Shown: positions 1 to 36,964 of the stretch, piece by piece | Layout of the letters: each line of letters starts with the position of its first letter | How positions within the stretch are numbered: the first letter of the stretch is position 1 | DNA from: a virus | Length of the DNA: 36,964 nucleotides | IMG/VR virus record: IMGVR_UViG_3300036944_000932 | Strand: one strand, 5' to 3' | The notes under the pieces: model-generated | What the model was told of the DNA's origin: nothing | Database searches by the model: none | Seen by the model: the letters and a program-made list of their open reading frames with translations, nothing else | Translations under genes and position numbers: made by a program

Positions 1-127
1 CGTCGGAAGTCATGGAAATGGATTTCGACGAGCTGAACTGGTGGCTTGAACGCACCGAGGAATGGGTTGAATGGCAGACAAAGGCTACTCCCTAAACGTC
101 ATCATCAAGGCGGTTGACCGGGTGACG
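1..127. repeat. Terminal overlap copy 1: identical to 36838-36964 (circular-closure duplicate)
   Basis: Both ends read base by base. The string cgtcggaagtcatggaaatgg...ggttgaccgggtgacg is present at both termini. The repeat cuts through the tape-measure start codon region and the chaperone frameshift extension, so it is not a biological boundary. Confidence 0.9.
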
Positions 128-1756
128 GCGCCGTTGCGAGGGATCTTCGGCAAGGTGAAGGCCGCGAGCGCCGGTATCACAGGGGCGCTTGACCGTACCG
201 GCCTGCCAATTTTCGCCAACAGCTTGAAGAATGTCGGCGGTGCAATCGGCGGCGTGGGCAACGCAGTCGCCTCGAGCACCAAGAGGCTTCTCGGGCTAGG
301 GGCAACGCTTGGTATTACCGGCGCTGCCTTGAACTTGTTTTTCCAAGGTTTTGCCGATGCCACCGGGGCGATTGGCGACACTGCTGAACGAACCGGCATC
401 AGTCGTGAGCGGTTCCAGGAGTTGGGTTTTGCCGCGAAGCTGACAGGCTCGTCGGCTGAAACACTCGGCGGCGCTTTGCAGAAAATGCAAATCAACGTCG
501 GCGCCGCGACAGCAGGTTCGAAAGAACTGAAGGACATGTTCAAAGGCTTGGGCATCAACATCAAGGATGCATCTGGCAAGCTGAAAAGCTCGGACGCGCT
601 GTTCGACACCTTCGTCGATCGTATCTCGAAGATCAAAGACCCATCGCTGCAGGCTCAGGCCGCCGTGAAGATATTCGGTAAAAGCGCTACCGAGTTGTTG
701 CCGCTGATCCGTGGCGGCAGCGCGGGCCTAAAGGAAATGTCCGCAGAGGCCCGCCGCTTGGGCATCGTCATCTCTGACAGCGCAGTGCGCGAGGGTGAAA
801 CCTTTGGTGACACCCTCGACACGATCCACGCTGCTCTCAGTGGCGTCGGCAATACCATCGGTAGTGCGCTGGTGCCGCAGCTGAACAAGCTTGGCGGTCA
901 GCTCATCGAGAACATCGTCAAGTACCGGCCGCAGATCGAGGCCTTTGCCCTGGCTTTTGCAGAGAATCTGCCGGGCAACATCGAGAAGATAACCGGGTTC
1001 CTTGGCGATCTGTATGACGGTGTGCAGCCAGTGATCCGGGTCTTTGGAATGCTGGCGGATACCTTCGGCGGCGCCAATGTGGTGCTTGCCGCCGTTGGCG
1101 CTTACATCGGCGGAGGGCTTGTCGTTAGCCTTTATAGCCTCGGCGTAGCGCTGCAGGGCGTTGGTGTCGCGATCATGACGACGCCTGTTGGATGGTTCCT
1201 CGCTGCGATTGCCGCCATTGGCGCTGCGGCCTTCATCATTTACAAAAACTGGGACACGATCGTCGCGTTCTTCGAAGAGAAATGGGCAGGGGTGAAAGCT
1301 GCTTTCAGCGATGGAATCATCAACGGAATCTGGAAGCTGTGGAAGGAATTCAACCCGGTCACATTGATGATGGAGAGCTTCAACAGCCTGCTCAAATACC
1401 TGACTGGTTGGGACCTTGGCGCAATCCTGGGGACCAAAATCTCTGAAGCAGTTGCCGCTATAAAAAACGGCTTGCCTGACTGGGCCAAAAATCTTTTGGG
1501 TATTGATGGTGCCAGCGTTAGCGGAGGCGTTGAGGGCGGCGCGCCCTCGGCTGCTACCGGTGCAGCCGATACAGACCTGGGTCGCCGTGCCGCGCAGATC
1601 GGCCAAAACGCTGTTCAGCAGATGGCCCAACCTCCGCAAGCGGTGAGAGTGCAGTTAGACCTCAACAATGTACCGCCAGGCTCCAAGGTGAAAACCGAGG
1701 GCAGCCAGGGCGCGACCTTCGATACCGACATCGGTTACTCGATGATGGCCCCATAA
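71..1756 (+). CDS. Tail tape measure protein
   Basis: 561-aa ORF directly after the tail chaperone pair. It has a Gly/Ala-rich N-terminus, a TP901-type core motif ([24 protein letters not shown]) and central hydrophobic segments. Confidence 0.85.
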
Positions 1757-1768
1757 CCGGAGCTCCCC

Positions 1769-3019
1769 ATGGCTTGGCGAGACAACTACCGCGCCGCGAC
1801 CTTTCGCGGCGTGGGCTTTTTTGTGGCTACGGCAGACAGCAGTCACGGCCGGCGCCAAGCGGTTCACGAAACAGCACAGCGTGATATCCCCTACACCGAA
1901 GACCTCGGCCGCAAGTCGCGGGAATTCGGGATTACCGGTTACCTGCTGGGCAAGGAATACGACGTAGCCCGGGAAGAACTGATCAAAGCATGCGAACAGG
2001 CTGGACCAGGTGTGCTGGTTCACCCGTACCGTGGCGAACTGACGGTTGTTTGCCGGGGCCTGACCGTCAGCGAGTCTTCAGAAGAGGGGGGTAAATGCAC
2101 CCTCTCCCTGACATTCCTCGAGGCGGGAGAGGCGTCCTACCCGTCGGCGAAGGTCGATAGCGTCAACGCCATCAGTGAAAAGGCGGGGGAGGTCACCGAG
2201 GCAGGCAAAGATAATTTCGTTTCAGGCTTCCTGACCAAAGGGTATCCATCGTTCGTGGCCGAGTCCGCAACATCGCAAATAAAAGGCCTGAGCGACTTCC
2301 TGAGCTCGCCTGAGTTCATCGTTTCCAGCGATATACAGGCGGTCTCTGACTATTACGACAAGGTCAAAAGCATCGGTTCGGATGCGTTCGACCTGATCCA
2401 GAAGCCGTTCGAGTTCGCCGACCAGGTCGTCGATGCGATCAGCAGCATCCGCTCCGCGTTTGGTGGCAGTGCTTTCGGAATGTTGATGGGTTTGTATAAC
2501 CAGTACTTTTCGAGCGATGACAGTGGTTCCAACAGCAAGACGCCGAGTCGTCAGCAGGTGGTGAAGAACACCAATGCCGTCGCTGGGTTGGTGCGTCAGA
2601 CTGCAATTTCTCAAGCGGCGGTGGCGGCGGTTGTCACTCAAACGACCGAGGACGTATCGAACGGCGGCACAAAAACCACGTCGGCGCCGACGAAATACGA
2701 CAGCTATGAATCAGCGATCGCTGTCCGGACGGAGCTTGCCGACCGCCTGGACGAGGAAAGCGAGACGACCAATAGCGATCTGGTCTATGTCGCGGTCACT
2801 GATCTCAGAACCGCCGTAGTCCAGGCTGTACCGGATCCCGAGCAGGACCTGCCACGTCTGGCGACCTTCTCGCCGAGGCAGACGCTTCCGTCACTTGTGG
2901 TCGCCTACCAGCTTTACGGAGATGCCAGCCGCGCCGAGGACATCGTGACGCGTAACGATCCGCGCCGCCCAGGGTTCCTGATTGGTGGCCAGAAGCTTGA
3001 GGTTCTTGCAAATGGATGA
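1769..3019 (+). CDS. DNA circulation protein (Mu gp43-like tail/baseplate protein)
   Basis: The N-terminus MAWRDNYRAATFRGVGFFV...GRRQAVHE...PYTEDLGRK is the typical DNA-circulation N-terminal domain. Its position after the tape measure matches Mu. Confidence 0.8.
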   Translation: MAWRDNYRAATFRGVGFFVATADSSHGRRQAVHETAQRDIPYTEDLGRKSREFGITGYLLGKEYDVAREELIKACEQAGPGVLVHPYRGELTVVCRGLTVSESSEEGGKCTLSLTFLEAGEASYPSAKVDSVNAISEKAGEVTEAGKDNFVSGFLTKGYPSFVAESATSQIKGLSDFLSSPEFIVSSDIQAVSDYYDKVKSIGSDAFDLIQKPFEFADQVVDAISSIRSAFGGSAFGMLMGLYNQYFSSDDSGSNSKTPSRQQVVKNTNAVAGLVRQTAISQAAVAAVVTQTTEDVSNGGTKTTSAPTKYDSYESAIAVRTELADRLDEESETTNSDLVYVAVTDLRTAVVQAVPDPEQDLPRLATFSPRQTLPSLVVAYQLYGDASRAEDIVTRNDPRRPGFLIGGQKLEVLANG

Positions 3020-4130
3020 CCTCGAGTTGCTGGTAAACGGTACGAACTATTTTGGCTGGACTTCGCTCGGTGTGACCCGTGCCGTAGATGCTTCCTCAGG
3101 TGCTTTCACTGTGACGCTGACAGAGCGCTGGGAAGGACAGGACGGCATGGCCGCTCAAGATGAGCCGTGGCCAATCCTGCCCGGTGATCGTTGTGAAGTG
3201 CGGCTTGGCGGAATTCCGATGGTGATCGGCTACGTCGACATCTTCAAACCCTCGTTCAGCGCGACCGACCACACCATCAACATCCAAGGGCGCGATCGAA
3301 CGGCCGATTTGATCGATTGCAGCGCGGTTCATAGCCCTGATGAATGGAAGAACATCGACCTTCTGCGCTTCGCCCAGATTCTGGCAAAACCGTTCGGGGT
3401 TGGGGTTTCTGCTGAAGCGCCGGTGGGCGAGGCCTTCTCGGTATGCAAGCTGCAGCAGGGTGAAACGGCTTTCGAAGCGATTGAGCGTTACGCGCGGCAG
3501 AGACGGCTGTTGCTGATGCCGGACGGTGCCGGCGGCCTGTTGATCACGCGGGCTGGCAATAAGCGCGCATCGGTTGGCCTGGTCCAGGGCGAAAACATCC
3601 TGAGTGCGTCGGGCAGCATCGACCATAGCCAGCGATTCAGTAATTACTTGGTAAAAGGCCAGGCCGCATACAACCCGTACAGCGAAGGCGAGACGGAGGC
3701 GCATATCGAGGGCGGTGCCAGTGACAGCGGCATCAGGCGATACCGGCCCTTGTTGGTCGTTGCCGAATCAGGCAGTTCAAACAGCAGCGCCCAAGAGCGT
3801 GCAACCTGGGAGGCCAACAGCCGGCTGGGTAAATCGGCCAGCGCATCTATCACAGTCCAAGGCTGGCGCCAAAGTCCGGGCGGCCCGTTGTGGGAGCCAG
3901 GGATGCTGGTGCAGGTCAAGGCGCCGTGGCTTCGCATGGATGGGCAAATGATCATCCGGCAGGCCACCTATGAGCGCGGCGACGGTGGCACCACCACGAA
4001 ACTCGACATCGTAAGCCCGCAAGCCTTTTCGCCCGAACCACCGGACTCAAAGAAAGGGAAGAAGGGCAAGAAGGGTGGGCGAAACATTTGGTCGGAAGCC
4101 ATCGGGGAAGAGGACAAAAAGGATGGGTAA
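3012..4130 (+). CDS. Baseplate hub protein (Mu gp44/P, late-control-D-like)
   Basis: The in-frame ATG at 3012 overlaps the upstream stop (3017-3019). Size and position match Mu gp44. The longer N-terminus in the ORF track (2982) lies inside the previous gene. Confidence 0.7.
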   Translation: MDDLELLVNGTNYFGWTSLGVTRAVDASSGAFTVTLTERWEGQDGMAAQDEPWPILPGDRCEVRLGGIPMVIGYVDIFKPSFSATDHTINIQGRDRTADLIDCSAVHSPDEWKNIDLLRFAQILAKPFGVGVSAEAPVGEAFSVCKLQQGETAFEAIERYARQRRLLLMPDGAGGLLITRAGNKRASVGLVQGENILSASGSIDHSQRFSNYLVKGQAAYNPYSEGETEAHIEGGASDSGIRRYRPLLVVAESGSSNSSAQERATWEANSRLGKSASASITVQGWRQSPGGPLWEPGMLVQVKAPWLRMDGQMIIRQATYERGDGGTTTKLDIVSPQAFSPEPPDSKKGKKGKKGGRNIWSEAIGEEDKKDG

Positions 4131-4641
4131 CCCAGTTCGCGATCTCGGCAACCGCGTGATGATGATGTTCGGCCGCGGAGTCCTTCGTGGCGTCAACGAC
4201 TCAAATGGCCGTCAGCAGTTGCAGGTCGAGCTGCTGAAGGGCGAGCTGCGAGACAGCGTCGAACACATGCAGAACTACGGCTTCACTAGTCATCCCCAAG
4301 GCGGTGACGTTGCGGTGGCCTTCATTGGTGGAAACCGGGAGCAGGGCATTGTGCTGGTGGTCGACGACCGCCGCTACCGGATCCCGTTGCAAGCTGGAGA
4401 AGTTGCCATTTATGACGACCAGGGCAACAAAATCGAATTGCTGCGCGACATGGTGAAGGTCACGGCTGTCCAGCATGTCGAGGTGCTGGCGCCAACGATA
4501 AAGCTGATTGGCGATCTTGAACTGGTCGGCAACATGAAAATCCTGGGGAATATCGATTCCACGGGAACGATCAAGAACAACGGCAAGTTCGTCGACAGCA
4601 CACATACCCATAGCAACAGCGGCGCAGGAGTACCGAACTGA
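4123..4641 (+). CDS. Baseplate assembly protein V / central spike (Mu gp45-like)
   Basis: ATG 4123 overlaps the upstream stop (ATGGGTAA). The motif ...LLKGELRDSVEHMQNYGFTSHP...VAFIGGNREQGIV is typical of phage_base_V proteins. Confidence 0.8.
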   Translation: MGNPVRDLGNRVMMMFGRGVLRGVNDSNGRQQLQVELLKGELRDSVEHMQNYGFTSHPQGGDVAVAFIGGNREQGIVLVVDDRRYRIPLQAGEVAIYDDQGNKIELLRDMVKVTAVQHVEVLAPTIKLIGDLELVGNMKILGNIDSTGTIKNNGKFVDSTHTHSNSGAGVPN

Positions 4642-5108
4642 TGGCCGATGCCGCAATGGTAATGACCGAGATCGGCGGCGACCTGGTGCTGTTCGGATTC
4701 GACTTGGAGCGTGATGACGGGCTGGAGACGGCGGTGATCATCAGCCTGTTCACCGACCGTCGCGCCAGCGCCGAGCAGATTCCACCTGAGTATGCGCAGG
4801 ACGACCTGCGCGGGTACTGGGGCGATATCACCAATGCATCGGCGACAGACCAGACAGGTTCTCTGCTGTGGCTGCTGGCCCGAGAGAAGCAACTGCCTCA
4901 GACCCTGAGTCGCGCCGAACAGTACTGCCGCGAGGCGCTGGCCTGGATGATCGAAGACTTGGTGGCCACGAAGATCGCGGTCTCCGCGTCGTATTACTCC
5001 CAGGGCGTGATGTTGCTGGAAATCGACATCTACCGGCCTACCGGCCCAACTGTCCGTTATCGATACAACTACGAATGGTCGGCTCAGGCCGGCAAGAGGG
5101 CTGCCTGA
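4641..5108 (+). CDS. Baseplate protein, GP46 / gpW / gp25-like
   Basis: The 155-aa ORF starts on the previous stop. The motif DLERDDGLETAVIISLFTDRRA...GYWGD is characteristic of the Mu gp46 family. Confidence 0.75.
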   Translation: MADAAMVMTEIGGDLVLFGFDLERDDGLETAVIISLFTDRRASAEQIPPEYAQDDLRGYWGDITNASATDQTGSLLWLLAREKQLPQTLSRAEQYCREALAWMIEDLVATKIAVSASYYSQGVMLLEIDIYRPTGPTVRYRYNYEWSAQAGKRAA

Positions 5109-6166
5109 TGCCATTTGCTCGACCCACGTTACCGGAACTCATCGACCGGGTTACCACCGACATCAGCGGGCGCGTGACTGGCGTTCAAAGTGCGGTGCTT
5201 CGCCGATCTCTACTCGGGATCCTCGCCCGTTCCGAGGCCGGTGCGGTGCACATGCTGTACGGCTTCCTCGAATGGGCAGCCAAGCAGGCAATCATCGATA
5301 CCGCGGAGAAGGAATACCTCGAGCGATGGGCCGCGATCTGGAAAGTGTTCCGTAAGGCCGCCGACTTTTCCACCGGAGACGCGCTGCTCGTGGGCGCTGT
5401 TGGCTCGCCTGTTCCTGCAGGAACGATTGTTCAGCGACAGGATGGCGTGCAATACCGCGTCATGGCTGATGGGGAATTTGCCAGCACCACGCTACAGGTC
5501 ACGGTGGTGGCTCTGGAGGCTGGCGCCGATGGTGACTGCCCGGCGGGTACGCCACTATTTCTGTTTTCCCCAGTGCCCGGCGTTCAGTCAACCGGCTCGG
5601 CGGCTACGGATATCGACGGCGGGCTTGATGTTGAAACGGATCCTCAGCTGCTCAACAGGTTGTTGAAGCGGATCCGCCAACCGCCTCACGGTGGCGCCGC
5701 ATCCGACTACGAGCTCTGGGCGTTAGAAGTTGCCGGTGTCACTAGGGTATGGGTGTATCCGCTACAGATGGGGCTTGGAACGGTGACGATCCTATTTGTT
5801 TGTGATGGTGAGTCCGACATTGTTCCGGACGCTGCCAAGGTCGCCGAGGTTCAGGACTACATCAACGAGCGCTGCCCGGTCACCGCCGAGGTGTTCGTGG
5901 CGGCCCCTGTGGCTGACCCGCTTAATTTGGCCGTGAGGCTGTCGCCGAACACAGCTGCTGTACAGGCTGCTGTCCGGGCTGAGGTTGCCGATCTGATTGT
6001 TCGCGACTCCAAACCGGGCAGCCCGATCCTAATTAGCCGGCTGCGCGAGGCCGTTTCCATTGCTGCAGGTGAGTCGAATAACGAGATCACGTCACCAGCA
6101 GCGGACATACCGCACGCAGCCGGGCACATGGCGGTGCCCGGCACCATAACTTTCTCCAGCTTTTAA
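5108..6166 (+). CDS. Baseplate J-like protein (Mu gp47-like)
   Basis: ATG 5108 overlaps the upstream TGA (TGATG). The N-terminus MPFARPTLPELIDRV and the 352-aa size fit baseplate J. The track start at 4868 lies inside the upstream gene. Confidence 0.75.
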   Translation: MPFARPTLPELIDRVTTDISGRVTGVQSAVLRRSLLGILARSEAGAVHMLYGFLEWAAKQAIIDTAEKEYLERWAAIWKVFRKAADFSTGDALLVGAVGSPVPAGTIVQRQDGVQYRVMADGEFASTTLQVTVVALEAGADGDCPAGTPLFLFSPVPGVQSTGSAATDIDGGLDVETDPQLLNRLLKRIRQPPHGGAASDYELWALEVAGVTRVWVYPLQMGLGTVTILFVCDGESDIVPDAAKVAEVQDYINERCPVTAEVFVAAPVADPLNLAVRLSPNTAAVQAAVRAEVADLIVRDSKPGSPILISRLREAVSIAAGESNNEITSPAADIPHAAGHMAVPGTITFSSF

Positions 6167-6175
6167 GGAGGCGTA

Positions 6176-6766
6176 ATGCCGACAGCTGCCGACTACTTGG
6201 AGCAGCTGAAAACGCTGCTGCCGCCTGGCCAAGCGTTCCCGCGAGAAGCTGGGACCACTCTGCATGACCTGCTCGATGGAATGTCTATTGAACTGGCCCG
6301 GGTAGACGGGCGTGGTGAAGCTCTGCCCGGTGAGGCCAACCCAGCCGACACGAACGAACTTCTTGTCGACTGGGAGCGAGTGGCAGGTCTGCCTGATAAG
6401 TGCGCCGGCGTCCTCGAAGAAACACTGCAGGGGCGCCGCAACGCGCTGCTGACAAAGCTATCCAGCACCGGCGGTCAATCCGCTGCGTACTTCATTGAGT
6501 TGGCCGCTTCGCTCGGATACACGGTGACGATCGAGCAGTTCAGACCGTTCAGGGTGGGTATGTCGCGCGCAGGTGACTCTCTTACAAATGGTGCCTGGGT
6601 TTTCACCTGGCTCATACGTGCGCCCGAAGTAACAGTAACTAGCTTCCGAGTAGGCCGGTCGGCCGTAGGGGAAAGGTTGCGCACCTGGGGCAACGACACC
6701 CTCGAATGCAAAATAAATCAATTGAAGCCAGCGCACACGATAGCGCTCTTCGCCTACGGAGATTGA
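6176..6766 (+). CDS. Baseplate/tail protein, Mu gp48-like (DUF2313)
   Basis: A GGAGG RBS precedes the start. The motif YLEQLKTLLPPGQAF...LVDWERVAGLP is typical of DUF2313/YmfQ-type proteins. Confidence 0.7.
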   Translation: MPTAADYLEQLKTLLPPGQAFPREAGTTLHDLLDGMSIELARVDGRGEALPGEANPADTNELLVDWERVAGLPDKCAGVLEETLQGRRNALLTKLSSTGGQSAAYFIELAASLGYTVTIEQFRPFRVGMSRAGDSLTNGAWVFTWLIRAPEVTVTSFRVGRSAVGERLRTWGNDTLECKINQLKPAHTIALFAYGD

Positions 6767-6769
6767 CGC

Positions 6770-8194
6770 ATGCACAGAATTGACGGGCCTGGAGCCACTG
6801 TGGACAACAGGTTCACCGATGGCGATCCGGTTGGTGGTTTACAAGCCACGATGGTCACCGACGACTGGGCAAATGATGTTCAAGAAGAACTGATGAGCAT
6901 TTTGACGGCCGGTGGCGTTGCGCCAGTTAAAGGCACTCAGGATCAGGTACTGAAAGCACTCACAGGTTTGGTCCGGGCGCAGAGCCTCACTGCAGTCACA
7001 GCATCTGGTACTGCGCCGGCGTTCACGCTCACACCATCGCCCGCTATCACCGCTTACGCCGCGAATCAGCGCTTCCGAGTGAAGTTCAGCGCGGCGGCTC
7101 CGACAAATGGAACTCTTAACGTCTCCAGTCAGGGCCCGAAGAACCTCAAACAATACGATTCGGCCGGCATCAAGGTAGTAGCGCCTATCGCTGCAAACCA
7201 GTTGGCCGATGTTGAATACGACGGCACGGACTGGGTGGTGCTTAATCCGTTGGCAGTTCAGCAAATCGGTACTCAGGGTTCATTCAAAAATCTTGAAGCA
7301 TCCGCCTCCGGAGCGAGCTCGGTTGTAACGATCAGTGCTGAAGAAGCAATTGTGAAGAATGCCGCTGGCCAAGCTTTGCTGCTGAGCAATTTGTTCCTAT
7401 CAGTCAACCTGGCCGCCAGCGGACTCAACGGACTGGATACAGGCACTGTTGCCGCATCGAGTTGTTATTCGATTTGGGCAATCTCCAACGGCACGACGAA
7501 GGGCGCTATCGCCGCTCTTTGCCCTGTGCTGACAGGGAACACTACAGCTGGTTCTGGCGTGGTTACAGCGCTGTCGACGACAGCATCAATGCGTACTGGC
7601 ATGCCATTTTCCGGCGGCAGCCTCCCCCCGGGAGCAGTAGTTTTAAGTGTCGACTCGCCGACACAGATCACAGCTTCGCTTCCCGCTGGCGCTACTGCCA
7701 CTGGGGCTTCGCTACGGTTTGTTTATGACCCAGTAATGCCCGCCGGTTACACCTTCAAGGCGATGGCAAGCGCCATCCCAACGGACGGAACAGCGAACAA
7801 ATTTCCATGGGGGTTCAATCAAACCGGACGAAATGCCCAACTCTTGATTGGGGCTGGAAAGAACCTCACGTTGCTACCTCAAATGGCCGTTGGAGCCCAA
7901 GGCACGATCGGAACCACGCTGGTGCCAGTGGCAGTCGCTGCGTTTGTTCCGCCGACGGCAACCCGCATTCGAGGGATTGTTTTTAACGGCGGCGGTATTA
8001 CGTCTACGCAAGTTGCACCAAACAGCATTGCGACCATCCCGGGCAGCACCGCTATCAATGCTTCCGTAGGTTCTAATGGCGGGGCGAGCTTTTCTGTTGG
8101 ATTCGACTTCCTGCTAGAAAGTGCATTTATCTATTACGCCGGGAGTGCGGCCGGATGCGAAATCCGCTGCCTCGGCTGGGAGCTCAACTTATGA
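6770..8194 (+). CDS. Tail fibre protein
   Basis: Conserved fibre N-terminus MHRIDGPGATVDNRFTDGDPVGG..TMVTDDWANDVQEELMSIL, followed by an Ala/Gly/Thr-rich variable C-terminal part. Confidence 0.8.
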   Translation: MHRIDGPGATVDNRFTDGDPVGGLQATMVTDDWANDVQEELMSILTAGGVAPVKGTQDQVLKALTGLVRAQSLTAVTASGTAPAFTLTPSPAITAYAANQRFRVKFSAAAPTNGTLNVSSQGPKNLKQYDSAGIKVVAPIAANQLADVEYDGTDWVVLNPLAVQQIGTQGSFKNLEASASGASSVVTISAEEAIVKNAAGQALLLSNLFLSVNLAASGLNGLDTGTVAASSCYSIWAISNGTTKGAIAALCPVLTGNTTAGSGVVTALSTTASMRTGMPFSGGSLPPGAVVLSVDSPTQITASLPAGATATGASLRFVYDPVMPAGYTFKAMASAIPTDGTANKFPWGFNQTGRNAQLLIGAGKNLTLLPQMAVGAQGTIGTTLVPVAVAAFVPPTATRIRGIVFNGGGITSTQVAPNSIATIPGSTAINASVGSNGGASFSVGFDFLLESAFIYYAGSAAGCEIRCLGWELNL

Positions 8195-8580
8195 GTGGAT
8201 ACGCGGTTCGAAAAGACAATCAGGGCGCCCGGGCTGTAGATGGGCCTGGGGATGTGTGGCCTGAAGAATATTTCAGCGAAACCATTATTGTTGTTCTCCA
8301 ATCCGAAGAGCAGTTGATCAACAAGTTTCGCGCAATTATTCAGCGCCACATGGATGAAGCGGCGGTGCGGGTTGGGTATGACGACATAAAAACAGCGGTC
8401 ACGTACGCTGACGAGCCTTCTGTACCGAAGTTCCAAGCCGAGGGCCAAGCCCTGCGCGCCTGGCGCAGTTTGGTGTGGGCTTATGGCTACGAGCAGATTG
8501 CCGCAGTTCAATCGGGAGAGCGAACTTTGCCGACGCCGGAGGAGCTGATCGCCGAGCTCCCACCGTTGGTGATGCCGTAA
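8191..8580 (+). CDS. Putative tail fibre assembly chaperone
   Basis: ATG 8191 overlaps the fibre stop (ATGA). The 129-aa size and position directly after the fibre gene support the call. Assigned mainly by position. Confidence 0.5.
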   Translation: MSGYAVRKDNQGARAVDGPGDVWPEEYFSETIIVVLQSEEQLINKFRAIIQRHMDEAAVRVGYDDIKTAVTYADEPSVPKFQAEGQALRAWRSLVWAYGYEQIAAVQSGERTLPTPEELIAELPPLVMP

Positions 8581-8870
8581 TGGCTGACGTAGCGGGTTAT
8601 GTCGCCGCCTACGGTCGGCGCAAGTATTGGTTTTCTCTGATGCTTGCTGCTGACCAGTTCATCAACGCGCTGCTGTGGGGTTACGTCGACGAGACGCTGA
8701 GCAGTCGAGCCTACCGGTGCCGGAGCAAAAAGCGCCGGTGGGCGATCGCGGAAAAGCTCATCAACGCGCTGTTCTGGCGTGACCGGCAGGGCGATTTCCG
8801 GCATTGCCAGATCGCCTACTACGCCGAGGTCGCCCGCGAGCACCTTCCGCAATACACGGAATTGGAGTAG
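8580..8870 (+). CDS. Hypothetical 96-aa protein between the fibre chaperone and the endolysin
   Basis: ATG 8580 overlaps the upstream TAA. It has one weakly hydrophobic stretch (YWFSLMLAADQFINALLWGY) interrupted by D/Q, then a basic, Cys/His-containing tail. It is not a convincing holin. Confidence 0.55.
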   Translation: MADVAGYVAAYGRRKYWFSLMLAADQFINALLWGYVDETLSSRAYRCRSKKRRWAIAEKLINALFWRDRQGDFRHCQIAYYAEVAREHLPQYTELE

Positions 8871-8873
8871 CCC

Positions 8874-9407
8874 ATGCCCATCACTCAGCAGCAGTTGCTG
8901 CAGATACTCCCGAACGCCCGCGGCCAAGCGGGCGTTTTTGCATCTGTGCTCAACGTGGCCATGCTTCGTTATCAGATCATCGGGCCAAAACGTATGGCGG
9001 CGTTTATTGCGCAAATTGGCCACGAGTCGGGGCAGTTGCAATACGTCCGCGAGATCTGGGGTCCGACCGCTGCGCAGTTGAGATACGAGGGCAGGGCAGA
9101 CCTGGGTAACACCGTGGCGGGAGACGGTTCCCGGTACCTCGGTCGAGGCCTGATCCAGATCACCGGCCGGGCCAACTATGCGGCGTGCGGCGAAGCACTG
9201 GGGATTGACCTGATCAACCATCCGGAATTGTTGGAGCAGCCGCAGTACGCGTGTCTGTCGGCGGCCTGGTTCTGGGCTACGAAGGGTTTGAACACCCTGG
9301 CAGACGTTGGTGAATTCAACGCCATCACCCGCCGAATCAACGGCGGCCTCAATGGCCTCGCGGATCGACTGAAGCTTTGGGCGAAGGCGCGGGAGGTGCT
9401 GGCGTGA
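8874..9407 (+). CDS. Endolysin, glycoside hydrolase family 19 (chitinase class I-like, R-pyocin Lys-like)
   Basis: Motifs AAFIAQIGHESG, YEGRADLGNT, GRGLIQITGRANY and INGGLNGL. No signal or SAR sequence. Confidence 0.9.
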   Translation: MPITQQQLLQILPNARGQAGVFASVLNVAMLRYQIIGPKRMAAFIAQIGHESGQLQYVREIWGPTAAQLRYEGRADLGNTVAGDGSRYLGRGLIQITGRANYAACGEALGIDLINHPELLEQPQYACLSAAWFWATKGLNTLADVGEFNAITRRINGGLNGLADRLKLWAKAREVLA

Positions 9408-9925
9408 ACCCGCTGTCATGGCGTATTGGCGGTGCACTGCTGGCGATTGCGCTACTGATGGCCGGGAGCGGTGCGGCTGCTTGGCAGTGGCAGGCGAACA
9501 GTTTCGGTTTGCGACTCGCGGAACAGTCCCGCCTACATCAGGGCGACCTGACCGCGATCAGCAATGCGGCATCTGCTCAGGTGCGTGCCGACCAGGACAA
9601 ACGACTCGCCCTCGAGCAGCGCCTTTCGGCCAGCGACCAAACACACCACGAGGCTTTGACCAATGCTCAAAAAGACCAGGCTCGCCTGCGCGATCGGCTC
9701 GCTACTTCTGATCTGCGGCTGTCAGTCCTTCTCGACGCCACGGATTCAGCCGGTGACTGCTCAGTGCCAGCCGGTGCCGCAGCCGGCGGCGTGGTTCATG
9801 CAGCCGTACGCGCCCGACTTGACCCAGCGCATGCTCAACGAATTGTCGCCATCACCGACGCCGGCGATCAGGGATTGATTGCACTGGCCGCTTGCCAGGC
9901 ATACGTGCGGGAAGTGTCACACTGA
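9404..9925 (+). CDS. Rz: i-spanin (Rz-like)
   Basis: GTG 9404 overlaps the lysin stop (GTGA). It has an N-terminal TM (IGGALLAIALLMAGSG) plus a coiled-coil periplasmic domain and a C-terminal Cys. An alternative TTG start exists at 9377. Confidence 0.8.
   Translation: MNPLSWRIGGALLAIALLMAGSGAAAWQWQANSFGLRLAEQSRLHQGDLTAISNAASAQVRADQDKRLALEQRLSASDQTHHEALTNAQKDQARLRDRLATSDLRLSVLLDATDSAGDCSVPAGAAAGGVVHAAVRARLDPAHAQRIVAITDAGDQGLIALAACQAYVREVSH
9663..9878 (+). CDS. Rz1: o-spanin (Rz1-like lipoprotein) embedded in the +1 frame of Rz
   Basis: Lipobox LLICGC. The mature part CQPVPQPAAWFMQPYAPDLTQRMLNELSPS parallels lambda Rz1 (CVKPPPPPAWIMQPPPDWQTPLNGIISPS). Confidence 0.8.
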   Translation: MLKKTRLACAIGSLLLICGCQSFSTPRIQPVTAQCQPVPQPAAWFMQPYAPDLTQRMLNELSPSPTPAIRD

Positions 9926-9952
9926 AGAGCGGGGTAGATATCTGAAATGCAA

Positions 9953-9989
9953 AGCCCCGAAGGTTCGCGGCTTCGGGGCTTCTATTTTC
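9953..9989 (+). terminator. Rho-independent terminator ending the late operon
   Basis: 10-bp stem agccccgaag/cttcggggct (9953-9962 / 9971-9980), followed by tctatttt. Confidence 0.8.
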
Positions 9990-10179
9990 GCCTCCATCCC
10001 TTAATGGTTGACGAACGTGGCCCGGAGAATACCAGCGGCCTTTGAGTAATTCACTACGACTATCGGAGATTGTGTTCGGCCGGCAGGACGCCGGTGGAGG
10101 TGGTATTTCAGATAAGCGGCATGGGGCGATTCTGTGGATAACTCAATCGCCGCGAAAAACAATGTACGTCTATTTGTAC

Positions 10180-10222
10180 GTTTGGCAGAAAAACAAAGGG
10201 CCTGCATCGCTGCAAGCCCTTG
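10180..10222 (-). terminator. Hairpin plus T-run immediately 3' of the tRNA fragment (phage-supplied tRNA terminator; also usable on the + strand)
   Basis: Stem aagggc...gccctt (10196-10201 / 10216-10221) with inner tgca pairing. It is flanked by tgtttt on the + strand and tttgtttttctg on the - strand. Confidence 0.55.
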
Positions 10223-10229
10223 TTTTAAA

Positions 10230-10278
10230 TGGTGCCGGCACCAGGAGTCGAACCCGGGACCTACTGATTACAAGTCAG
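10230..10278 (-). other. attP core: 3' 49 nt of a tRNA-Thr(UGU) gene (anticodon arm to CCA), not a complete tRNA
   Basis: The reverse complement reads ctgaCTTGTAAtcagtaggtcccgggttcgactcctggtgccggcacca. This gives anticodon loop CUUGUAA, a T-arm, the acceptor 3' strand and CCA. It closely parallels E. coli thrU from memory. No D-arm or 5' acceptor strand follows. Confidence 0.8.
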
Positions 10279-10462
10279 CCCCCTTAGTCAGTATCGGCAT
10301 AGCGTGCAGAGCTTCTTTTGTACGTTAGTTATATGGGTTTCGCCCTTGTTTTGCTGGTAACGCCGCCATTGATGTACGCGGAAAAGACTGGGGTTCTGTC
10401 CAGCATTCTCTACCTCCTGACTGTGGATAAAGCTGTGGGCAGCTTTTGGTTTAATCAGTTGC

Positions 10463-11611
10463 TCAATCACCCGACGGGTTAACGGTTGGCACGCTGAGGT
10501 CGTACACATCCATCATTGATTCGTCCTTGTGCCCGGACGCTTGTTGCTTGTCTGCGCGGGTTCCCACCGTGTCGGTGATGCCCTTGCGCTTGAAGTCGTG
10601 CATACCGAAGCGCTGCTCCTCGGTGAGGATTCCTTTGTCGATCGCCTGGACGATCAGCCGCTGGAAGGCAGTGTCGAGCCCGGACTTCGACAACTGCATG
10701 CCGGTGGCTGAGATGATCAGGAAGCGCTGGTCTGCGCGGATCGGGACGGGGACACGCTTGCGCTCCCAGGTTTCCGATCTGACGGCCTTGGCTGCATCCC
10801 AGGCGGCGCGCAGGCGAGTAGACCAGCGGACGATGTTGTCCCGGCTTCCCTTGCGGCGGTTTGTGAGGACGCCTTCGGTGAGCTCGTTCTCGTCGGTGAG
10901 GGTGATCGTCTCGATACCGCGTAGGCGGCAGAGGTATCCGATTTCCATCACGTACCACAGGTAAGGGGAGCAGGCCCCGGGCTGGCCGCTCTTGAGCTGG
11001 CCTTGCTGCTGCGCGAACCTGATGAGATTGACCATCACCGTGTCGTCGGGCAGCCTCCGCTGCTTGCGCTCTTTGGGCGACTCGATGCCTTTGGCGGGGT
11101 TGTCCTTCACGAACCCACGGTTGCGACCCCATTGCATCACGCGGCGCAGGTAGCGCAGGGCGTGCGCGGCCTTCGATGGCTTTCCCTCCTGAGCGATCTT
11201 GTCGATGATCCTCTGGATCAGTGCTGGCGTGAACTTGAGCACCGCCAGCTCGCCCAGCGGCTTGCCTAATTTTGTCGGGAACGCCAGAAGTACGTCGCGG
11301 GAGTAGACGTAGTCGTCGTGAGTTTTCGGGCTGAGCACCTTGTACTGGTCGCTCTTGTGGAATTCGTCGCATAGATACTGGAGGCTGTCGCGGTCTACGC
11401 CGTTGCGTTCCTCGATGAGGCGGTGAAGCTCTGACAGCGTCACGTTACCCGCACACAGGTTTTGCCGCTGGCGCCTGCCGGCTTCATTGAAATAGAGGAT
11501 GTACCAGCACCCCGCCCCGCGGTGGTCGAAATACACCGACCGTGGCAGGGCCGCCTGGTCAATGTGCCCAGGTATGTTCGGGTTGTGCTGGCGCTTCCTT
11601 CCTCGCTTCAT
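10463..11611 (-). CDS. int: Tyrosine integrase with N-terminal arm-binding domain
   Basis: 382 aa. Motifs CRLRGIE, HDFKRKG and GHKDESMMDVY (R..H..R..H/Y). It lies adjacent to the tRNA-derived attP. Confidence 0.9.
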   Translation of the reverse strand: MKRGRKRQHNPNIPGHIDQAALPRSVYFDHRGAGCWYILYFNEAGRRQRQNLCAGNVTLSELHRLIEERNGVDRDSLQYLCDEFHKSDQYKVLSPKTHDDYVYSRDVLLAFPTKLGKPLGELAVLKFTPALIQRIIDKIAQEGKPSKAAHALRYLRRVMQWGRNRGFVKDNPAKGIESPKERKQRRLPDDTVMVNLIRFAQQQGQLKSGQPGACSPYLWYVMEIGYLCRLRGIETITLTDENELTEGVLTNRRKGSRDNIVRWSTRLRAAWDAAKAVRSETWERKRVPVPIRADQRFLIISATGMQLSKSGLDTAFQRLIVQAIDKGILTEEQRFGMHDFKRKGITDTVGTRADKQQASGHKDESMMDVYDLSVPTVNPSGD

Positions 11612-11814
11612 ACAATGTCCGCGTCATACTTTTCTTGATCGATTGGCTTGAGGCCGCCCGCCTGGTTGACCAGGTCGACGGTGGTCCAAGGCCCCTTTCT
11701 CCCGAGGAATATTCGTATTCCTTCCCCGCGCAGCGCCTTCTCCACGTCAGCACGCCGCGTATAGCCGGTGATCCGCTGCAATTCCTCAAACTCTATGACT
11801 CTAGCCGCGCTCAT
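11608..11814 (-). CDS. xis: Putative excisionase / recombination directionality factor (DUF4224-like)
   Basis: 68 aa. Its stop overlaps the int start. The pattern FEELQRITGYTRRADVEKALRGEGIRIF..RKGPWTT fits DUF4224 proteins found next to integrases. Confidence 0.65.
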   Translation of the reverse strand: MSAARVIEFEELQRITGYTRRADVEKALRGEGIRIFLGRKGPWTTVDLVNQAGGLKPIDQEKYDADIV

Positions 11815-12077
11815 GTCTGCCCGCCTTCGTGTCGCGACACGTTTTCGTTAACCGTGGATTGTGTCGCGACCGTCACGTACAGCCCGCCGCGCTCGATGCA
11901 AAATGCATCCTCCATGCGCACCACCACTTTCAGCCTGGGCTGACACATACCCGCCTCGTACTTGCAGATCATGCTCGCAGTGACACCGAGGTTGTCAGCA
12001 AGGTCTCGCTGGGTGGTGCCGGCCCGAGCCCGAAGTAGTGCCAGCTTCTCACCGTCGAAAATTGGCTTGCTGTTCAT
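11811..12077 (-). CDS. XRE-family HTH protein
   Basis: LALLRARAGTTQRDLADNLGVTASMICKYEAG is a canonical HTH_3 motif. The gene overlaps the xis start. Confidence 0.75.
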   Translation of the reverse strand: MNSKPIFDGEKLALLRARAGTTQRDLADNLGVTASMICKYEAGMCQPRLKVVVRMEDAFCIERGGLYVTVATQSTVNENVSRHEGGQT

Positions 12078-12079
12078 GG

Positions 12080-12322
12080 TCAGCTCCTGTTCACCGGCGG
12101 CAAGGCTGGTTTCGACTCAATGAAGCTGCTGGCGCTGTTCTCGCCGCCGATGTGGCGGTAGTAGTCGATCTCTACCTTGGCGCTCTCGATCAGCACGCGA
12201 CTGATGTCGGAAACGGAGGTGGCGCGCTGTACTTCCTTTGCCAAGTTCTCGTCAGTGGCTTCGCGTACCGCTTCAAGCTGTGCAAAAAGATGGTCGCGCA
12301 GATCGGTAAGTTTGTTTTTCAT
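12080..12322 (-). CDS. Hypothetical 80-aa protein (predicted helical, acidic)
   Basis: ATG 12322 overlaps the upstream stop (ATGA). Composition is coding-like. Confidence 0.55.
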   Translation of the reverse strand: MKNKLTDLRDHLFAQLEAVREATDENLAKEVQRATSVSDISRVLIESAKVEIDYYRHIGGENSASSFIESKPALPPVNRS

Positions 12323-12843
12323 GACTTCTTATCCCGTATTGCTCTCTTGAGGTCCTGCTGGGCCAGGATCACGTCCTGTAACTCAGCGGGATATTTGCGC
12401 ACTTGATTCCGCCTGCAATGCTCGTCCTTGGTCACCAGTTTGAGGTTGGCCAAGTCTGTGTTCCTCATATTTCCGTCCTCTGCGACAAGTACACAGTCGT
12501 CAGGAACAGGGCCGTTAGCCTGCTCCCAGACCCAGCGATGCTCGAGCACCCACTTGCCATTTGGCAGCTTCACCCGGATGTAACGCCCGTCATCCCGTCG
12601 CTCTCCCGGCTCAACCCAGTTGTGGCTTGATGGGCCGAGTGGATATGGCCTGAATCGGGTGGCGCCCGATACTGACTGGTCGCGCCTCAGCCCAAGGTTG
12701 GCGGCCTTGTTCTTGATCTGGCCGGCCGTCTTGCCTATCTTCGTTTCCAGTTCGGGCATTGGTGTCAGCGGGTAAAGCTCCGTCAGCATTGCGACTTCTT
12801 GCTCTGTCCACCTCCGCCCAATCCCATTCTCACGCACGACCAT
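12319..12843 (-). CDS. HNH_3-like endonuclease-fold protein with N-terminal Myb/SANT-like domain
   Basis: VLEHRWVWEQANGPVP....AEDGNMRNTDLANLKLVT matches the HNH_3 pattern, except that Glu replaces the His before DGN. The N-terminus RWTEQEVAMLTELY...IKNKAANLGL is SANT-like. Confidence 0.7.
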   Translation of the reverse strand: MVVRENGIGRRWTEQEVAMLTELYPLTPMPELETKIGKTAGQIKNKAANLGLRRDQSVSGATRFRPYPLGPSSHNWVEPGERRDDGRYIRVKLPNGKWVLEHRWVWEQANGPVPDDCVLVAEDGNMRNTDLANLKLVTKDEHCRRNQVRKYPAELQDVILAQQDLKRAIRDKKS

Positions 12844-12997
12844 GGCCCTGTTGAAAATGGTCAGCCAGCACCCGGCGCGCGTCGATACCGCACGAAGCCG
12901 ACATAGCGTAGATCTGGCCGAACGTGGTTTCCCGGCGCTGCAGGGCGTTGAACAGCTCGATCAGGCGCTGGCCCTTGGTTCCGTTGCGGCGGTTCAT
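12830..12997 (-). CDS. Unlisted 55-aa ORF (below the track cutoff), possible small winged-helix/DNA-binding protein
   Basis: Hand translation gives MNRRNGTKGQRLIELFNALQRRETTFGQIYAMSASCGIDARRVLADHFQQGHGRA*. Its ATG overlaps the upstream stop (ATGA at 12994-12997) and its end overlaps the HNH start. Third codon positions are GC-rich. Confidence 0.45.
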   Translation of the reverse strand: MNRRNGTKGQRLIELFNALQRRETTFGQIYAMSASCGIDARRVLADHFQQGHGRA

Positions 12998-13263
12998 AGC
13001 TGTAACCCGTTTCCCTGTGGGAGCGGGGTGGCCTGCTGCAGCCCATTTTCAAGCACTGAGCTGGCCGGAGAGGCCCGTCCCGCTTCGTGCGCCGGGGCGG
13101 CGGTCTGCGGGAGCGAACTGTCCGGCAAGCAACTGATGCCGGTGTTGTTCACGATCCAGCAGGTGACGCCCCGCACGCTGTCGTGCTGGACGCTGATCAA
13201 CTGGTCGCCGGCGGCAGCCTGACCGGCGATCAGCAGCAGGATGGCGATGATCATTGCTCGCAT
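12994..13263 (-). CDS. Small secreted protein (signal peptide, 2 Cys)
   Basis: A GAGGAG RBS lies 8 nt upstream of ATG 13263. [19 protein letters not shown] is a signal peptide. Confidence 0.6.
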   Translation of the reverse strand: MRAMIIAILLLIAGQAAAGDQLISVQHDSVRGVTCWIVNNTGISCLPDSSLPQTAAPAHEAGRASPASSVLENGLQQATPLPQGNGLQL

Positions 13264-13664
13264 GGTTGCAGCTCCTCGGAAAACTCGTCGACGATGGGCC
13301 AGTCGAGCGCAGCAGCGTCAATCAGCCTGTCCAGGTCATGGCCGCCAACCGGGTCTCCCATGCCTATGCGCACTATCGGTACGTTGGCCGATCCAGTGCC
13401 CAGAGCCCCGTCACGCAACCAGCGGTACCGGCTCGCCTCGGCGGCCATCTGAATGTGGCCATCGATGCAGAACTCTTCCGAGTCCAAACTCGGTGTCACA
13501 ACGTCACGATCACTCGCGCCGGCGATCACAGCCAGGCCCCGTCCAATGGAAACGTGGGCGCCGAGCTGGACGAAGGGCGCGATCTGCTCCAGCGTCTGCC
13601 CGTCCGCAGGGCGCAGTACTATGCTGATCCGGTCGATCACCGGACGGAGAGTTTTGCTATGCAT
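13251..13664 (-). CDS. Hypothetical 137-aa protein translationally coupled to the CsrA homologue (contains an RYRWLRD motif)
   Basis: An AAGGAG RBS lies 7 nt upstream of ATG 13664, which overlaps the CsrA stop (ATGCATAG). The track N-terminal extension to 13817 lies inside the csrA-like gene. Confidence 0.65.
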
Positions 13665-13956
13665 TTGCAGGCTCCTTGGTGCCGCCATTTGCTTTGGATG
13701 CTTGCTCCTGAGCCAGAAGCTCGCGCCATTCAGCTTCGGTGCGATTCGCGAATAGAGGTTCTTCCGCTGCAGCGTTGACTGCAGGTTTCGGGATCTCACC
13801 AGCCTTGCGGATGGCAATCTCTTCGCGATCTACCGGCACGCCTTTTGGCGCATCGATGCCAAGGCGTACCTGCTGGCCTTTAACGCCCAGGACCGTGACT
13901 GTGATGTCGTTGCCAATGCGGATTACTTCGCCTGGCTTTCGAGTGAGGATCAACAT
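13657..13956 (-). CDS. csrA: CsrA/RsmA-family RNA-binding protein with about 40-aa C-terminal extension
   Basis: [47 protein letters not shown] aligns with E. coli Csr[48 protein letters not shown]. An AAGGAG RBS lies 7 nt upstream of ATG 13956. The track start at 13962 is a TTG. Confidence 0.88.
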
Positions 13957-14009
13957 GGTCAAACTCCTTGTTGATGATGGGATGGTGAATCACCACCCCA
14001 TCAGGGTGA

Positions 14010-14837
14010 TTACTTACCGATGCCGATGAATGGAGTTGCGGTTCCGCTGGTCATGTAGACCGGCAGCTTCCCGTCCCACTTCTCGATAGCGTTGAGCTCG
14101 ACGACTCCAGGGTTCTTGCGCAGCGCTTCACCGCGGATGTTCAGCGACTCAGCTTCGCCCTGGGCCTTGAGGATGGCTGCGTCTTTGTCACCCTGGGCTG
14201 CGGCACGAACCTTGGCGGCTTCAGCTTCGGTCTGTCGCAGCTCGTTCTCCCGCTGTTGGGCCTTCTGAGTGGCGGTGATGCTGTTGTTCAACGCCTCCAC
14301 AACCTGGGGCGGCAGCACGATCTCGCCATTCAAGTAGAGCGACTCGACCACGATGCCTTTGCTTTCGAAGTGCTGCTGAACCTGCTGCTCGATGGCCTTC
14401 AGGAACGCCTCTTTGCCTGGCCCGTACACTTCGGACGCCTTGACCTTCGATCCGGCATTGTTGAAGGCATTGCGCACCACCTGTGGCACGTTCACCTGGA
14501 TGATTTCGTCCATCGACTTGCGATAAGTCTGGAACAGCAGCGGGGCAGCACCTGGCTTGGCGCGTAGCGTGATGCCGATCGGCGCGCTGATCGTCATGCC
14601 GTCACGATCCTGGAACTTGACCTGCTGCAGATTGAAGTTCTGGGCGAAAGTCGGGAACAGGAATAACTCCTCGTTCGGCGTCAGCCACTTGTAGCCGACC
14701 GTGGCCTCGGTGGGAGCCACCCCTTTGTCGCTACCCATAAGGTTCACGATTACGCCCGTGTAGCCGGCGGGCACCTTCGAGCACCCCGCCGTGATGGCAA
14801 GAAGGCACAGCAATGCAACAGCGGCAATCCGCTTCAT
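14010..14837 (-). CDS. SPFH/Band-7 (prohibitin/HflC-like) lipoprotein
   Basis: Lipobox LAITAGC. An SPFH-like core (PAGYTGVIVN..., ...VVESLYLNGEIVLPPQVVEA) is followed by an Ala/Glu-rich coiled coil. A GAGGA RBS precedes the ATG, which overlaps the upstream stop. Confidence 0.8.
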   Translation of the reverse strand: MKRIAAVALLCLLAITAGCSKVPAGYTGVIVNLMGSDKGVAPTEATVGYKWLTPNEELFLFPTFAQNFNLQQVKFQDRDGMTISAPIGITLRAKPGAAPLLFQTYRKSMDEIIQVNVPQVVRNAFNNAGSKVKASEVYGPGKEAFLKAIEQQVQQHFESKGIVVESLYLNGEIVLPPQVVEALNNSITATQKAQQRENELRQTEAEAAKVRAAAQGDKDAAILKAQGEAESLNIRGEALRKNPGVVELNAIEKWDGKLPVYMTSGTATPFIGIGK

Positions 14838-15082
14838 AGATTTTCCTCTTTGGTATTAGCCGCTAACTCACGGCGATTTGCGAATAGGTGGGCGGCGAGG
14901 CAGATCGACGCAATCAGCCAAAGCGCGATCAAACCGAAGCCGAGGAAGACCATCACGTCGGATTCAGCACTGATCAGCGCAGGGCAGATGCCGCGCAGTA
15001 GAACGAATGAGAGAGCCAGGTAGAACGTTGCTGAAAGCAGCCTCAACAAAAGCAGGCCTGGCTTGATATTTACTTGTGGCAT
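14834..15082 (-). CDS. Small 2-TM membrane protein coupled to the SPFH gene
   Basis: A GGAGA RBS lies 5 nt upstream of ATG 15082. Two hydrophobic spans are present (LLLLRLLSATFYLALSFVLL, VMVFLGFGLIALWLIASICLAA). Its stop overlaps the SPFH ATG (ATGA). Confidence 0.65.
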   Translation of the reverse strand: MPQVNIKPGLLLLRLLSATFYLALSFVLLRGICPALISAESDVMVFLGFGLIALWLIASICLAAHLFANRRELAANTKEENL

Positions 15083-15145
15083 CACTTTCTCCAGGCCGAA
15101 CGAATCCCGGCCGCGTTATTGGCTTTCGTGAAAAATCAGGTTGGG

Positions 15146-15523
15146 TTAAGCGGTTTGAATGGCTTCGATCCGGCGCACTGCAGCGCGGGTTTCGATACGA
15201 CGCTCACCCTGGCGGCAGAGGCGGTTCATGTGATCGTCTGTGATCGCTGCGTGACCGGTGAGGACCGCGCACATCAGCACCACCAAGTGCCGTGCAATTC
15301 CACGACAGAACAGTTCAGTAGGGATCGCCGATCTGCTGGTTACACCGAGCTTGTAAAAGATGCGCTCAATTGATTTTTTGACGGTGCCGGGAGCGCAGCC
15401 AATAACCCGGGCGATTTCCTTGTTAGCAAGACCGGCGCACACGGCAAGGGCAGCGCGCAATTCTTGCTCTGCGAGAATGCCGGTTGTTCCCTGCAGCTTG
15501 CCGAAATTGATAACCGTGCTCAT
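15146..15523 (-). CDS. LuxR/GerE-type HTH protein with a hydrophobic C-terminal half
   Basis: LAEQELRAALAVCAGLANKEIARVIGCAPGTVKKSIERIFYKLGV is a GerE-type HTH, followed by HLVVLMCAVLTGHAAI. It is the first gene of the leftward operon. Confidence 0.75.
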   Translation of the reverse strand: MSTVINFGKLQGTTGILAEQELRAALAVCAGLANKEIARVIGCAPGTVKKSIERIFYKLGVTSRSAIPTELFCRGIARHLVVLMCAVLTGHAAITDDHMNRLCRQGERRIETRAAVRRIEAIQTA

Positions 15524-15551
15524 CTCTTCTATCCGCCTTGTGCGTGTTAAT

Positions 15552-15601
15552 GGATAAAAATATAAGCAGATTTATAGGAGTAGGCAAGCAGTATTTTTAT
15601 G
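15552..15601 (-). promoter_or_regulatory. PL-like leftward early promoter flanked by two operator-like ATAAAAATA motifs
   Basis: On the minus strand: -35 TTGCCT (15587-15582), 17 nt, -10 TATATT (15564-15559). Motif copies lie at 15554-15566 (+) and 15589-15601 (-), overlapping the -10 and abutting the -35. Confidence 0.5.
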
Positions 15602-15641
15602 ATTTTTACCAGTCCACTGTTTTTCCTTAATCAATAGGCGC

Positions 15642-15664
15642 AAAAAAGCCCGGCGAACCGGGCT
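15642..15664 (-). terminator. Rho-independent terminator after cI
   Basis: The minus strand reads agcccgg-ttcg-ccgggct followed by tttttt, 20 nt beyond the cI stop. Confidence 0.75.
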
Positions 15665-15683
15665 CTGCTGACTCGTGCATTGA

Positions 15684-16463
15684 CTAGTAAAAAGAAGCCC
15701 CCCAGAAAACACGCCCCACGATTCGGATTTTGGCCTCGTCCATCTCGTGCGCTGAGTATGTCTCGTCTGGATGCTCCGCAATGTTGTAGCTTCTCATGCG
15801 GATGCCTCCGCCTGGCAGTCGATAGAGCGCTTTAACTCTGATTTGGCCGCCATGATCTATCACGTACATGCGTCCATCGACTACCTGGGTCTCGCGTAGA
15901 TGCGCAACGACGGTGCCGCCGTCCTGCAAAACTGGCGCCATTGAATTACCCGAGATGGCTGCCGCGACAACATGCTCAGGGAGTACGCCTTGCTTCAATA
16001 AAATTTCAGAGTTTAGGTCAAGGTGAACCTTCACGCTGATCTCGACAACCGTTTTCGATGAGTCGCGAGGGTCGTCGAGTTCAATCAAATAGGGTATTTC
16101 GTCGGTAAGCAGAGAGTTTGAAGGTGCATACCTGCTCACGTTCCTCAGCTCTTCTATCCGCTCTCGCAGGGCTAAGTTAAGGGCTGCATCATCGTCATGT
16201 TCGCCACGCAGGATCTCTTCAAGCTCGCTGCTGAAGTAGCTCATAGCATCTTCTGGAGAGTTCATCTCGCCTTCCCCTGAAGCTAGCCAGGCGCTATTCA
16301 CCCCGCATGCCCGGGCTATCTGAACAAGGTAGGAGGATCGTAGCGTCTTACCTGATTCCAGTTGACTAATGGCTGTCTGCGCGATGCCTACGGATTCCGC
16401 AAGCTGAGACTGAGTAAGCCTTGCTTTCTTCCGGGCTAGCTTGATTCGTTCGGATAGATTCAT
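15684..16463 (-). CDS. cI: CI-type repressor (XRE HTH plus S24 LexA-like autopeptidase)
   Basis: The N-terminus RIKLARKKARLTQSQLAESVGIAQTAISQLESG is an HTH. The C-terminus has GNSMAP (Ser) and IRVKAL (Lys). It is divergent from cro. Confidence 0.9.
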   Translation of the reverse strand: MNLSERIKLARKKARLTQSQLAESVGIAQTAISQLESGKTLRSSYLVQIARACGVNSAWLASGEGEMNSPEDAMSYFSSELEEILRGEHDDDAALNLALRERIEELRNVSRYAPSNSLLTDEIPYLIELDDPRDSSKTVVEISVKVHLDLNSEILLKQGVLPEHVVAAAISGNSMAPVLQDGGTVVAHLRETQVVDGRMYVIDHGGQIRVKALYRLPGGGIRMRSYNIAEHPDETYSAHEMDEAKIRIVGRVFWGASFY

Positions 16464-16549
16464 CCGCTGATCCTATAAAAATACTTATGGGGTTGCAAAG
16501 AAGTTTGCTTCTGTGCATTCTATAAAAAGACTTATCAGAGGCCGGCGTC
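16464..16549. promoter_or_regulatory. Divergent cI/cro control region with two 16-bp operator-like direct repeats
   Basis: CTATAAAAATACTTAT (16473-16488) and CTATAAAAAGACTTAT (16520-16535) each carry an ATAA-N6-TTAT dyad. A TTGCAA -35-like hexamer lies at 16493-16498. Confidence 0.6.
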
Positions 16550-16852
16550 GTGGCTAAAAATATCATCGAACTAATAAATTACTTCGGTAACCAGTCCAAG
16601 ACCGGCGAAGCCTTAGGTGTTTCTCAAGCAACGGTTTCTTACTGGCTGTCCGGATCGCAGAAGGTAAGCCCCGAAAAAGCGCTTCTCGCTGAGTCCGCTA
16701 CTCGCGGGGCTATCAGGGCTTCCTCGCTGTGCGACGTGATTGCTCAAGTCGAAGCTCGCCACAAGTTAGGTGAATCTTCCACTGAATTGCCCCGGTCCGC
16801 ACCTAGGCCTGATGGCTCTGTTCATCCATCCAGTGCCAGAGGTGTGCAGTGA
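16550..16852 (+). CDS. cro: Cro-like HTH regulator (YdaS/Cro family) with C-terminal extension
   Basis: GTG start with AGAGG 8 nt upstream. FGNQSKTGEALGVSQATVSYWLSG is an HTH. The gene is divergent from cI. Confidence 0.75.
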   Translation: MAKNIIELINYFGNQSKTGEALGVSQATVSYWLSGSQKVSPEKALLAESATRGAIRASSLCDVIAQVEARHKLGESSTELPRSAPRPDGSVHPSSARGVQ

Positions 16853-17376
16853 ACAACGTCATCCAGCTCGACTTTGAAGGTAGTCCAGTTCGTTTTAATG
16901 CTGACGGCTGGATCAATGCAACCGAGGCCGCTGCGCGCTTCAACAAGGAGCCCGCTCAATGGCTTAGGTTGCCCGATGCAACCCGCTATCTGAAAGGGCT
17001 GGAGCGTACATATGGGAAAATCACATATGTAAAAACCAGCCGTGCTCGCACTGATCGTGGCGGCGGTACCTGGATCCATCCACGGCTGGCGGTGAAGTTC
17101 GCACGCTGGCTATCGGTTGATTTTGAGATCTGGTGCGACGCGCAGATTGATGGATTGCTGCGCGGCACCCAGTCCGCTCTGGATGCTTTCAACCGCGCCT
17201 GCAAAAAGTATGACGACAGCGAAGCCCTCGCCAGTGCGCACGGTCGTGGCTTGAACGCCTGGAAGCGCCAGAAACCTTTGCTAATCGGCGAGGTTGAGCG
17301 CGGGCGCAGCCTTTTGCAGCTGACTCTGGGCCTCAATCAGCCTAATCAATCAATCGATCACCAGGTCTCATCATGA
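16849..17376 (+). CDS. KilA-N domain protein
   Basis: The GTG start overlaps the cro stop. The motif FEGSPVRFNADGWINATEAAARFNK...WLRL...GTWIHPRLAVKFARWLS is the KilA-N signature. Confidence 0.8.
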   Translation: MNNVIQLDFEGSPVRFNADGWINATEAAARFNKEPAQWLRLPDATRYLKGLERTYGKITYVKTSRARTDRGGGTWIHPRLAVKFARWLSVDFEIWCDAQIDGLLRGTQSALDAFNRACKKYDDSEALASAHGRGLNAWKRQKPLLIGEVERGRSLLQLTLGLNQPNQSIDHQVSS

Positions 17377-17651
17377 AGACCTGCTCATTCCCCCTGTCGG
17401 TGTTACGTGCCCGTGAAGTCTTAAACGGCGCTGAAAGTACTTGTGTCCAGCAGAGTTGCAACAATGCGCAAGTCCGTACAGATCGGACCGCCGAGTTTCC
17501 GCATGCTGAATCTTTTGCAAGCTGCCGTAGCGATTCTTTAATCGAGATTAAAAGTTTTCCCGATGGTGTGAACGGATTATTTATCTCTGCGCAGGACAAA
17601 AGATCAGAAATGGGTCACTCGGTGCCCACTATTACAGGAAAGAACTTCTGA
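17373..17651 (+). CDS. Doubtful 92-aa ORF in a low-GC island
   Basis: The ATG overlaps the KilA-N stop (ATGA), which favours a real gene. However, composition is atypical, no motif is recognisable and third-position GC is weak. Confidence 0.3.
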   Translation: MKTCSFPLSVLRAREVLNGAESTCVQQSCNNAQVRTDRTAEFPHAESFASCRSDSLIEIKSFPDGVNGLFISAQDKRSEMGHSVPTITGKNF

Positions 17652-17932
17652 CCACCTGAGGCCTCGCCTAGTGATTATCCTCCTGCAGTGCATGTTCGGA
17701 GAATAAATGGAAGGCCCTCAGCAGGGCCTTGTCAGCGACTTCCAATGGTTGGCTTTTGCCTGCCTAATGAAAAGGAACACGGCATGAGTCACCACACCAC
17801 ATTCAAGTTTTTGTTGTCCGGCTAAATCCCAGGCAACAAAAAGGCCAGCTGTCGAGGCCGGCCTTAGTAAAACCATCGCTTGTGTCGAGCAAGCAACTCT
17901 AAAAACATCTTCGTCTGTTGGAGGACGAATTC

Positions 17933-18259
17933 ATGCACCCAAAAAATAGCACCAACCCACTTGCATCGCAAGTATTGCTGACCGCAACTGTCGGGTTTTA
18001 CGAGACCCCGATCGATAATCGTAGCATTCAGTTGCTCAGCGTTGCTGCCGGCGCCAATGCGGAGGATGCACTCCAAACCGCAAAGGTTCTGTCCTCTGGC
18101 CTTGGGCAGATCTGCCGCCATATGCACGACAGCTTGAACATGGGCGAGCTGGCCTACTGCGACGGAATGGCGGCACTGGGCTTCCTCGCTGAGACAATCA
18201 GCGCGCTGGTTTGGTCTGTGCAGAAAGGCGTGGCAGCAACAGGGGAGCCCGCGCAATGA
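17933..18259 (+). CDS. Small protein, DUF3077-like (from memory, uncertain)
   Basis: A GGAGGA RBS (17920-17925) lies 7 nt upstream of ATG 17933. Sequence is protein-like (…GANAEDALQTAKVLSSGL…). The antisense ORF 17864-18256 was rejected. Confidence 0.65.
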   Translation: MHPKNSTNPLASQVLLTATVGFYETPIDNRSIQLLSVAAGANAEDALQTAKVLSSGLGQICRHMHDSLNMGELAYCDGMAALGFLAETISALVWSVQKGVAATGEPAQ

Positions 18260-18552
18260 GTCACGAATCTCCCACTGCTAAGGATCTGGCTGACGAGGCT
18301 GAATTTCAGCTCGTCTGTGCCCGGGAAAACCTTCAATGGCTGGCTGCTCTCGCCCGAGCAATTGCTCATGACGCAGGATCTGGGGGCCGCGATACGAAAG
18401 TACTGGTAGACCTGGTCTGCTTCTTGGACGACACCGGCTTTTCCGGCATCGACCAAGCAATCGATCAGTTCAAGGCGGCATCTGCCGGGTACGCGACACA
18501 AAAAGCCGAATCCGAAAACGTGTCGCCTACCTCTGCGGAGGTGCAGGCATGA
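18256..18552 (+). CDS. Hypothetical 98-aa early protein
   Basis: ATG 18256 overlaps the upstream stop (ATGA). The track start at 18211 lies inside the upstream gene. Confidence 0.6.
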   Translation: MSHESPTAKDLADEAEFQLVCARENLQWLAALARAIAHDAGSGGRDTKVLVDLVCFLDDTGFSGIDQAIDQFKAASAGYATQKAESENVSPTSAEVQA

Positions 18553-18845
18553 GTACATCACTGTCACTGATTGACCTTGATGTTGTCGAAGGTGAAATCA
18601 TCCGCGACGTGCTCGTCAGTACATCAGACATGGCTCGAATGAACGAAGCCCGCGCTGTCTTTAACGAGCTCAGGTCAATTCTGCTCGCACAAGTCGTTCC
18701 CGCGCTTGGTGGCTGGACCAACCCTATGGCTACCGAACTTGAAAGCCGTCTTGAGGCCATCACGTTCGCCACCGGCAACTTTCTTTGGAAGCAGCGCCAC
18801 GCTGGTGCATCTCACGACGCTGTTCATGTCGGGGGTGGGCGATGA
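18549..18845 (+). CDS. Hypothetical 98-aa early protein
   Basis: ATGA overlap with the upstream gene; acidic and helical. Confidence 0.6.
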   Translation: MSTSLSLIDLDVVEGEIIRDVLVSTSDMARMNEARAVFNELRSILLAQVVPALGGWTNPMATELESRLEAITFATGNFLWKQRHAGASHDAVHVGGGR

Positions 18846-19606
18846 ATCTGATCCCATTCAGTTTCAAGGGTGCCGACATCCGCGTCATCACTGATGAGCA
18901 TGGCGAGCCGTGGTTTGTAGGCAAAGACGTGTGCGACCTGCTCTGTTATGCCAACCCAAGCGACGCCATGGGGCGGCACTGCAAGGGGGTCGTGAAACGC
19001 TACCCCCTTCAAACTCCAGGCGGTGTGCAGGATCTGCGCATTCTGTCCGAAGGTGACACGCTGCGCCTGATCGTCAACAGCGCGATGCCTGCCGCCCAAG
19101 AGTTCGAATCCTGGGTGTTCGACGAAGTGCTGCCTACGATCCGCAAGACAGGCAGTTACCAGCGCCCGATGACGCCCGGCGAGCAACTACTGGCGCAGGC
19201 TCAGGCAGTGATCACCATCGAACGACAGCAGGCGGAGCAGCAGGTTGCCCTCGATCGGATCGAGCGTCGTGTTGAAGATTTGAGCCAGACCACAGTGTGG
19301 GATCACTGCCCGCAGAACTGCCAATCGCTCACTCGCATCAAGGAAACGATGCTGGGGCGCCACGGCCTTTCCGGCGCTGTCGTCGACTACGTGCTTAAGG
19401 CCTGGCCGAATCAGCCCAATCCTGCCGGCATGGTTCGCAACGGTCACGCGGAGGCGCTGGGCTCCCAGTACCTGGTCTGGTCAAAGAGCCACGTCACGGC
19501 TGCATTCAACCGGTTTGTTTCCGAATCCACGATGGTCACCGCCACCCAGGCGACCCACCCATATTTTGAGGGCCGGTTCCGCCTGGTCCAGAAGGTCCAG
19601 TCATGA
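18842..19606 (+). CDS. Bro-N domain protein (antirepressor-like)
   Basis: ATG 18842 overlaps the upstream stop. The motif FSFKGADIRVITDEHGEPWFVGKDVCDLL...ESWVFDEVLPTIRKTGSY is the Bro-N signature. Confidence 0.8.
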   Translation: MNLIPFSFKGADIRVITDEHGEPWFVGKDVCDLLCYANPSDAMGRHCKGVVKRYPLQTPGGVQDLRILSEGDTLRLIVNSAMPAAQEFESWVFDEVLPTIRKTGSYQRPMTPGEQLLAQAQAVITIERQQAEQQVALDRIERRVEDLSQTTVWDHCPQNCQSLTRIKETMLGRHGLSGAVVDYVLKAWPNQPNPAGMVRNGHAEALGSQYLVWSKSHVTAAFNRFVSESTMVTATQATHPYFEGRFRLVQKVQS

Positions 19607-20205
19607 GCAAAGTAATCGATTTTCCAAAGGCGCCCACCTTCGAAACGATCGATCAGACATTCTTCGAGAAATTCGCCGACGCCGCGCTGCTACTGAAGTG
19701 CTTCGAGTGCGTCAAGGATGCCACCGAGCTCGTTGAGGAGGGCGGCGCGATTGAGGTTCGTGATGACGTGTACGTCGGGCTGATCGAAGCGTACTGGGCG
19801 TTGAAGGTCCTGTTTGAGCGCAAGACAGGCGGCGACGCCAAGAAGGTATCCGACGAGCACTGGGAGATCGCGGGTAAGTGCTTGCTGGCAGGGCAGCAGC
19901 CGCCAGACATGCATATCCCGATTGTCGACGCATCCATCCAGTTAATTCAGCCGGAGGAGTACGGCCATCTCAGCAACTTGGCGCTGGCCTGCGCAGCGTT
20001 CAATGCCAGCGATAACGTCAGGCTCGGCACCAACGCAACCCTGGCAGCACTCAATGCCCAGATCACAGCCACAGTTTCCGTGGAAGCGATCAATGTCACG
20101 ACAGCGCTGGGCATCTTGGTACGCCGGCTTTCCGGTGGATCACTGACTGACATGGCTCAGATCGTGAGCAGGATCAATGGCAGCGGCTCGGAGACGTTGC
20201 AATGA
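19603..20205 (+). CDS. Hypothetical 200-aa early protein
   Basis: ATGA overlap with the upstream gene; coding-like composition; no motif recognised. Confidence 0.6.
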   Translation: MSKVIDFPKAPTFETIDQTFFEKFADAALLLKCFECVKDATELVEEGGAIEVRDDVYVGLIEAYWALKVLFERKTGGDAKKVSDEHWEIAGKCLLAGQQPPDMHIPIVDASIQLIQPEEYGHLSNLALACAAFNASDNVRLGTNATLAALNAQITATVSVEAINVTTALGILVRRLSGGSLTDMAQIVSRINGSGSETLQ

Positions 20206-20426
20206 GCCTCCTAACTCAAACCACAATCGCTGAAAAAGGCCCGGTATCGGTGATCGCCGGACCATGGCCGAGCTACGCCACTTTCAAAGGACTGCCGGAG
20301 CGCGAGCGCTGGGTCTTGTATGGCAGCGCCAAGGCCTACCGCGAGGCGCTCGAAAATCAGGGGCTGGTGATGGCTGAAGGGTATGACGTCTTCATTCGCC
20401 GAGTCTGCCAGGAGCTGGATCTATGA
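20202..20426 (+). CDS. Hypothetical 74-aa protein
   Basis: Overlapping start and stop on both sides. Confidence 0.55.
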   Translation: MSLLTQTTIAEKGPVSVIAGPWPSYATFKGLPERERWVLYGSAKAYREALENQGLVMAEGYDVFIRRVCQELDL

Positions 20427-21205
20427 CGGTCGACACTCCGCGTAAATTTCAAGGCGTGTGGATCCCGGCCGAGCGCTGGCTGGACCGTACGTTGTCACCA
20501 ACCGAGAAAGTCATGCTGGGCGAGATCGCGAGTTTGGATACTGGTCCCCGCGGCTGCTACGCCACCAACGCGCACTTTGCTGAGTTCTTCAACCTGTCGA
20601 TATCTCGGGTATCGGAGATCATCAGCGGGCTCGTTGAGAAAGGGCACGTGCGCGTTGAATTGATCCGTGAAGGAAAGCGCGTAGTCGAGCGCCGCCTGCG
20701 ACTTGTTGACCCCTTCGGTTTTCCGAAGACCCCTTCGGAAAACGCTGCGAACCCCTTCGGAAAAGGCGGTGAACCCCCTTCGGAAAACACGCAGGGGAGC
20801 AATACACAAAGCAACAATACAAAGAGCATTAAAAACCCTTCAGCAAACGGTGAAGGGGATTTGGCTCTGGATGAAGGGTTTGAAAAGTTCTGGAAGCTGT
20901 ACCCGAAGAAGAAGGGTCGCAAGGACGCTGCCAAAGCTTGGGCGAAGCTGAAGCCGGACGCCGAGCTGCATCAGACGCTGATCACCGCCTTGGGCAGTCA
21001 CTGCATTTCCGAAGACTGGGCAAAGGACGGTGGTCGCTACATTCCGAACGCCTCGACATGGATCAATGGTGAGCGCTGGACTGACGAGTTGAAGCCTGCC
21101 GTGTCTAGGCAGTCCCGCCACACCGATCTTGATCAGATAAATCACGAAGACGGCCTTGAGCAGCAGGCTGACGGCACCTATCGAATTGCGAGCGTGACCC
21201 CATGA
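20423..21205 (+). CDS. Replication initiator (lambda O-like; winged-helix N-terminal domain)
   Basis: The N-terminus WIPAERWLDRTLSPTEKVMLGEIASLD...NAHFAEFFNLSISRVSEIISGLVEKGHV is a wHTH. The gene contains internal iterons and sits directly upstream of the loader and helicase. Confidence 0.7.
   Translation: MTVDTPRKFQGVWIPAERWLDRTLSPTEKVMLGEIASLDTGPRGCYATNAHFAEFFNLSISRVSEIISGLVEKGHVRVELIREGKRVVERRLRLVDPFGFPKTPSENAANPFGKGGEPPSENTQGSNTQSNNTKSIKNPSANGEGDLALDEGFEKFWKLYPKKKGRKDAAKAWAKLKPDAELHQTLITALGSHCISEDWAKDGGRYIPNASTWINGERWTDELKPAVSRQSRHTDLDQINHEDGLEQQADGTYRIASVTP
20709..20788 (+). repeat. Four iterons ACCCCTTCGG(AAAAC) inside the initiator gene: candidate replication origin
   Basis: Copies start at 20709, 20729, 20751 and 20773 (the last has one extra C), spaced 20-22 bp. 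The first is part of the palindrome CTTCGG-TTTT-CCGAAG. An A-rich tract follows at 20801-20838. Confidence 0.65.
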
Positions 21206-21987
21206 CCACACAACCTAAGTACACCATGGAAACCCGGGCGGGCGATTGCCGTGAGCATGGCCGCTTCCCTGACAACCTGGTGCAACAGTTCGGCGCCAAT
21301 CCGGCTTGGTTCGGCTGCCCACGTTGCCAGTTTGATGCTCGCCACTCACAGGACCTTGATCAGCGGTCGACGGCGCTGGGCATCCATCGCGACAGGAAGC
21401 TCAACGAGCGGCTGCTTGATGCGTCCATCCCGGATCGCTTCATGGACTGCACGCTGTCCAACTGGATTGCGCGTGAGCCGGCACAGATTCAGGCGCATGC
21501 AGCCTGTGAAGGTTTCGTAGAGGCGTTTGAGGCGAATTTCTCTGTCGGCCGATCCGCGATGCTGCTGGGCACCGTCGGAACTGGCAAGACACACATGGGG
21601 ACCGCCATGCTGCAGGCCGTGGTACGTGAGCACGCTCACGATGGGCTCCAAGGTTTATACGCCACAGCCGGTTCAATCATCCGCGACGTGAAGGCCACTT
21701 TCGGCAATCGCGGGCGGACAGAAGCAGATGTATACGCCGACCTGATACGTCCCGACCTTCTGGTGATCGACGAAGTCGGTGTCCAGCACGGGACCGACTT
21801 CGAACGTCAGGTGCTGTTTGAGGTGATCAACGGCCGGTACGAGAAAATTAGGCCCACCATCGTGGTGAGCAACCTCGGCGTCACAGAGCTTCGCCAATGC
21901 CTTGGGGATCGCGCCGTTGATCGACTGCGAGACAAGAGCGGCATTGTGGTGGTGTTCCGCTGGGCATCTGCGCGAGGTGCTGTATGA
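21202..21987 (+). CDS. DnaC/IstB-like AAA+ helicase loader
   Basis: Walker A GTVGTGKTH and Walker B LLVIDEVG. An N-terminal Cys pair (C..H...CPRC) is present. Confidence 0.8.
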   Translation: MTTQPKYTMETRAGDCREHGRFPDNLVQQFGANPAWFGCPRCQFDARHSQDLDQRSTALGIHRDRKLNERLLDASIPDRFMDCTLSNWIAREPAQIQAHAACEGFVEAFEANFSVGRSAMLLGTVGTGKTHMGTAMLQAVVREHAHDGLQGLYATAGSIIRDVKATFGNRGRTEADVYADLIRPDLLVIDEVGVQHGTDFERQVLFEVINGRYEKIRPTIVVSNLGVTELRQCLGDRAVDRLRDKSGIVVVFRWASARGAV

Positions 21988-23360
21988 GCCGCGAACTTTT
22001 CAGTGAAGAGGCCGAGTTCGGCGTCCTCGGTGCGGTGCTACTCAAGCCTGAGTTGTTCGACGAGGTTTCCAGCAGGGTGTCTGTGTCGGACTTCCATGAT
22101 CTGGAGAGTGCTGCGTTGTACCAGGTCATGATCGATTGCCACGCCGCCTGTGTTCCTATCGATGTCGTCACGTTGAGCGATCGTCGCCAAAACCTGCCCA
22201 GCGGCAAGCCGACGATTGTTCATGCTGGCGAGGTCGCCATGCACGTACCGAGCACTGCCAACTGGAAGGAATACGCTCGAATTGTTCGTGAGCGGGCAGT
22301 TCTCCGGCAGGTTGTACAGGCTGCTGAAGTGATCCGCGATCAGGCAACGGATGAGATGCCGCTTGCCGATATCATCGCCCTGGCACAGCAGGCCACGGCG
22401 GATCTACGTGATTTAGACGACGATGGTCAGCAGGATTACTACAAGGCCAGCGACATCCTGACCAGCGTAATCAATACCATTGATTCGAAGTTCAACAAGA
22501 CGGCGCCTGCTGGCCTCTCGACTGGGTTGAAGGATCTTGATGAGCTGGTCTGTGGATTACGCCCGGGCAACGTGATCGTCATTGGAGGGCTGACCGGTTC
22601 CGGAAAGACCATTCTTGGCTTGCAGATCGCCCAGCACGCCACCTGCAAGCGCGATGGTGTGGGCCTTGCGTTCTCGATGGAGATGACCAAGGAGGAACTG
22701 ATCACACGCGGTATAGCGTCCATCGGCGCCGTCAATCTGAGCGCCTTGGACAGCGGCGATCTAAGTGACGACGACTGGCCGCGTATCACCAGCGCGGTCA
22801 GCGTGCTCAACGAGGCCAAGCTGTTCGTCAATGACCAAGCCGGCATGACGGTGGCCCGCATCCGCTCAATTGCCCGCCAGTGCCAACGTAGGGAAGGGCT
22901 GAGCATCTTGTTGATTGATTACATCCAACTGATCAGCGCAGAGAGCAACTCCAACCGGTCCTTGGAGGTCGGGAAGATATCCACTGCTCTGAAGAACCTG
23001 GCCAAGGAGCTCAAGATTCCGGTGGTCGTGCTGGCCCAGCTCAACCGCGGTTCAACCAACCGACCGGACAAGCGCCCGCGCCCGAGCGATATCCGTGACT
23101 CCGGCCAGATCGAGCAGGACGCCGACGTGGTGATTCTTGTGCATCGGGACATGGAGAGCGAGGAAGGGCAAAACGGCGTAACTGAGCTGATCGTGGGCAA
23201 GGTACGTCACGCTCGTGTTGGGTCCTGCATGGTTCAGCAGCAGGGCAAGTATGTCCGGTTTGTCGACTTCGAGGGCCAGCCGCCCAGCAACGAAGATGTC
23301 GAGATGGGTCGAACGAGCTATGCCAGCAAGTACAGCAAGGGGCGGAAAAATCATGAATAA
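21984..23360 (+). CDS. dnaB: Replicative DNA helicase DnaB
   Basis: Motifs GLRPGNVIVIGGLTGSGKT, LLIDYIQLI, VVVLAQLNR and IEQDADVV. Confidence 0.9.
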   Translation: MSRELFSEEAEFGVLGAVLLKPELFDEVSSRVSVSDFHDLESAALYQVMIDCHAACVPIDVVTLSDRRQNLPSGKPTIVHAGEVAMHVPSTANWKEYARIVRERAVLRQVVQAAEVIRDQATDEMPLADIIALAQQATADLRDLDDDGQQDYYKASDILTSVINTIDSKFNKTAPAGLSTGLKDLDELVCGLRPGNVIVIGGLTGSGKTILGLQIAQHATCKRDGVGLAFSMEMTKEELITRGIASIGAVNLSALDSGDLSDDDWPRITSAVSVLNEAKLFVNDQAGMTVARIRSIARQCQRREGLSILLIDYIQLISAESNSNRSLEVGKISTALKNLAKELKIPVVVLAQLNRGSTNRPDKRPRPSDIRDSGQIEQDADVVILVHRDMESEEGQNGVTELIVGKVRHARVGSCMVQQQGKYVRFVDFEGQPPSNEDVEMGRTSYASKYSKGRKNHE

Positions 23361-23640
23361 CGTCACGGCGGTATTGCCGCGAAAGAGCATGAGCGATTTG
23401 GAGCGACGCTTCCTCAAGATCGCAGGCGAAGAGCTGGCCAAGGTCAAGGTAGGCGGACCAAACGCACTGGCTTACCTGTTGGACATGGTCGCCAGTTGGC
23501 ACGGCAGTCGCGCACAGATCGGCTTCCACGACTTCGGCCAACGCTGGCTGATCGAGGGCAACGCCAAGAACAAAACCGCTGACCGGTTGCTTCGTGACCT
23601 GTTTGGCCTGAGTGATCCAGATCCGAGGAAGGCGGCATGA
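23353..23640 (+). CDS. Hypothetical 95-aa protein
   Basis: ATG 23353 lies just before the dnaB stop. The track start at 23215 lies inside dnaB. Confidence 0.55.
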   Translation: MNNVTAVLPRKSMSDLERRFLKIAGEELAKVKVGGPNALAYLLDMVASWHGSRAQIGFHDFGQRWLIEGNAKNKTADRLLRDLFGLSDPDPRKAA

Positions 23641-24026
23641 AGAAACGCACTTATGTAGGCAAGGCCCTGGGCGACACCGAGTGGTTGCTGGAGCAATGGG
23701 GGTTCTGGCGAATGGATGGGATGGGAGTGCCTCGGTATGTGTCTCCCCTTTATGCGCTGATCCGCGACAACGTCCCGTGCGAAGGCGGGGTGAAGGAATA
23801 CTCGCTGACGGATGACCTGGCCCTGGTGGTGGACGGCGCTGTCGCTCGCCTAATCAACCGAGACGATCAGATGGGCAATTTCATCTGGCTCTACTTTGGC
23901 GCCAAGTGGCCAGCCCTGCGAATCGGCAGGGAAAACGGCATTGGTGAGGCGAAGGCCAGGGAGATCATCAAAGCCGGCGTTGCCTGGATTGACTGCGCCT
24001 TGGAAGGGATTCGTGAAGCCGCGTAA
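23637..24026 (+). CDS. Q: Late-gene antiterminator Q (phage 21/82 type)
   Basis: The pattern LLEQWGFW....D.LALVVDGAVARL....FIWLYFG.....IGRENGIGEAKAREIIKAG resembles the Phage_antitermQ family (compare phage 21 Q LERWGAWA). It is the last gene of the early-right operon. Confidence 0.7.
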   Translation: MKKRTYVGKALGDTEWLLEQWGFWRMDGMGVPRYVSPLYALIRDNVPCEGGVKEYSLTDDLALVVDGAVARLINRDDQMGNFIWLYFGAKWPALRIGRENGIGEAKAREIIKAGVAWIDCALEGIREAA

Positions 24027-24101
24027 AAAAGTCTTTCCACGCGGATAACGACCTGTTTTCATGGCACGGTGTTCAGCTGTTTCAGCGGCGACACCACAGG
24101 A

Positions 24102-24130
24102 AAGCCCGGCCTATTCGCCGGGCTTCTTTG
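24102..24130 (+). terminator. Terminator after Q
   Basis: 9-bp stem aagcccggc/gccgggctt with loop ctattc, followed by cttt. Confidence 0.65.
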
Positions 24131-24155
24131 CGAATGTAAAGATGTCTTTCTGCCA

Positions 24156-24184
24156 TTGCAGGTATTTGGATCCGTGCGTAGAAT
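24156..24184 (+). promoter_or_regulatory. Strong sigma70-type promoter (candidate PR'-like late promoter and/or moron promoter)
   Basis: TTGCAG (24156-24161), 17 nt, TAGAAT (24179-24184). A second -10-like GCGTAGATT lies at 24204-24212. Confidence 0.65.
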
Positions 24185-24218
24185 CGCCGTCCCACGGGTC
24201 AAAGCGTAGATTCTCAGT

Positions 24219-24875
24219 ATGGATAGCGGAGCGGTTACGGCGGTCAAGGCTGCTAATGAAGAGTTGCCTGAACGTAATGTGATCGAACTCAAGTCCATAG
24301 TGAATGTCGAAACTGTTACCCCCCTGATTCAGGCGCTTAACGCGGCAGTTGACGGGGATGTGCTTGAGATTCATATTCGGCACAACGGTGGTGGCGAGGT
24401 GGATTCGCTAATAGCGCTTTTGAGAGCTATTGTGAGCACCAAGGCTCAAGTCGATATCACTATCGGCCGATATGTTATGAGTGCGGCTGCGACGTTGTGG
24501 CTGTGGTTTTGGTTGTGGCCTGTACCGCATGTGAATGCGCTCATGCCCCTGAAACCAGCCGTTTTGATGTATCACCGTCCGAGACAATCGTGCGGTAACA
24601 ACGGCGACTATTACTGTTTCGCCGAGAGCCTCAAAGATGGAGATCCTGTCAAGCAATCGTTACTCGACAAGATCAAGATTTTTGACGAGCTTTTCGACGC
24701 TCTGCTACAACGACTAGGTTGGTCTAGTCTCAGCGATGCGTCACTGGTTCTCGAAGATGTGTCTTACCAGCATCACCTACAGCATTTGAAAGAGGCATAT
24801 TACGGGAATAAAGACTGTGTCTTTCCCGTTTTCCCCGACCAAGGAGCTACACATGAAGACGTTCGCGCTGAGTAA
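24219..24875 (+). CDS. ClpP/SppA-fold serine protease-like protein (stand-alone, outside the head module)
   Basis: By-eye alignment to ClpP: IHIRHNGGGEV, GRYVMSAAA (Ser), LMYHRP (His) and EAYYGNKD (Asp). It has an unusual LWLWFWLWPVP insert. No obvious SD sequence precedes the ATG. Confidence 0.6.
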   Translation: MDSGAVTAVKAANEELPERNVIELKSIVNVETVTPLIQALNAAVDGDVLEIHIRHNGGGEVDSLIALLRAIVSTKAQVDITIGRYVMSAAATLWLWFWLWPVPHVNALMPLKPAVLMYHRPRQSCGNNGDYYCFAESLKDGDPVKQSLLDKIKIFDELFDALLQRLGWSSLSDASLVLEDVSYQHHLQHLKEAYYGNKDCVFPVFPDQGATHEDVRAE

Positions 24876-25026
24876 CAAGGCGTTCAACAGCAACCAGAAT
24901 GTCAAGCCAAACCTTGACATGTCTTTGGAGCAGCTGCGCCGTTTCAAAGAAGCTGATGACAGTCTGCAAGCTGCCTGCGTACGTCTAGGAATCGAAACTC
25001 CTAAGCTGGTAGCTCAAGCCCGCTGA
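24853..25026 (+). CDS. 57-aa soluble protein, 3'-overlapping partner of the ClpP-like gene
   Basis: An AAGGAG RBS lies 6 nt upstream of ATG 24853. It overlaps the upstream ORF by 23 nt and a terminator follows. Confidence 0.5.
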   Translation: MKTFALSNKAFNSNQNVKPNLDMSLEQLRRFKEADDSLQAACVRLGIETPKLVAQAR

Positions 25027-25041
25027 TTCCGCACTATAAAG

Positions 25042-25070
25042 AACCCGGCCTAACGTGCCGGGTTTTTTTA
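25042..25070 (+). terminator. Rho-independent terminator closing the cassette (tR'-like)
   Basis: Stem aacccggc/gccgggtt followed by ttttt. Confidence 0.8.
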
Positions 25071-25212
25071 TGACCGATTTTTGTCTAGCCCAGCCAGCCC
25101 GCTGAGTTTCTCATTTCTGGAAGAGAGGGCACATTGGCGGGCAATCCGGTATGAATCCATAGTTGGTGGAAATGGTAGGGGTTCTACTTCTTCGCCTTCC
25201 GCCACTTTATAG

Positions 25213-25242
25213 GCCTCGCTCTGTGCGGGGCTTTTTCGTTTT
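25213..25242 (+). terminator. Second tandem rho-independent terminator
   Basis: Stem gcctcgc/gcggggc (one G-U pair), loop tctgt, then tttttcgtttt. Confidence 0.6.
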
Positions 25243-25314
25243 CGGCTCCACCACACCCATTGCTCCGAGCTGGGAGTGCTGTTGGAGCTGACTTAAATCC
25301 GCACGGTACCGCCA

Positions 25315-25632
25315 ATGACTGAAGTCTCGCGCATTGCAGACAGCACCACGTTCAAGGTGGCTGTCCCGATACTGCAAACGATCCTGTCGGCCGGTGCCAT
25401 TGGCGCGTTTGTTTATGTCGTCGGGTCGCTTGGATCGCTCCAGGTGCAGCTAGCCGCCTACCAGACCAATCAGGCTTTAATCGGCCAGCGGGTTGACTCT
25501 TTGGAGCGCTCAAGGGAATCGACGGACAAGTTGGTCGATTCCCTTCGCACATCAACTCAGCGCCAAGAGTTCCAGATCAACCAGGTAGGTGAAAGCCTCA
25601 AGGCTCTCGCCCAGATGGGTAGACCCAAGTGA
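25315..25632 (+). CDS. Membrane-anchored coiled-coil protein (i-spanin-like or holin-associated)
   Basis: Hydrophobic VAVPILQTILSAGAIGAFVYVVGSLGSL is followed by a Gln/Leu-rich coiled coil. No clear RBS. Confidence 0.55.
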   Translation: MTEVSRIADSTTFKVAVPILQTILSAGAIGAFVYVVGSLGSLQVQLAAYQTNQALIGQRVDSLERSRESTDKLVDSLRTSTQRQEFQINQVGESLKALAQMGRPK

Positions 25633-25871
25633 AGCGTCTTCTGATCGTCCTCATGCTGCTCACTGGTTGCGCGCAGAAAGAAACGATCCAGGAGCCTCCC
25701 AAGGTTCAACGCACCACCGTGTACCGATATGTCAGCGGGCAGTGTGTTGCTGACGAAGGCAAAAGCGACCAGTTGCGCGAAGCGCTGAAAAGCCGCGATC
25801 AGTGGAAGCGTTACGCCGAAAGCCTCGAGCAACTACCTGCAGCGAAGACAGCTCATGATCCTAATCCCTGA
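25629..25871 (+). CDS. Small lipoprotein (o-spanin-like or exclusion lipoprotein)
   Basis: The GTG start overlaps the upstream stop (GTGA). The lipobox is LLTGC and the mature part is about 60 aa with one further Cys. Confidence 0.6.
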   Translation: MKRLLIVLMLLTGCAQKETIQEPPKVQRTTVYRYVSGQCVADEGKSDQLREALKSRDQWKRYAESLEQLPAAKTAHDPNP

Positions 25872-26088
25872 ATGGCGAAAGTTCTGGCGCATGACCAGTG
25901 TTCAATTGGCAATCGCCGGCGCGGTGCTGAACGCCGCGGCGGCCGGCTGGTCGGTGTTTCAGGGTGCGGTGGATCCTCTGGTTTTTGCCGTGGTAAACAT
26001 GGGCCTAAGCATCGGCGTAGCCGTCGCCAGAGTGGTGCAGCAGTCGAAGTTGCATGAGCCGAGTGATGAGCCAGCTCAGCCAGAATAG
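25855..26088 (+). CDS. 2-TM small membrane protein, putative class II holin
   Basis: TM1 SVQLAIAGAVLNAAAAGWSVF, TM2 PLVFAVVNMGLSIGVAVARVV, and a charged C-terminal tail. It lies at the head of the late operon. Confidence 0.5.
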   Translation: MILIPEWRKFWRMTSVQLAIAGAVLNAAAAGWSVFQGAVDPLVFAVVNMGLSIGVAVARVVQQSKLHEPSDEPAQPE

Positions 26089-26098
26089 GTGAAGAGCG

Positions 26099-26842
26099 AT
26101 GGTCAAGATCGATGCCAGCACCAATGTGGAAGAGCTTTCTAAAGCCTTGCGTGTCCTTGGTAGCAAGCAGGTGCCGTTCGCCTTCGCCTTGATGGCCACG
26201 CGCTTGGCGATGCTGGTTAAGCAGGGTGAGCTCTCGGTGTTGAGAGCTCGCCTCGATAGGCCAACCGCGACCACGATGAATAGCCTTTATGTGAAGGCAG
26301 CCAAGAAGAGCAACCCAGAAGCACGCACCTTCTTCAAGGATGCGTGGACCTCGGGCGTGCCAGCGGACACGTACCTGCAGCAGGCAGTGAAGGGTGGTCG
26401 CCGGCCTCATAAGCGGTTCGAGAAAGCACTGATCGGCAAGGGCATCATGAAGCCAGGTCAGTACGCAATCCCGGCAGCATCAGCACTCAATCAATTCGGC
26501 AACGTACCGCGCGGCACGATCATGAAGATCCTGTCTGGCCTGGGCGCAGCCGAGACAGTCAGTGGTGTGCAGGCCAACGCCACGGGCAGCAAGCGCAGTA
26601 AGCGCAAGGGCAACGCTCAGAAGTATTTCGCGGGTGATGTCGATGGTACCCAAGGTATCTGGGAGAGGAAGAAGACCGCGTTCGGTGATGCCGTTCGACC
26701 TGTCTTCATCTTCAGCGACAGCGAGCCAGGGTATCGGGTGATCGTTCCGTTCTACAAGATCGCAGACAACATCGTGAAGGCGAACCGAGCAAAGGAATTC
26801 GCCAGCGCGATGGATCAGGCGCTGTCCACAGCCCGGGGCTGA
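26099..26842 (+). CDS. Conserved-looking hypothetical 247-aa protein (last gene before cos)
   Basis: ATG with an upstream AGGTGAAGAG and a basic central segment (SKRSKRKGNAQK). No family recognised. Confidence 0.6.
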   Translation: MVKIDASTNVEELSKALRVLGSKQVPFAFALMATRLAMLVKQGELSVLRARLDRPTATTMNSLYVKAAKKSNPEARTFFKDAWTSGVPADTYLQQAVKGGRRPHKRFEKALIGKGIMKPGQYAIPAASALNQFGNVPRGTIMKILSGLGAAETVSGVQANATGSKRSKRKGNAQKYFAGDVDGTQGIWERKKTAFGDAVRPVFIFSDSEPGYRVIVPFYKIADNIVKANRAKEFASAMDQALSTARG

Positions 26843-26966
26843 CGAGCAGGGCAGGGGGTACCCCCCCCTTTGGGTCCTTCCCGGGACCCCGACCCCATGC
26901 GGGTAATTCGGGCCCCGCCCATCAAACATGTATGACCTTTTTTCAGAGGTTGGTTGTTGTTTAATC
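26843..26966. other. Candidate cos region (cosN/cosB) upstream of the Nu1-like gene
   Basis: The only G/C-tract-rich intergenic block in the window. It holds the perfect palindrome GGGGGTACCCCC (26854-26865), the dyad GGGTCC..GGACCC (26872-26889), and the tracts ACCCCGACCCC and GGGCCCCGCCC. Its position matches lambda cos relative to Nu1/A. Confidence 0.5.
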
Positions 26967-27512
26967 ATGGCCAAAAACGAAACAACCAAACAGCGCGGCT
27001 GGTTGAACAAATCCGAGATGGCGTCGAGCCTCGGGATTTCGCCGCAAGCCTTTGACAAATGGGGAGTTGCGCCTGTCGCCCGCATCGGTCGCGAGGCGTT
27101 CTACACCGTGCAGAACGTGGTCGAAAACCGCGTCGAACACTCGCAGCGGAAACAACAACCGGCGGGTGAGGGAACCGAAGGCATCAATCCGCTGATCGAG
27201 TATCAGCTGCTCGAAGAGCGCCGCGGTCTCACCGCCGCCCAACGGATCGCCCAGGAGAAGAAGAACCTGGTGCTGGATAAGCAGCTGGTCCCGGTCCCAT
27301 TCGCCACATTTGCCCTTGCCAAAATCGCCGCACAGATCGGCTCGAAACTGGACACCGTCGGCAAGACCGTCACTCGGCGCCACCCAGAGGTTGACCCTCG
27401 AATCATCGAGTCGGTGGAGCGGGAGATAGCGCTTGCTCGAAATATTGCCGCCAGCTTTGGTGAGCAACTTCCGGAATTATTAGATGAGTACGTTGAGTCC
27501 ATGGCTGAATGA
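26967..27512 (+). CDS. Terminase small subunit (lambda Nu1-like)
   Basis: An N-terminal HTH (WLNKSEMASSLGISPQAFDKWGV). The C-terminal part aligns with lambda Nu1 (IEYQLLEERRGLTAAQ..., ...LPELLDEYVES versus IPGLLSEYIEQ). Confidence 0.8.
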   Translation: MAKNETTKQRGWLNKSEMASSLGISPQAFDKWGVAPVARIGREAFYTVQNVVENRVEHSQRKQQPAGEGTEGINPLIEYQLLEERRGLTAAQRIAQEKKNLVLDKQLVPVPFATFALAKIAAQIGSKLDTVGKTVTRRHPEVDPRIIESVEREIALARNIAASFGEQLPELLDEYVESMAE

Positions 27513-29421
27513 TCTTCGCAAGTCGATCAAGCTAGGACTCCAGGCGCTCTACAAAGAACCACCGCAAACCGCCGTCGAATGGGCGGATGCAAATTTCTAC
27601 ATGTCCGCCGAGTCCTCCTACAACGAAGGAAAGTGGACGACTGAGCCGTTTCAGGTTGCCATTCTGAACAGCATGGGCAATGACCTGATCAACGTCGTCA
27701 ACTTCATCAAGTCGGCGCGGATCGGTTACACCAAGCTGTTGATGGCGAACATCGGCTACAAGATTCAGCACAAGCGCCGCAACGTCATGATGTGGAGTCC
27801 GACCGACCCGGACGCCGAGGACATCAGCAAAAGCCACATCAACGGCATGATCCGTGATGTGCCAGCGCTGGGTGACCTCGCTCCATGGTTCGGCCGTAAG
27901 CACAGCGACAACACGCTCGATCAAAAGATATTCGCCAACCGGCGCACGCTCTGGATCCGGGGCGGCAAAGCCTCACGCAACTACCGTGAGAAATCCGCCG
28001 ACGAGGTGATCTATGACGAGCTCTCGAACTTTGATGAAAGCGTCGAGGGCGAGGGCTCGCCGATCACCCTGGGTGACAAGCGACTGAATGGCGCGATCTA
28101 CCCGAAGTCGATTCGCGGCTCGACGCCGAAGCGTGTTGGCTCGTGCCAGATCACCAAGGCCGTCGAAGAGTCGCCGTACCTGCTCAAGTTTCACATTGAC
28201 TGCCCGCACTGCCGGCAGGAGCAGACGCTCAAGTGGGGCGGCAAGGATTGTGAGTTCGGCTTGAAGTGGGAAAAGAACCCGCTCGGTGAGGCTGAGAAAG
28301 CCTGGTACGTGTGCGAGCACGCTGCCTGTGTCATCTGGCACAACGAAATGGTTGAAGCGTCAAAGACCGGCCGGTGGATCTGTGAGCATACCGGCATCTG
28401 GACCCGTGACGGCATGGACTGGTACGGGGCTGATGGCGAAATCATGCGCACCCCGCGCTCGGTAAGCTTCAGCATTTGGGCGATCTACAGCACCTGGAGT
28501 ACGTGGCTCAGCCTGGCTGAAGAATGGCTCAAGGTGAAAGGCGACGTCTCGAAGCTGATCACATTCATCAACACCACGCGCGGTGAAACGTGGGACGACG
28601 ACCAGGGCGAGAAGCTCGACTCCGAAGTCCTGTACGGCCGCCGCGAAGTTTATCCGCAGGTGCCGTCGCTTGGCCTGGTCCTTGTGGGTGGTATCGATAC
28701 TCAAGACGATCGTTTTGAAGGTCGGGTCTGGGCGTTCGGTCCCGGTGAGGAAGCTTGGCTGGTCCATCGTTTTATCCTGATGGGCGACCCGGCCAGCGAA
28801 GAGCTTCGCCGCAAGGTGGGGCTCGAGCTGCACCGGCAGTTTACCCGCGTAGACGGCACCATCATGAAGGTGGAGCGCTGGACGTGGGATGCCGGCGGTC
28901 ACTATGCGGATGAGGTTTACGCGGAGAGCCGCAAGCACGGTGTGCAATGGGTAGTTCCTATCCGTGGTGCGACCATCTACGGCAAGCCGATCGCAAACTT
29001 TCCGCGCACAAAGAACAAGGTTCACAAGGTGTTCCTCACCGAGGTCGGCACCGACAACGCCAAAGAGTTGCTCTACAGCCGGATGGGGCTCCCCGTCGAT
29101 ACCGCTGCCTCCCAGGCGTGCTTGTCTCAGCCCGGGGTAGTTCACCTTCCGGCCAATGACGCGATCTGCGACGAGTCGGAGGTCAAGCAGCTCACCTCTG
29201 AAAAGAAAAAAGCAGCCATATCGAAAGGCAAGCGCGTGATGCGCTGGGACAGCGGCGGCCGTCGAAACGAGGCCCTCGATTGTTTCGTGTACGCGCTCGC
29301 TGCGCTTCGCATCTGCCAGCAGCGTTTCGGGCTCGATCTCGATCTGCTGGTTGCCGCCGTAACTGGTGGCAATGAACCAGACGCCGAAGATCGGCCACGC
29401 AAGAAATCAACCTTCTGGTAG
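27484..29421 (+). CDS. Terminase large subunit (lambda GpA family)
   Basis: 645 aa. Motifs EWADANFYMSAESS..GKW...PFQ, Walker B-like VIYDELSNF, and a Cys cluster CPHC...C.H..C. Confidence 0.9.
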   Translation: MSTLSPWLNDLRKSIKLGLQALYKEPPQTAVEWADANFYMSAESSYNEGKWTTEPFQVAILNSMGNDLINVVNFIKSARIGYTKLLMANIGYKIQHKRRNVMMWSPTDPDAEDISKSHINGMIRDVPALGDLAPWFGRKHSDNTLDQKIFANRRTLWIRGGKASRNYREKSADEVIYDELSNFDESVEGEGSPITLGDKRLNGAIYPKSIRGSTPKRVGSCQITKAVEESPYLLKFHIDCPHCRQEQTLKWGGKDCEFGLKWEKNPLGEAEKAWYVCEHAACVIWHNEMVEASKTGRWICEHTGIWTRDGMDWYGADGEIMRTPRSVSFSIWAIYSTWSTWLSLAEEWLKVKGDVSKLITFINTTRGETWDDDQGEKLDSEVLYGRREVYPQVPSLGLVLVGGIDTQDDRFEGRVWAFGPGEEAWLVHRFILMGDPASEELRRKVGLELHRQFTRVDGTIMKVERWTWDAGGHYADEVYAESRKHGVQWVVPIRGATIYGKPIANFPRTKNKVHKVFLTEVGTDNAKELLYSRMGLPVDTAASQACLSQPGVVHLPANDAICDESEVKQLTSEKKKAAISKGKRVMRWDSGGRRNEALDCFVYALAALRICQQRFGLDLDLLVAAVTGGNEPDAEDRPRKKSTFW

Positions 29422-29429
29422 CGAGACTT

Positions 29430-29639
29430 ATGGCTTTCACAATCGAGCAGTACCAGGCCTTGCAGGCGGCCATCGCCGAAGGCGCGCTGTCCGTCCGCTA
29501 TGCCGATAAAAGCGTCACGTACCGGTCGCTCGACGAGATGATCCGGATTCTCAAGCTGATGGCCGGTGAACTCGGGCTGAACGCGAGCAGCGACGGCGGT
29601 CGCCGCTACACCTCATTCTCGAAAGGATTTTACCCATGA
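29430..29639 (+). CDS. Head-tail joining protein gpW-like
   Basis: 69 aa. ...SVRYADKSVTYRSLDEMIRIL......GFYP parallels lambda W (...[22 protein letters not shown]...GFYV). Confidence 0.8.
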   Translation: MAFTIEQYQALQAAIAEGALSVRYADKSVTYRSLDEMIRILKLMAGELGLNASSDGGRRYTSFSKGFYP

Positions 29640-31156
29640 GCATGCTCGACAGCTTGTTTCCTGGGTACGCCGCGAAGCGTTCGGATGCGCGACTGAAAAA
29701 GCTGCGCACCGAGATGACGATGGACCTGATCAAGCGCCGGTTCGAGGGCGCAGCTGGTGGTCGCCGAAACGATAGATGGCGCGCCACCGGTGCCGATGCA
29801 AACGCAGAGAATGCCCCCGCCCTTGCGAAGCTTCGCAATCGTGCCCGCGACCAACGCCGTAACAACCCGTTCGCTGAGCGAGCTATCACCGGCATCGCTG
29901 ATAACACGGTAGGCGCTGGTATCGTGCCGCTGCCATTGGCCAAGCGCGACCGTGACGGCCTGCGCTTGATGGACTTGTGGAAAGCTTGGGCCGAAACCAC
30001 CTGCTGCGATGCTGACGGCCTGGAGGATTTCTACGGCCTGCAGCACATGGTCATGGAGGCCGTCGCCGAAAGTGGCGAGTGCTTGATCCGCCGCAGGCGT
30101 CGATTCAGTTCGGACGGGCTACCTGTTCCGGTCCAGCTCCAAGTTCTAGAGGCTGACTTTCTCGACGAAAATAAGGCGACGATCCTCGGTTTAAATGAAG
30201 TCATTCAGGGGGTCGAGTTCGACGCCCTTGGCCGCCGAGTCGCCTATTGGTTGTTCGACAGACACCCAGGCTCCAATGCAGCGTGGGGCTCCCTGCAATC
30301 AACTCGTGTTCCCGCTGAAGACGTTATTCATGTGTTCTTGCGTAAGCGCCCAGGACAGGCTCGTGGTTACACCTGGTTGGCCCCGGTCATCCAGCGCATG
30401 AGCAGCTTCGACGAGATGGAAGATGCCGTCATGGAGCAGGCGAAGATTGCGGCGTGCTTTGCGGCATTCGTCACCAAGGACCCTGAAACACATACAGGCG
30501 TGAAGAAGGGACCTGCGCTTATTGATCGAATGGAGCCTGGGATTGTTCAGGAATTGTCGATGGGGGAGGCGGTGAGCTTCGGCACGCCGCCAACTTTCAA
30601 TGGGTACACAACGTATTCCTGGCAAGCGCTCCATGCAATCGCGGTCGGTCTGGGCGTCCCTTACGAACTGCTGACCGGCGACCTAAAGGGCGTCAACTTC
30701 TCCAGTGGTCGCATGGGTTGGCTCAACTTTGCCCGCCGCGTTGACGTATGGCAGTGGCGAATGCTGATCCCTCAGCTTTGTGACCAGGTATGGCGCTGGT
30801 TCATGGAAGCCCAAGTCCTGTTGCCGGGCGGGGTGACCGATGACGTCAAGGCTTACTGGGTTCCCCCGCGCCGCGACATGGTCGATCCGAAGTCTGAAAC
30901 CGAGAACGTCATCACGCGGGTGCGTAACGGGTTGACTACCTGGCCGGATGCTTTGCGCGAACTCGGCATTACGGACCCGAAACGTCACGCAGAGCAAATC
31001 AAGAAAGCCAACGAAATGATCGACGAGTACGGCTTGGTCCTGGATTGCGACCCGCGCCGAGTCGCGGCCGCCGGCTCACCAAGTCAGCCGCCACCAACCG
31101 AAGAGAAACCAGACGATGCCAACTCCGAATCAGGCGACGACCAACAAGACGCATGA
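29636..31156 (+). CDS. Portal protein (lambda gpB family)
   Basis: 506 aa. RNNPFAERAITGIADNTVG and HAIAVGLGVPYELLTGDL...SSGR parallel lambda B motifs. Confidence 0.88.
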   Translation: MSMLDSLFPGYAAKRSDARLKKLRTEMTMDLIKRRFEGAAGGRRNDRWRATGADANAENAPALAKLRNRARDQRRNNPFAERAITGIADNTVGAGIVPLPLAKRDRDGLRLMDLWKAWAETTCCDADGLEDFYGLQHMVMEAVAESGECLIRRRRRFSSDGLPVPVQLQVLEADFLDENKATILGLNEVIQGVEFDALGRRVAYWLFDRHPGSNAAWGSLQSTRVPAEDVIHVFLRKRPGQARGYTWLAPVIQRMSSFDEMEDAVMEQAKIAACFAAFVTKDPETHTGVKKGPALIDRMEPGIVQELSMGEAVSFGTPPTFNGYTTYSWQALHAIAVGLGVPYELLTGDLKGVNFSSGRMGWLNFARRVDVWQWRMLIPQLCDQVWRWFMEAQVLLPGGVTDDVKAYWVPPRRDMVDPKSETENVITRVRNGLTTWPDALRELGITDPKRHAEQIKKANEMIDEYGLVLDCDPRRVAAAGSPSQPPPTEEKPDDANSESGDDQQDA

Positions 31157-31163
31157 AACGCCA

Positions 31164-33119
31164 ATGCTTAGCCTGCGCGCCGCCGTGCGTGAAGGCTCGG
31201 TTGATGTCGAGCAGCGCACCGTTGAGCTCACCTGGACCACAGGCTCGAAAGGCCGGCGCTGGTCCTGGGACATCGGCAGTTATATGGAAGAGCTCGAGGT
31301 CAGCTCCAAGGCGCTACGTCTCGACCGGCTCAACAACGGCGCGCCGTTCCTGAACGCCCATAGCTCGTATGAGCTTTCAGACGTGATTGGCGTTGTAGAG
31401 AAGGCTTGGCTCGAAGGCGAAGAGGGCCGCGCTTTGGTCCGCTTCAGCCAGCGCGAGGACGTCGAAGGCATCTTCCGGGACGTGCAAGACGGGATCCTGC
31501 GGAACATCAGTGTCGGCTATGCCGTTCACCGCTACGAGGTAGTGGAGGAGGAAGACGACAAGCTGCCGACTTACCGCGCCGTCGATTGGGAGCCGCTGGA
31601 GTTGTCCTTGGTCCCCATCGGTTTTGACGATGGCGCCAAGATCCGCAGCGCCGAAACCGCCGCTAATTATAAGGGCCAGCGCTTCAACACCATTTTTGAA
31701 GTTCGCGAGGTGCAACAACCTCTCGACCAACCGGCCGCCGTGGCCAACACCACCGAGGAAAACCCGATGACTGAAGAAGAAAAGCGCGCGGCCGAGGACC
31801 TGATCCGCCGGCAGGCGGAAGAGGCCGAGCGTAAACGCAGCCTGACCATCCGCCAAATGGCGAAGAAGGTGGGCCTTGCTGATGAGGTAGCTGATGATCT
31901 GATCGCTCGCGGCATCTCGATTGCCGAAGCCAGCGCCGCATTGATCGACAAAGTGGCTGAGCGCCAGGCCGGCACCCAGACGGAAAGCCGCAACAGTCAG
32001 CCAACCATCGTTGGCGGCCTGGACCAGGCTGTTCTGACGGCAAAGCGCGAAGCGATGCAGAATGCTTTGCTCAACCGTTGCAACCCGACCATCGCTTTGA
32101 TCGACGGTGCGCGTGAGTTTCGCGGTATGCGCTTGCTCGATCTGGCGCGTGAATGCGTGGAAACTGTCGGCGGTAATGCGCGCGGCATGCTCCCGCAAGA
32201 AGTCGCCCGGGCCGCTCTCGGTTGTGACCGCACGGCCATGCGCGCCGCCGGTATGCAAACCACCAGTGATTTCCCTGTTCTGCTCGGCGGCGGGGTAACC
32301 CGCACCTTGCGTGATGCTTACGCCCAGGCGCCACAGACCTGGCGTCCACTGGGGCAAATGACCACTGTTCCAGACTTCCGGGCCACGACTCGCGCAGCGC
32401 TGGGCGATATCTCCGCGCTGGAAGAAGTCAAAGAGCACGGCGAGTACAAGTACGGCAAGCTCGAAGAAGACGGTGCTCCGATCCGCGTTACCAAGTTCGG
32501 CAAGATCATTGCCATCACGTGGGAAGCGGTTATCAACGATGACCTGGGGGCGCTGACTCGAATTCCTCGAGCTTACGGACTGGCTGCAGCTGAGACAGAA
32601 TCCAATCTGGTTTGGAATTTGATCCTCAGCAACCCGAACTTCACCGACGGCACTGCCATCTTCGTCGCAGGTCACGGCAACATCGCAGGCAGTGGCGGAG
32701 CGATCAACACCACCACGTTGGGCGCCGCTCGCGCTGCAATGCGTAAGCAAAAATCCAAGGCGGGTGCGTTCCTCAACGTTGAACCACGTTATTTGGTGGT
32801 TGGTCCTGACAAGGAACTGGAAGCCTTCCAGTTCACCAGCTCCCAGTACGTTCCCGCGAAAAACTCGGATATCAATGACGGTCGCAACACGTCGCTCATT
32901 GTCATCGTCGACGGTCGCATCACCGGTAACCAGTGGTACCTGTTTACCGAGGCTGGCCTCATCGACACGTTCGAGTACGCCTATCTGGAAGGTGAGCCAG
33001 GCGTGTTTACCGAGACCCGTGAGGGCTTCGAAGTTGACGGCATGGAAATCAAGGCACGCTTGGTGTTCGGTGCTGCCTGGATCGATTACCGCGGAGCGTA
33101 CAAGAACCCAGGCGCGTAA
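31164..33119 (+). CDS. Prohead protease / scaffold / major capsid fusion protein
   Basis: The N-terminus has HK97-type S78 protease motifs (LNAHSSYELSDVIGVV, ISVGYAV). The middle is Glu/Arg-rich coiled coil. The C-terminal roughly 330 aa is capsid-like. The start is uncertain (ATG 31164, or 31116 overlapping the portal gene). Confidence 0.8.
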   Translation: MLSLRAAVREGSVDVEQRTVELTWTTGSKGRRWSWDIGSYMEELEVSSKALRLDRLNNGAPFLNAHSSYELSDVIGVVEKAWLEGEEGRALVRFSQREDVEGIFRDVQDGILRNISVGYAVHRYEVVEEEDDKLPTYRAVDWEPLELSLVPIGFDDGAKIRSAETAANYKGQRFNTIFEVREVQQPLDQPAAVANTTEENPMTEEEKRAAEDLIRRQAEEAERKRSLTIRQMAKKVGLADEVADDLIARGISIAEASAALIDKVAERQAGTQTESRNSQPTIVGGLDQAVLTAKREAMQNALLNRCNPTIALIDGAREFRGMRLLDLARECVETVGGNARGMLPQEVARAALGCDRTAMRAAGMQTTSDFPVLLGGGVTRTLRDAYAQAPQTWRPLGQMTTVPDFRATTRAALGDISALEEVKEHGEYKYGKLEEDGAPIRVTKFGKIIAITWEAVINDDLGALTRIPRAYGLAAAETESNLVWNLILSNPNFTDGTAIFVAGHGNIAGSGGAINTTTLGAARAAMRKQKSKAGAFLNVEPRYLVVGPDKELEAFQFTSSQYVPAKNSDINDGRNTSLIVIVDGRITGNQWYLFTEAGLIDTFEYAYLEGEPGVFTETREGFEVDGMEIKARLVFGAAWIDYRGAYKNPGA

Positions 33120-33142
33120 CTCTCCAGTTCAACCTGAACCCC

Positions 33143-33170
33143 AAAGGGCGCCAAGTGGCGCCCTTTTTGT
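33143..33170 (+). terminator. Hairpin/T-run after the capsid gene (attenuator within the late operon)
   Basis: Stem aaagggcgcc/ggcgcccttt with loop aagt, then tttgt. Confidence 0.7.
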
Positions 33171-33203
33171 CTTTCCAGTTTCAGTCTCTGAAGGGGACCT
33201 TGC

Positions 33204-33554
33204 ATGAAGACCTTTATCCAGTCCGGCGACTGCATCACCGTCATCGCCCCGGCGGGCGGTACCGTCTCGGGCGAGCTCTACAAAGTCGGCGCGTTCATTG
33301 GCGTTGCGGCCACCACTGAAGTAGCAGGCGCATCGGTAGTGCTGAAGCTCTGCGGTGTGTTCGGCCTGACCAAAATCAGTGCGCAGGCCTGGGCCCAGGG
33401 CGATCTGATCTACATGAACACCACCAGCCGGGCGCTCACCAACGTTTCTGCAACCGGCCTGGTGCTGGTGGGCGTGGCAACCGAGATCGCGGCCAACCCG
33501 AGCGCGACCGGCGCCTGCCGTCTCAACGGCGTTTCTGCTCCGGCGCCGGTGTAA
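33204..33554 (+). CDS. DUF2190-family capsid decoration/cement-like protein
   Basis: The pattern FIQSGDCITVIAPAGGTVSGELYKVGAFIGVAAT....VFGLTK...AW..GD.IY is typical of DUF2190. Confidence 0.7.
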   Translation: MKTFIQSGDCITVIAPAGGTVSGELYKVGAFIGVAATTEVAGASVVLKLCGVFGLTKISAQAWAQGDLIYMNTTSRALTNVSATGLVLVGVATEIAANPSATGACRLNGVSAPAPV

Positions 33555-33901
33555 TGGGCTGGGCCTCCATGGCCCAGCGCATGCTCGGCGTTTCGATTCG
33601 TACCTTCAGCGAGCCAACGGCGGCCCTTGATCCATTGGGGGCCGTGTACTGGTTGACCGATGGAATCGAGCCCGGCGTGCCGCTGGCCCAAGCCGTGTTC
33701 GATACCGCTCACGTTACCGTTGATCCAGAAACGGGGGCGCCGGTATCGAGCCAAAACCCGATCCTCGGCGTCCGCCTGATTGATCTGCCAAGCAACCCAA
33801 CAAACCGTGACCGAGTTCGGGCTCGCGGTGTGTTGTACACGATCAACGAGCCCCAGTTCGATGGTGTGGCCGGCGTAACGATTACCCTCCGGAAGGTTTG
33901 A
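33554..33901 (+). CDS. Head-tail connector/adaptor-like protein (by position)
   Basis: TAATG overlap with the upstream gene; 115 aa; lies between the head and tail modules. Confidence 0.5.
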   Translation: MGWASMAQRMLGVSIRTFSEPTAALDPLGAVYWLTDGIEPGVPLAQAVFDTAHVTVDPETGAPVSSQNPILGVRLIDLPSNPTNRDRVRARGVLYTINEPQFDGVAGVTITLRKV

Positions 33902-33903
33902 AA

Positions 33904-34458
33904 ATGGCTCACCCAAGAGAACTGATCCGCAAGCAGGCCGTTGCGGTCTTGATGGGGGCCACCAATGCCGGGGCAAGCGTTTATGCCAGTCGAGTGGCGC
34001 CGTTCATTTCCAACGGATGGCAGAGCGAACTCCCCGCGATCATCGTTTACACGATGGACGAATCCGGCGAGATCTTTAACCAGGCGCCTCGCGAGTACCG
34101 TCGCCGGGTGGAGTTGGTGGTGGAGATCCACGCCGAAGGTAACCAGGCGCTGGACGACACGCTGGACACGCTGGCCCGGCAAGTCGAGAGGCTGCTGCTC
34201 ATGGATGACACGCTCGGCGACACCGTCAACGATCTGCAATACGTGCGCTCCCGCATGGCGCTGCTCGACCAATCAGAGCATCTGACCGGTGCCTGCCGCC
34301 TCATCTTCGAGGCTGAGTACTTCGACCGTCACCCCGACGACCTTTTCAACGAAAGCCTGCCGGATCTGAACTCGATCAAAACCGAGTACAGCCTTGGCAA
34401 TGCGCAGCCTAATCCGGCTGACCGCGCAAAAACCATCATCGAGGACTTAAACCCATGA
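33904..34458 (+). CDS. Neck / tail-completion-like protein (by position)
   Basis: ATG 33904 with GGAAGG 7 nt upstream (the track start at 33898 is a TTG); 184 aa. Confidence 0.5.
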   Translation: MAHPRELIRKQAVAVLMGATNAGASVYASRVAPFISNGWQSELPAIIVYTMDESGEIFNQAPREYRRRVELVVEIHAEGNQALDDTLDTLARQVERLLLMDDTLGDTVNDLQYVRSRMALLDQSEHLTGACRLIFEAEYFDRHPDDLFNESLPDLNSIKTEYSLGNAQPNPADRAKTIIEDLNP

Positions 34459-34643
34459 CCACGCGTGTGCTCGTGAAACCGGCCGAGGGCCGCCTGGTGC
34501 GACATCCAGACACTTACGAACAGATCAAGCCGGAAGGCATGGCTGTGGAACTCACCAGTTACTGGATCCGCAAGGAAAAGGCCGGTGACGTCGTGATCAA
34601 AGAGGCTGCGGTACCGGCCGAAACCAAGGGTGAAAAACAATGA
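34455..34643 (+). CDS. DUF2635-like small protein (Mu-like gp38)
   Basis: VLVKPAEGRLVRHPDTYEQIKPEGMAVELTSYWIRKEKAGDVV matches the DUF2635 pattern. It lies directly upstream of the sheath gene. Confidence 0.65.
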   Translation: MTTRVLVKPAEGRLVRHPDTYEQIKPEGMAVELTSYWIRKEKAGDVVIKEAAVPAETKGEKQ

Positions 34644-36112
34644 CCATTGGAATGGATACGATCCCTGGTGCCGGCGCTCTTCGTAAGCCCGGTGTCTACA
34701 GCGAAATCGACAACAGCAAAGCGGTGCGCGGGCCTCAACCTGTCAGCTATCGCCGGTTGCTGATCGGCCAAAAGCTAGCCGCAGGACTGGCCGCAGCCGA
34801 CACCCTGATTCGCATCACCAGCCCGGCACAGGCCGACATCCAGTTTGGCAAAGGCTCGATGCTGGCCGGCATGGTTCGCGCCGTGATGGCCATCGACACC
34901 TATACCGAACTGCAGGTGCTGCCGGTGATCGATAGCGCTGCCGGCGTTGCTGCGACCGCCACCCTGGCATTCACCGGTCCCGCGACAGCGTCGGGCACGA
35001 TTGAACTGATGATTGCCGGCCGCCGTGTGTCAGTTGGAGTGATCAGCGGAGATGCCGCGACAGCCATTGCTACCGCGGTGGTTGCGGCAATTACTGCCGC
35101 TGACGACATGCCAGTCACTGCCGCGGCGGCAACCGGCACCGTCACGCTGACCAGCCGACACAAGGGCGAGACCGGCAACACCATGAACGCTCGGGTGAAC
35201 TACTACACCGGCCAAGTTCTGCCGGCAGGCGTTGCGGTAACTATCAGCGCATTCACTGGCGGCTCCGGTAATCCGGATCTGGGTGCCGCGCTTGCTGCCT
35301 TGGGTGATGAGTGGTTTCAGGTCTGGGGGCTGCCGTACTCGGATGCCGCCACGCTGGCCACCGTGAAAACGGAGCTCAACAGCCGATTTGCCTGGGACCG
35401 CGAGATCGAAGCGCATGCGTTCACTGCGGCCCGTGGCAGCCAGGGTTCGCTCGGCACTCTGGGTGACAGCCACAACAACCAGCACCTGGTCATCATGATG
35501 GCCAACGATGAGCCGATGCCGGCCTATGAAAAGGCCGCCGAGACCATGGCTATTGCCGCGCTCTACGCCGCAATCGACCCGGCACGGCCGATTCAAAATC
35601 TGCAATACGCCTGGTGCCTGGCGCCGGCGGCGGCCGACAAGTTCACCAACCAGGAGCGCAACCTGCTGCTGTTTGATGGCATCGCCACCAGCAAGGTCAA
35701 CAACGACGGCACGATGGTCGTTGAACGCCTGATCACCACTTACAAAACCAACACCGCTGGCGGTAACGATATCAGCTACCTGGACAGTGAGACCCTTTTC
35801 ACCCTGATGTACATCCGGCACGACTGGCGCGACTACATCCTGCGCAAGTACCCGCGGCACAAGCTGGCAGACGATGGTACGCGCTATGGCGTTGGCCAGC
35901 CTGTCGTCACCCCGGTAGTGCTGAAAGCTGAGGCTATCTCGAAATTCCGCGAGTGGGAGCGCCTCGGCCTGGTCGAGAACATGGCCGATTTCAAAAGCAA
36001 CCTGATCAGCGAGCGCAATGAAAGCGACCCTAACCGCGCGGATTTGTTGCTGCCGCCAGACTTGGTCAATCAGTTGCGTATCGTCGCCAACAAAATTCAG
36101 TTCCGCCTGTAA
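34640..36112 (+). CDS. Contractile tail sheath protein
   Basis: 490 aa. The N-terminus ...PGVYSEIDNSKA.....YRRLLIGQK fits sheath proteins, and its position before the tube gene matches. Confidence 0.85.
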   Translation: MTIGMDTIPGAGALRKPGVYSEIDNSKAVRGPQPVSYRRLLIGQKLAAGLAAADTLIRITSPAQADIQFGKGSMLAGMVRAVMAIDTYTELQVLPVIDSAAGVAATATLAFTGPATASGTIELMIAGRRVSVGVISGDAATAIATAVVAAITAADDMPVTAAAATGTVTLTSRHKGETGNTMNARVNYYTGQVLPAGVAVTISAFTGGSGNPDLGAALAALGDEWFQVWGLPYSDAATLATVKTELNSRFAWDREIEAHAFTAARGSQGSLGTLGDSHNNQHLVIMMANDEPMPAYEKAAETMAIAALYAAIDPARPIQNLQYAWCLAPAAADKFTNQERNLLLFDGIATSKVNNDGTMVVERLITTYKTNTAGGNDISYLDSETLFTLMYIRHDWRDYILRKYPRHKLADDGTRYGVGQPVVTPVVLKAEAISKFREWERLGLVENMADFKSNLISERNESDPNRADLLLPPDLVNQLRIVANKIQFRL

Positions 36113-36136
36113 CGGCGAATCGCCAGGAGATAAACC

Positions 36137-36505
36137 ATGGCAGGCAAAAACCGTATTGGCGGGATCATCGCCTTGAAGGTCAACGGCGACATTTACTTCG
36201 CCAAGGGCAACTTCACCTACAACATCGGCAAGCCGAAACGCGAAGGCGTCGTCGGGGCCGATGTCGTGCACGGCTACAAGGAAACGCCTCAGGTCCCTTT
36301 TATCGAGGGCGAGATCACTGATCGCAACGAGCTAAGTCTCGAAGATCTGGTCACGCTCGACGACGCAACCATCACGCTGGAACTCTCTAACGGCAAGGTC
36401 ATCACCCTGAGTGAAGCCTGGTACGCGAGTGAGGGCACCGGCAACACCGAAGAAGGCAACATCGCTTGCCGTTTTGAAGGCATGTCTGCCGAGGAAGTGA
36501 AGTAA
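36137..36505 (+). CDS. Tail tube protein
   Basis: An AGGAGA RBS precedes the start; 122 aa. The pattern ALKVNGDIYFAKGNFTYN...ITLSEAWY is tail-tube-like. Confidence 0.8.
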   Translation: MAGKNRIGGIIALKVNGDIYFAKGNFTYNIGKPKREGVVGADVVHGYKETPQVPFIEGEITDRNELSLEDLVTLDDATITLELSNGKVITLSEAWYASEGTGNTEEGNIACRFEGMSAEEVK

Positions 36506-36807
36506 TGGCAAAGGAAAAAACGATTCAACTGCTCGAACAGGTCACCTTCGGCAAAGACACGTTCAGCGAACTGACCGTCACTCGCAAGCTCAAGTACCTG
36601 CGCGGCCACGCGCTTCGCGTGACTTCCGACGGCAAGGGTAGTGGCGGCGTCGATATCGACTTCGCCACGCTCATTGACCTCGGCGCCAAGATGGTCGGCC
36701 ACCCGCCGGCATTGATCGAAGAGCTGAGCGAGGACGACCAGGCCGCCGTGATTCAGGAGGCACGCGATTTTTTGCTGAAGCACCTCGGGGGTGGCAGTCA
36801 GGAGTGA
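36505..36807 (+). CDS. Tail assembly chaperone (zero-frame product; P2 E / Mu gp41 / lambda G analogue)
   Basis: 100 aa. The pattern ...VTFGKDTFSELTVTRKLKYLRGH.....ATLIDLGAKMVGHPPALIEELSEDD is typical. It sits between the tube and tape-measure genes. Confidence 0.8.
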   Translation: MAKEKTIQLLEQVTFGKDTFSELTVTRKLKYLRGHALRVTSDGKGSGGVDIDFATLIDLGAKMVGHPPALIEELSEDDQAAVIQEARDFLLKHLGGGSQE

Positions 36808-36932
36808 CTGTTGTCGTCAAGGTCATGAGCGTACAGCCGTCGGAAGTCATGGAAATGGATTTCGACGAGCTGAACTGGTGGCTTGAACGCACCGAGGAAT
36901 GGGTTGAATGGCAGACAAAGGCTACTCCCTAA
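36505..36932 (+). CDS. Tail assembly chaperone -1 frameshift fusion product (E+E' / G-T analogue)
   Basis: The -1 frame extension after 36774 reads ...[53 protein letters not shown]. The SEVMEMDFDELNWW segment resembles the P2 GpE' domain. The extension overlaps the tape-measure start, as in other phages. Confidence 0.65.
36768..36774 (+). promoter_or_regulatory. -1 programmed ribosomal frameshift slippery heptamer T_TTT_TTG
   Basis: The zero frame reads GAT TTT TTG. The -1 frame is open from 36678 and continues to TAA at 36930-36932. Confidence 0.7.
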
Positions 36933-36964
36933 ACGTCATCATCAAGGCGGTTGACCGGGTGACG
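36838..36964. repeat. Terminal overlap copy 2: identical to 1-127
   Basis: See the first feature. Confidence 0.9.

What the first reader, a model, noticed from the sequence alone, without database searches (positions are those of the whole stretch)
13251..13970. Phage-encoded CsrA/RsmA homologue with a long C-terminal tail, translationally coupled to an unknown 137-aa protein
Seen: the first roughly 50 residues of the 99-aa protein are about two-thirds identical by eye to E. coli CsrA. The [21 protein letters not shown] and REEI segments that form the RNA-binding surfaces are all retained. A further roughly 40 residues of non-CsrA tail follow ([37 protein letters not shown]...).

Its own RBS is AAGGAG, which contains a GGA. 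Its last codons overlap the ATG of a 137-aa ORF (ATGCATAG) that has its own AAGGAG.

Established: CsrA/Rsm proteins are global post-transcriptional regulators. Extra copies on plasmids and ICEs are known to reprogramme hosts.

Inference: this phage copy, sitting in the CI-controlled early-left operon, could rewire the host Gac/Rsm regulon on induction or infection. The coupled 137-aa protein (RYRWLRD motif) may be a partner or antagonist, functionally analogous to FliW. I see no sequence similarity to FliW.
Basis: partly seen in the sequence, partly recalled or inferred. Interest (0 to 1): 0.7.

Follow-up and report, generated by a model that had tools for sequence, protein, structure and literature searches.

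The report
Phage CsrA regulator with linked partner
A complete temperate Pseudomonas phage carries a well-conserved copy of the bacterial RNA-binding regulator CsrA/Rsm; phage-borne CsrA genes are already known, but this one has an unnamed conserved tail and sits just upstream of an acidic domain of unknown function that many related phages fuse directly to CsrA.

Summary
A 99-aa CsrA/Rsm protein is encoded at 13657-13956 (-). Its core is 66% identical to E. coli CsrA and 72% to RsmE. Its stop overlaps (ATGCATAG) the start of a 137-aa ORF at 13251-13664 (-).

The window is a complete circular 36.8-kb temperate phage. The pair lies between cI and int, behind a promoter-like site that carries operator-like repeats.

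Phage and prophage Rsm paralogues with C-terminal extensions are already published (Sobrero & Valverde 2020; Bci, Ambroa 2020). The general idea is therefore not new.

New here:
- The tail carries a nearly invariant motif, EPLY[AG][14 protein letters not shown]. It defines a prophage-restricted subfamily that the 2020 survey left unassigned.
- The 137-aa protein has two modules. Its acidic C-module (RYRWLRD) is fused in frame to CsrA cores at eight or more different junctions; this is the published "RsmL". It is also fused to Arc-type DNA-binding domains.
- Tail-type csrA is followed by this cassette in 20 of 20 loci.

A functional link between CsrA and the C-module is therefore well supported. 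Its direction (antagonist, oligomeriser or adaptor) is unknown. A dedicated FliW analogue is unlikely, because the module also serves Arc-type domains. No fold or family match was found.

The parts
13657..13956 (-). csrA/rsm gene, 99 aa. The CsrA core is residues 1-53, a variable Pro/Ala linker is residues 54-65, and the conserved tail is residues 66-84 plus a variable end.
   Evidence: Translation. Pfam CsrA 1.5e-22. NCBIfam equivalog above its cut-off. phrog_31572 over the whole length, 1.9e-33. RsmE structure 2jpp, E=1.4e-16.
13705..13761 (-). Tail motif [20 protein letters not shown] (residues 66-84), a probable amphipathic helix.
   Evidence: In an alignment of 31 subfamily members, P67 L68 N71 R72 T73 E74 R78 L80 L81 E84 are invariant and W77 is at least 90% conserved. 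A tail HMM hits at 13693-13770.
13964..13969 (-). Shine-Dalgarno AAGGAG of csrA, 7 nt before the ATG.
   Evidence: Read directly. The same A-rich AAGGAG context occurs in nearly all related loci.
13975..14003 (-). GC-rich stem-loop (13-bp stem, UUC loop) between the SPFH gene stop and the csrA Shine-Dalgarno sequence. No U-tract follows it.
   Evidence: Fold z-score -3.0. A hairpin at the same position occurs in 54 of 54 distinct csrA upstream regions, with 28 different sequences.
13251..13664 (-). 137-aa partner ORF. The N-module is roughly residues 10-55 (invariant GRGLAVI). The acidic C-module is roughly residues 63-125 (RYRWLRD ... LD..ID.A).
   Evidence: Translation. phrog_32153 2.8e-19 and phrog_30873. 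Alignment A2. Module HMMs place Nmod at 13500-13637 and Cmod at 13290-13478. Net charge -10.
13657..13677 (-). Coupling junction: AAGGAG at 13677-13672, partner ATG at 13664, csrA stop TAG at 13659-13657 (ATGCATAG).
   Evidence: Read directly. 19 of 23 distinct two-gene loci have a csrA stop that overlaps or abuts the start of the next ORF.
12994..13263 (-). 89-aa ORF with an N-terminal signal-peptide-like segment. Its start overlaps the partner stop (ATGCGAGCAATGA).
   Evidence: phrog_9917 4.9e-22. It directly follows the C-module gene in 29 of 31 related loci that hold a homologue, whatever precedes the C-module.
15559..15587 (-). PL-like promoter candidate (TTGCCT-17-TATATT), overlapped by operator-like repeats. 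It heads the leftward operon that contains csrA.
   Evidence: Promoter scan. Inverted-repeat matches I2, I4, I10 and I17 to the two CTATAAAAA.ACTTAT copies in the cI-cro intergenic region. Sequence.
15640..15662 (-). Intrinsic-terminator-like hairpin (AGCCCGG-TTCG-CCGGGCT followed by TTTTTT) just after the cI stop codon.
   Evidence: Read directly. It was not listed by the scan.
15684..16463 (-). CI-type repressor (HTH plus S24 peptidase).
   Evidence: Pfam Peptidase_S24 8.6e-17 and HTH_3 1.1e-12.

Best explanation
This is the Rsm/CsrA gene of a complete temperate Pseudomonas phage. It belongs to an unnamed, prophage-restricted subfamily defined by a conserved C-terminal helix motif.

Proposed mechanism:
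1. The gene is transcribed with the leftward early operon, from a CI-controlled PL-like promoter, on infection or induction. (Inferred.)
2. The protein folds as a normal CsrA dimer and binds GGA motifs. All RNA-binding residues are conserved (shown). Binding itself is inferred.
3. It adds Rsm activity that competes for host and/or phage mRNAs and for the host RsmX/Y/Z sponge RNAs. (Inferred by analogy with Bci and RsmQ.)
4. It works as a two-part regulator with the product of the translationally coupled downstream gene. That gene's acidic RYRWLRD C-module is the constant element of a cassette with the grammar [CsrA, with or without tail]-[Arc-like RHH]-[N-module]-C-module. Neighbouring pieces are joined either by stop/start overlaps or by in-frame fusion.
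5. The C-module most likely modulates the attached or co-expressed nucleic-acid-binding domain, through oligomerisation or charge-based masking. It probably has no separate activity of its own. (Inferred, weakly.)
For: CsrA identity:
- Family scores above curated cut-offs.
- Best solved relative is RsmE. Core identity is 72% to RsmE and 66% to RsmA and to E. coli CsrA.
- L2 L4 R6 V42 R44 E46 I47 are invariant in 31 subfamily members.

Tail:
- The motif is as conserved as the core, after a variable linker.
- At full length it is absent from plasmids and from isolated phage records.
- All named sources but one (a Chitinophagaceae MAG) are Pseudomonas.

Phage context:
- A 127-bp terminal overlap shows a circular genome. 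Tail, baseplate and lysis genes are present.
- cI is followed by a terminator, a promoter-like site and shared operator-like repeats.
- csrA lies between cI and int on the same strand in L001 and L017, and upstream of int on the same strand in L004.

Link to the C-module:
- Of 92 loci selected through the partner family, 23 have CsrA core and C-module in one ORF, and 35 have csrA upstream of the partner gene on the same strand: abutting or overlapping it in 23, and about 210-230 nt upstream in 12, a gap filled by a small Arc-like gene in 11.
- Of 20 loci selected through the tail alone, 19 are followed by an N- and/or C-module gene, and the remaining one by the Arc-like gene.
- There are at least eight different fusion junctions, on different CsrA cores. 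The P. putida fusions are the published RsmL.
- The C-module is also fused to Arc-like RHH domains in 18 loci. In other loci a 75-aa Arc-like gene sits, coupled on both sides, between csrA and the partner gene.

Charges and precedent:
- Core +2.5, tail -3, C-module -11.
- Precedents for host effects are Bci and RsmQ.
Against: - No experiment or structure supports RNA binding, expression timing or any protein-protein contact.
- All loci come from one related group of Pseudomonas phages, so conserved gene order is partly shared ancestry.
- Neither the tail nor the N-module is required for the pairing. Tail-less csrA genes precede N-module genes in 20 loci, and tail-type csrA genes precede Arc-C-module fusions in 3.
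- The C-module model is only moderately confident (pLDDT 71.6) and matches no known fold, so its activity is a guess.
- Distant C-module relatives stand alone or sit beside other domains (DUF551, Lar, Ead/Ea22) without CsrA.
Confidence: 0.5

Rival explanations
1. The phage CsrA mainly controls the phage's own genes, such as the timing of early-left operon products, int/xis or the lysis-lysogeny choice. This would resemble CsrT on Legionella ICEs. Host reprogramming would be a side effect at most.
For: The gene sits in the regulatory early region between cI and int in all loci examined. It is surrounded by other small regulators: a LuxR-type gene, Arc-like genes and an HTH gene. A positionally conserved hairpin and an invariant A-rich AAGGAG precede csrA itself, which is compatible with autoregulation or processing. 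Sobrero & Valverde discuss the CsrT precedent.
Against: No second GGA site or GGA-loop hairpin was seen in the csrA or partner leaders. The core is very close to host RsmE (72%), so cross-talk with host targets and sponge RNAs is hard to avoid. Deleting Bci changed host quorum-sensing, motility and biofilm traits.
Confidence: 0.25
2. The 137-aa protein is a dedicated protein antagonist of the phage CsrA, functionally like FliW or CesT. It would sequester the CsrA until a signal releases it.
For: There is tight translational coupling. The partner is strongly acidic and lies next to a basic RNA-binding core. Synteny is conserved. Sobrero & Valverde proposed that extended Rsm tails could be protein-docking scaffolds.
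Against: No sequence similarity to FliW, CesT or any Pfam, NCBIfam or PDB family. The conserved C-module is repeatedly fused in cis to CsrA, an odd arrangement for a titrating antagonist. It is equally associated with Arc-type DNA-binding domains. Pairing occurs without the tail.
Confidence: 0.12
3. The two genes are functionally independent neighbours in a mosaic accessory region. Adjacency reflects common descent, and the fusions are tolerated in-frame deletions.
For: All loci are from related Pseudomonas temperate phages that share the cI, LuxR-type and int backbone. The C-module occurs alone or with unrelated domains in more distant relatives. Fourteen N+C-module genes have no csrA upstream.
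Against: There are at least eight different fusion junctions on different CsrA cores, one of them widespread across several Pseudomonas species. Genes upstream of csrA vary (SPFH, LuxR-type, Bro-N), yet the downstream cassette stays. 20 of 20 tail-type csrA genes keep the cassette.
Confidence: 0.13

Closest known systems
RsmL subfamily of Pseudomonas Rsm proteins (Sobrero & Valverde 2020, PMC7366521; for example P. putida B479_20160 and PputW619_3966)
   Same: Prophage-associated CsrA paralogues. Their C-terminal extension is the same RYRWLRD domain as the C-module of the window's 137-aa ORF. The helix, beta-hairpin, helix model agrees with the paper's description of two extra helices and two short strands.
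   Different: In RsmL the domain is fused to the CsrA core in a single polypeptide of about 130 aa. Here it is on a separate, coupled ORF behind an extra N-module, and the CsrA has its own tail motif. Core identity to RsmL is only 60%. The paper did not recognise the extension as a separate, mobile domain.
Unassigned ('na') Rsm proteins in the same survey (P. cichorii BH81_RS17730, P. parafulva XB13_RS20055)
   Same: They carry the same tail motif, EPLY[AG][10 protein letters not shown]. Core identity is 78% and 70%. BH81_RS17730 is the same protein as P0034.
   Different: None in kind. The window protein is a new member of this unnamed group. The group's defining motif and its conserved downstream cassette were not described.
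Bci / RsmM of P. aeruginosa phage AUS531phi (Ambroa et al. 2020, PMC7546807)
   Same: A CsrA homologue with a C-terminal extension, encoded by a temperate phage. Its deletion altered quorum-sensing gene expression, motility, biofilm, pyocyanin and infectivity.
   Different: Its 70-aa extension is unrelated in sequence to both the tail and the C-module. Core identity is 62%. It has no coupled partner gene.
RsmQ of plasmid pQBR103 (Thompson et al. 2023, PMC9928087) and CsrT of Legionella ICEs
   Same: Rsm/CsrA copies carried by mobile elements that take over or tune host post-transcriptional control.
   Different: They are borne on a plasmid or an ICE, lack this tail and have no RYRWLRD partner. 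Full-length matches to the window protein are absent from plasmids.
FliW-CsrA (Bacillus, Campylobacter) and CesT-CsrA
   Same: A CsrA whose activity is controlled by a protein encoded nearby. FliW-type CsrA proteins also have C-terminal extensions (from the paper's discussion, and my own knowledge).
   Different: There is no sequence relationship. The module here also serves Arc-type DNA-binding domains and occurs fused in cis, which FliW and CesT do not.

Membership tests
CsrA/Rsm family (Pfam PF02599; NCBIfam NF002469) | Sequence scores above the curated family cut-offs | tested here: met
   Pfam 79.8 bits against 27. NF002469 79.5 bits against 73; TIGR00202 falls just short at 69.6 against 70.1.
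CsrA/Rsm family (Pfam PF02599; NCBIfam NF002469) | RNA-contacting residues conserved (L2, L4, R6, V42, R44, I47; R44 essential) | tested here: met
   All are present in the window protein and invariant in 31 subfamily members. R44 is cited as essential in PMC7366521.
CsrA/Rsm family (Pfam PF02599; NCBIfam NF002469) | Interleaved beta-sandwich homodimer that binds two GGA hairpins | not testable with these tools
   No multimer prediction or binding assay was available. The only evidence is alignment to RsmE 2jpp over residues 1-53.
RsmL subfamily (Sobrero & Valverde 2020) | CsrA core and RYRWLRD extension in a single polypeptide | tested here: not met
   In the window the two are separate ORFs with a stop/start overlap. 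Core identity to RsmL is 60%.
RsmM / Bci | The Bci-type C-terminal extension | tested here: not met
   By eye, the Bci tail sequence shows no resemblance to the window tail or to the C-module.
FliW (PF02623) or CesT (PF05932) for the 137-aa ORF | Sequence membership in the family | tested here: not met
   None of 33 family members hit either model, even at E<=1. The PDB profile search found nothing significant.
RYRWLRD-domain phage proteins (phrog_32153, phrog_4029, phrog_13871; no Pfam entry) | C-terminal module with DA.RYRWLRD ... G..LD..ID.A | tested here: met
   phrog_32153 2.8e-19. Invariant columns are shown. Distant members fall in phrog_4029 and phrog_13871.
Type II toxin-antitoxin pair (RHH antitoxin plus toxin) as a model for the cassette | A small DNA-binding antitoxin coupled to a recognisable toxin fold | tested here: inconclusive
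   Arc-like genes are coupled to the C-module gene. However, the C-module matches no toxin family or fold and is often fused to the RHH domain.

The most novel reading that the evidence does not exclude
The RYRWLRD C-module would be a third, previously unrecognised class of protein partner for CsrA-family regulators, after FliW and CesT. It is an acidic, portable control domain that phages attach, in cis or in trans, to either an RNA-binding (CsrA) or a DNA-binding (Arc-type) dimer to gate or multimerise it. The conserved [10 protein letters not shown] tail helix would be the docking element in the split form.
Probability: 0.25. Interest if true: 0.65.

Novelty: new variant of a known kind. 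Interest (0 to 1): 0.45.

Why it matters
Rsm/CsrA proteins control motility, biofilm, secondary metabolism and some defence systems in Pseudomonas. Copies on mobile elements can take over that control.

The useful result here is a concrete pair of natural forms to compare. The same two parts, a CsrA core and the RYRWLRD domain, exist both split (this phage) and fused (RsmL). They can be tested side by side to ask whether proteobacterial CsrA proteins can be regulated by a protein as well as by sponge RNAs.

The work also gives a defining motif and a genomic signature for an Rsm subfamily that a published survey left unassigned.

Tried and rejected
- **Programmed frameshift or overlapping gene.** The partner frame (+1 relative to csrA) is open for a median of 62 codons upstream of the N-module, against 3 codons for the third frame. 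Synonymous-codon shuffles of each csrA reproduce this (all P>0.09). The effect is compositional, so the idea is rejected.
- **N-module as a degenerate CsrA-like domain.** hhalign of A2 against A1 gave probability 0.2%. Rejected.
- **AlphaFold2 of the whole 137-aa protein.** pLDDT 56.7, unusable.
- **C-module model.** pLDDT 71.6. Foldseek against PDB and BFVD returned nothing below E=0.7.
- **Family searches for the partner.** Pfam, NCBIfam, PADLOC and PDB sequence searches were all negative.
- **Nucleotide and protein searches in isolated phages.** Megablast of the region found no match. tblastn of the partner found no match.
- **Word-indexed search with the tail alone.** No candidates, so that search was wasted.
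- **Rfam.** Only the tRNA was found.
- **RNA folding.** The tail-coding and partner-RBS region shows no excess structure (z=+0.5).
- **Literature searches.** Searches for RsmL follow-up work and for the RYRWLR motif found nothing.
- **Tail and N-module as a cognate docking pair.** Weakened, because each occurs without the other.
Full report
**1. What is at the coordinates**

Both genes are on the minus strand. The csrA ORF runs from the ATG at 13956 to the TAG at 13659-13657. It encodes 99 aa beginning [54 protein letters not shown].

- AAGGAG lies 7 nt upstream of the ATG.
- The TTG two codons further upstream, listed by the ORF finder, sits too close to that Shine-Dalgarno sequence. All homologues start MLILTR.
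- The partner ORF starts at the ATG at 13664, inside the last codons of csrA (ATGCATAG). It has its own AAGGAG 7 nt upstream and ends at 13251, giving 137 aa that include RYRWLRD.
- A third ORF (89 aa, 12994-13263, with a signal-peptide-like N-terminus) overlaps the partner's stop in the same manner.

**2. The CsrA**

- Pfam CsrA matches residues 1-48 at E=1.5e-22.
- NCBI's CsrA equivalog model is passed.
- The best solved relative is RsmE, 2jpp, at E=1.4e-16.
- Over residues 1-50, identity is 66% to E. coli CsrA and to P. putida RsmA, and 72% to RsmE. It is lower to RsmC, RsmI, RsmL and RsmM.
- The database holds this exact protein on a 36,964-bp JGI contig, already named "carbon storage regulator". 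About 65 clusters of full-length relatives exist. All named sources but one are Pseudomonas: P. poae, P. cichorii, P. protegens and P. putida; one cluster (P0057) is named a Chitinophagaceae MAG.
- In an alignment of 31 relatives, L2 L4 R6 V42 R44 E46 I47 are invariant.

The protein is almost certainly an active RNA-binding CsrA.

**3. The tail**

After a variable Pro/Ala-rich linker (residues 54-65) comes EPLY[AG][14 protein letters not shown]. In it, P67 L68 N71 R72 T73 E74 R78 L80 L81 E84 are invariant and W77 is nearly so. This short stretch is as conserved as the RNA-binding core, and it looks like an amphipathic helix with an N-cap.

- It is acidic, with net charge -3.
- A PHROG family (phrog_31572) covers the whole protein including the tail.
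- Full-length matches are absent from the plasmid collection.
- Among isolated phage records, only two distant proteins reach 80% coverage, at 38-42% identity.

**4. What the window is**

- The first and last 127 bases are identical, so the contig is a circular assembly of 36,837 bp.
- Positions 1-9407 encode a tape-measure-like protein, Mu-type baseplate proteins and a GH19 endolysin.
- A tRNA-Thr-like sequence (10230-10298) sits next to the integrase.
- cI (15684-16463) faces a cro-like gene at 16550.
- Directly after the cI stop there is a terminator-like hairpin with a T-run. It is followed by a promoter-like site at 15587-15559.
- The sequence CTATAAAAA.ACTTAT occurs twice between cI and cro. 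Two related copies overlap the promoter-like site.
- From that site to int, all genes are on the minus strand and tightly packed. In order they are: a LuxR/GerE-type 125-aa protein, an 83-aa membrane protein, an SPFH lipoprotein, csrA, the partner, the 89-aa ORF, a 55-aa ORF, an HNH endonuclease, an 80-aa ORF, an 88-aa HTH protein, a 68-aa ORF in the position of an excisionase (not tested) and int.

csrA lies between cI and int on the same strand in L001 and L017, and upstream of int on the same strand in L004.

**5. The partner is modular**

Its 133 relatives are all named as Pseudomonas. Alignment shows three parts:

- An N-module, roughly residues 10-55, with invariant GRGLAVI.
- An optional insert of 60-100 aa in the 180-230-aa relatives.
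- A C-module, roughly residues 63-125: F.IDDHV...DA.RYRWLRD...G..LD..ID.A.

An exhaustive HMMER search of 1.84 billion representatives found only 138 proteins. The distant ones are short proteins made of a coiled-coil-like stretch plus the C-module. They occasionally carry Arc, DUF551, Lar or Ead/Ea22 domains, and they fall in phrog_4029, phrog_13871 and phrog_32153, all of unknown function.

No Pfam, NCBIfam, PADLOC or PDB sequence match exists. AlphaFold2 of the C-module with 91 sequences gave helix, beta-hairpin, helix at pLDDT 71.6. Foldseek found nothing in the PDB or BFVD. The C-module is very acidic, with pI 4.1 and net charge -11.

**6. Link between CsrA and the C-module**

I built HMMs for the CsrA core, the tail, the N-module and the C-module. 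I then scanned 92 loci retrieved through the partner family from GTDB genomes and IMG/VR.

| Arrangement | Loci |
|---|---|
| CsrA core and C-module in one ORF | 23 |
| csrA upstream of an N- and/or C-module gene, same strand | 35 |
| N+C-module gene without csrA | 14 |
| C-module behind another N-terminus | 18 |

- Of the 35 loci with csrA upstream, 23 have the two ORFs abutting or overlapping. In the other 12 csrA lies about 210-230 nt upstream; 11 of those gaps hold the small Arc-like gene described below, and the twelfth (L065) precedes an Arc-C-module fusion.
- 14 of those 35 csrA genes carry the tail motif.
- All but three of the 18 "other N-terminus" loci turned out to be an Arc-type ribbon-helix-helix domain. 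Together with the three tail-selected loci below, that makes 18 Arc-C-module fusions.
- Of 20 IMG/VR loci retrieved through the tail motif alone, 16 are followed by an N-module gene, 3 by an Arc-C-module fusion and 1 by the Arc-like gene only.
- In the loci with a gap of about 210-216 nt between csrA and the partner, the gap holds a 75-aa Arc-like gene coupled on both sides.

The fusions have at least eight different junctions on different CsrA cores:

- the large MLMLSRNIGK...VAEG... clade;
- L076, L013, L079 and L007;
- L075, which keeps the tail;
- L020, which keeps the insert;
- P0069 and P0066, which have a window-like core.

The locus therefore follows the grammar [CsrA, with or without tail]-[Arc]-[N-module]-[insert]-C-module. 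Neighbours are joined either by a stop/start overlap or in frame, and the C-module is the constant. Genes upstream of csrA differ between loci (SPFH here, LuxR-type in L001, Bro-N in L017), while the cassette persists.

**7. Relation to the literature**

Sobrero & Valverde 2020 (PMC7366521) surveyed Rsm proteins in Pseudomonas.

- They noted that RsmM, RsmH and RsmL have structured C-terminal extensions that might dock proteins "by analogy to FliW".
- They found RsmD and RsmL alleles in prophage-like contexts.
- Their Supplementary Table 4 shows that RsmL proteins are CsrA cores followed by ...FSIDEHVKLVADARRYRWLRD..., which is the C-module.
- Proteins with the window's tail motif (P. cichorii BH81_RS17730, P. 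parafulva XB13_RS20055) are listed there as "na", not assigned.

Ambroa et al. 2020 (PMC7546807) deleted bci, a 123-aa CsrA homologue of P. aeruginosa phage AUS531phi. They saw changes in quorum-sensing gene expression, motility, biofilm, pyocyanin and infectivity. The Bci extension is unrelated to the tail or the C-module here. RsmQ on plasmid pQBR103 is the plasmid precedent. I found no paper on RsmL function or on the RYRWLR motif.

**8. Interpretation**

*Shown:*
- a conserved CsrA gene on a complete temperate phage;
- a conserved tail motif;
- translational coupling to a modular acidic protein;
- repeated split and fused occurrence of the CsrA core with the C-module;
- the same behaviour of the C-module with Arc-type domains.

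*Inferred:*
- expression from a CI-repressed promoter;
- binding of GGA RNAs, and competition with host Rsm proteins and sponge RNAs;
- a functional and possibly physical partnership with the C-module.

The C-module serves both an RNA-binding dimer and a DNA-binding dimer, and it is tolerated in cis. I therefore favour a general modulatory role, such as oligomerisation, masking or adaptor function, over a dedicated CsrA antagonist of the FliW type. Neither the tail nor the N-module is obligatory for the pairing, so my early idea that they form a cognate docking pair is weakened. The tail's partner remains unknown.

**9. Side checks that were negative**

- The long open +1 frame across csrA is explained by amino-acid and codon composition.
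- The N-module is unrelated to CsrA.
- The GGA in the RBS carries no information, because every AGGAG contains it.
- No GGA-loop hairpins or second sites were seen in the two leaders.

**10. Verdict**

The CsrA is a new member of a published but unnamed prophage Rsm group. The split/fused CsrA-RYRWLRD cassette and the tail motif are modestly new descriptive findings with a clear experimental route. Function beyond "CsrA-family regulator" is not established.

Noticed in passing
window 13975-14003 (-); same position in L001-L113: A GC-rich stem-loop sits 16-30 nt before the csrA ATG in 54 of 54 distinct upstream regions. 96% have a stem of at least 7 bp, against 10.6% of shuffles. There are 28 different hairpin sequences, which by eye fall into several unrelated stem families. 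No U-tract follows and there is no GGA in the loop. The structure is conserved but the sequence is not. Its function is unknown (processing site, 5' stabiliser or attenuator).
   Followed up: partly
window 1-127 and 36838-36964: The two ends are an exact 127-bp repeat, so the window is a circularly assembled, complete temperate phage genome of 36,837 bp. It is not a prophage with host flanks. Positions 1-9407 are tail, Mu-type baseplate and GH19 endolysin genes.
   Followed up: yes
window 10230-10298 (-): A tRNA-Thr(UGU)-like sequence lies next to the integrase gene on the phage genome itself. It scores barely above the Rfam threshold (30.1 bits against 29). It is presumably the attP copy of a tRNA integration site. 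No second copy occurs in the window.
   Followed up: partly
window 15559-15600 and 16470-16535: The operator-like sequence CTATAAAAA.ACTTAT occurs twice between cI and cro. Two related copies overlap the promoter-like site downstream of cI. A clean terminator hairpin at 15640-15662 follows the cI stop, but the terminator scan did not list it.
   Followed up: partly
L096 6164-6391; L003, L014, L019, L064-L067, L106, L107 and others: An Arc-type ribbon-helix-helix domain behaves like CsrA towards the RYRWLRD module. It occurs either as a 75-aa gene coupled on both sides between csrA and the partner gene, or fused in frame to the C-module (18 loci).
   Followed up: partly
window 12994-13263 (-): An 89-aa ORF with a signal-peptide-like N-terminus (phrog_9917) is translationally coupled to the partner gene. 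In 29 of the 31 related loci that hold a homologue it directly follows the C-module gene, whatever domain precedes the C-module. It may belong to the same unit.
   Followed up: partly
window 14010-15085 (-): An SPFH/Band-7 lipoprotein (275 aa) and an overlapping 83-aa membrane protein lie just upstream of csrA. Only 9-10 of the 113 related loci have them, so they look like an inserted moron. PADLOC found no defence-system match.
   Followed up: partly
window 15146-15523 (-): A 125-aa LuxR/GerE-type HTH protein (phrog_3282, labelled 'sigma factor') is the first gene after the PL-like promoter. Homologues occur in almost all related loci (107 hits). It occupies the position that N has in lambda. 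Its role is unknown.
   Followed up: no
window 11811-12077 (-): An 88-aa HTH protein between the early-left genes and the gene in the xis position gives weak PADLOC hits to the HTH parts of RmrA and capH models. This is probably a generic HTH resemblance.
   Followed up: no

Follow-up and report, generated by a model that had tools for sequence, protein, structure and literature searches.

In a lambdoid Pseudomonas prophage, a leftward early operon under repressor control begins with two separate units: the gene of a LuxR-like regulator, and a gene pair encoding a small protein with two transmembrane segments (2-TM protein) and an SPFH/Band-7 lipoprotein. To judge from its sequence, the pair represents the same two-gene module as gp19/gp20 of coliphage N4 (PHROGs 1130 and 200). 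The explanation that we consider best overall, with a probability of roughly 45%, is that a separate LuxR-like regulator stands beside an N4-type pair, which would build a cage on the periplasmic side of the inner membrane and have an early role in the envelope.

Phage SPFH proteins have repeatedly been noticed in genome papers, where their role was always called unclear, as in reports from 2021 (PMC8540360) and 2026 (PMC13239085), and annotation often wrongly calls them 'serine protease' or 'transposase'. We found no literature on a tested function of phage SPFH proteins, of N4 gp19/gp20 or of the LuxR-like early gene. The uncharacterised family to which the SPFH protein belongs was thus already known. 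New here are four aspects: the protein has a fixed, fast-evolving partner with two helices; the pair corresponds to N4 gp19/gp20, which means that a tractable model exists; it is among the first genes of the leftward early operon, where direct repressor control is predicted; and sequence signals put the SPFH protein at the periplasmic side of the inner membrane.

Organization of the operon head

The analysed stretch of DNA (the window) comprises 36,964 nucleotides of IMG/VR virus record IMGVR_UViG_3300036944_000932. A search for near-identical DNA for the region gave no matching phage record, and the window matches known phages over short patches only. Its own sequence occurs mainly in metagenome runs. 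The following features are considered:

13657..13956, minus strand: CsrA/RsmA homologue, 99 aa from ATG (Pfam CsrA, E 1.5e-22; NCBIfam CsrA, 79.4 bits against a cutoff of 73)
14010..14837, minus strand: SPFH/Band-7 lipoprotein, 275 aa, N4 gp20-type (Pfam Band_7; phrog_200 'lipoprotein', E 2.7e-78)
14834..15082, minus strand: predicted two-TM hairpin, 82 aa from ATG, N4 gp19-type (two hydrophobic segments; phrog_1130, E 1.3e-5; phrog_11742, E 6e-20)
15146..15523, minus strand: LuxR/GerE-type HTH protein, 125 aa (Pfam GerE; phrog_3282, E 1.3e-34)
15559..15587, minus strand: PL-like promoter TTGCCT-17 nt-TATATT (sigma-70-like consensus scan)
15562..15579, minus strand: operator-like 18-mer TCCTATAAATCTGCTTAT, overlapping the promoter spacer and the -10 element
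15590-15600, minus strand: partial second operator copy ATAAAAATACT (inverted repeat I6), just upstream of the -35 element
15642..15665, minus strand: intrinsic terminator after cI, GAGCCCGG-UUCG-CCGGGCUU and then a U run (RNA fold -21.7 kcal/mol, z -2.4)
15684..16463, minus strand: cI-like repressor, 259 aa, HTH_3 and Peptidase_S24 (Pfam HTH_3, E 1.1e-12; Peptidase_S24, E 8.6e-17; phrog_4 'transcriptional repressor', E 1.6e-39)
16471-16488 and 16518-16535, plus strand: two operator-like copies between cI and the cro-like gene (18-mer search and inverted repeats; together 16471..16535)
16550-16852: cro-like gene (phrog_35)

The genes of 125, 82 and 275 aa on the minus strand were all found as the original prediction had described them. 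Their family matches are strong, and chance open reading frames are no explanation for the three genes. The listed reading frame of the 2-TM gene begins one codon earlier, with GTG. The ATG is the better start because a GGAG is positioned 6 nt before it, and counted from this ATG the distance to the LuxR stop codon is 63 nt. The gap of 60 nt that had been given applies only from the GTG, while the size and the two hydrophobic segments of the 2-TM protein stand. The claimed overlap with the SPFH gene can be read directly as ATGA, in which the stop codon TGA of the 2-TM gene shares bases with the following ATG.

A predicted promoter and operator arrangement is apparent at the operon head. The PL-like promoter is the sole sigma-70-like site detected between 11500 and 17000. 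The 18-mer overlapping it has three matches in the window at up to three mismatches, compared to none expected by chance, and the other two matches are both located between cI and the cro-like gene. In another locus (L012), whose cI is 90% identical, the operator-like site is kept at the same place. The terminator after cI was read from the sequence and the RNA fold; a simple consensus scan did not report it. Terminator, promoter and shared operator-like sites are together an argument for an early, repressor-controlled expression of the operon, and they agree with the earlier description of these genes as the first ones of a PL-like operon. PAN70 and an Stx2 phage have the pair at the corresponding place of their leftward operons.

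The LuxR-like regulator

The expected N-terminal HTH of the 125-aa protein corresponds to Pfam GerE (PF00196) at residues 17-66 (E 8.9e-10; 38.5 bits against a cutoff of 23.5). The layout of the protein is a β-hairpin, the HTH, a hydrophobic stretch (~79-97) and a basic tail, RxxGERRIETR; both stretch and tail are conserved in an alignment of 48 distinct homologues. Of the 'hydrophobic C-terminal half' noted before, approximately 18 residues remain, and the rest is the basic tail. The AF2 model (mean pLDDT 77) contains a four-helix HTH and one helix from residue 66 to 124, with the last HTH helix continuing directly into the conserved hydrophobic stretch. The protein is probably membrane-tethered or oligomeric.

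An autoinducer-binding or receiver domain is absent: the HTH begins after just 16 residues, and no further Pfam domain was matched. A LuxR-type quorum-sensing receptor or response regulator was ruled out because there is no N-terminal sensor domain. By its sequence features the protein appears to be a stand-alone early DNA-binding regulator typical of temperate Pseudomonas phages of the F10/PAN70/LES type.

We found the LuxR-like gene in 64 records of Pseudomonas phages; records with the 2-TM partner number only 10, and most of the LuxR records are without an SPFH gene. Its gene contexts vary among phages, and no conserved second gene follows it; the small followers in PAN70, F10 and MD8 are mutually unrelated and absent from the window. 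Record counts, varied contexts and the missing common follower indicate that the LuxR gene is independent of the pair.

One could also regard the three genes as a single unit, in which the activity of a membrane-tethered LuxR-like regulator is set by the hairpin/SPFH assembly. This would be in line with the conserved hydrophobic stretch after the HTH, with the order cI, LuxR, 2-TM, SPFH recurring in Pseudomonas prophages, and with the joint presence of LuxR-like and partner matches in 61 of 158 SPFH-relative loci, many of which are near-identical P. aeruginosa prophages. However, besides the many LuxR-carrying records without the pair, the pair occurs without LuxR in hundreds of phages, allele combinations are shuffled, and a short form of the regulator exists that has no hydrophobic stretch. 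We consider a three-gene unit highly improbable.

The 2-TM-SPFH pair and its distribution

The SPFH protein shares 37% identity with N4 gp20 over 271 aa (BLASTP, E 1e-60). For the much shorter partner, the alignment of its family profile (A2, with the window protein as first row) to N4 gp19 by hhalign yielded a probability of 96.7% (E 4.4e-10). In N4 and N4-like phages such as Shigella virus Moo19 a small gene likewise lies upstream of the SPFH gene and overlaps it, the lipobox is present, and the genes belong to an early-side region. N4 differs in being strictly lytic and in having Tyr at lipobox position +2, whereas the window pair has a cI-type operator, belongs to a temperate phage and carries Ser at +2.

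To express how regularly both genes occur together we counted loci with a match to the partner HMM directly upstream of the SPFH gene. The counts refer to non-redundant loci and combine two locus scans: 15 of 18 loci with at least 60% SPFH identity, 29 of 36 with 40-60%, and 8 of 11 with 35-40% have such a match. The stop codon of the partner overlaps the SPFH start in many loci. The pair is present in Pseudomonas, Stx2, P1-like, Klebsiella, rV5-like, N4-like and Burkholderia phages. The dedicated membrane partner that had been proposed is thereby corroborated, as it adjoins the SPFH gene, often overlapping, across many phage lineages. No partner was found beside the SPFH gene of Kolesnikvirus, Kuttervirus, Staphylococcus Kayvirus and many TM-anchored cellular homologues. 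The 'superinfection exclusion protein' adjoining the SPFH gene of Kuttervirus PhiSH19 was considered as a partner and rejected; it is a soluble acidic protein.

We counted 646 phage records with the SPFH protein (~1.3%), lytic as well as temperate. A related pair is present in approximately 10% of complete E. coli genomes, and its carriers there include Stx phages and P1-like plasmids. Strictly lytic carriers are found among N4-like and rV5-like phages and relatives of Otagovirus and Bruynoghevirus. Given these frequencies, a defined function would annotate many genes at once, and it would provide a first example of a bacterial SPFH assembly that is encoded by a virus and whose client is known.

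The partner family spans 55-86 aa and evolves fast. While phrog_1130 matches 20 out of 22 diverse members, no Pfam family, NfeD and holin families included, was recovered for these 22, and a single-sequence search of 1.84 billion representatives returned only 18 clusters. The partner can consequently be traced only by profile and position. Its loop reads CPALISAESD in the window and follows a conserved acidic motif, P-x-L-[ILV]-S-x-x-[SD]-[DT]. Counted over the family, positively (Lys, Arg) and negatively (Asp, Glu) charged residues number 36 and 6 in the N-terminal tail, 9 and 34 in the loop, and 78 and 47 in the C-terminal tail. This charge bias suggests a hairpin in the inner membrane with both ends in the cytoplasm and the short acidic loop in the periplasm.

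The earlier idea of an NfeD-like partner does not hold: Pfam NfeD was hit at E ≤ 1 in none of the 22 members, and there is no soluble part of the size of an OB-fold. The coupling of an SPFH gene to a gene for a small membrane protein is nevertheless shared with the SPFH-NfeD operons (QmcA-YbbJ, YqiK-YqiJ), and the SPFH model matches the QmcA-YbbJ structure 8z5g by Foldseek (E 4.6e-9). The partner described here, in contrast, has no NfeD domain and exposes only a 12-residue loop on the SPFH side; furthermore, QmcA faces the cytoplasm, whereas the window SPFH protein has an export signal.

Fold and membrane placement of the SPFH protein

Pfam Band_7 (PF01145) covers residues 21-202 (E 3.4e-21; 76.5 bits against a cutoff of 23.6). 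The AF2 model, a monomer with a mean pLDDT of 81 and values of 46-63 at the C-terminus, consists of an SPFH α/β domain and one long helix rich in Ala, Glu and Gln (177-241). By Foldseek it aligns over its full length to the prohibitin, HflK/C, stomatin, erlin and QmcA cages (E 1e-13 to 5e-9, probability 1.00), so that the original assignment to the SPFH fold is confirmed by structure comparison as well as by the Band_7 score. A C-terminal motif, ELNAIEKWDGKLP...PF, is conserved. With dN/dS values of 0.009-0.035 against relatives at dS 0.5-0.7 the gene is under strong purifying selection.

The predicted lipobox and export signal are present as MKRIAAVALLCLLAITAG-C19, with the lipobox cysteine at position 19. 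Most relatives in the family have the lipobox and keep its cysteine, and several without it keep an uncleaved hydrophobic anchor. That a lipoprotein anchor is unusual is correct in comparison to HflK/C, QmcA and flotillin; within the N4 gp20-type subfamily it is the rule. The Stx2, P1-like, Klebsiella and Burkholderia homologues carry Asp at position +2, the established Lol-avoidance signal in Enterobacteria. The Pseudomonas SPFH proteins have Ser (CSKV). Under the E. coli rule Ser at +2 directs a lipoprotein to the outer membrane; the sorting rule of Pseudomonas differs. The enteric Asp, the uncleaved TM anchors of some members and the outward-facing acidic loop of the partner all point to the inner membrane, facing the periplasm. 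We therefore suggest that the protein is exported, lipid-modified at Cys19 and held at the periplasmic face of the inner membrane.

The serine at +2 is at the same time an argument for an outer-membrane lipoprotein of the lysogen, which might mask receptors like Cor or Llp, or alter the surface or the vesicles of its host in the sense of lysogenic conversion or a host-interaction factor. Receptor-blocking phage lipoproteins such as Cor are well known. Transcripts of the pair also occur in P. aeruginosa cultures, where RNA-seq contigs cover the PAN70-type pair at a depth that cannot split expression in the lysogen from spontaneous induction. A potential parallel, likened by description only, is PM0222 of Pasteurella multocida, a prophage-borne HflK/C-like protein studied as a lysogen trait, which is reported to occur in outer-membrane vesicles and to act as a TLR1/2 agonist and host-inflammation factor (PMC9872710); these vesicle and inflammation reports say nothing on a role for the phage. 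Against an outer-membrane role stand the repressor-type operators overlapping the promoter, with no second promoter found, the +2 Asp and TM anchors of other members, the charge distribution that marks the partner as an inner-membrane protein, and the lytic phages carrying the pair. It appears very unlikely.

Potential function of the pair

A hint towards a mechanism arises from the relatives of the fold. The lipid-anchored SPFH protein could oligomerise via its long helix and conserved C-terminus, as in prohibitin or HflK/C, and the resulting ring or cage might cover a membrane patch containing the hairpin partner. The overlapping ATGA would fit a coupled synthesis of both proteins. We infer cage formation from a monomer model, and the contact between hairpin and SPFH protein is likewise a proposal. 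The pair may then serve the envelope early on, in infected or induced cells, and as its role we favor a shield of the inner membrane against the entry of a second phage or against membrane damage. An early envelope function appears most likely because the promoter in the window is predicted to be controlled by cI and the pair is also present in strictly lytic phages.

SPFH cages generally enclose and restrain membrane proteins, as is established for HflK/C, prohibitin and stomatin, all of which are among the Foldseek matches. The assembly could accordingly serve membrane maintenance or lysis timing, by stabilising the energised inner membrane or by restraining a phage protein that acts on membranes, for which the hairpin partner is itself a candidate, and so keep the cell productive until programmed lysis. 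In being a small hairpin the partner resembles class II holins and pinholins, and in Staphylococcus Kayvirus the SPFH gene adjoins an endolysin gene, next to the gene of a holin-like membrane protein. Yet the partner matches no holin family, and in the window, PAN70, N4 and an Stx2 phage the pair belongs to early regions far from late and lysis genes. We regard such a role as unlikely.

The original prediction had the pair tune FtsH and thereby lysogeny, and in several papers a similar idea was proposed. As a mimic of HflK/C, the phage assembly would cage or displace host FtsH from the periplasmic side, and so alter substrate turnover and the choice between lysis and lysogeny. The E. coli HflK/HflC-FtsH complex has in common with the phage protein the SPFH fold, the long helix, a C-terminal cap region and the periplasm-facing orientation on the inner membrane; the HflK and HflC equivalogs are also the only NCBIfam SPFH models that match the protein at all, and its gene is located in an immunity-proximal early operon. 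The scores, however, are far below the cutoffs, with 25 bits against 159.4 for HflK (TIGR01933) and 20.8 bits against 134.4 for HflC (TIGR01932). HflK and HflC are two paralogues, each with an N-terminal TM helix, whereas here a single gene encodes a protein with a lipid anchor and its neighbor encodes the 82-aa hairpin.

Among PDB sequence matches prohibitin is at least as good as HflC, and the SPFH protein, on its sequence, seems no closer to HflK/C than to prohibitin. PHB1/PHB2 give the best PDB match in sequence and structure and are similar in length and domain order; they differ in forming a eukaryotic mitochondrial hetero-oligomer with a TM anchor, at 16-18% identity. In addition, many carriers are strictly lytic, and no CII-like family was found among 10 scanned open reading frames of the window, of which eight belong to the rightward early region (16.5-21.2 kb). 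Low HflK/HflC scores, prohibitin matches and strictly lytic carriers leave a role in FtsH control and lysogeny without specific support, and the mimic is distinctly unlikely. With low confidence, we favor early inner-membrane shielding over the setting of lysogeny through FtsH.

Such shielding would resemble T4 Imm/Sp, HK97 gp15, T5 Llp and Cor, small early or moron-encoded membrane proteins or lipoproteins that act at the envelope in exclusion. The resemblance concerns the way of working only; no sequence relation to the pair was found, and to our knowledge none of these systems uses an SPFH protein. PADLOC defence-system models gave no match for the 2-TM, SPFH and CsrA proteins, and for the LuxR-like protein a weak HTH match only. 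Between exclusion and other envelope roles no evidence was found that tells them apart. A more far-reaching version, which we consider possible though somewhat unlikely, is a widespread and so far unrecognised phage device common to N4-like, rV5-like, Stx, P1-like and Pseudomonas phages, in which a periplasm-facing SPFH cage closes the inner membrane to the DNA of other phages, or captures a machine of the host inner membrane, for example FtsH or a DNA-entry transporter.

The CsrA/RsmA homologue is the next gene after SPFH in the same operon. It is a neighbor by position, and any functional link to the pair may be regarded as putative at most. In Pseudomonas prophages it accompanies the pair frequently, and at least 10 loci have a CsrA gene downstream of the SPFH gene.

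Gene layout and operon control

The three genes, all minus-strand, belong to a lambdoid prophage and are as the original prediction described them, judged by their ORFs, domain matches and sequence. The complete window sequence is present in a shale-gas metagenome run, and genomes of fluorescens-group Pseudomonas are its nearest genomic relatives. A leftward block of small genes occupies the space between the integrase and cI-like repressor genes.

10230-10298: tRNA-Thr gene, where attL regions of Pseudomonas phages give short matches
11611..10463, minus: integrase gene
11811-12077, minus: 88-aa HTH protein adjoining the integrase gene, a possible excisionase or regulator (rest of the leftward operon)
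12080-12322, minus: 80-aa phrog_2044 protein (rest of the leftward operon)
12319-12843, minus: HNH endonuclease gene (rest of the leftward operon)
12994-13263, minus: 89-aa protein with signal peptide, phrog_9917 (rest of the leftward operon)
14010-14837, minus: SPFH protein, 275 aa; Band_7 at 76.5 bits (cutoff 23.6); lipobox ...LAITAG-C19
14834-15082, minus: partner, 82 aa, two hydrophobic segments; GGAG 6 nt 5' of the ATG at 15082
15146-15523, minus: LuxR-like protein, 125 aa; GerE HTH at residues 17-66
15587..15559, minus: promoter TTGCCT-17-TATATT
15665-15642, minus: canonical hairpin and U run after cI, fold -21.7 kcal/mol
16463..15684, minus: cI-like repressor gene, HTH_3 and Peptidase_S24 domains
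from 16550, divergent from cI: cro-like gene

KilA-N and antirepressor genes lie beyond the cro-like gene; the window further holds replication genes (O-like initiator, DnaC-like loader, DnaB-like helicase) and a Q-like antiterminator gene followed by terminase and portal genes.

The promoter is the sole sigma-70-like one that the scan found within 11.5-17 kb. The 18-mer TCCTATAAATCTGCTTAT overlaps the promoter's spacer and -10 element. Allowing up to 3 mismatches, the 37-kb window has three copies of it, against none expected by chance; the two others sit between cI and cro. An 11-nt copy of the 18-mer core (inverted repeat I6) is found immediately upstream of the -35 element, and the operator-like site is conserved at the same position in a related prophage (locus L012) with a 90% identical repressor. 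By sequence the region is arranged like a PL-type promoter under repressor control, at which repression would take place. The proposed PL-like operon is therefore supported by the cI terminator, the promoter and the overlapping 18-mer shared with the cI-cro region.

A conserved SPFH protein with a dedicated partner

The AF2 model of the SPFH protein (mean pLDDT 81) aligns full-length in Foldseek to prohibitin, HflK/C, stomatin, erlin, QmcA and flotillin (E 1e-13 to 1e-8), which confirms the SPFH fold; these are cage-forming SPFH proteins. In sequence comparison the protein is no closer to HflK/C than to prohibitin, and it scores far under the HflK and HflC equivalog cutoffs. Relatives were found by tblastn in 646 of 50,697 phage records, temperate as well as strictly lytic, and more than 1000 clusters (90% identity) match at E <= 1e-5. 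Of 5426 complete E. coli genomes, 536 give a match to the DNA of the Stx-phage SPFH gene, in 217 cases over at least 80% of the query, with 199 plasmid places; the E. coli matches are annotated solely as SPFH domain-containing or hypothetical protein. The protein is strongly constrained, since relatives remain 96-99% identical despite a dS of 0.5-0.7 (dN/dS 0.009-0.035).

Among the annotations of family members, "serine protease" is common and unsupported. The "lipoprotein" of Burkholderia phage phi644-2 (locus L167, 656-1855) is an SPFH protein fused in frame with an integrase-core (rve) transposase fragment, and this fusion probably seeded the recurring "transposase" annotation.

In the window the partner stop codon and the SPFH start overlap (ATGA), as they do in many other loci. 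Throughout 80 IMG/VR loci and the GenBank phages the ORF directly 5' of the SPFH gene almost always encodes a protein of 55-90 aa, with two hydrophobic helices and a conserved loop P-x-L-[ILV]-S-x-x-[SD]-[DT]. Using a profile of partners, we counted adjacent matches in non-redundant loci binned by SPFH identity to the window. A match was present in 15/18 loci at 60% identity or more, in 29/36 at 40-60% and in 8/11 at 35-40%, and in 1/39 below 35%. The pair is carried by Pseudomonas prophages and lytic phages, a Stx2 phage, a P1-like phage, a Klebsiella prophage, an rV5-like phage, N4-like phages and Burkholderia phi644-2. The original prediction pointed to the small NfeD-like membrane proteins with which SPFH proteins usually pair; among 22 diverse partners Pfam NfeD is listed for none, and the group gave no Pfam family at all, so the NfeD reading is not supported. 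The family phrog_1130 takes in 20 of the 22.

The partner is fast-evolving, and its alleles are shuffled relative to the SPFH gene. In several loci the SPFH protein is 97-99% identical to that of the window, yet the partner is only 30-37% identical, and the nearest partners belong to SPFH proteins of 77-78% identity. Such allele shuffling at the gene junction is seen in the compared loci L006, L012, L016 and L090-L092 (SPFH 96-99%, partners 30-37% identical), with a dS above 1.2 for the partner genes and 0.5-0.7 for the SPFH genes.

The partner ORF is unannotated in the GenBank records of Stx2d phage Stx2_112808 (L086, 2259-2447) and P1-like phage MH445381 (L162, ~460-650), and is labelled just "hypothetical protein" in RefSeq E. 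coli genomes. On one IMG/VR contig (L011, 4732-5010) the partner gene lies 3', not 5', of the SPFH gene, and Bruynoghevirus-like loci (L018-L020) have a weak partner match on the 5' side, some 450 bp away and separated by another gene.

Topology

Summed over 22 partners, the N-terminal tail contains 36 Lys and Arg against 6 Asp and Glu, the loop 9 against 34 and the C-terminal tail 78 against 47. Because of this distribution, the positive-inside rule predicts both ends of the partner to be cytoplasmic and the conserved acidic loop to be periplasmic.

The SPFH protein is predicted to be exported, and three observations make the inner membrane its probable location. Several family members without the lipobox Cys retain an uncleaved hydrophobic anchor. 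The residue after the lipobox Cys is Asp in the homologues of the Stx2 phage, the P1-like phage and Klebsiella (GCDRVEPG) and likewise in the Burkholderia homologue (CDNV); in Enterobacteria, Asp at +2 is an established signal for Lol avoidance. The third observation is that the partner, which is obligate, resides in the inner membrane. Against this placement stand the Ser at +2 in Pseudomonas SPFH proteins and the report of a Pasteurella prophage HflK/C-like protein in outer-membrane vesicles (PMC9872710). Taken together, the SPFH protein appears to sit on the periplasmic side of the inner membrane with the hairpin as its dedicated partner.

Relation to N4 gp19/gp20 and potential role

The record of Shigella virus Moo19 likens its pair to N4 gp19 and gp20. 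N4 gp20 is 37% identical to the SPFH protein of the window (E 1e-60), N4 gp19 matches the partner profile with a probability of 96.7%, and the two N4 genes overlap one another as the window pair does. The pair is thus a further member of a known phage family lacking a characterised function, with N4 gp19/gp20 as prototype: not a new kind of system, but a well-defined and widespread two-gene module ready for experiment.

The literature searched reports no phage-side function of the pair; authors of phage genome papers either restate the HflK/C-CII idea or call the role unclear (PMC8540360, PMC13239085). For the SPFH protein of Staphylococcus Kayvirus a link to lytic-enzyme secretion was suggested. 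Capture of FtsH by the SPFH assembly, also part of the original prediction, is one of two main rivals. An effect on lysogeny through FtsH is without sequence support and fails to account for the pair in N4-like, rV5-like and Otagovirus phages, which are strictly lytic. The other main rival is control of lysis timing by the SPFH assembly.

Given the poor fit of FtsH we favour, with low confidence, an envelope function in the infected cell. This reading draws on the early expression of the pair (cI-controlled here; encoded in the leftward early regions of PAN70 and the Stx2 phage; in an early-side genome region in N4), on its carriage by lytic and temperate phages alike and on its putative geometry. 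The SPFH protein would form a ring or cage over a patch of inner membrane, the hairpin partner may organise the patch beneath it, and the assembly could shield the membrane against entry of a second phage or against damage.

The gene just 5' of the pair in N4 (gp18; L170, 1169-1483) and Moo19 (gp29; L164, 34-348) bears the untested annotation "superinfection exclusion, similar to P22 gp17"; this adjacency is suggestive.

The LuxR-like protein and further genes

The three genes fall into two units: the LuxR-like gene and the partner/SPFH pair. Of the 64 phage records with LuxR-like homologues, 63 are of Pseudomonas phages; only 10 phage records also hold the partner. The gene directly follows the repressor gene in F10 and PAN70 and lies elsewhere within the leftward region in MD8 and LESphi3; the small genes 3' of it in different phages are unrelated to one another. 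We read the protein as an independent early regulator, and consider it possible but unlikely that it senses the SPFH assembly. Its architecture is kept in an alignment of 48 distinct sequences: a short beta-hairpin and the GerE HTH are followed by an "ISP" hinge, a hydrophobic stretch of about 18 residues, a pair of acidic residues and a basic tail (RRxGERKIETR or RRxGERRIETR) whose conservation equals or exceeds that of the HTH (family alignment A3). The protein is possibly membrane-tethered. In the AF2 model the last HTH helix continues unbroken from residue 66 to 124; in a short form of the family, 100-106 aa long, an acidic tail replaces both the hydrophobic stretch and the basic tail.

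A 218-aa ORF (24219-24875, plus strand) sits between the Q-like antiterminator gene and the late genes, where the GC content of the window is lowest (0.506 for that kilobase). Pfam gives no match for it and PHROG only a weak one, to "ATP-dependent protease"; it may be a moron.

A CsrA/RsmA homologue (13657-13956, minus strand; 99 aa with a C-terminal extension of ~45 aa) is encoded 53 nt 3' of the SPFH gene and scores above the NCBIfam CsrA cutoff (79.4 vs 73). Its gene also comes immediately after the SPFH gene in at least 10 further prophage loci of Pseudomonas; as a phage-borne global RNA-binding regulator in an early operon it merits separate study.

Follow-up and report, generated by a model that had tools for sequence, protein, structure and literature searches.

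In a temperate Pseudomonas phage we identified, from composition, transcription signals and comparison with related genomes, a horizontally acquired two-gene cassette (positions 24098 to 25121) in a variable cargo slot. Positions refer to the window, i.e., the whole stretch of 36,964 nucleotides analyzed (IMG/VR record IMGVR_UViG_3300036944_000932). The slot is flanked on one side by the antiterminator gene Q and the late promoter and terminator that probably belong to it, and on the other by the late genes. The larger gene is predicted to encode a divergent ClpP-fold serine peptidase and the smaller one a mostly disordered partner, and the two travel together in prophages and in a Vibrio integron. 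We tentatively propose, at somewhat less than an even chance, that the pair is a toxin-antitoxin or abortive-infection-type module whose effector is an ungated protease.

A two-gene cassette between antiterminator Q and the late genes

A sequence-only reading of this DNA had described five elements in order after Q, namely a hairpin, a promoter, a 218-aa ORF, an overlapping 57-aa ORF and a terminator, and all five are present where it had placed them (Table 1). It had also taken them for a self-contained accessory cassette inserted into the Q-to-late-gene slot, an interpretation upheld by the composition of the region, by its own signals and by the extent of the block shared with a prophage of P. 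karstica (L017). The region had looked less GC rich than the flanking genes, and indeed its GC content (positions 24131 to 25075) is 0.502, versus 0.582 for the whole window; GC3 is likewise low, at 0.53 and 0.59 for the two cassette genes versus 0.72 to 0.75 for the Q, DnaB and TerL genes. The late regulator that adjoins the shared block in L017 is unrelated to that of the window, and a blastn search found no counterpart in L017 of the Q region of the window (23348 to 24097).

Table 1 Features of the Q-to-late-gene region (positions in the window)
Feature	Position	Strand	Remarks
Antiterminator Q gene	23637-24026	+	129 aa; PF06530, 29.8 bits versus cut-off 26; phrog_79, 2e-28; outside the cassette
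Candidate Q-dependent late promoter (PR'-like)	24034-24062	+	TTTCCA, 17 nt, TGT-TTTCAT, extended -10; inferred
Mobile block overall	24098-25121	+	blastn, 80% identity to P. karstica prophage L017, 3885-4905
GC-rich hairpin	24102-24130	+	9-bp GC stem; left edge of the block common with L017
Cassette promoter (predicted)	24156-24184	+	TTGCAG (24156-24161), 17 nt, TAGAAT (24179-24184); end of -10 is 34 nt 5' of the start codon
218-aa ORF, divergent ClpP-fold Ser/His peptidase (predicted)	24219-24875	+	Fold model, Foldseek, invariant residues, dN/dS
Ribosome-binding site of the small gene	24841-24846	+	AAGGAG, 6 nt 5' of the ATG, within the 3' end of the large gene
57-aa partner ORF	24853-25026	+	23-nt overlap with the 218-aa ORF; 15 homologue clusters
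Intrinsic terminator of the cassette	25042-25070	+	Stem AACCCGGC/GCCGGGTT, then T7
Degenerate remnant of a second terminator	25087-25121	+	Right end of the L017-shared block; intact counterpart aligned in L017, AGCCCAGCC...GCTGGGCTTTTTCG
Terminator-like hairpin (25211-25233) and conserved late-operon leader	25211-25302	+	Phage backbone, outside the cassette

We then compared the two ORFs with their P. karstica copies. The dN/dS ratios were 0.067 for the large gene and 0.058 for the small gene, with dS close to 1; since dN/dS is about 0.06, sequence divergence indicates that both ORFs are real genes under purifying selection. The homologues that we collected form 40 clusters for the 218-aa protein and 15 for the 57-aa protein.

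The gap between Q and the lysis genes had been likened to the slot that carries morons such as stx in lambdoid phages. The likeness extends to the position, to the predicted promoter and terminator of the cargo, to its deviant GC content and to the variable content of the slot, as the equivalent Q-to-holin slot of LESphi2 holds a RelE-like toxin and a regulator. Unlike those morons, the cargo found here is an uncharacterized protease with a partner and not a known toxin, and the pair also occurs outside phages.

Transcription signals of the cassette

Comparison across loci indicates that the cassette has its own predicted sigma-70-type promoter and its own terminator. The promoter had been called near consensus, which overstates its match: only 8 of 12 consensus positions agree, 3 of 6 in the -35 element, and a consensus scan does not call it. 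Its support comes instead from other cassettes, as a TAGAAT-like -10 element lies 32 to 36 nt upstream of the start codon in most of the diverged cassettes that we compared, that of the integron among them. The same geometry was seen in L017 (TTGCGG-17-TAATAT), in L002 (TTGCCT-17-TATCAT), in the Vibrio integron cassette L021 (TTGCGC-17-TAGAAT) and in L010 and L007 (TAAAAT). In L019 and L026, TAGAAT is about equally far from the start codon; in L018, whose start is uncertain, the distance is 61 nt. A sigma-54 promoter was ruled out by the wrong spacing. We also considered an ATGGC-N5-GCCAT inverted repeat next to the -35 element as an operator and discarded it as too inconsistent: L017 has a clear copy of it, and those of the window, L010 and L013 are partial.

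The hairpin upstream of this promoter (24102 to 24130) had been read as a terminator. Its GC stem is stable (-20.6 kcal/mol, z -4.2, with none of 200 shuffled sequences folding equally well), but it is followed by a poor T-run (TTCTTTG), and no terminator was called here by the consensus scan. L002, L028 and L017 each have a terminator at the corresponding place. In nucleotide sequence, the noncoding block directly 3' of Q is conserved among many P. aeruginosa phages that have a related Q; matches to it extend to window positions 24062 to 24125, and L002 positions 1792 to 2889 correspond to window positions 22964 to 24062. This block contains the candidate late promoter, for which the consensus scan likewise gave no call. 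The hairpin is probably a tR'-like terminator of a short leader RNA made from that promoter, which would be Q dependent and lies just after Q; we consider it less likely that the hairpin serves only to end the Q transcript.

The terminator that closes the cassette had been described as a GC stem followed by a T-run, and both its fold (-18.6 kcal/mol, z -4.1) and its run of seven Ts bear this out. An equivalent terminator is located 3' of the small gene in L001, L002, L005, L007, L010, L013 and L017. Farther downstream, the hairpin at 25211 to 25233 has nine pairs in a terminator scan (fold z -2.2), and the leader around it is shared with other loci, with 92% identity to L010 over positions 25225 to 25288 and 80% identity to L013 over positions 25226 to 25302. 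The long leader that separates Q from the cassette in P. aeruginosa yielded no Rfam or tRNA match; it is phage backbone common with LESphi2 and lies outside the cassette.

The 218-aa protein is predicted to be a gateless relative of ClpP

According to its structural model, the 218-aa protein is a divergent serine peptidase of the ClpP fold, in which a GG oxyanion motif, Ser88 and a His119-x-Pro motif are present. The AF2 model (pLDDT 82, pTM 0.78) was compared with the PDB by Foldseek, and the top 50 matches were all ClpP (probability 1.00, E values of 7.5e-7 to 3e-6, TM scores of 0.47 to 0.65 over ∼190 columns); the viral fold matches were phage Clp proteases. The key residues are N56-x-G58-G59, S88, H119-R-P121-R and N197-x-D199, and G58, G59, S88, A91, H119 and P121 are invariant in 24 sequences, down to 19% identity. 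In the model, S88 sits at a strand-to-helix junction (strand 77 to 87, helix 88 to 99) and H119 directly follows strand 114 to 118, and an HMM alignment placed S88 on the nucleophile serine of Mycobacterium tuberculosis ClpP2.

The alignment with ClpP/SppA-type proteases that had been drawn by eye was right about the ClpP fold, Ser88 and His119 but not about the third residue of the triad. D199, in EAYYGNKD, had been taken for the catalytic Asp; it corresponds to the YGLVD186 motif of E. coli ClpP, which we take to be noncatalytic, and not to Asp171, which we take to be the catalytic residue. By sequence register, the equivalent of Asp171 would be D180 or Q184/H185. D180 is variable, and conservation of H185 does not extend beyond the Pseudomonas, Vibrio and Enterobacter clades to distant members, so that the family alignments contain no conserved acidic residue at this position. 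The invariance of Ser88, His119, Pro121 and the GG motif favors retained catalysis. Since no acidic third triad residue is conserved at the Asp171 position, we rate the protein as likely to be catalytically competent and not as proven to be so.

The Trp-rich stretch LWLWFWLWPVP had been described as an atypical insert. Residues 88 to 99 are in fact the normal helix that comes straight after the nucleophile Ser, as in ClpP, and the true extra segment is a variable loop at about residues 100 to 113. At the N terminus, residues 1 to 18 are not conserved and have a pLDDT below 50, strand 1 begins at residue 19, and the homologues from Vibrio, Enterobacter and metagenomes begin at strand 1. The model therefore has no counterpart of the N-terminal gate of ClpP, i.e., the axial loops and the first helix.

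Taken as a whole, the protein shares with ClpP (MEROPS S14, PF00574; the core of ClpXP and ClpAP) the overall alpha/beta fold, the GG oxyanion motif (NGGGE here, NSPGG in ClpP), a nucleophile Ser at a strand-helix junction, the His of an H-x-P motif and a C-terminal Y-G-x-x-D-like motif. It differs in its low identity (12 to 16%), in the missing gate region, in its Trp-rich post-Ser helix, in extra loops at about residues 100 to 113 and 122 to 142, and in being paired with a small protein and carried on mobile elements.

Profile searches place the family at the margin of what curated models recognize. The 218-aa protein matches phrog_1827 (5e-8). It has no match to PF00574, for which its relatives reach 18 to 19.4 bits versus a cut-off of 20.2, and its best NCBIfam match is NF045542 (17.2 bits versus a cut-off of 120), with no curated ClpP model passed. 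Searches of the PDB with the single sequence and with a profile gave marginal matches to ClpP (E 0.04 to 0.5 with the profile) or NfeD that cover the N-terminal half only. Repeat-summed matches to protein A, obtained with a wider profile against the PDB, were judged spurious. An hhalign comparison of the family with E. coli ClpP was weak and shifted in register around the Ser, and it was not used.

Phage ClpP-related head-maturation proteases (NF045542; ClpP-like prohead protease-capsid fusions, NF045540) are also phage-borne ClpP-fold enzymes and are the best subthreshold relatives, at 17 to 20 bits for several members. The cassette protein nevertheless scores far below the 120-bit cut-off and is never found in a head module. 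The sequence-only reading had held that the enzyme is not needed for head maturation; in agreement, the gene lies outside head modules in every prophage context examined and never beside portal or capsid genes, and the phage has its own head protease-capsid fusion (NF045541, 753.7 bits). By hhalign, the N terminus of that fusion showed no relation to the 218-aa protein.

A small partner is coupled to the protease gene

The AF2 model of the 57-aa partner consists of one long helix (residues 21 to 44) between a disordered N terminus and a disordered C-terminal segment. Conserved motifs lie near both ends, MKTFALS... at the start and G-I-x-x-P with a short hydrophobic tail at the end, and no DNA-binding domain was recognizable. 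Every locus examined from Pseudomonas, Vibrio and Enterobacter encodes a partner of 53 to 60 aa immediately 3' of the protease gene. The loci come from P. aeruginosa, P. knackmussii, P. fluorescens, P. putida, P. helleri, Enterobacter hormaechei and Vibrio parahaemolyticus, and the two genes are coupled or overlapping. Only in the most distant homologues is the partner unrelated (L030) or absent (L029). As judged from this gene arrangement, protease and partner are one conserved, translationally coupled mobile module.

The pair occupies several kinds of cargo site

We then looked into the distribution of the pair. Among P. aeruginosa contigs, 512 carry the large protein (P0185) and 547 the small one (P0054). 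The family is patchy, being present in 4 of 185,579 species representatives, and among 50,697 deposited genomes of phages the pair occurs in one. In most Pseudomonas prophages the pair is located downstream of Q and upstream of or beside the lysis genes; other sites are the ends of prophages, the vicinity of integrases beside mutS and the interior of a tail module. In Vibrio, it makes up exactly one integron cassette (L021), bounded by attC repeats at about 4800 to 4937 and 5785 to 5922, in an array that also holds ParE. Two paralogous pairs suspected on one P. helleri contig were not confirmed. From these contexts, the pair is a mobile unit of several kinds of cargo site, which goes beyond what had been claimed for it.

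The sequence-only reading could match the pair to no named defense system, and PADLOC returned no significant match to either protein (best for the protease, E 0.0016 and 15 bits over a 24-residue stretch; none for the partner). Pfam and NCBIfam likewise gave no toxin-antitoxin or defense family for the pair, and the literature searched, papers on integron defense included, contained nothing that connects toxin-antitoxin or defense pairs with a ClpP-like protease. The pair thus has no name or characterization in PADLOC, Pfam, NCBIfam or the literature searched.

Possible functions of the pair

As the pair travels both in prophage cargo slots and in a Vibrio integron cassette, a new toxin-antitoxin or antiphage module is plausible. 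In the reading that we prefer, the prophage would express the pair from the promoter of the cassette, and during lytic growth Q-modified RNA polymerase would additionally read through the cassette. The effector would be an ungated ClpP-fold protease that cuts proteins without an ATPase partner, restrained by the small, largely disordered protein acting as an inhibitor, a plug or a decoy substrate. Loss or titration of the partner, for example upon infection by another phage or loss of the element, would free the protease. ClpP whose gate is opened by acyldepsipeptides or removed by N-terminal truncation degrades unfolded proteins independently of ATPases and is toxic; the 218-aa family, which naturally lacks the gate region, may resemble it by mechanistic analogy.

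The sites themselves favor cargo of the toxin or defense type, given the RelE-like module in the LESphi2 slot, the ParE in the Vibrio array and the patchiness of the family. With type II toxin-antitoxin cassettes such as these, the pair has in common a coupled two-gene unit with its own promoter, the same niches and a largely disordered partner, and, as expected of a toxin-antitoxin or defense module, it is a compact coupled gene pair on mobile elements. Labile antitoxins are often disordered, as is the partner on either side of its helix. The pair differs from type II systems in having no known toxin or antitoxin domain, a putative effector of ClpP fold and no evident DNA-binding fold. Several observations speak against a toxin-antitoxin reading: most type II antitoxins have a DNA-binding domain, and none was recognizable in the partner; the large-then-small gene order is less common in type II systems; no acidic third triad residue was found conserved at the Asp171 position of the protease; and there is no significant PADLOC match, no link in the literature and, in L030 and L029, an unrelated partner or none. 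It is possible, albeit doubtful, that the pair represents a new toxin-antitoxin/Abi class in which an ungated ClpP-fold protease and a labile helical plug of ∼55 aa form a minimal cassette that moves between prophage slots and chromosomal integrons of Gammaproteobacteria.

The strict linkage and translational coupling of the genes would also suit a processing pair, in which the protease acts on the small protein as its dedicated substrate and trims the disordered ends, yielding an active peptide or a mature small protein; a signal, an exclusion factor and a bacteriocin-like product are examples. The disordered segments flanking the single helix and the motifs conserved near both ends fit such a substrate. 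Nevertheless, the sequence of the small protein shows neither a signal peptide nor a hydrophobic segment, the pair is not accompanied by genes for export or modification (its two genes are all that the Vibrio integron cassette contains), and conservation of the partner does not reach the most distant members of the family, so that we hold processing to be improbable.

The position of the pair in most Pseudomonas prophages raises the prospect of a late function that aids the phage itself. Expressed mainly by Q read-through, the pair would degrade a host defense or stress protein, remodel host proteostasis or tune the timing of lysis, and the closest subthreshold families are indeed phage ones (the ClpP-related head-maturation proteases and phrog_1827). 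Against this stand the conserved promoter and the terminator within the cassette, the occurrence of the pair away from late genes in the Vibrio chromosomal integron and next to integrases beside mutS, its rarity among deposited phage genomes and the variability of the slot, which in LESphi2 houses a RelE-like toxin module. We give this explanation a small chance.

We consider it similarly unlikely that the pair is a purely selfish module for postsegregational killing, maintained by mobile elements and integron arrays with no antiphage role. All of the evidence for the toxin-antitoxin/Abi reading, including the ParE of the same Vibrio array, applies equally to addiction, and Vibrio chromosomal integrons are known to contain toxin-antitoxin cassettes that have promoters of their own. 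Computation cannot distinguish addiction from defense, but prophage cargo slots often hold defense genes, which counts against addiction alone. Finally, a noncatalytic ClpP-fold pseudoprotease or adaptor that binds host ClpX/ClpA or ClpP rings and redirects proteolysis, with the small protein as cofactor, would agree with no conserved Asp having been found at the Asp171 position and with scores below every curated Clp model, but it is very unlikely in view of the invariant Ser88, His119, Pro121 and GG motif and of the absence of the N-terminal loops, through which ClpP contacts the ATPases.

Should the preferred reading of a toxin-antitoxin/Abi-type module, or that of addiction, hold, the fold of self-compartmentalizing proteases would join the list of immune and toxin effectors, and the pair would be a natural counterpart of the acyldepsipeptide antibiotics that unleash ClpP-type proteolysis. 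Because the P. aeruginosa version is present on more than 500 sequenced contigs, it could affect the outcome of phage therapy and the competition between prophages in this clinical pathogen. The cassette is easy to test, being only about 1 kb long and equipped with its own predicted promoter. Whatever the function, a previously unnamed protein family and its partner are now defined.

Composition and context of the cassette

The window, a temperate Pseudomonas phage genome with an overall GC content of 0.58, encodes a CI-like repressor, DnaB, Q, a gpA-type terminase, a lambda-type portal, a protease-capsid fusion, and a tail sheath. Q and the five elements that the sequence-only reading had listed downstream of it were all found where it had placed them. 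The lower GC content noticed there was also borne out: the cassette has a GC content of 0.50, and the GC3 values of its two genes (0.53 and 0.59) lie below those of backbone genes (0.72 to 0.75). Homologues of the 218-aa and 57-aa proteins fell into 40 and 15 clusters, respectively, and comparison with the copies in a P. karstica prophage gave dN/dS values of 0.067 and 0.058, with synonymous sites near saturation. Both ORFs are real genes.

Features of the cassette and its flanks in the window
Feature	Position	Strand	Details
Q	23637-24026	+	PF06530, phrog_79
Hairpin	24102-24130	+	-20.6 kcal/mol, z -4.2
Cassette promoter	24156-24184	+	TTGCAG-17-TAGAAT, read from sequence
218-aa protease ORF	24219-24875	+	
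57-aa partner ORF	24853-25026	+	AAGGAG 6 nt upstream; 23-nt overlap with 218-aa ORF
Cassette terminator, strong	25042-25070	+	-18.6 kcal/mol, z -4.1, then T7
Degraded terminator remnant	25087-25121	+	intact copy in P. karstica prophage: AGCCCAGCC...GCTGGGCTTTTTCG
Terminator-like hairpin and late-operon leader	25211-25302	+	phage backbone

The decayed terminator forms the right edge of the cassette block common to the window and the P. karstica prophage. We assign the late-operon leader further downstream to the phage backbone and not to the cassette because it is 92% identical to that of comparison locus L010 (80% to that of L013). It lies just 5' of the late genes in both loci and is conserved across phages whose late regulators differ. 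Beyond the cassette come three small late genes (25315 to 26088), encoding a 105-aa protein (phrog_34293), an 80-aa protein with weak Rz1/spanin-like matches and an N terminus (LLTGCAQ) that looks by eye like a lipoprotein signal, and a 77-aa DUF7940/holin-like protein; Pfam and PHROGs showed no endolysin beside them. Elsewhere in the window, a weak tRNA match (10233 to 10298, minus strand; Rfam RF00005; 30.1 bits, gathering score 29) adjoins a 382-aa ORF (10463 to 11611, minus strand) that has no Pfam match at 1e-5, and this area may comprise the attachment site and the integrase region.

Fold and active site of the 218-aa protein

The 218-aa protein escapes curated libraries. Pfam gave no relevant match and PADLOC no significant one, consistent with the earlier failure to match the pair to a named defence or anti-defence system; the best NCBIfam hit, a ClpP-related head-maturation protease model, reached 17 bits (cut-off, 120), and PHROGs matched residues 25 to 109 to phrog_1827 ("ATP-dependent protease"; 5e-8). 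An AlphaFold2 model obtained with 30 homologues as input was confident (pLDDT 82, pTM 0.78). Its best 50 matches in a PDB fold search were all ClpP (probability 1.00, TM 0.47 to 0.65, ∼190 columns, 12 to 16% identity), which bears out the ClpP-like fold proposed earlier, and a viral structure library returned phage Clp proteases.

We then aligned 24 family members, down to 19% identity, from an exhaustive profile search (26 clusters at E < 1e-10). G58, G59, S88, A91, H119, and P121 are invariant, and N56, R122, D156, Y194, N197, and D199 are almost invariant. An HMM alignment sets S88 against the Ser nucleophile of M. tuberculosis ClpP2. In the model, S88 lies where strand 77-87 passes into helix 88-99, and H119 closes strand 114-118 within an H-R-P motif corresponding to the H-Q-P of ClpP. 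The Ser, His, and oxyanion alignments made by eye thus hold by invariance, ClpP2 alignment, and model. The proposed Asp does not: D199, in EAYYGNKD, matches the non-catalytic D186 at the end of ClpP EAVEYGLVD, the catalytic residue of E. coli ClpP being Asp171 in ERDRF (position counted). By register, the Asp171 position falls on D180, which is variable, or on Q184/H185, of which H185 is kept in closer clades only. The safe statement is limited to a conserved Ser-His pair. The Trp-rich stretch LWLWFWLW, previously taken for an insert, is modeled as the canonical helix following the Ser.

Residues 1 to 18 show neither order nor conservation, and the sequences of distant homologues begin only at strand 1. 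In ClpP, it is this region that makes up the axial gate and touches ClpX/ClpA; the present family is devoid of it. The 218-aa protein is predicted to act as a ClpP-fold peptidase that departs from ClpP proper on several membership criteria, among them the absent N-terminal gate and scores below the curated family thresholds.

A small partner gene accompanies the protease

In all of the closer homologues that were examined (P. aeruginosa prophages, P. knackmussii, P. fluorescens and metagenomic relatives, P. putida, Pseudomonas sp. LRF_L74, P. helleri, Enterobacter hormaechei, and Vibrio parahaemolyticus), a 53- to 60-aa gene preceded by an RBS lies directly 3' of the protease gene, overlapping it or at most 20 nt away. 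The partners have a common design: a short N-terminal M-x-x-(F/L/I)-x-(L/A), next a polar stretch, then an amphipathic helix (L-x-R-(F/L)-Q-x-A-D-x-x-L-Q-x-x-C), and a G-(I/L)-x-x-P motif with a short hydrophobic tail. Modeled alone, the window's partner forms a single helix (residues 21 to 44) with disordered ends. In P. aeruginosa, the protease is found on 512 contigs and the partner on 547, always annotated as hypothetical. Among the remotest family members, the partner is an unrelated acidic 59-aa protein (locus L030) or its place is taken by a larger neighbor (L029). In these two loci (L029, 4686 to 5603; L030, 1 to 2896), the protease has defence-like neighbors, namely a 305-aa protein with a start that looks zinc-ribbon-like by eye (CxxC...CxxC) and CapR-domain and PIF1-helicase genes. 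Two diverged protease versions, P0168 (by the integrase) and P0037 (regulator-to-holin type), both list a longest contig of 64,601 nt, the case in point being P. helleri contig JBQQHV010000022.1 (L026); one prophage may hold two paralogous pairs.

The pair is mobile cargo

Positions 24098 to 25121 are 80% identical to the block in the P. karstica prophage (L017). Further upstream, the two have their replication genes in common as well, and between these shared parts the Q region (23348 to 24097) gives way to an unrelated late regulator in L017. The same pair was found at several types of cargo site. It lies between the late regulator (Q or a 181- to 203-aa alternative) and the holin in P. aeruginosa and in P. 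fluorescens and metagenomic relatives; at the end of a P. knackmussii prophage nearest the tmRNA, 3' of the endolysin and of two small genes that may be spanins; between mutS and an integrase in P. putida and Pseudomonas sp. LRF_L74; immediately 3' of an integrase in P. helleri; and between tape-measure and minor-tail genes in an Enterobacter prophage. In V. parahaemolyticus it makes up exactly one chromosomal integron cassette, with attC-type repeats 985 nt apart. The proposed accessory cassette in a Q-to-late slot is thereby upheld and extended to a mobile one, found behind an unrelated regulator and in an integron. The family is rare, occurring in 4 of 185,579 species representatives, all Pseudomonas, and in 1 of 50,697 deposited phage genomes, where the protease gene is unannotated.

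The sibling phage LESphi2 has a related Q (∼68% of nucleotides identical across the Q region), and its Q-to-holin slot (OQ594955, 3437 to 4213; L028) holds a RelE-like toxin, a transcriptional regulator, and a tRNA-Met in place of the pair. A ∼300-nt post-Q leader with two terminators is common to LESphi2 and the P. aeruginosa prophages with the pair.

As proposed, the phage has its own head protease fused to the capsid protein: the 667-aa fusion (31116 to 33119) matches NF045541 over its full length (753.7 bits), whereas its match to the ClpP-like fusion family NF045540 is confined to the capsid part. The cassette protease has no detectable relation to this fusion, whose separate presence, together with the cargo sites, supports an accessory enzyme outside the head module.

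Expression signals

The promoter, described earlier as near-consensus, agrees with the consensus at 8 of 12 positions and was absent from the scan output. We accept it nonetheless because a TAGAAT-like -10 recurs 32 to 36 nt 5' of the start codon in the window, L017 (TTGCGG-17-TAATAT), L002 (TTGCCT-17-TATCAT), L010 and L007 (-10, TAAAAT), L019, L026, and the Vibrio integron cassette (TTGCGC-17-TAGAAT); in L018, TTGATG-17-TAGAAT lies 61 nt from a start that is itself uncertain. In all Pseudomonas loci read, the small gene is followed by a strong terminator. The recurring -10 and this terminator show, at sequence level, that the module carries its own expression signals. In L017 (∼3930 to 3960), an inverted repeat, ATGGCG-TAA-CGCCAT, abuts the -35, with imperfect versions in the window (24140 to 24160) and upstream in L010 and L013; a possible operator, it is too inconsistent to be claimed as one.

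The non-coding stretch directly 3' of the Q stop codon (24027 to 24062) is kept in many P. aeruginosa phages whose Q is related and contains TTTCCA-17-TGT-TTTCAT, a candidate for a Q-dependent late promoter and its Q-binding region. The hairpin before the cassette would be its terminator, giving a predicted leader RNA of ∼65 nt in a layout analogous to lambda PR'-6S-tR'; the cassette would then come after tR', in the place that stx has in Stx phages. In the lysogen its own promoter would drive it, and Q read-through would do so late in infection.

Possible functions of the pair

The original observation stands, corrected in three details. Its interpretation is upheld in part: the accessory, mobile, ClpP-fold, non-head-module nature of the cassette is well founded and has been taken further, its expression and function are putative, and the Asp, the insert, and the near-consensus promoter did not stand. 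Literature searches found no paper on the protease-partner family.

The best-supported reading, which we hold tentatively, is a putative toxin-antitoxin (TA) or abortive-infection-type module, in which the ClpP-fold protease, lacking a gate, would act as effector, and the partner, small and for the most part disordered, as its inhibitor or decoy. This is suggested by the minimal, self-expressed, tightly coupled gene pair; by its niches (an integron array also holding ParE, prophage cargo slots, and the LESphi2 slot with a RelE-like module); by its patchy cross-genus distribution and foreign composition; and by a conserved catalytic core with a missing gate, which recalls deregulated ClpP, forms of which are toxic. 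Against it count the lack of any match of the pair to defence or toxin models, a partner without a DNA-binding fold, and the lack of a conserved acidic residue at the third triad position. We think it unlikely that the protease instead has a dedicated substrate in the partner; a late function that benefits the phage and addiction alone are each about as unlikely. A non-catalytic adaptor is less likely still. The pair is best described as an unnamed family, a ClpP-fold peptidase within a two-gene cargo/toxin-like cassette, which at ∼1 kb is easy to test.
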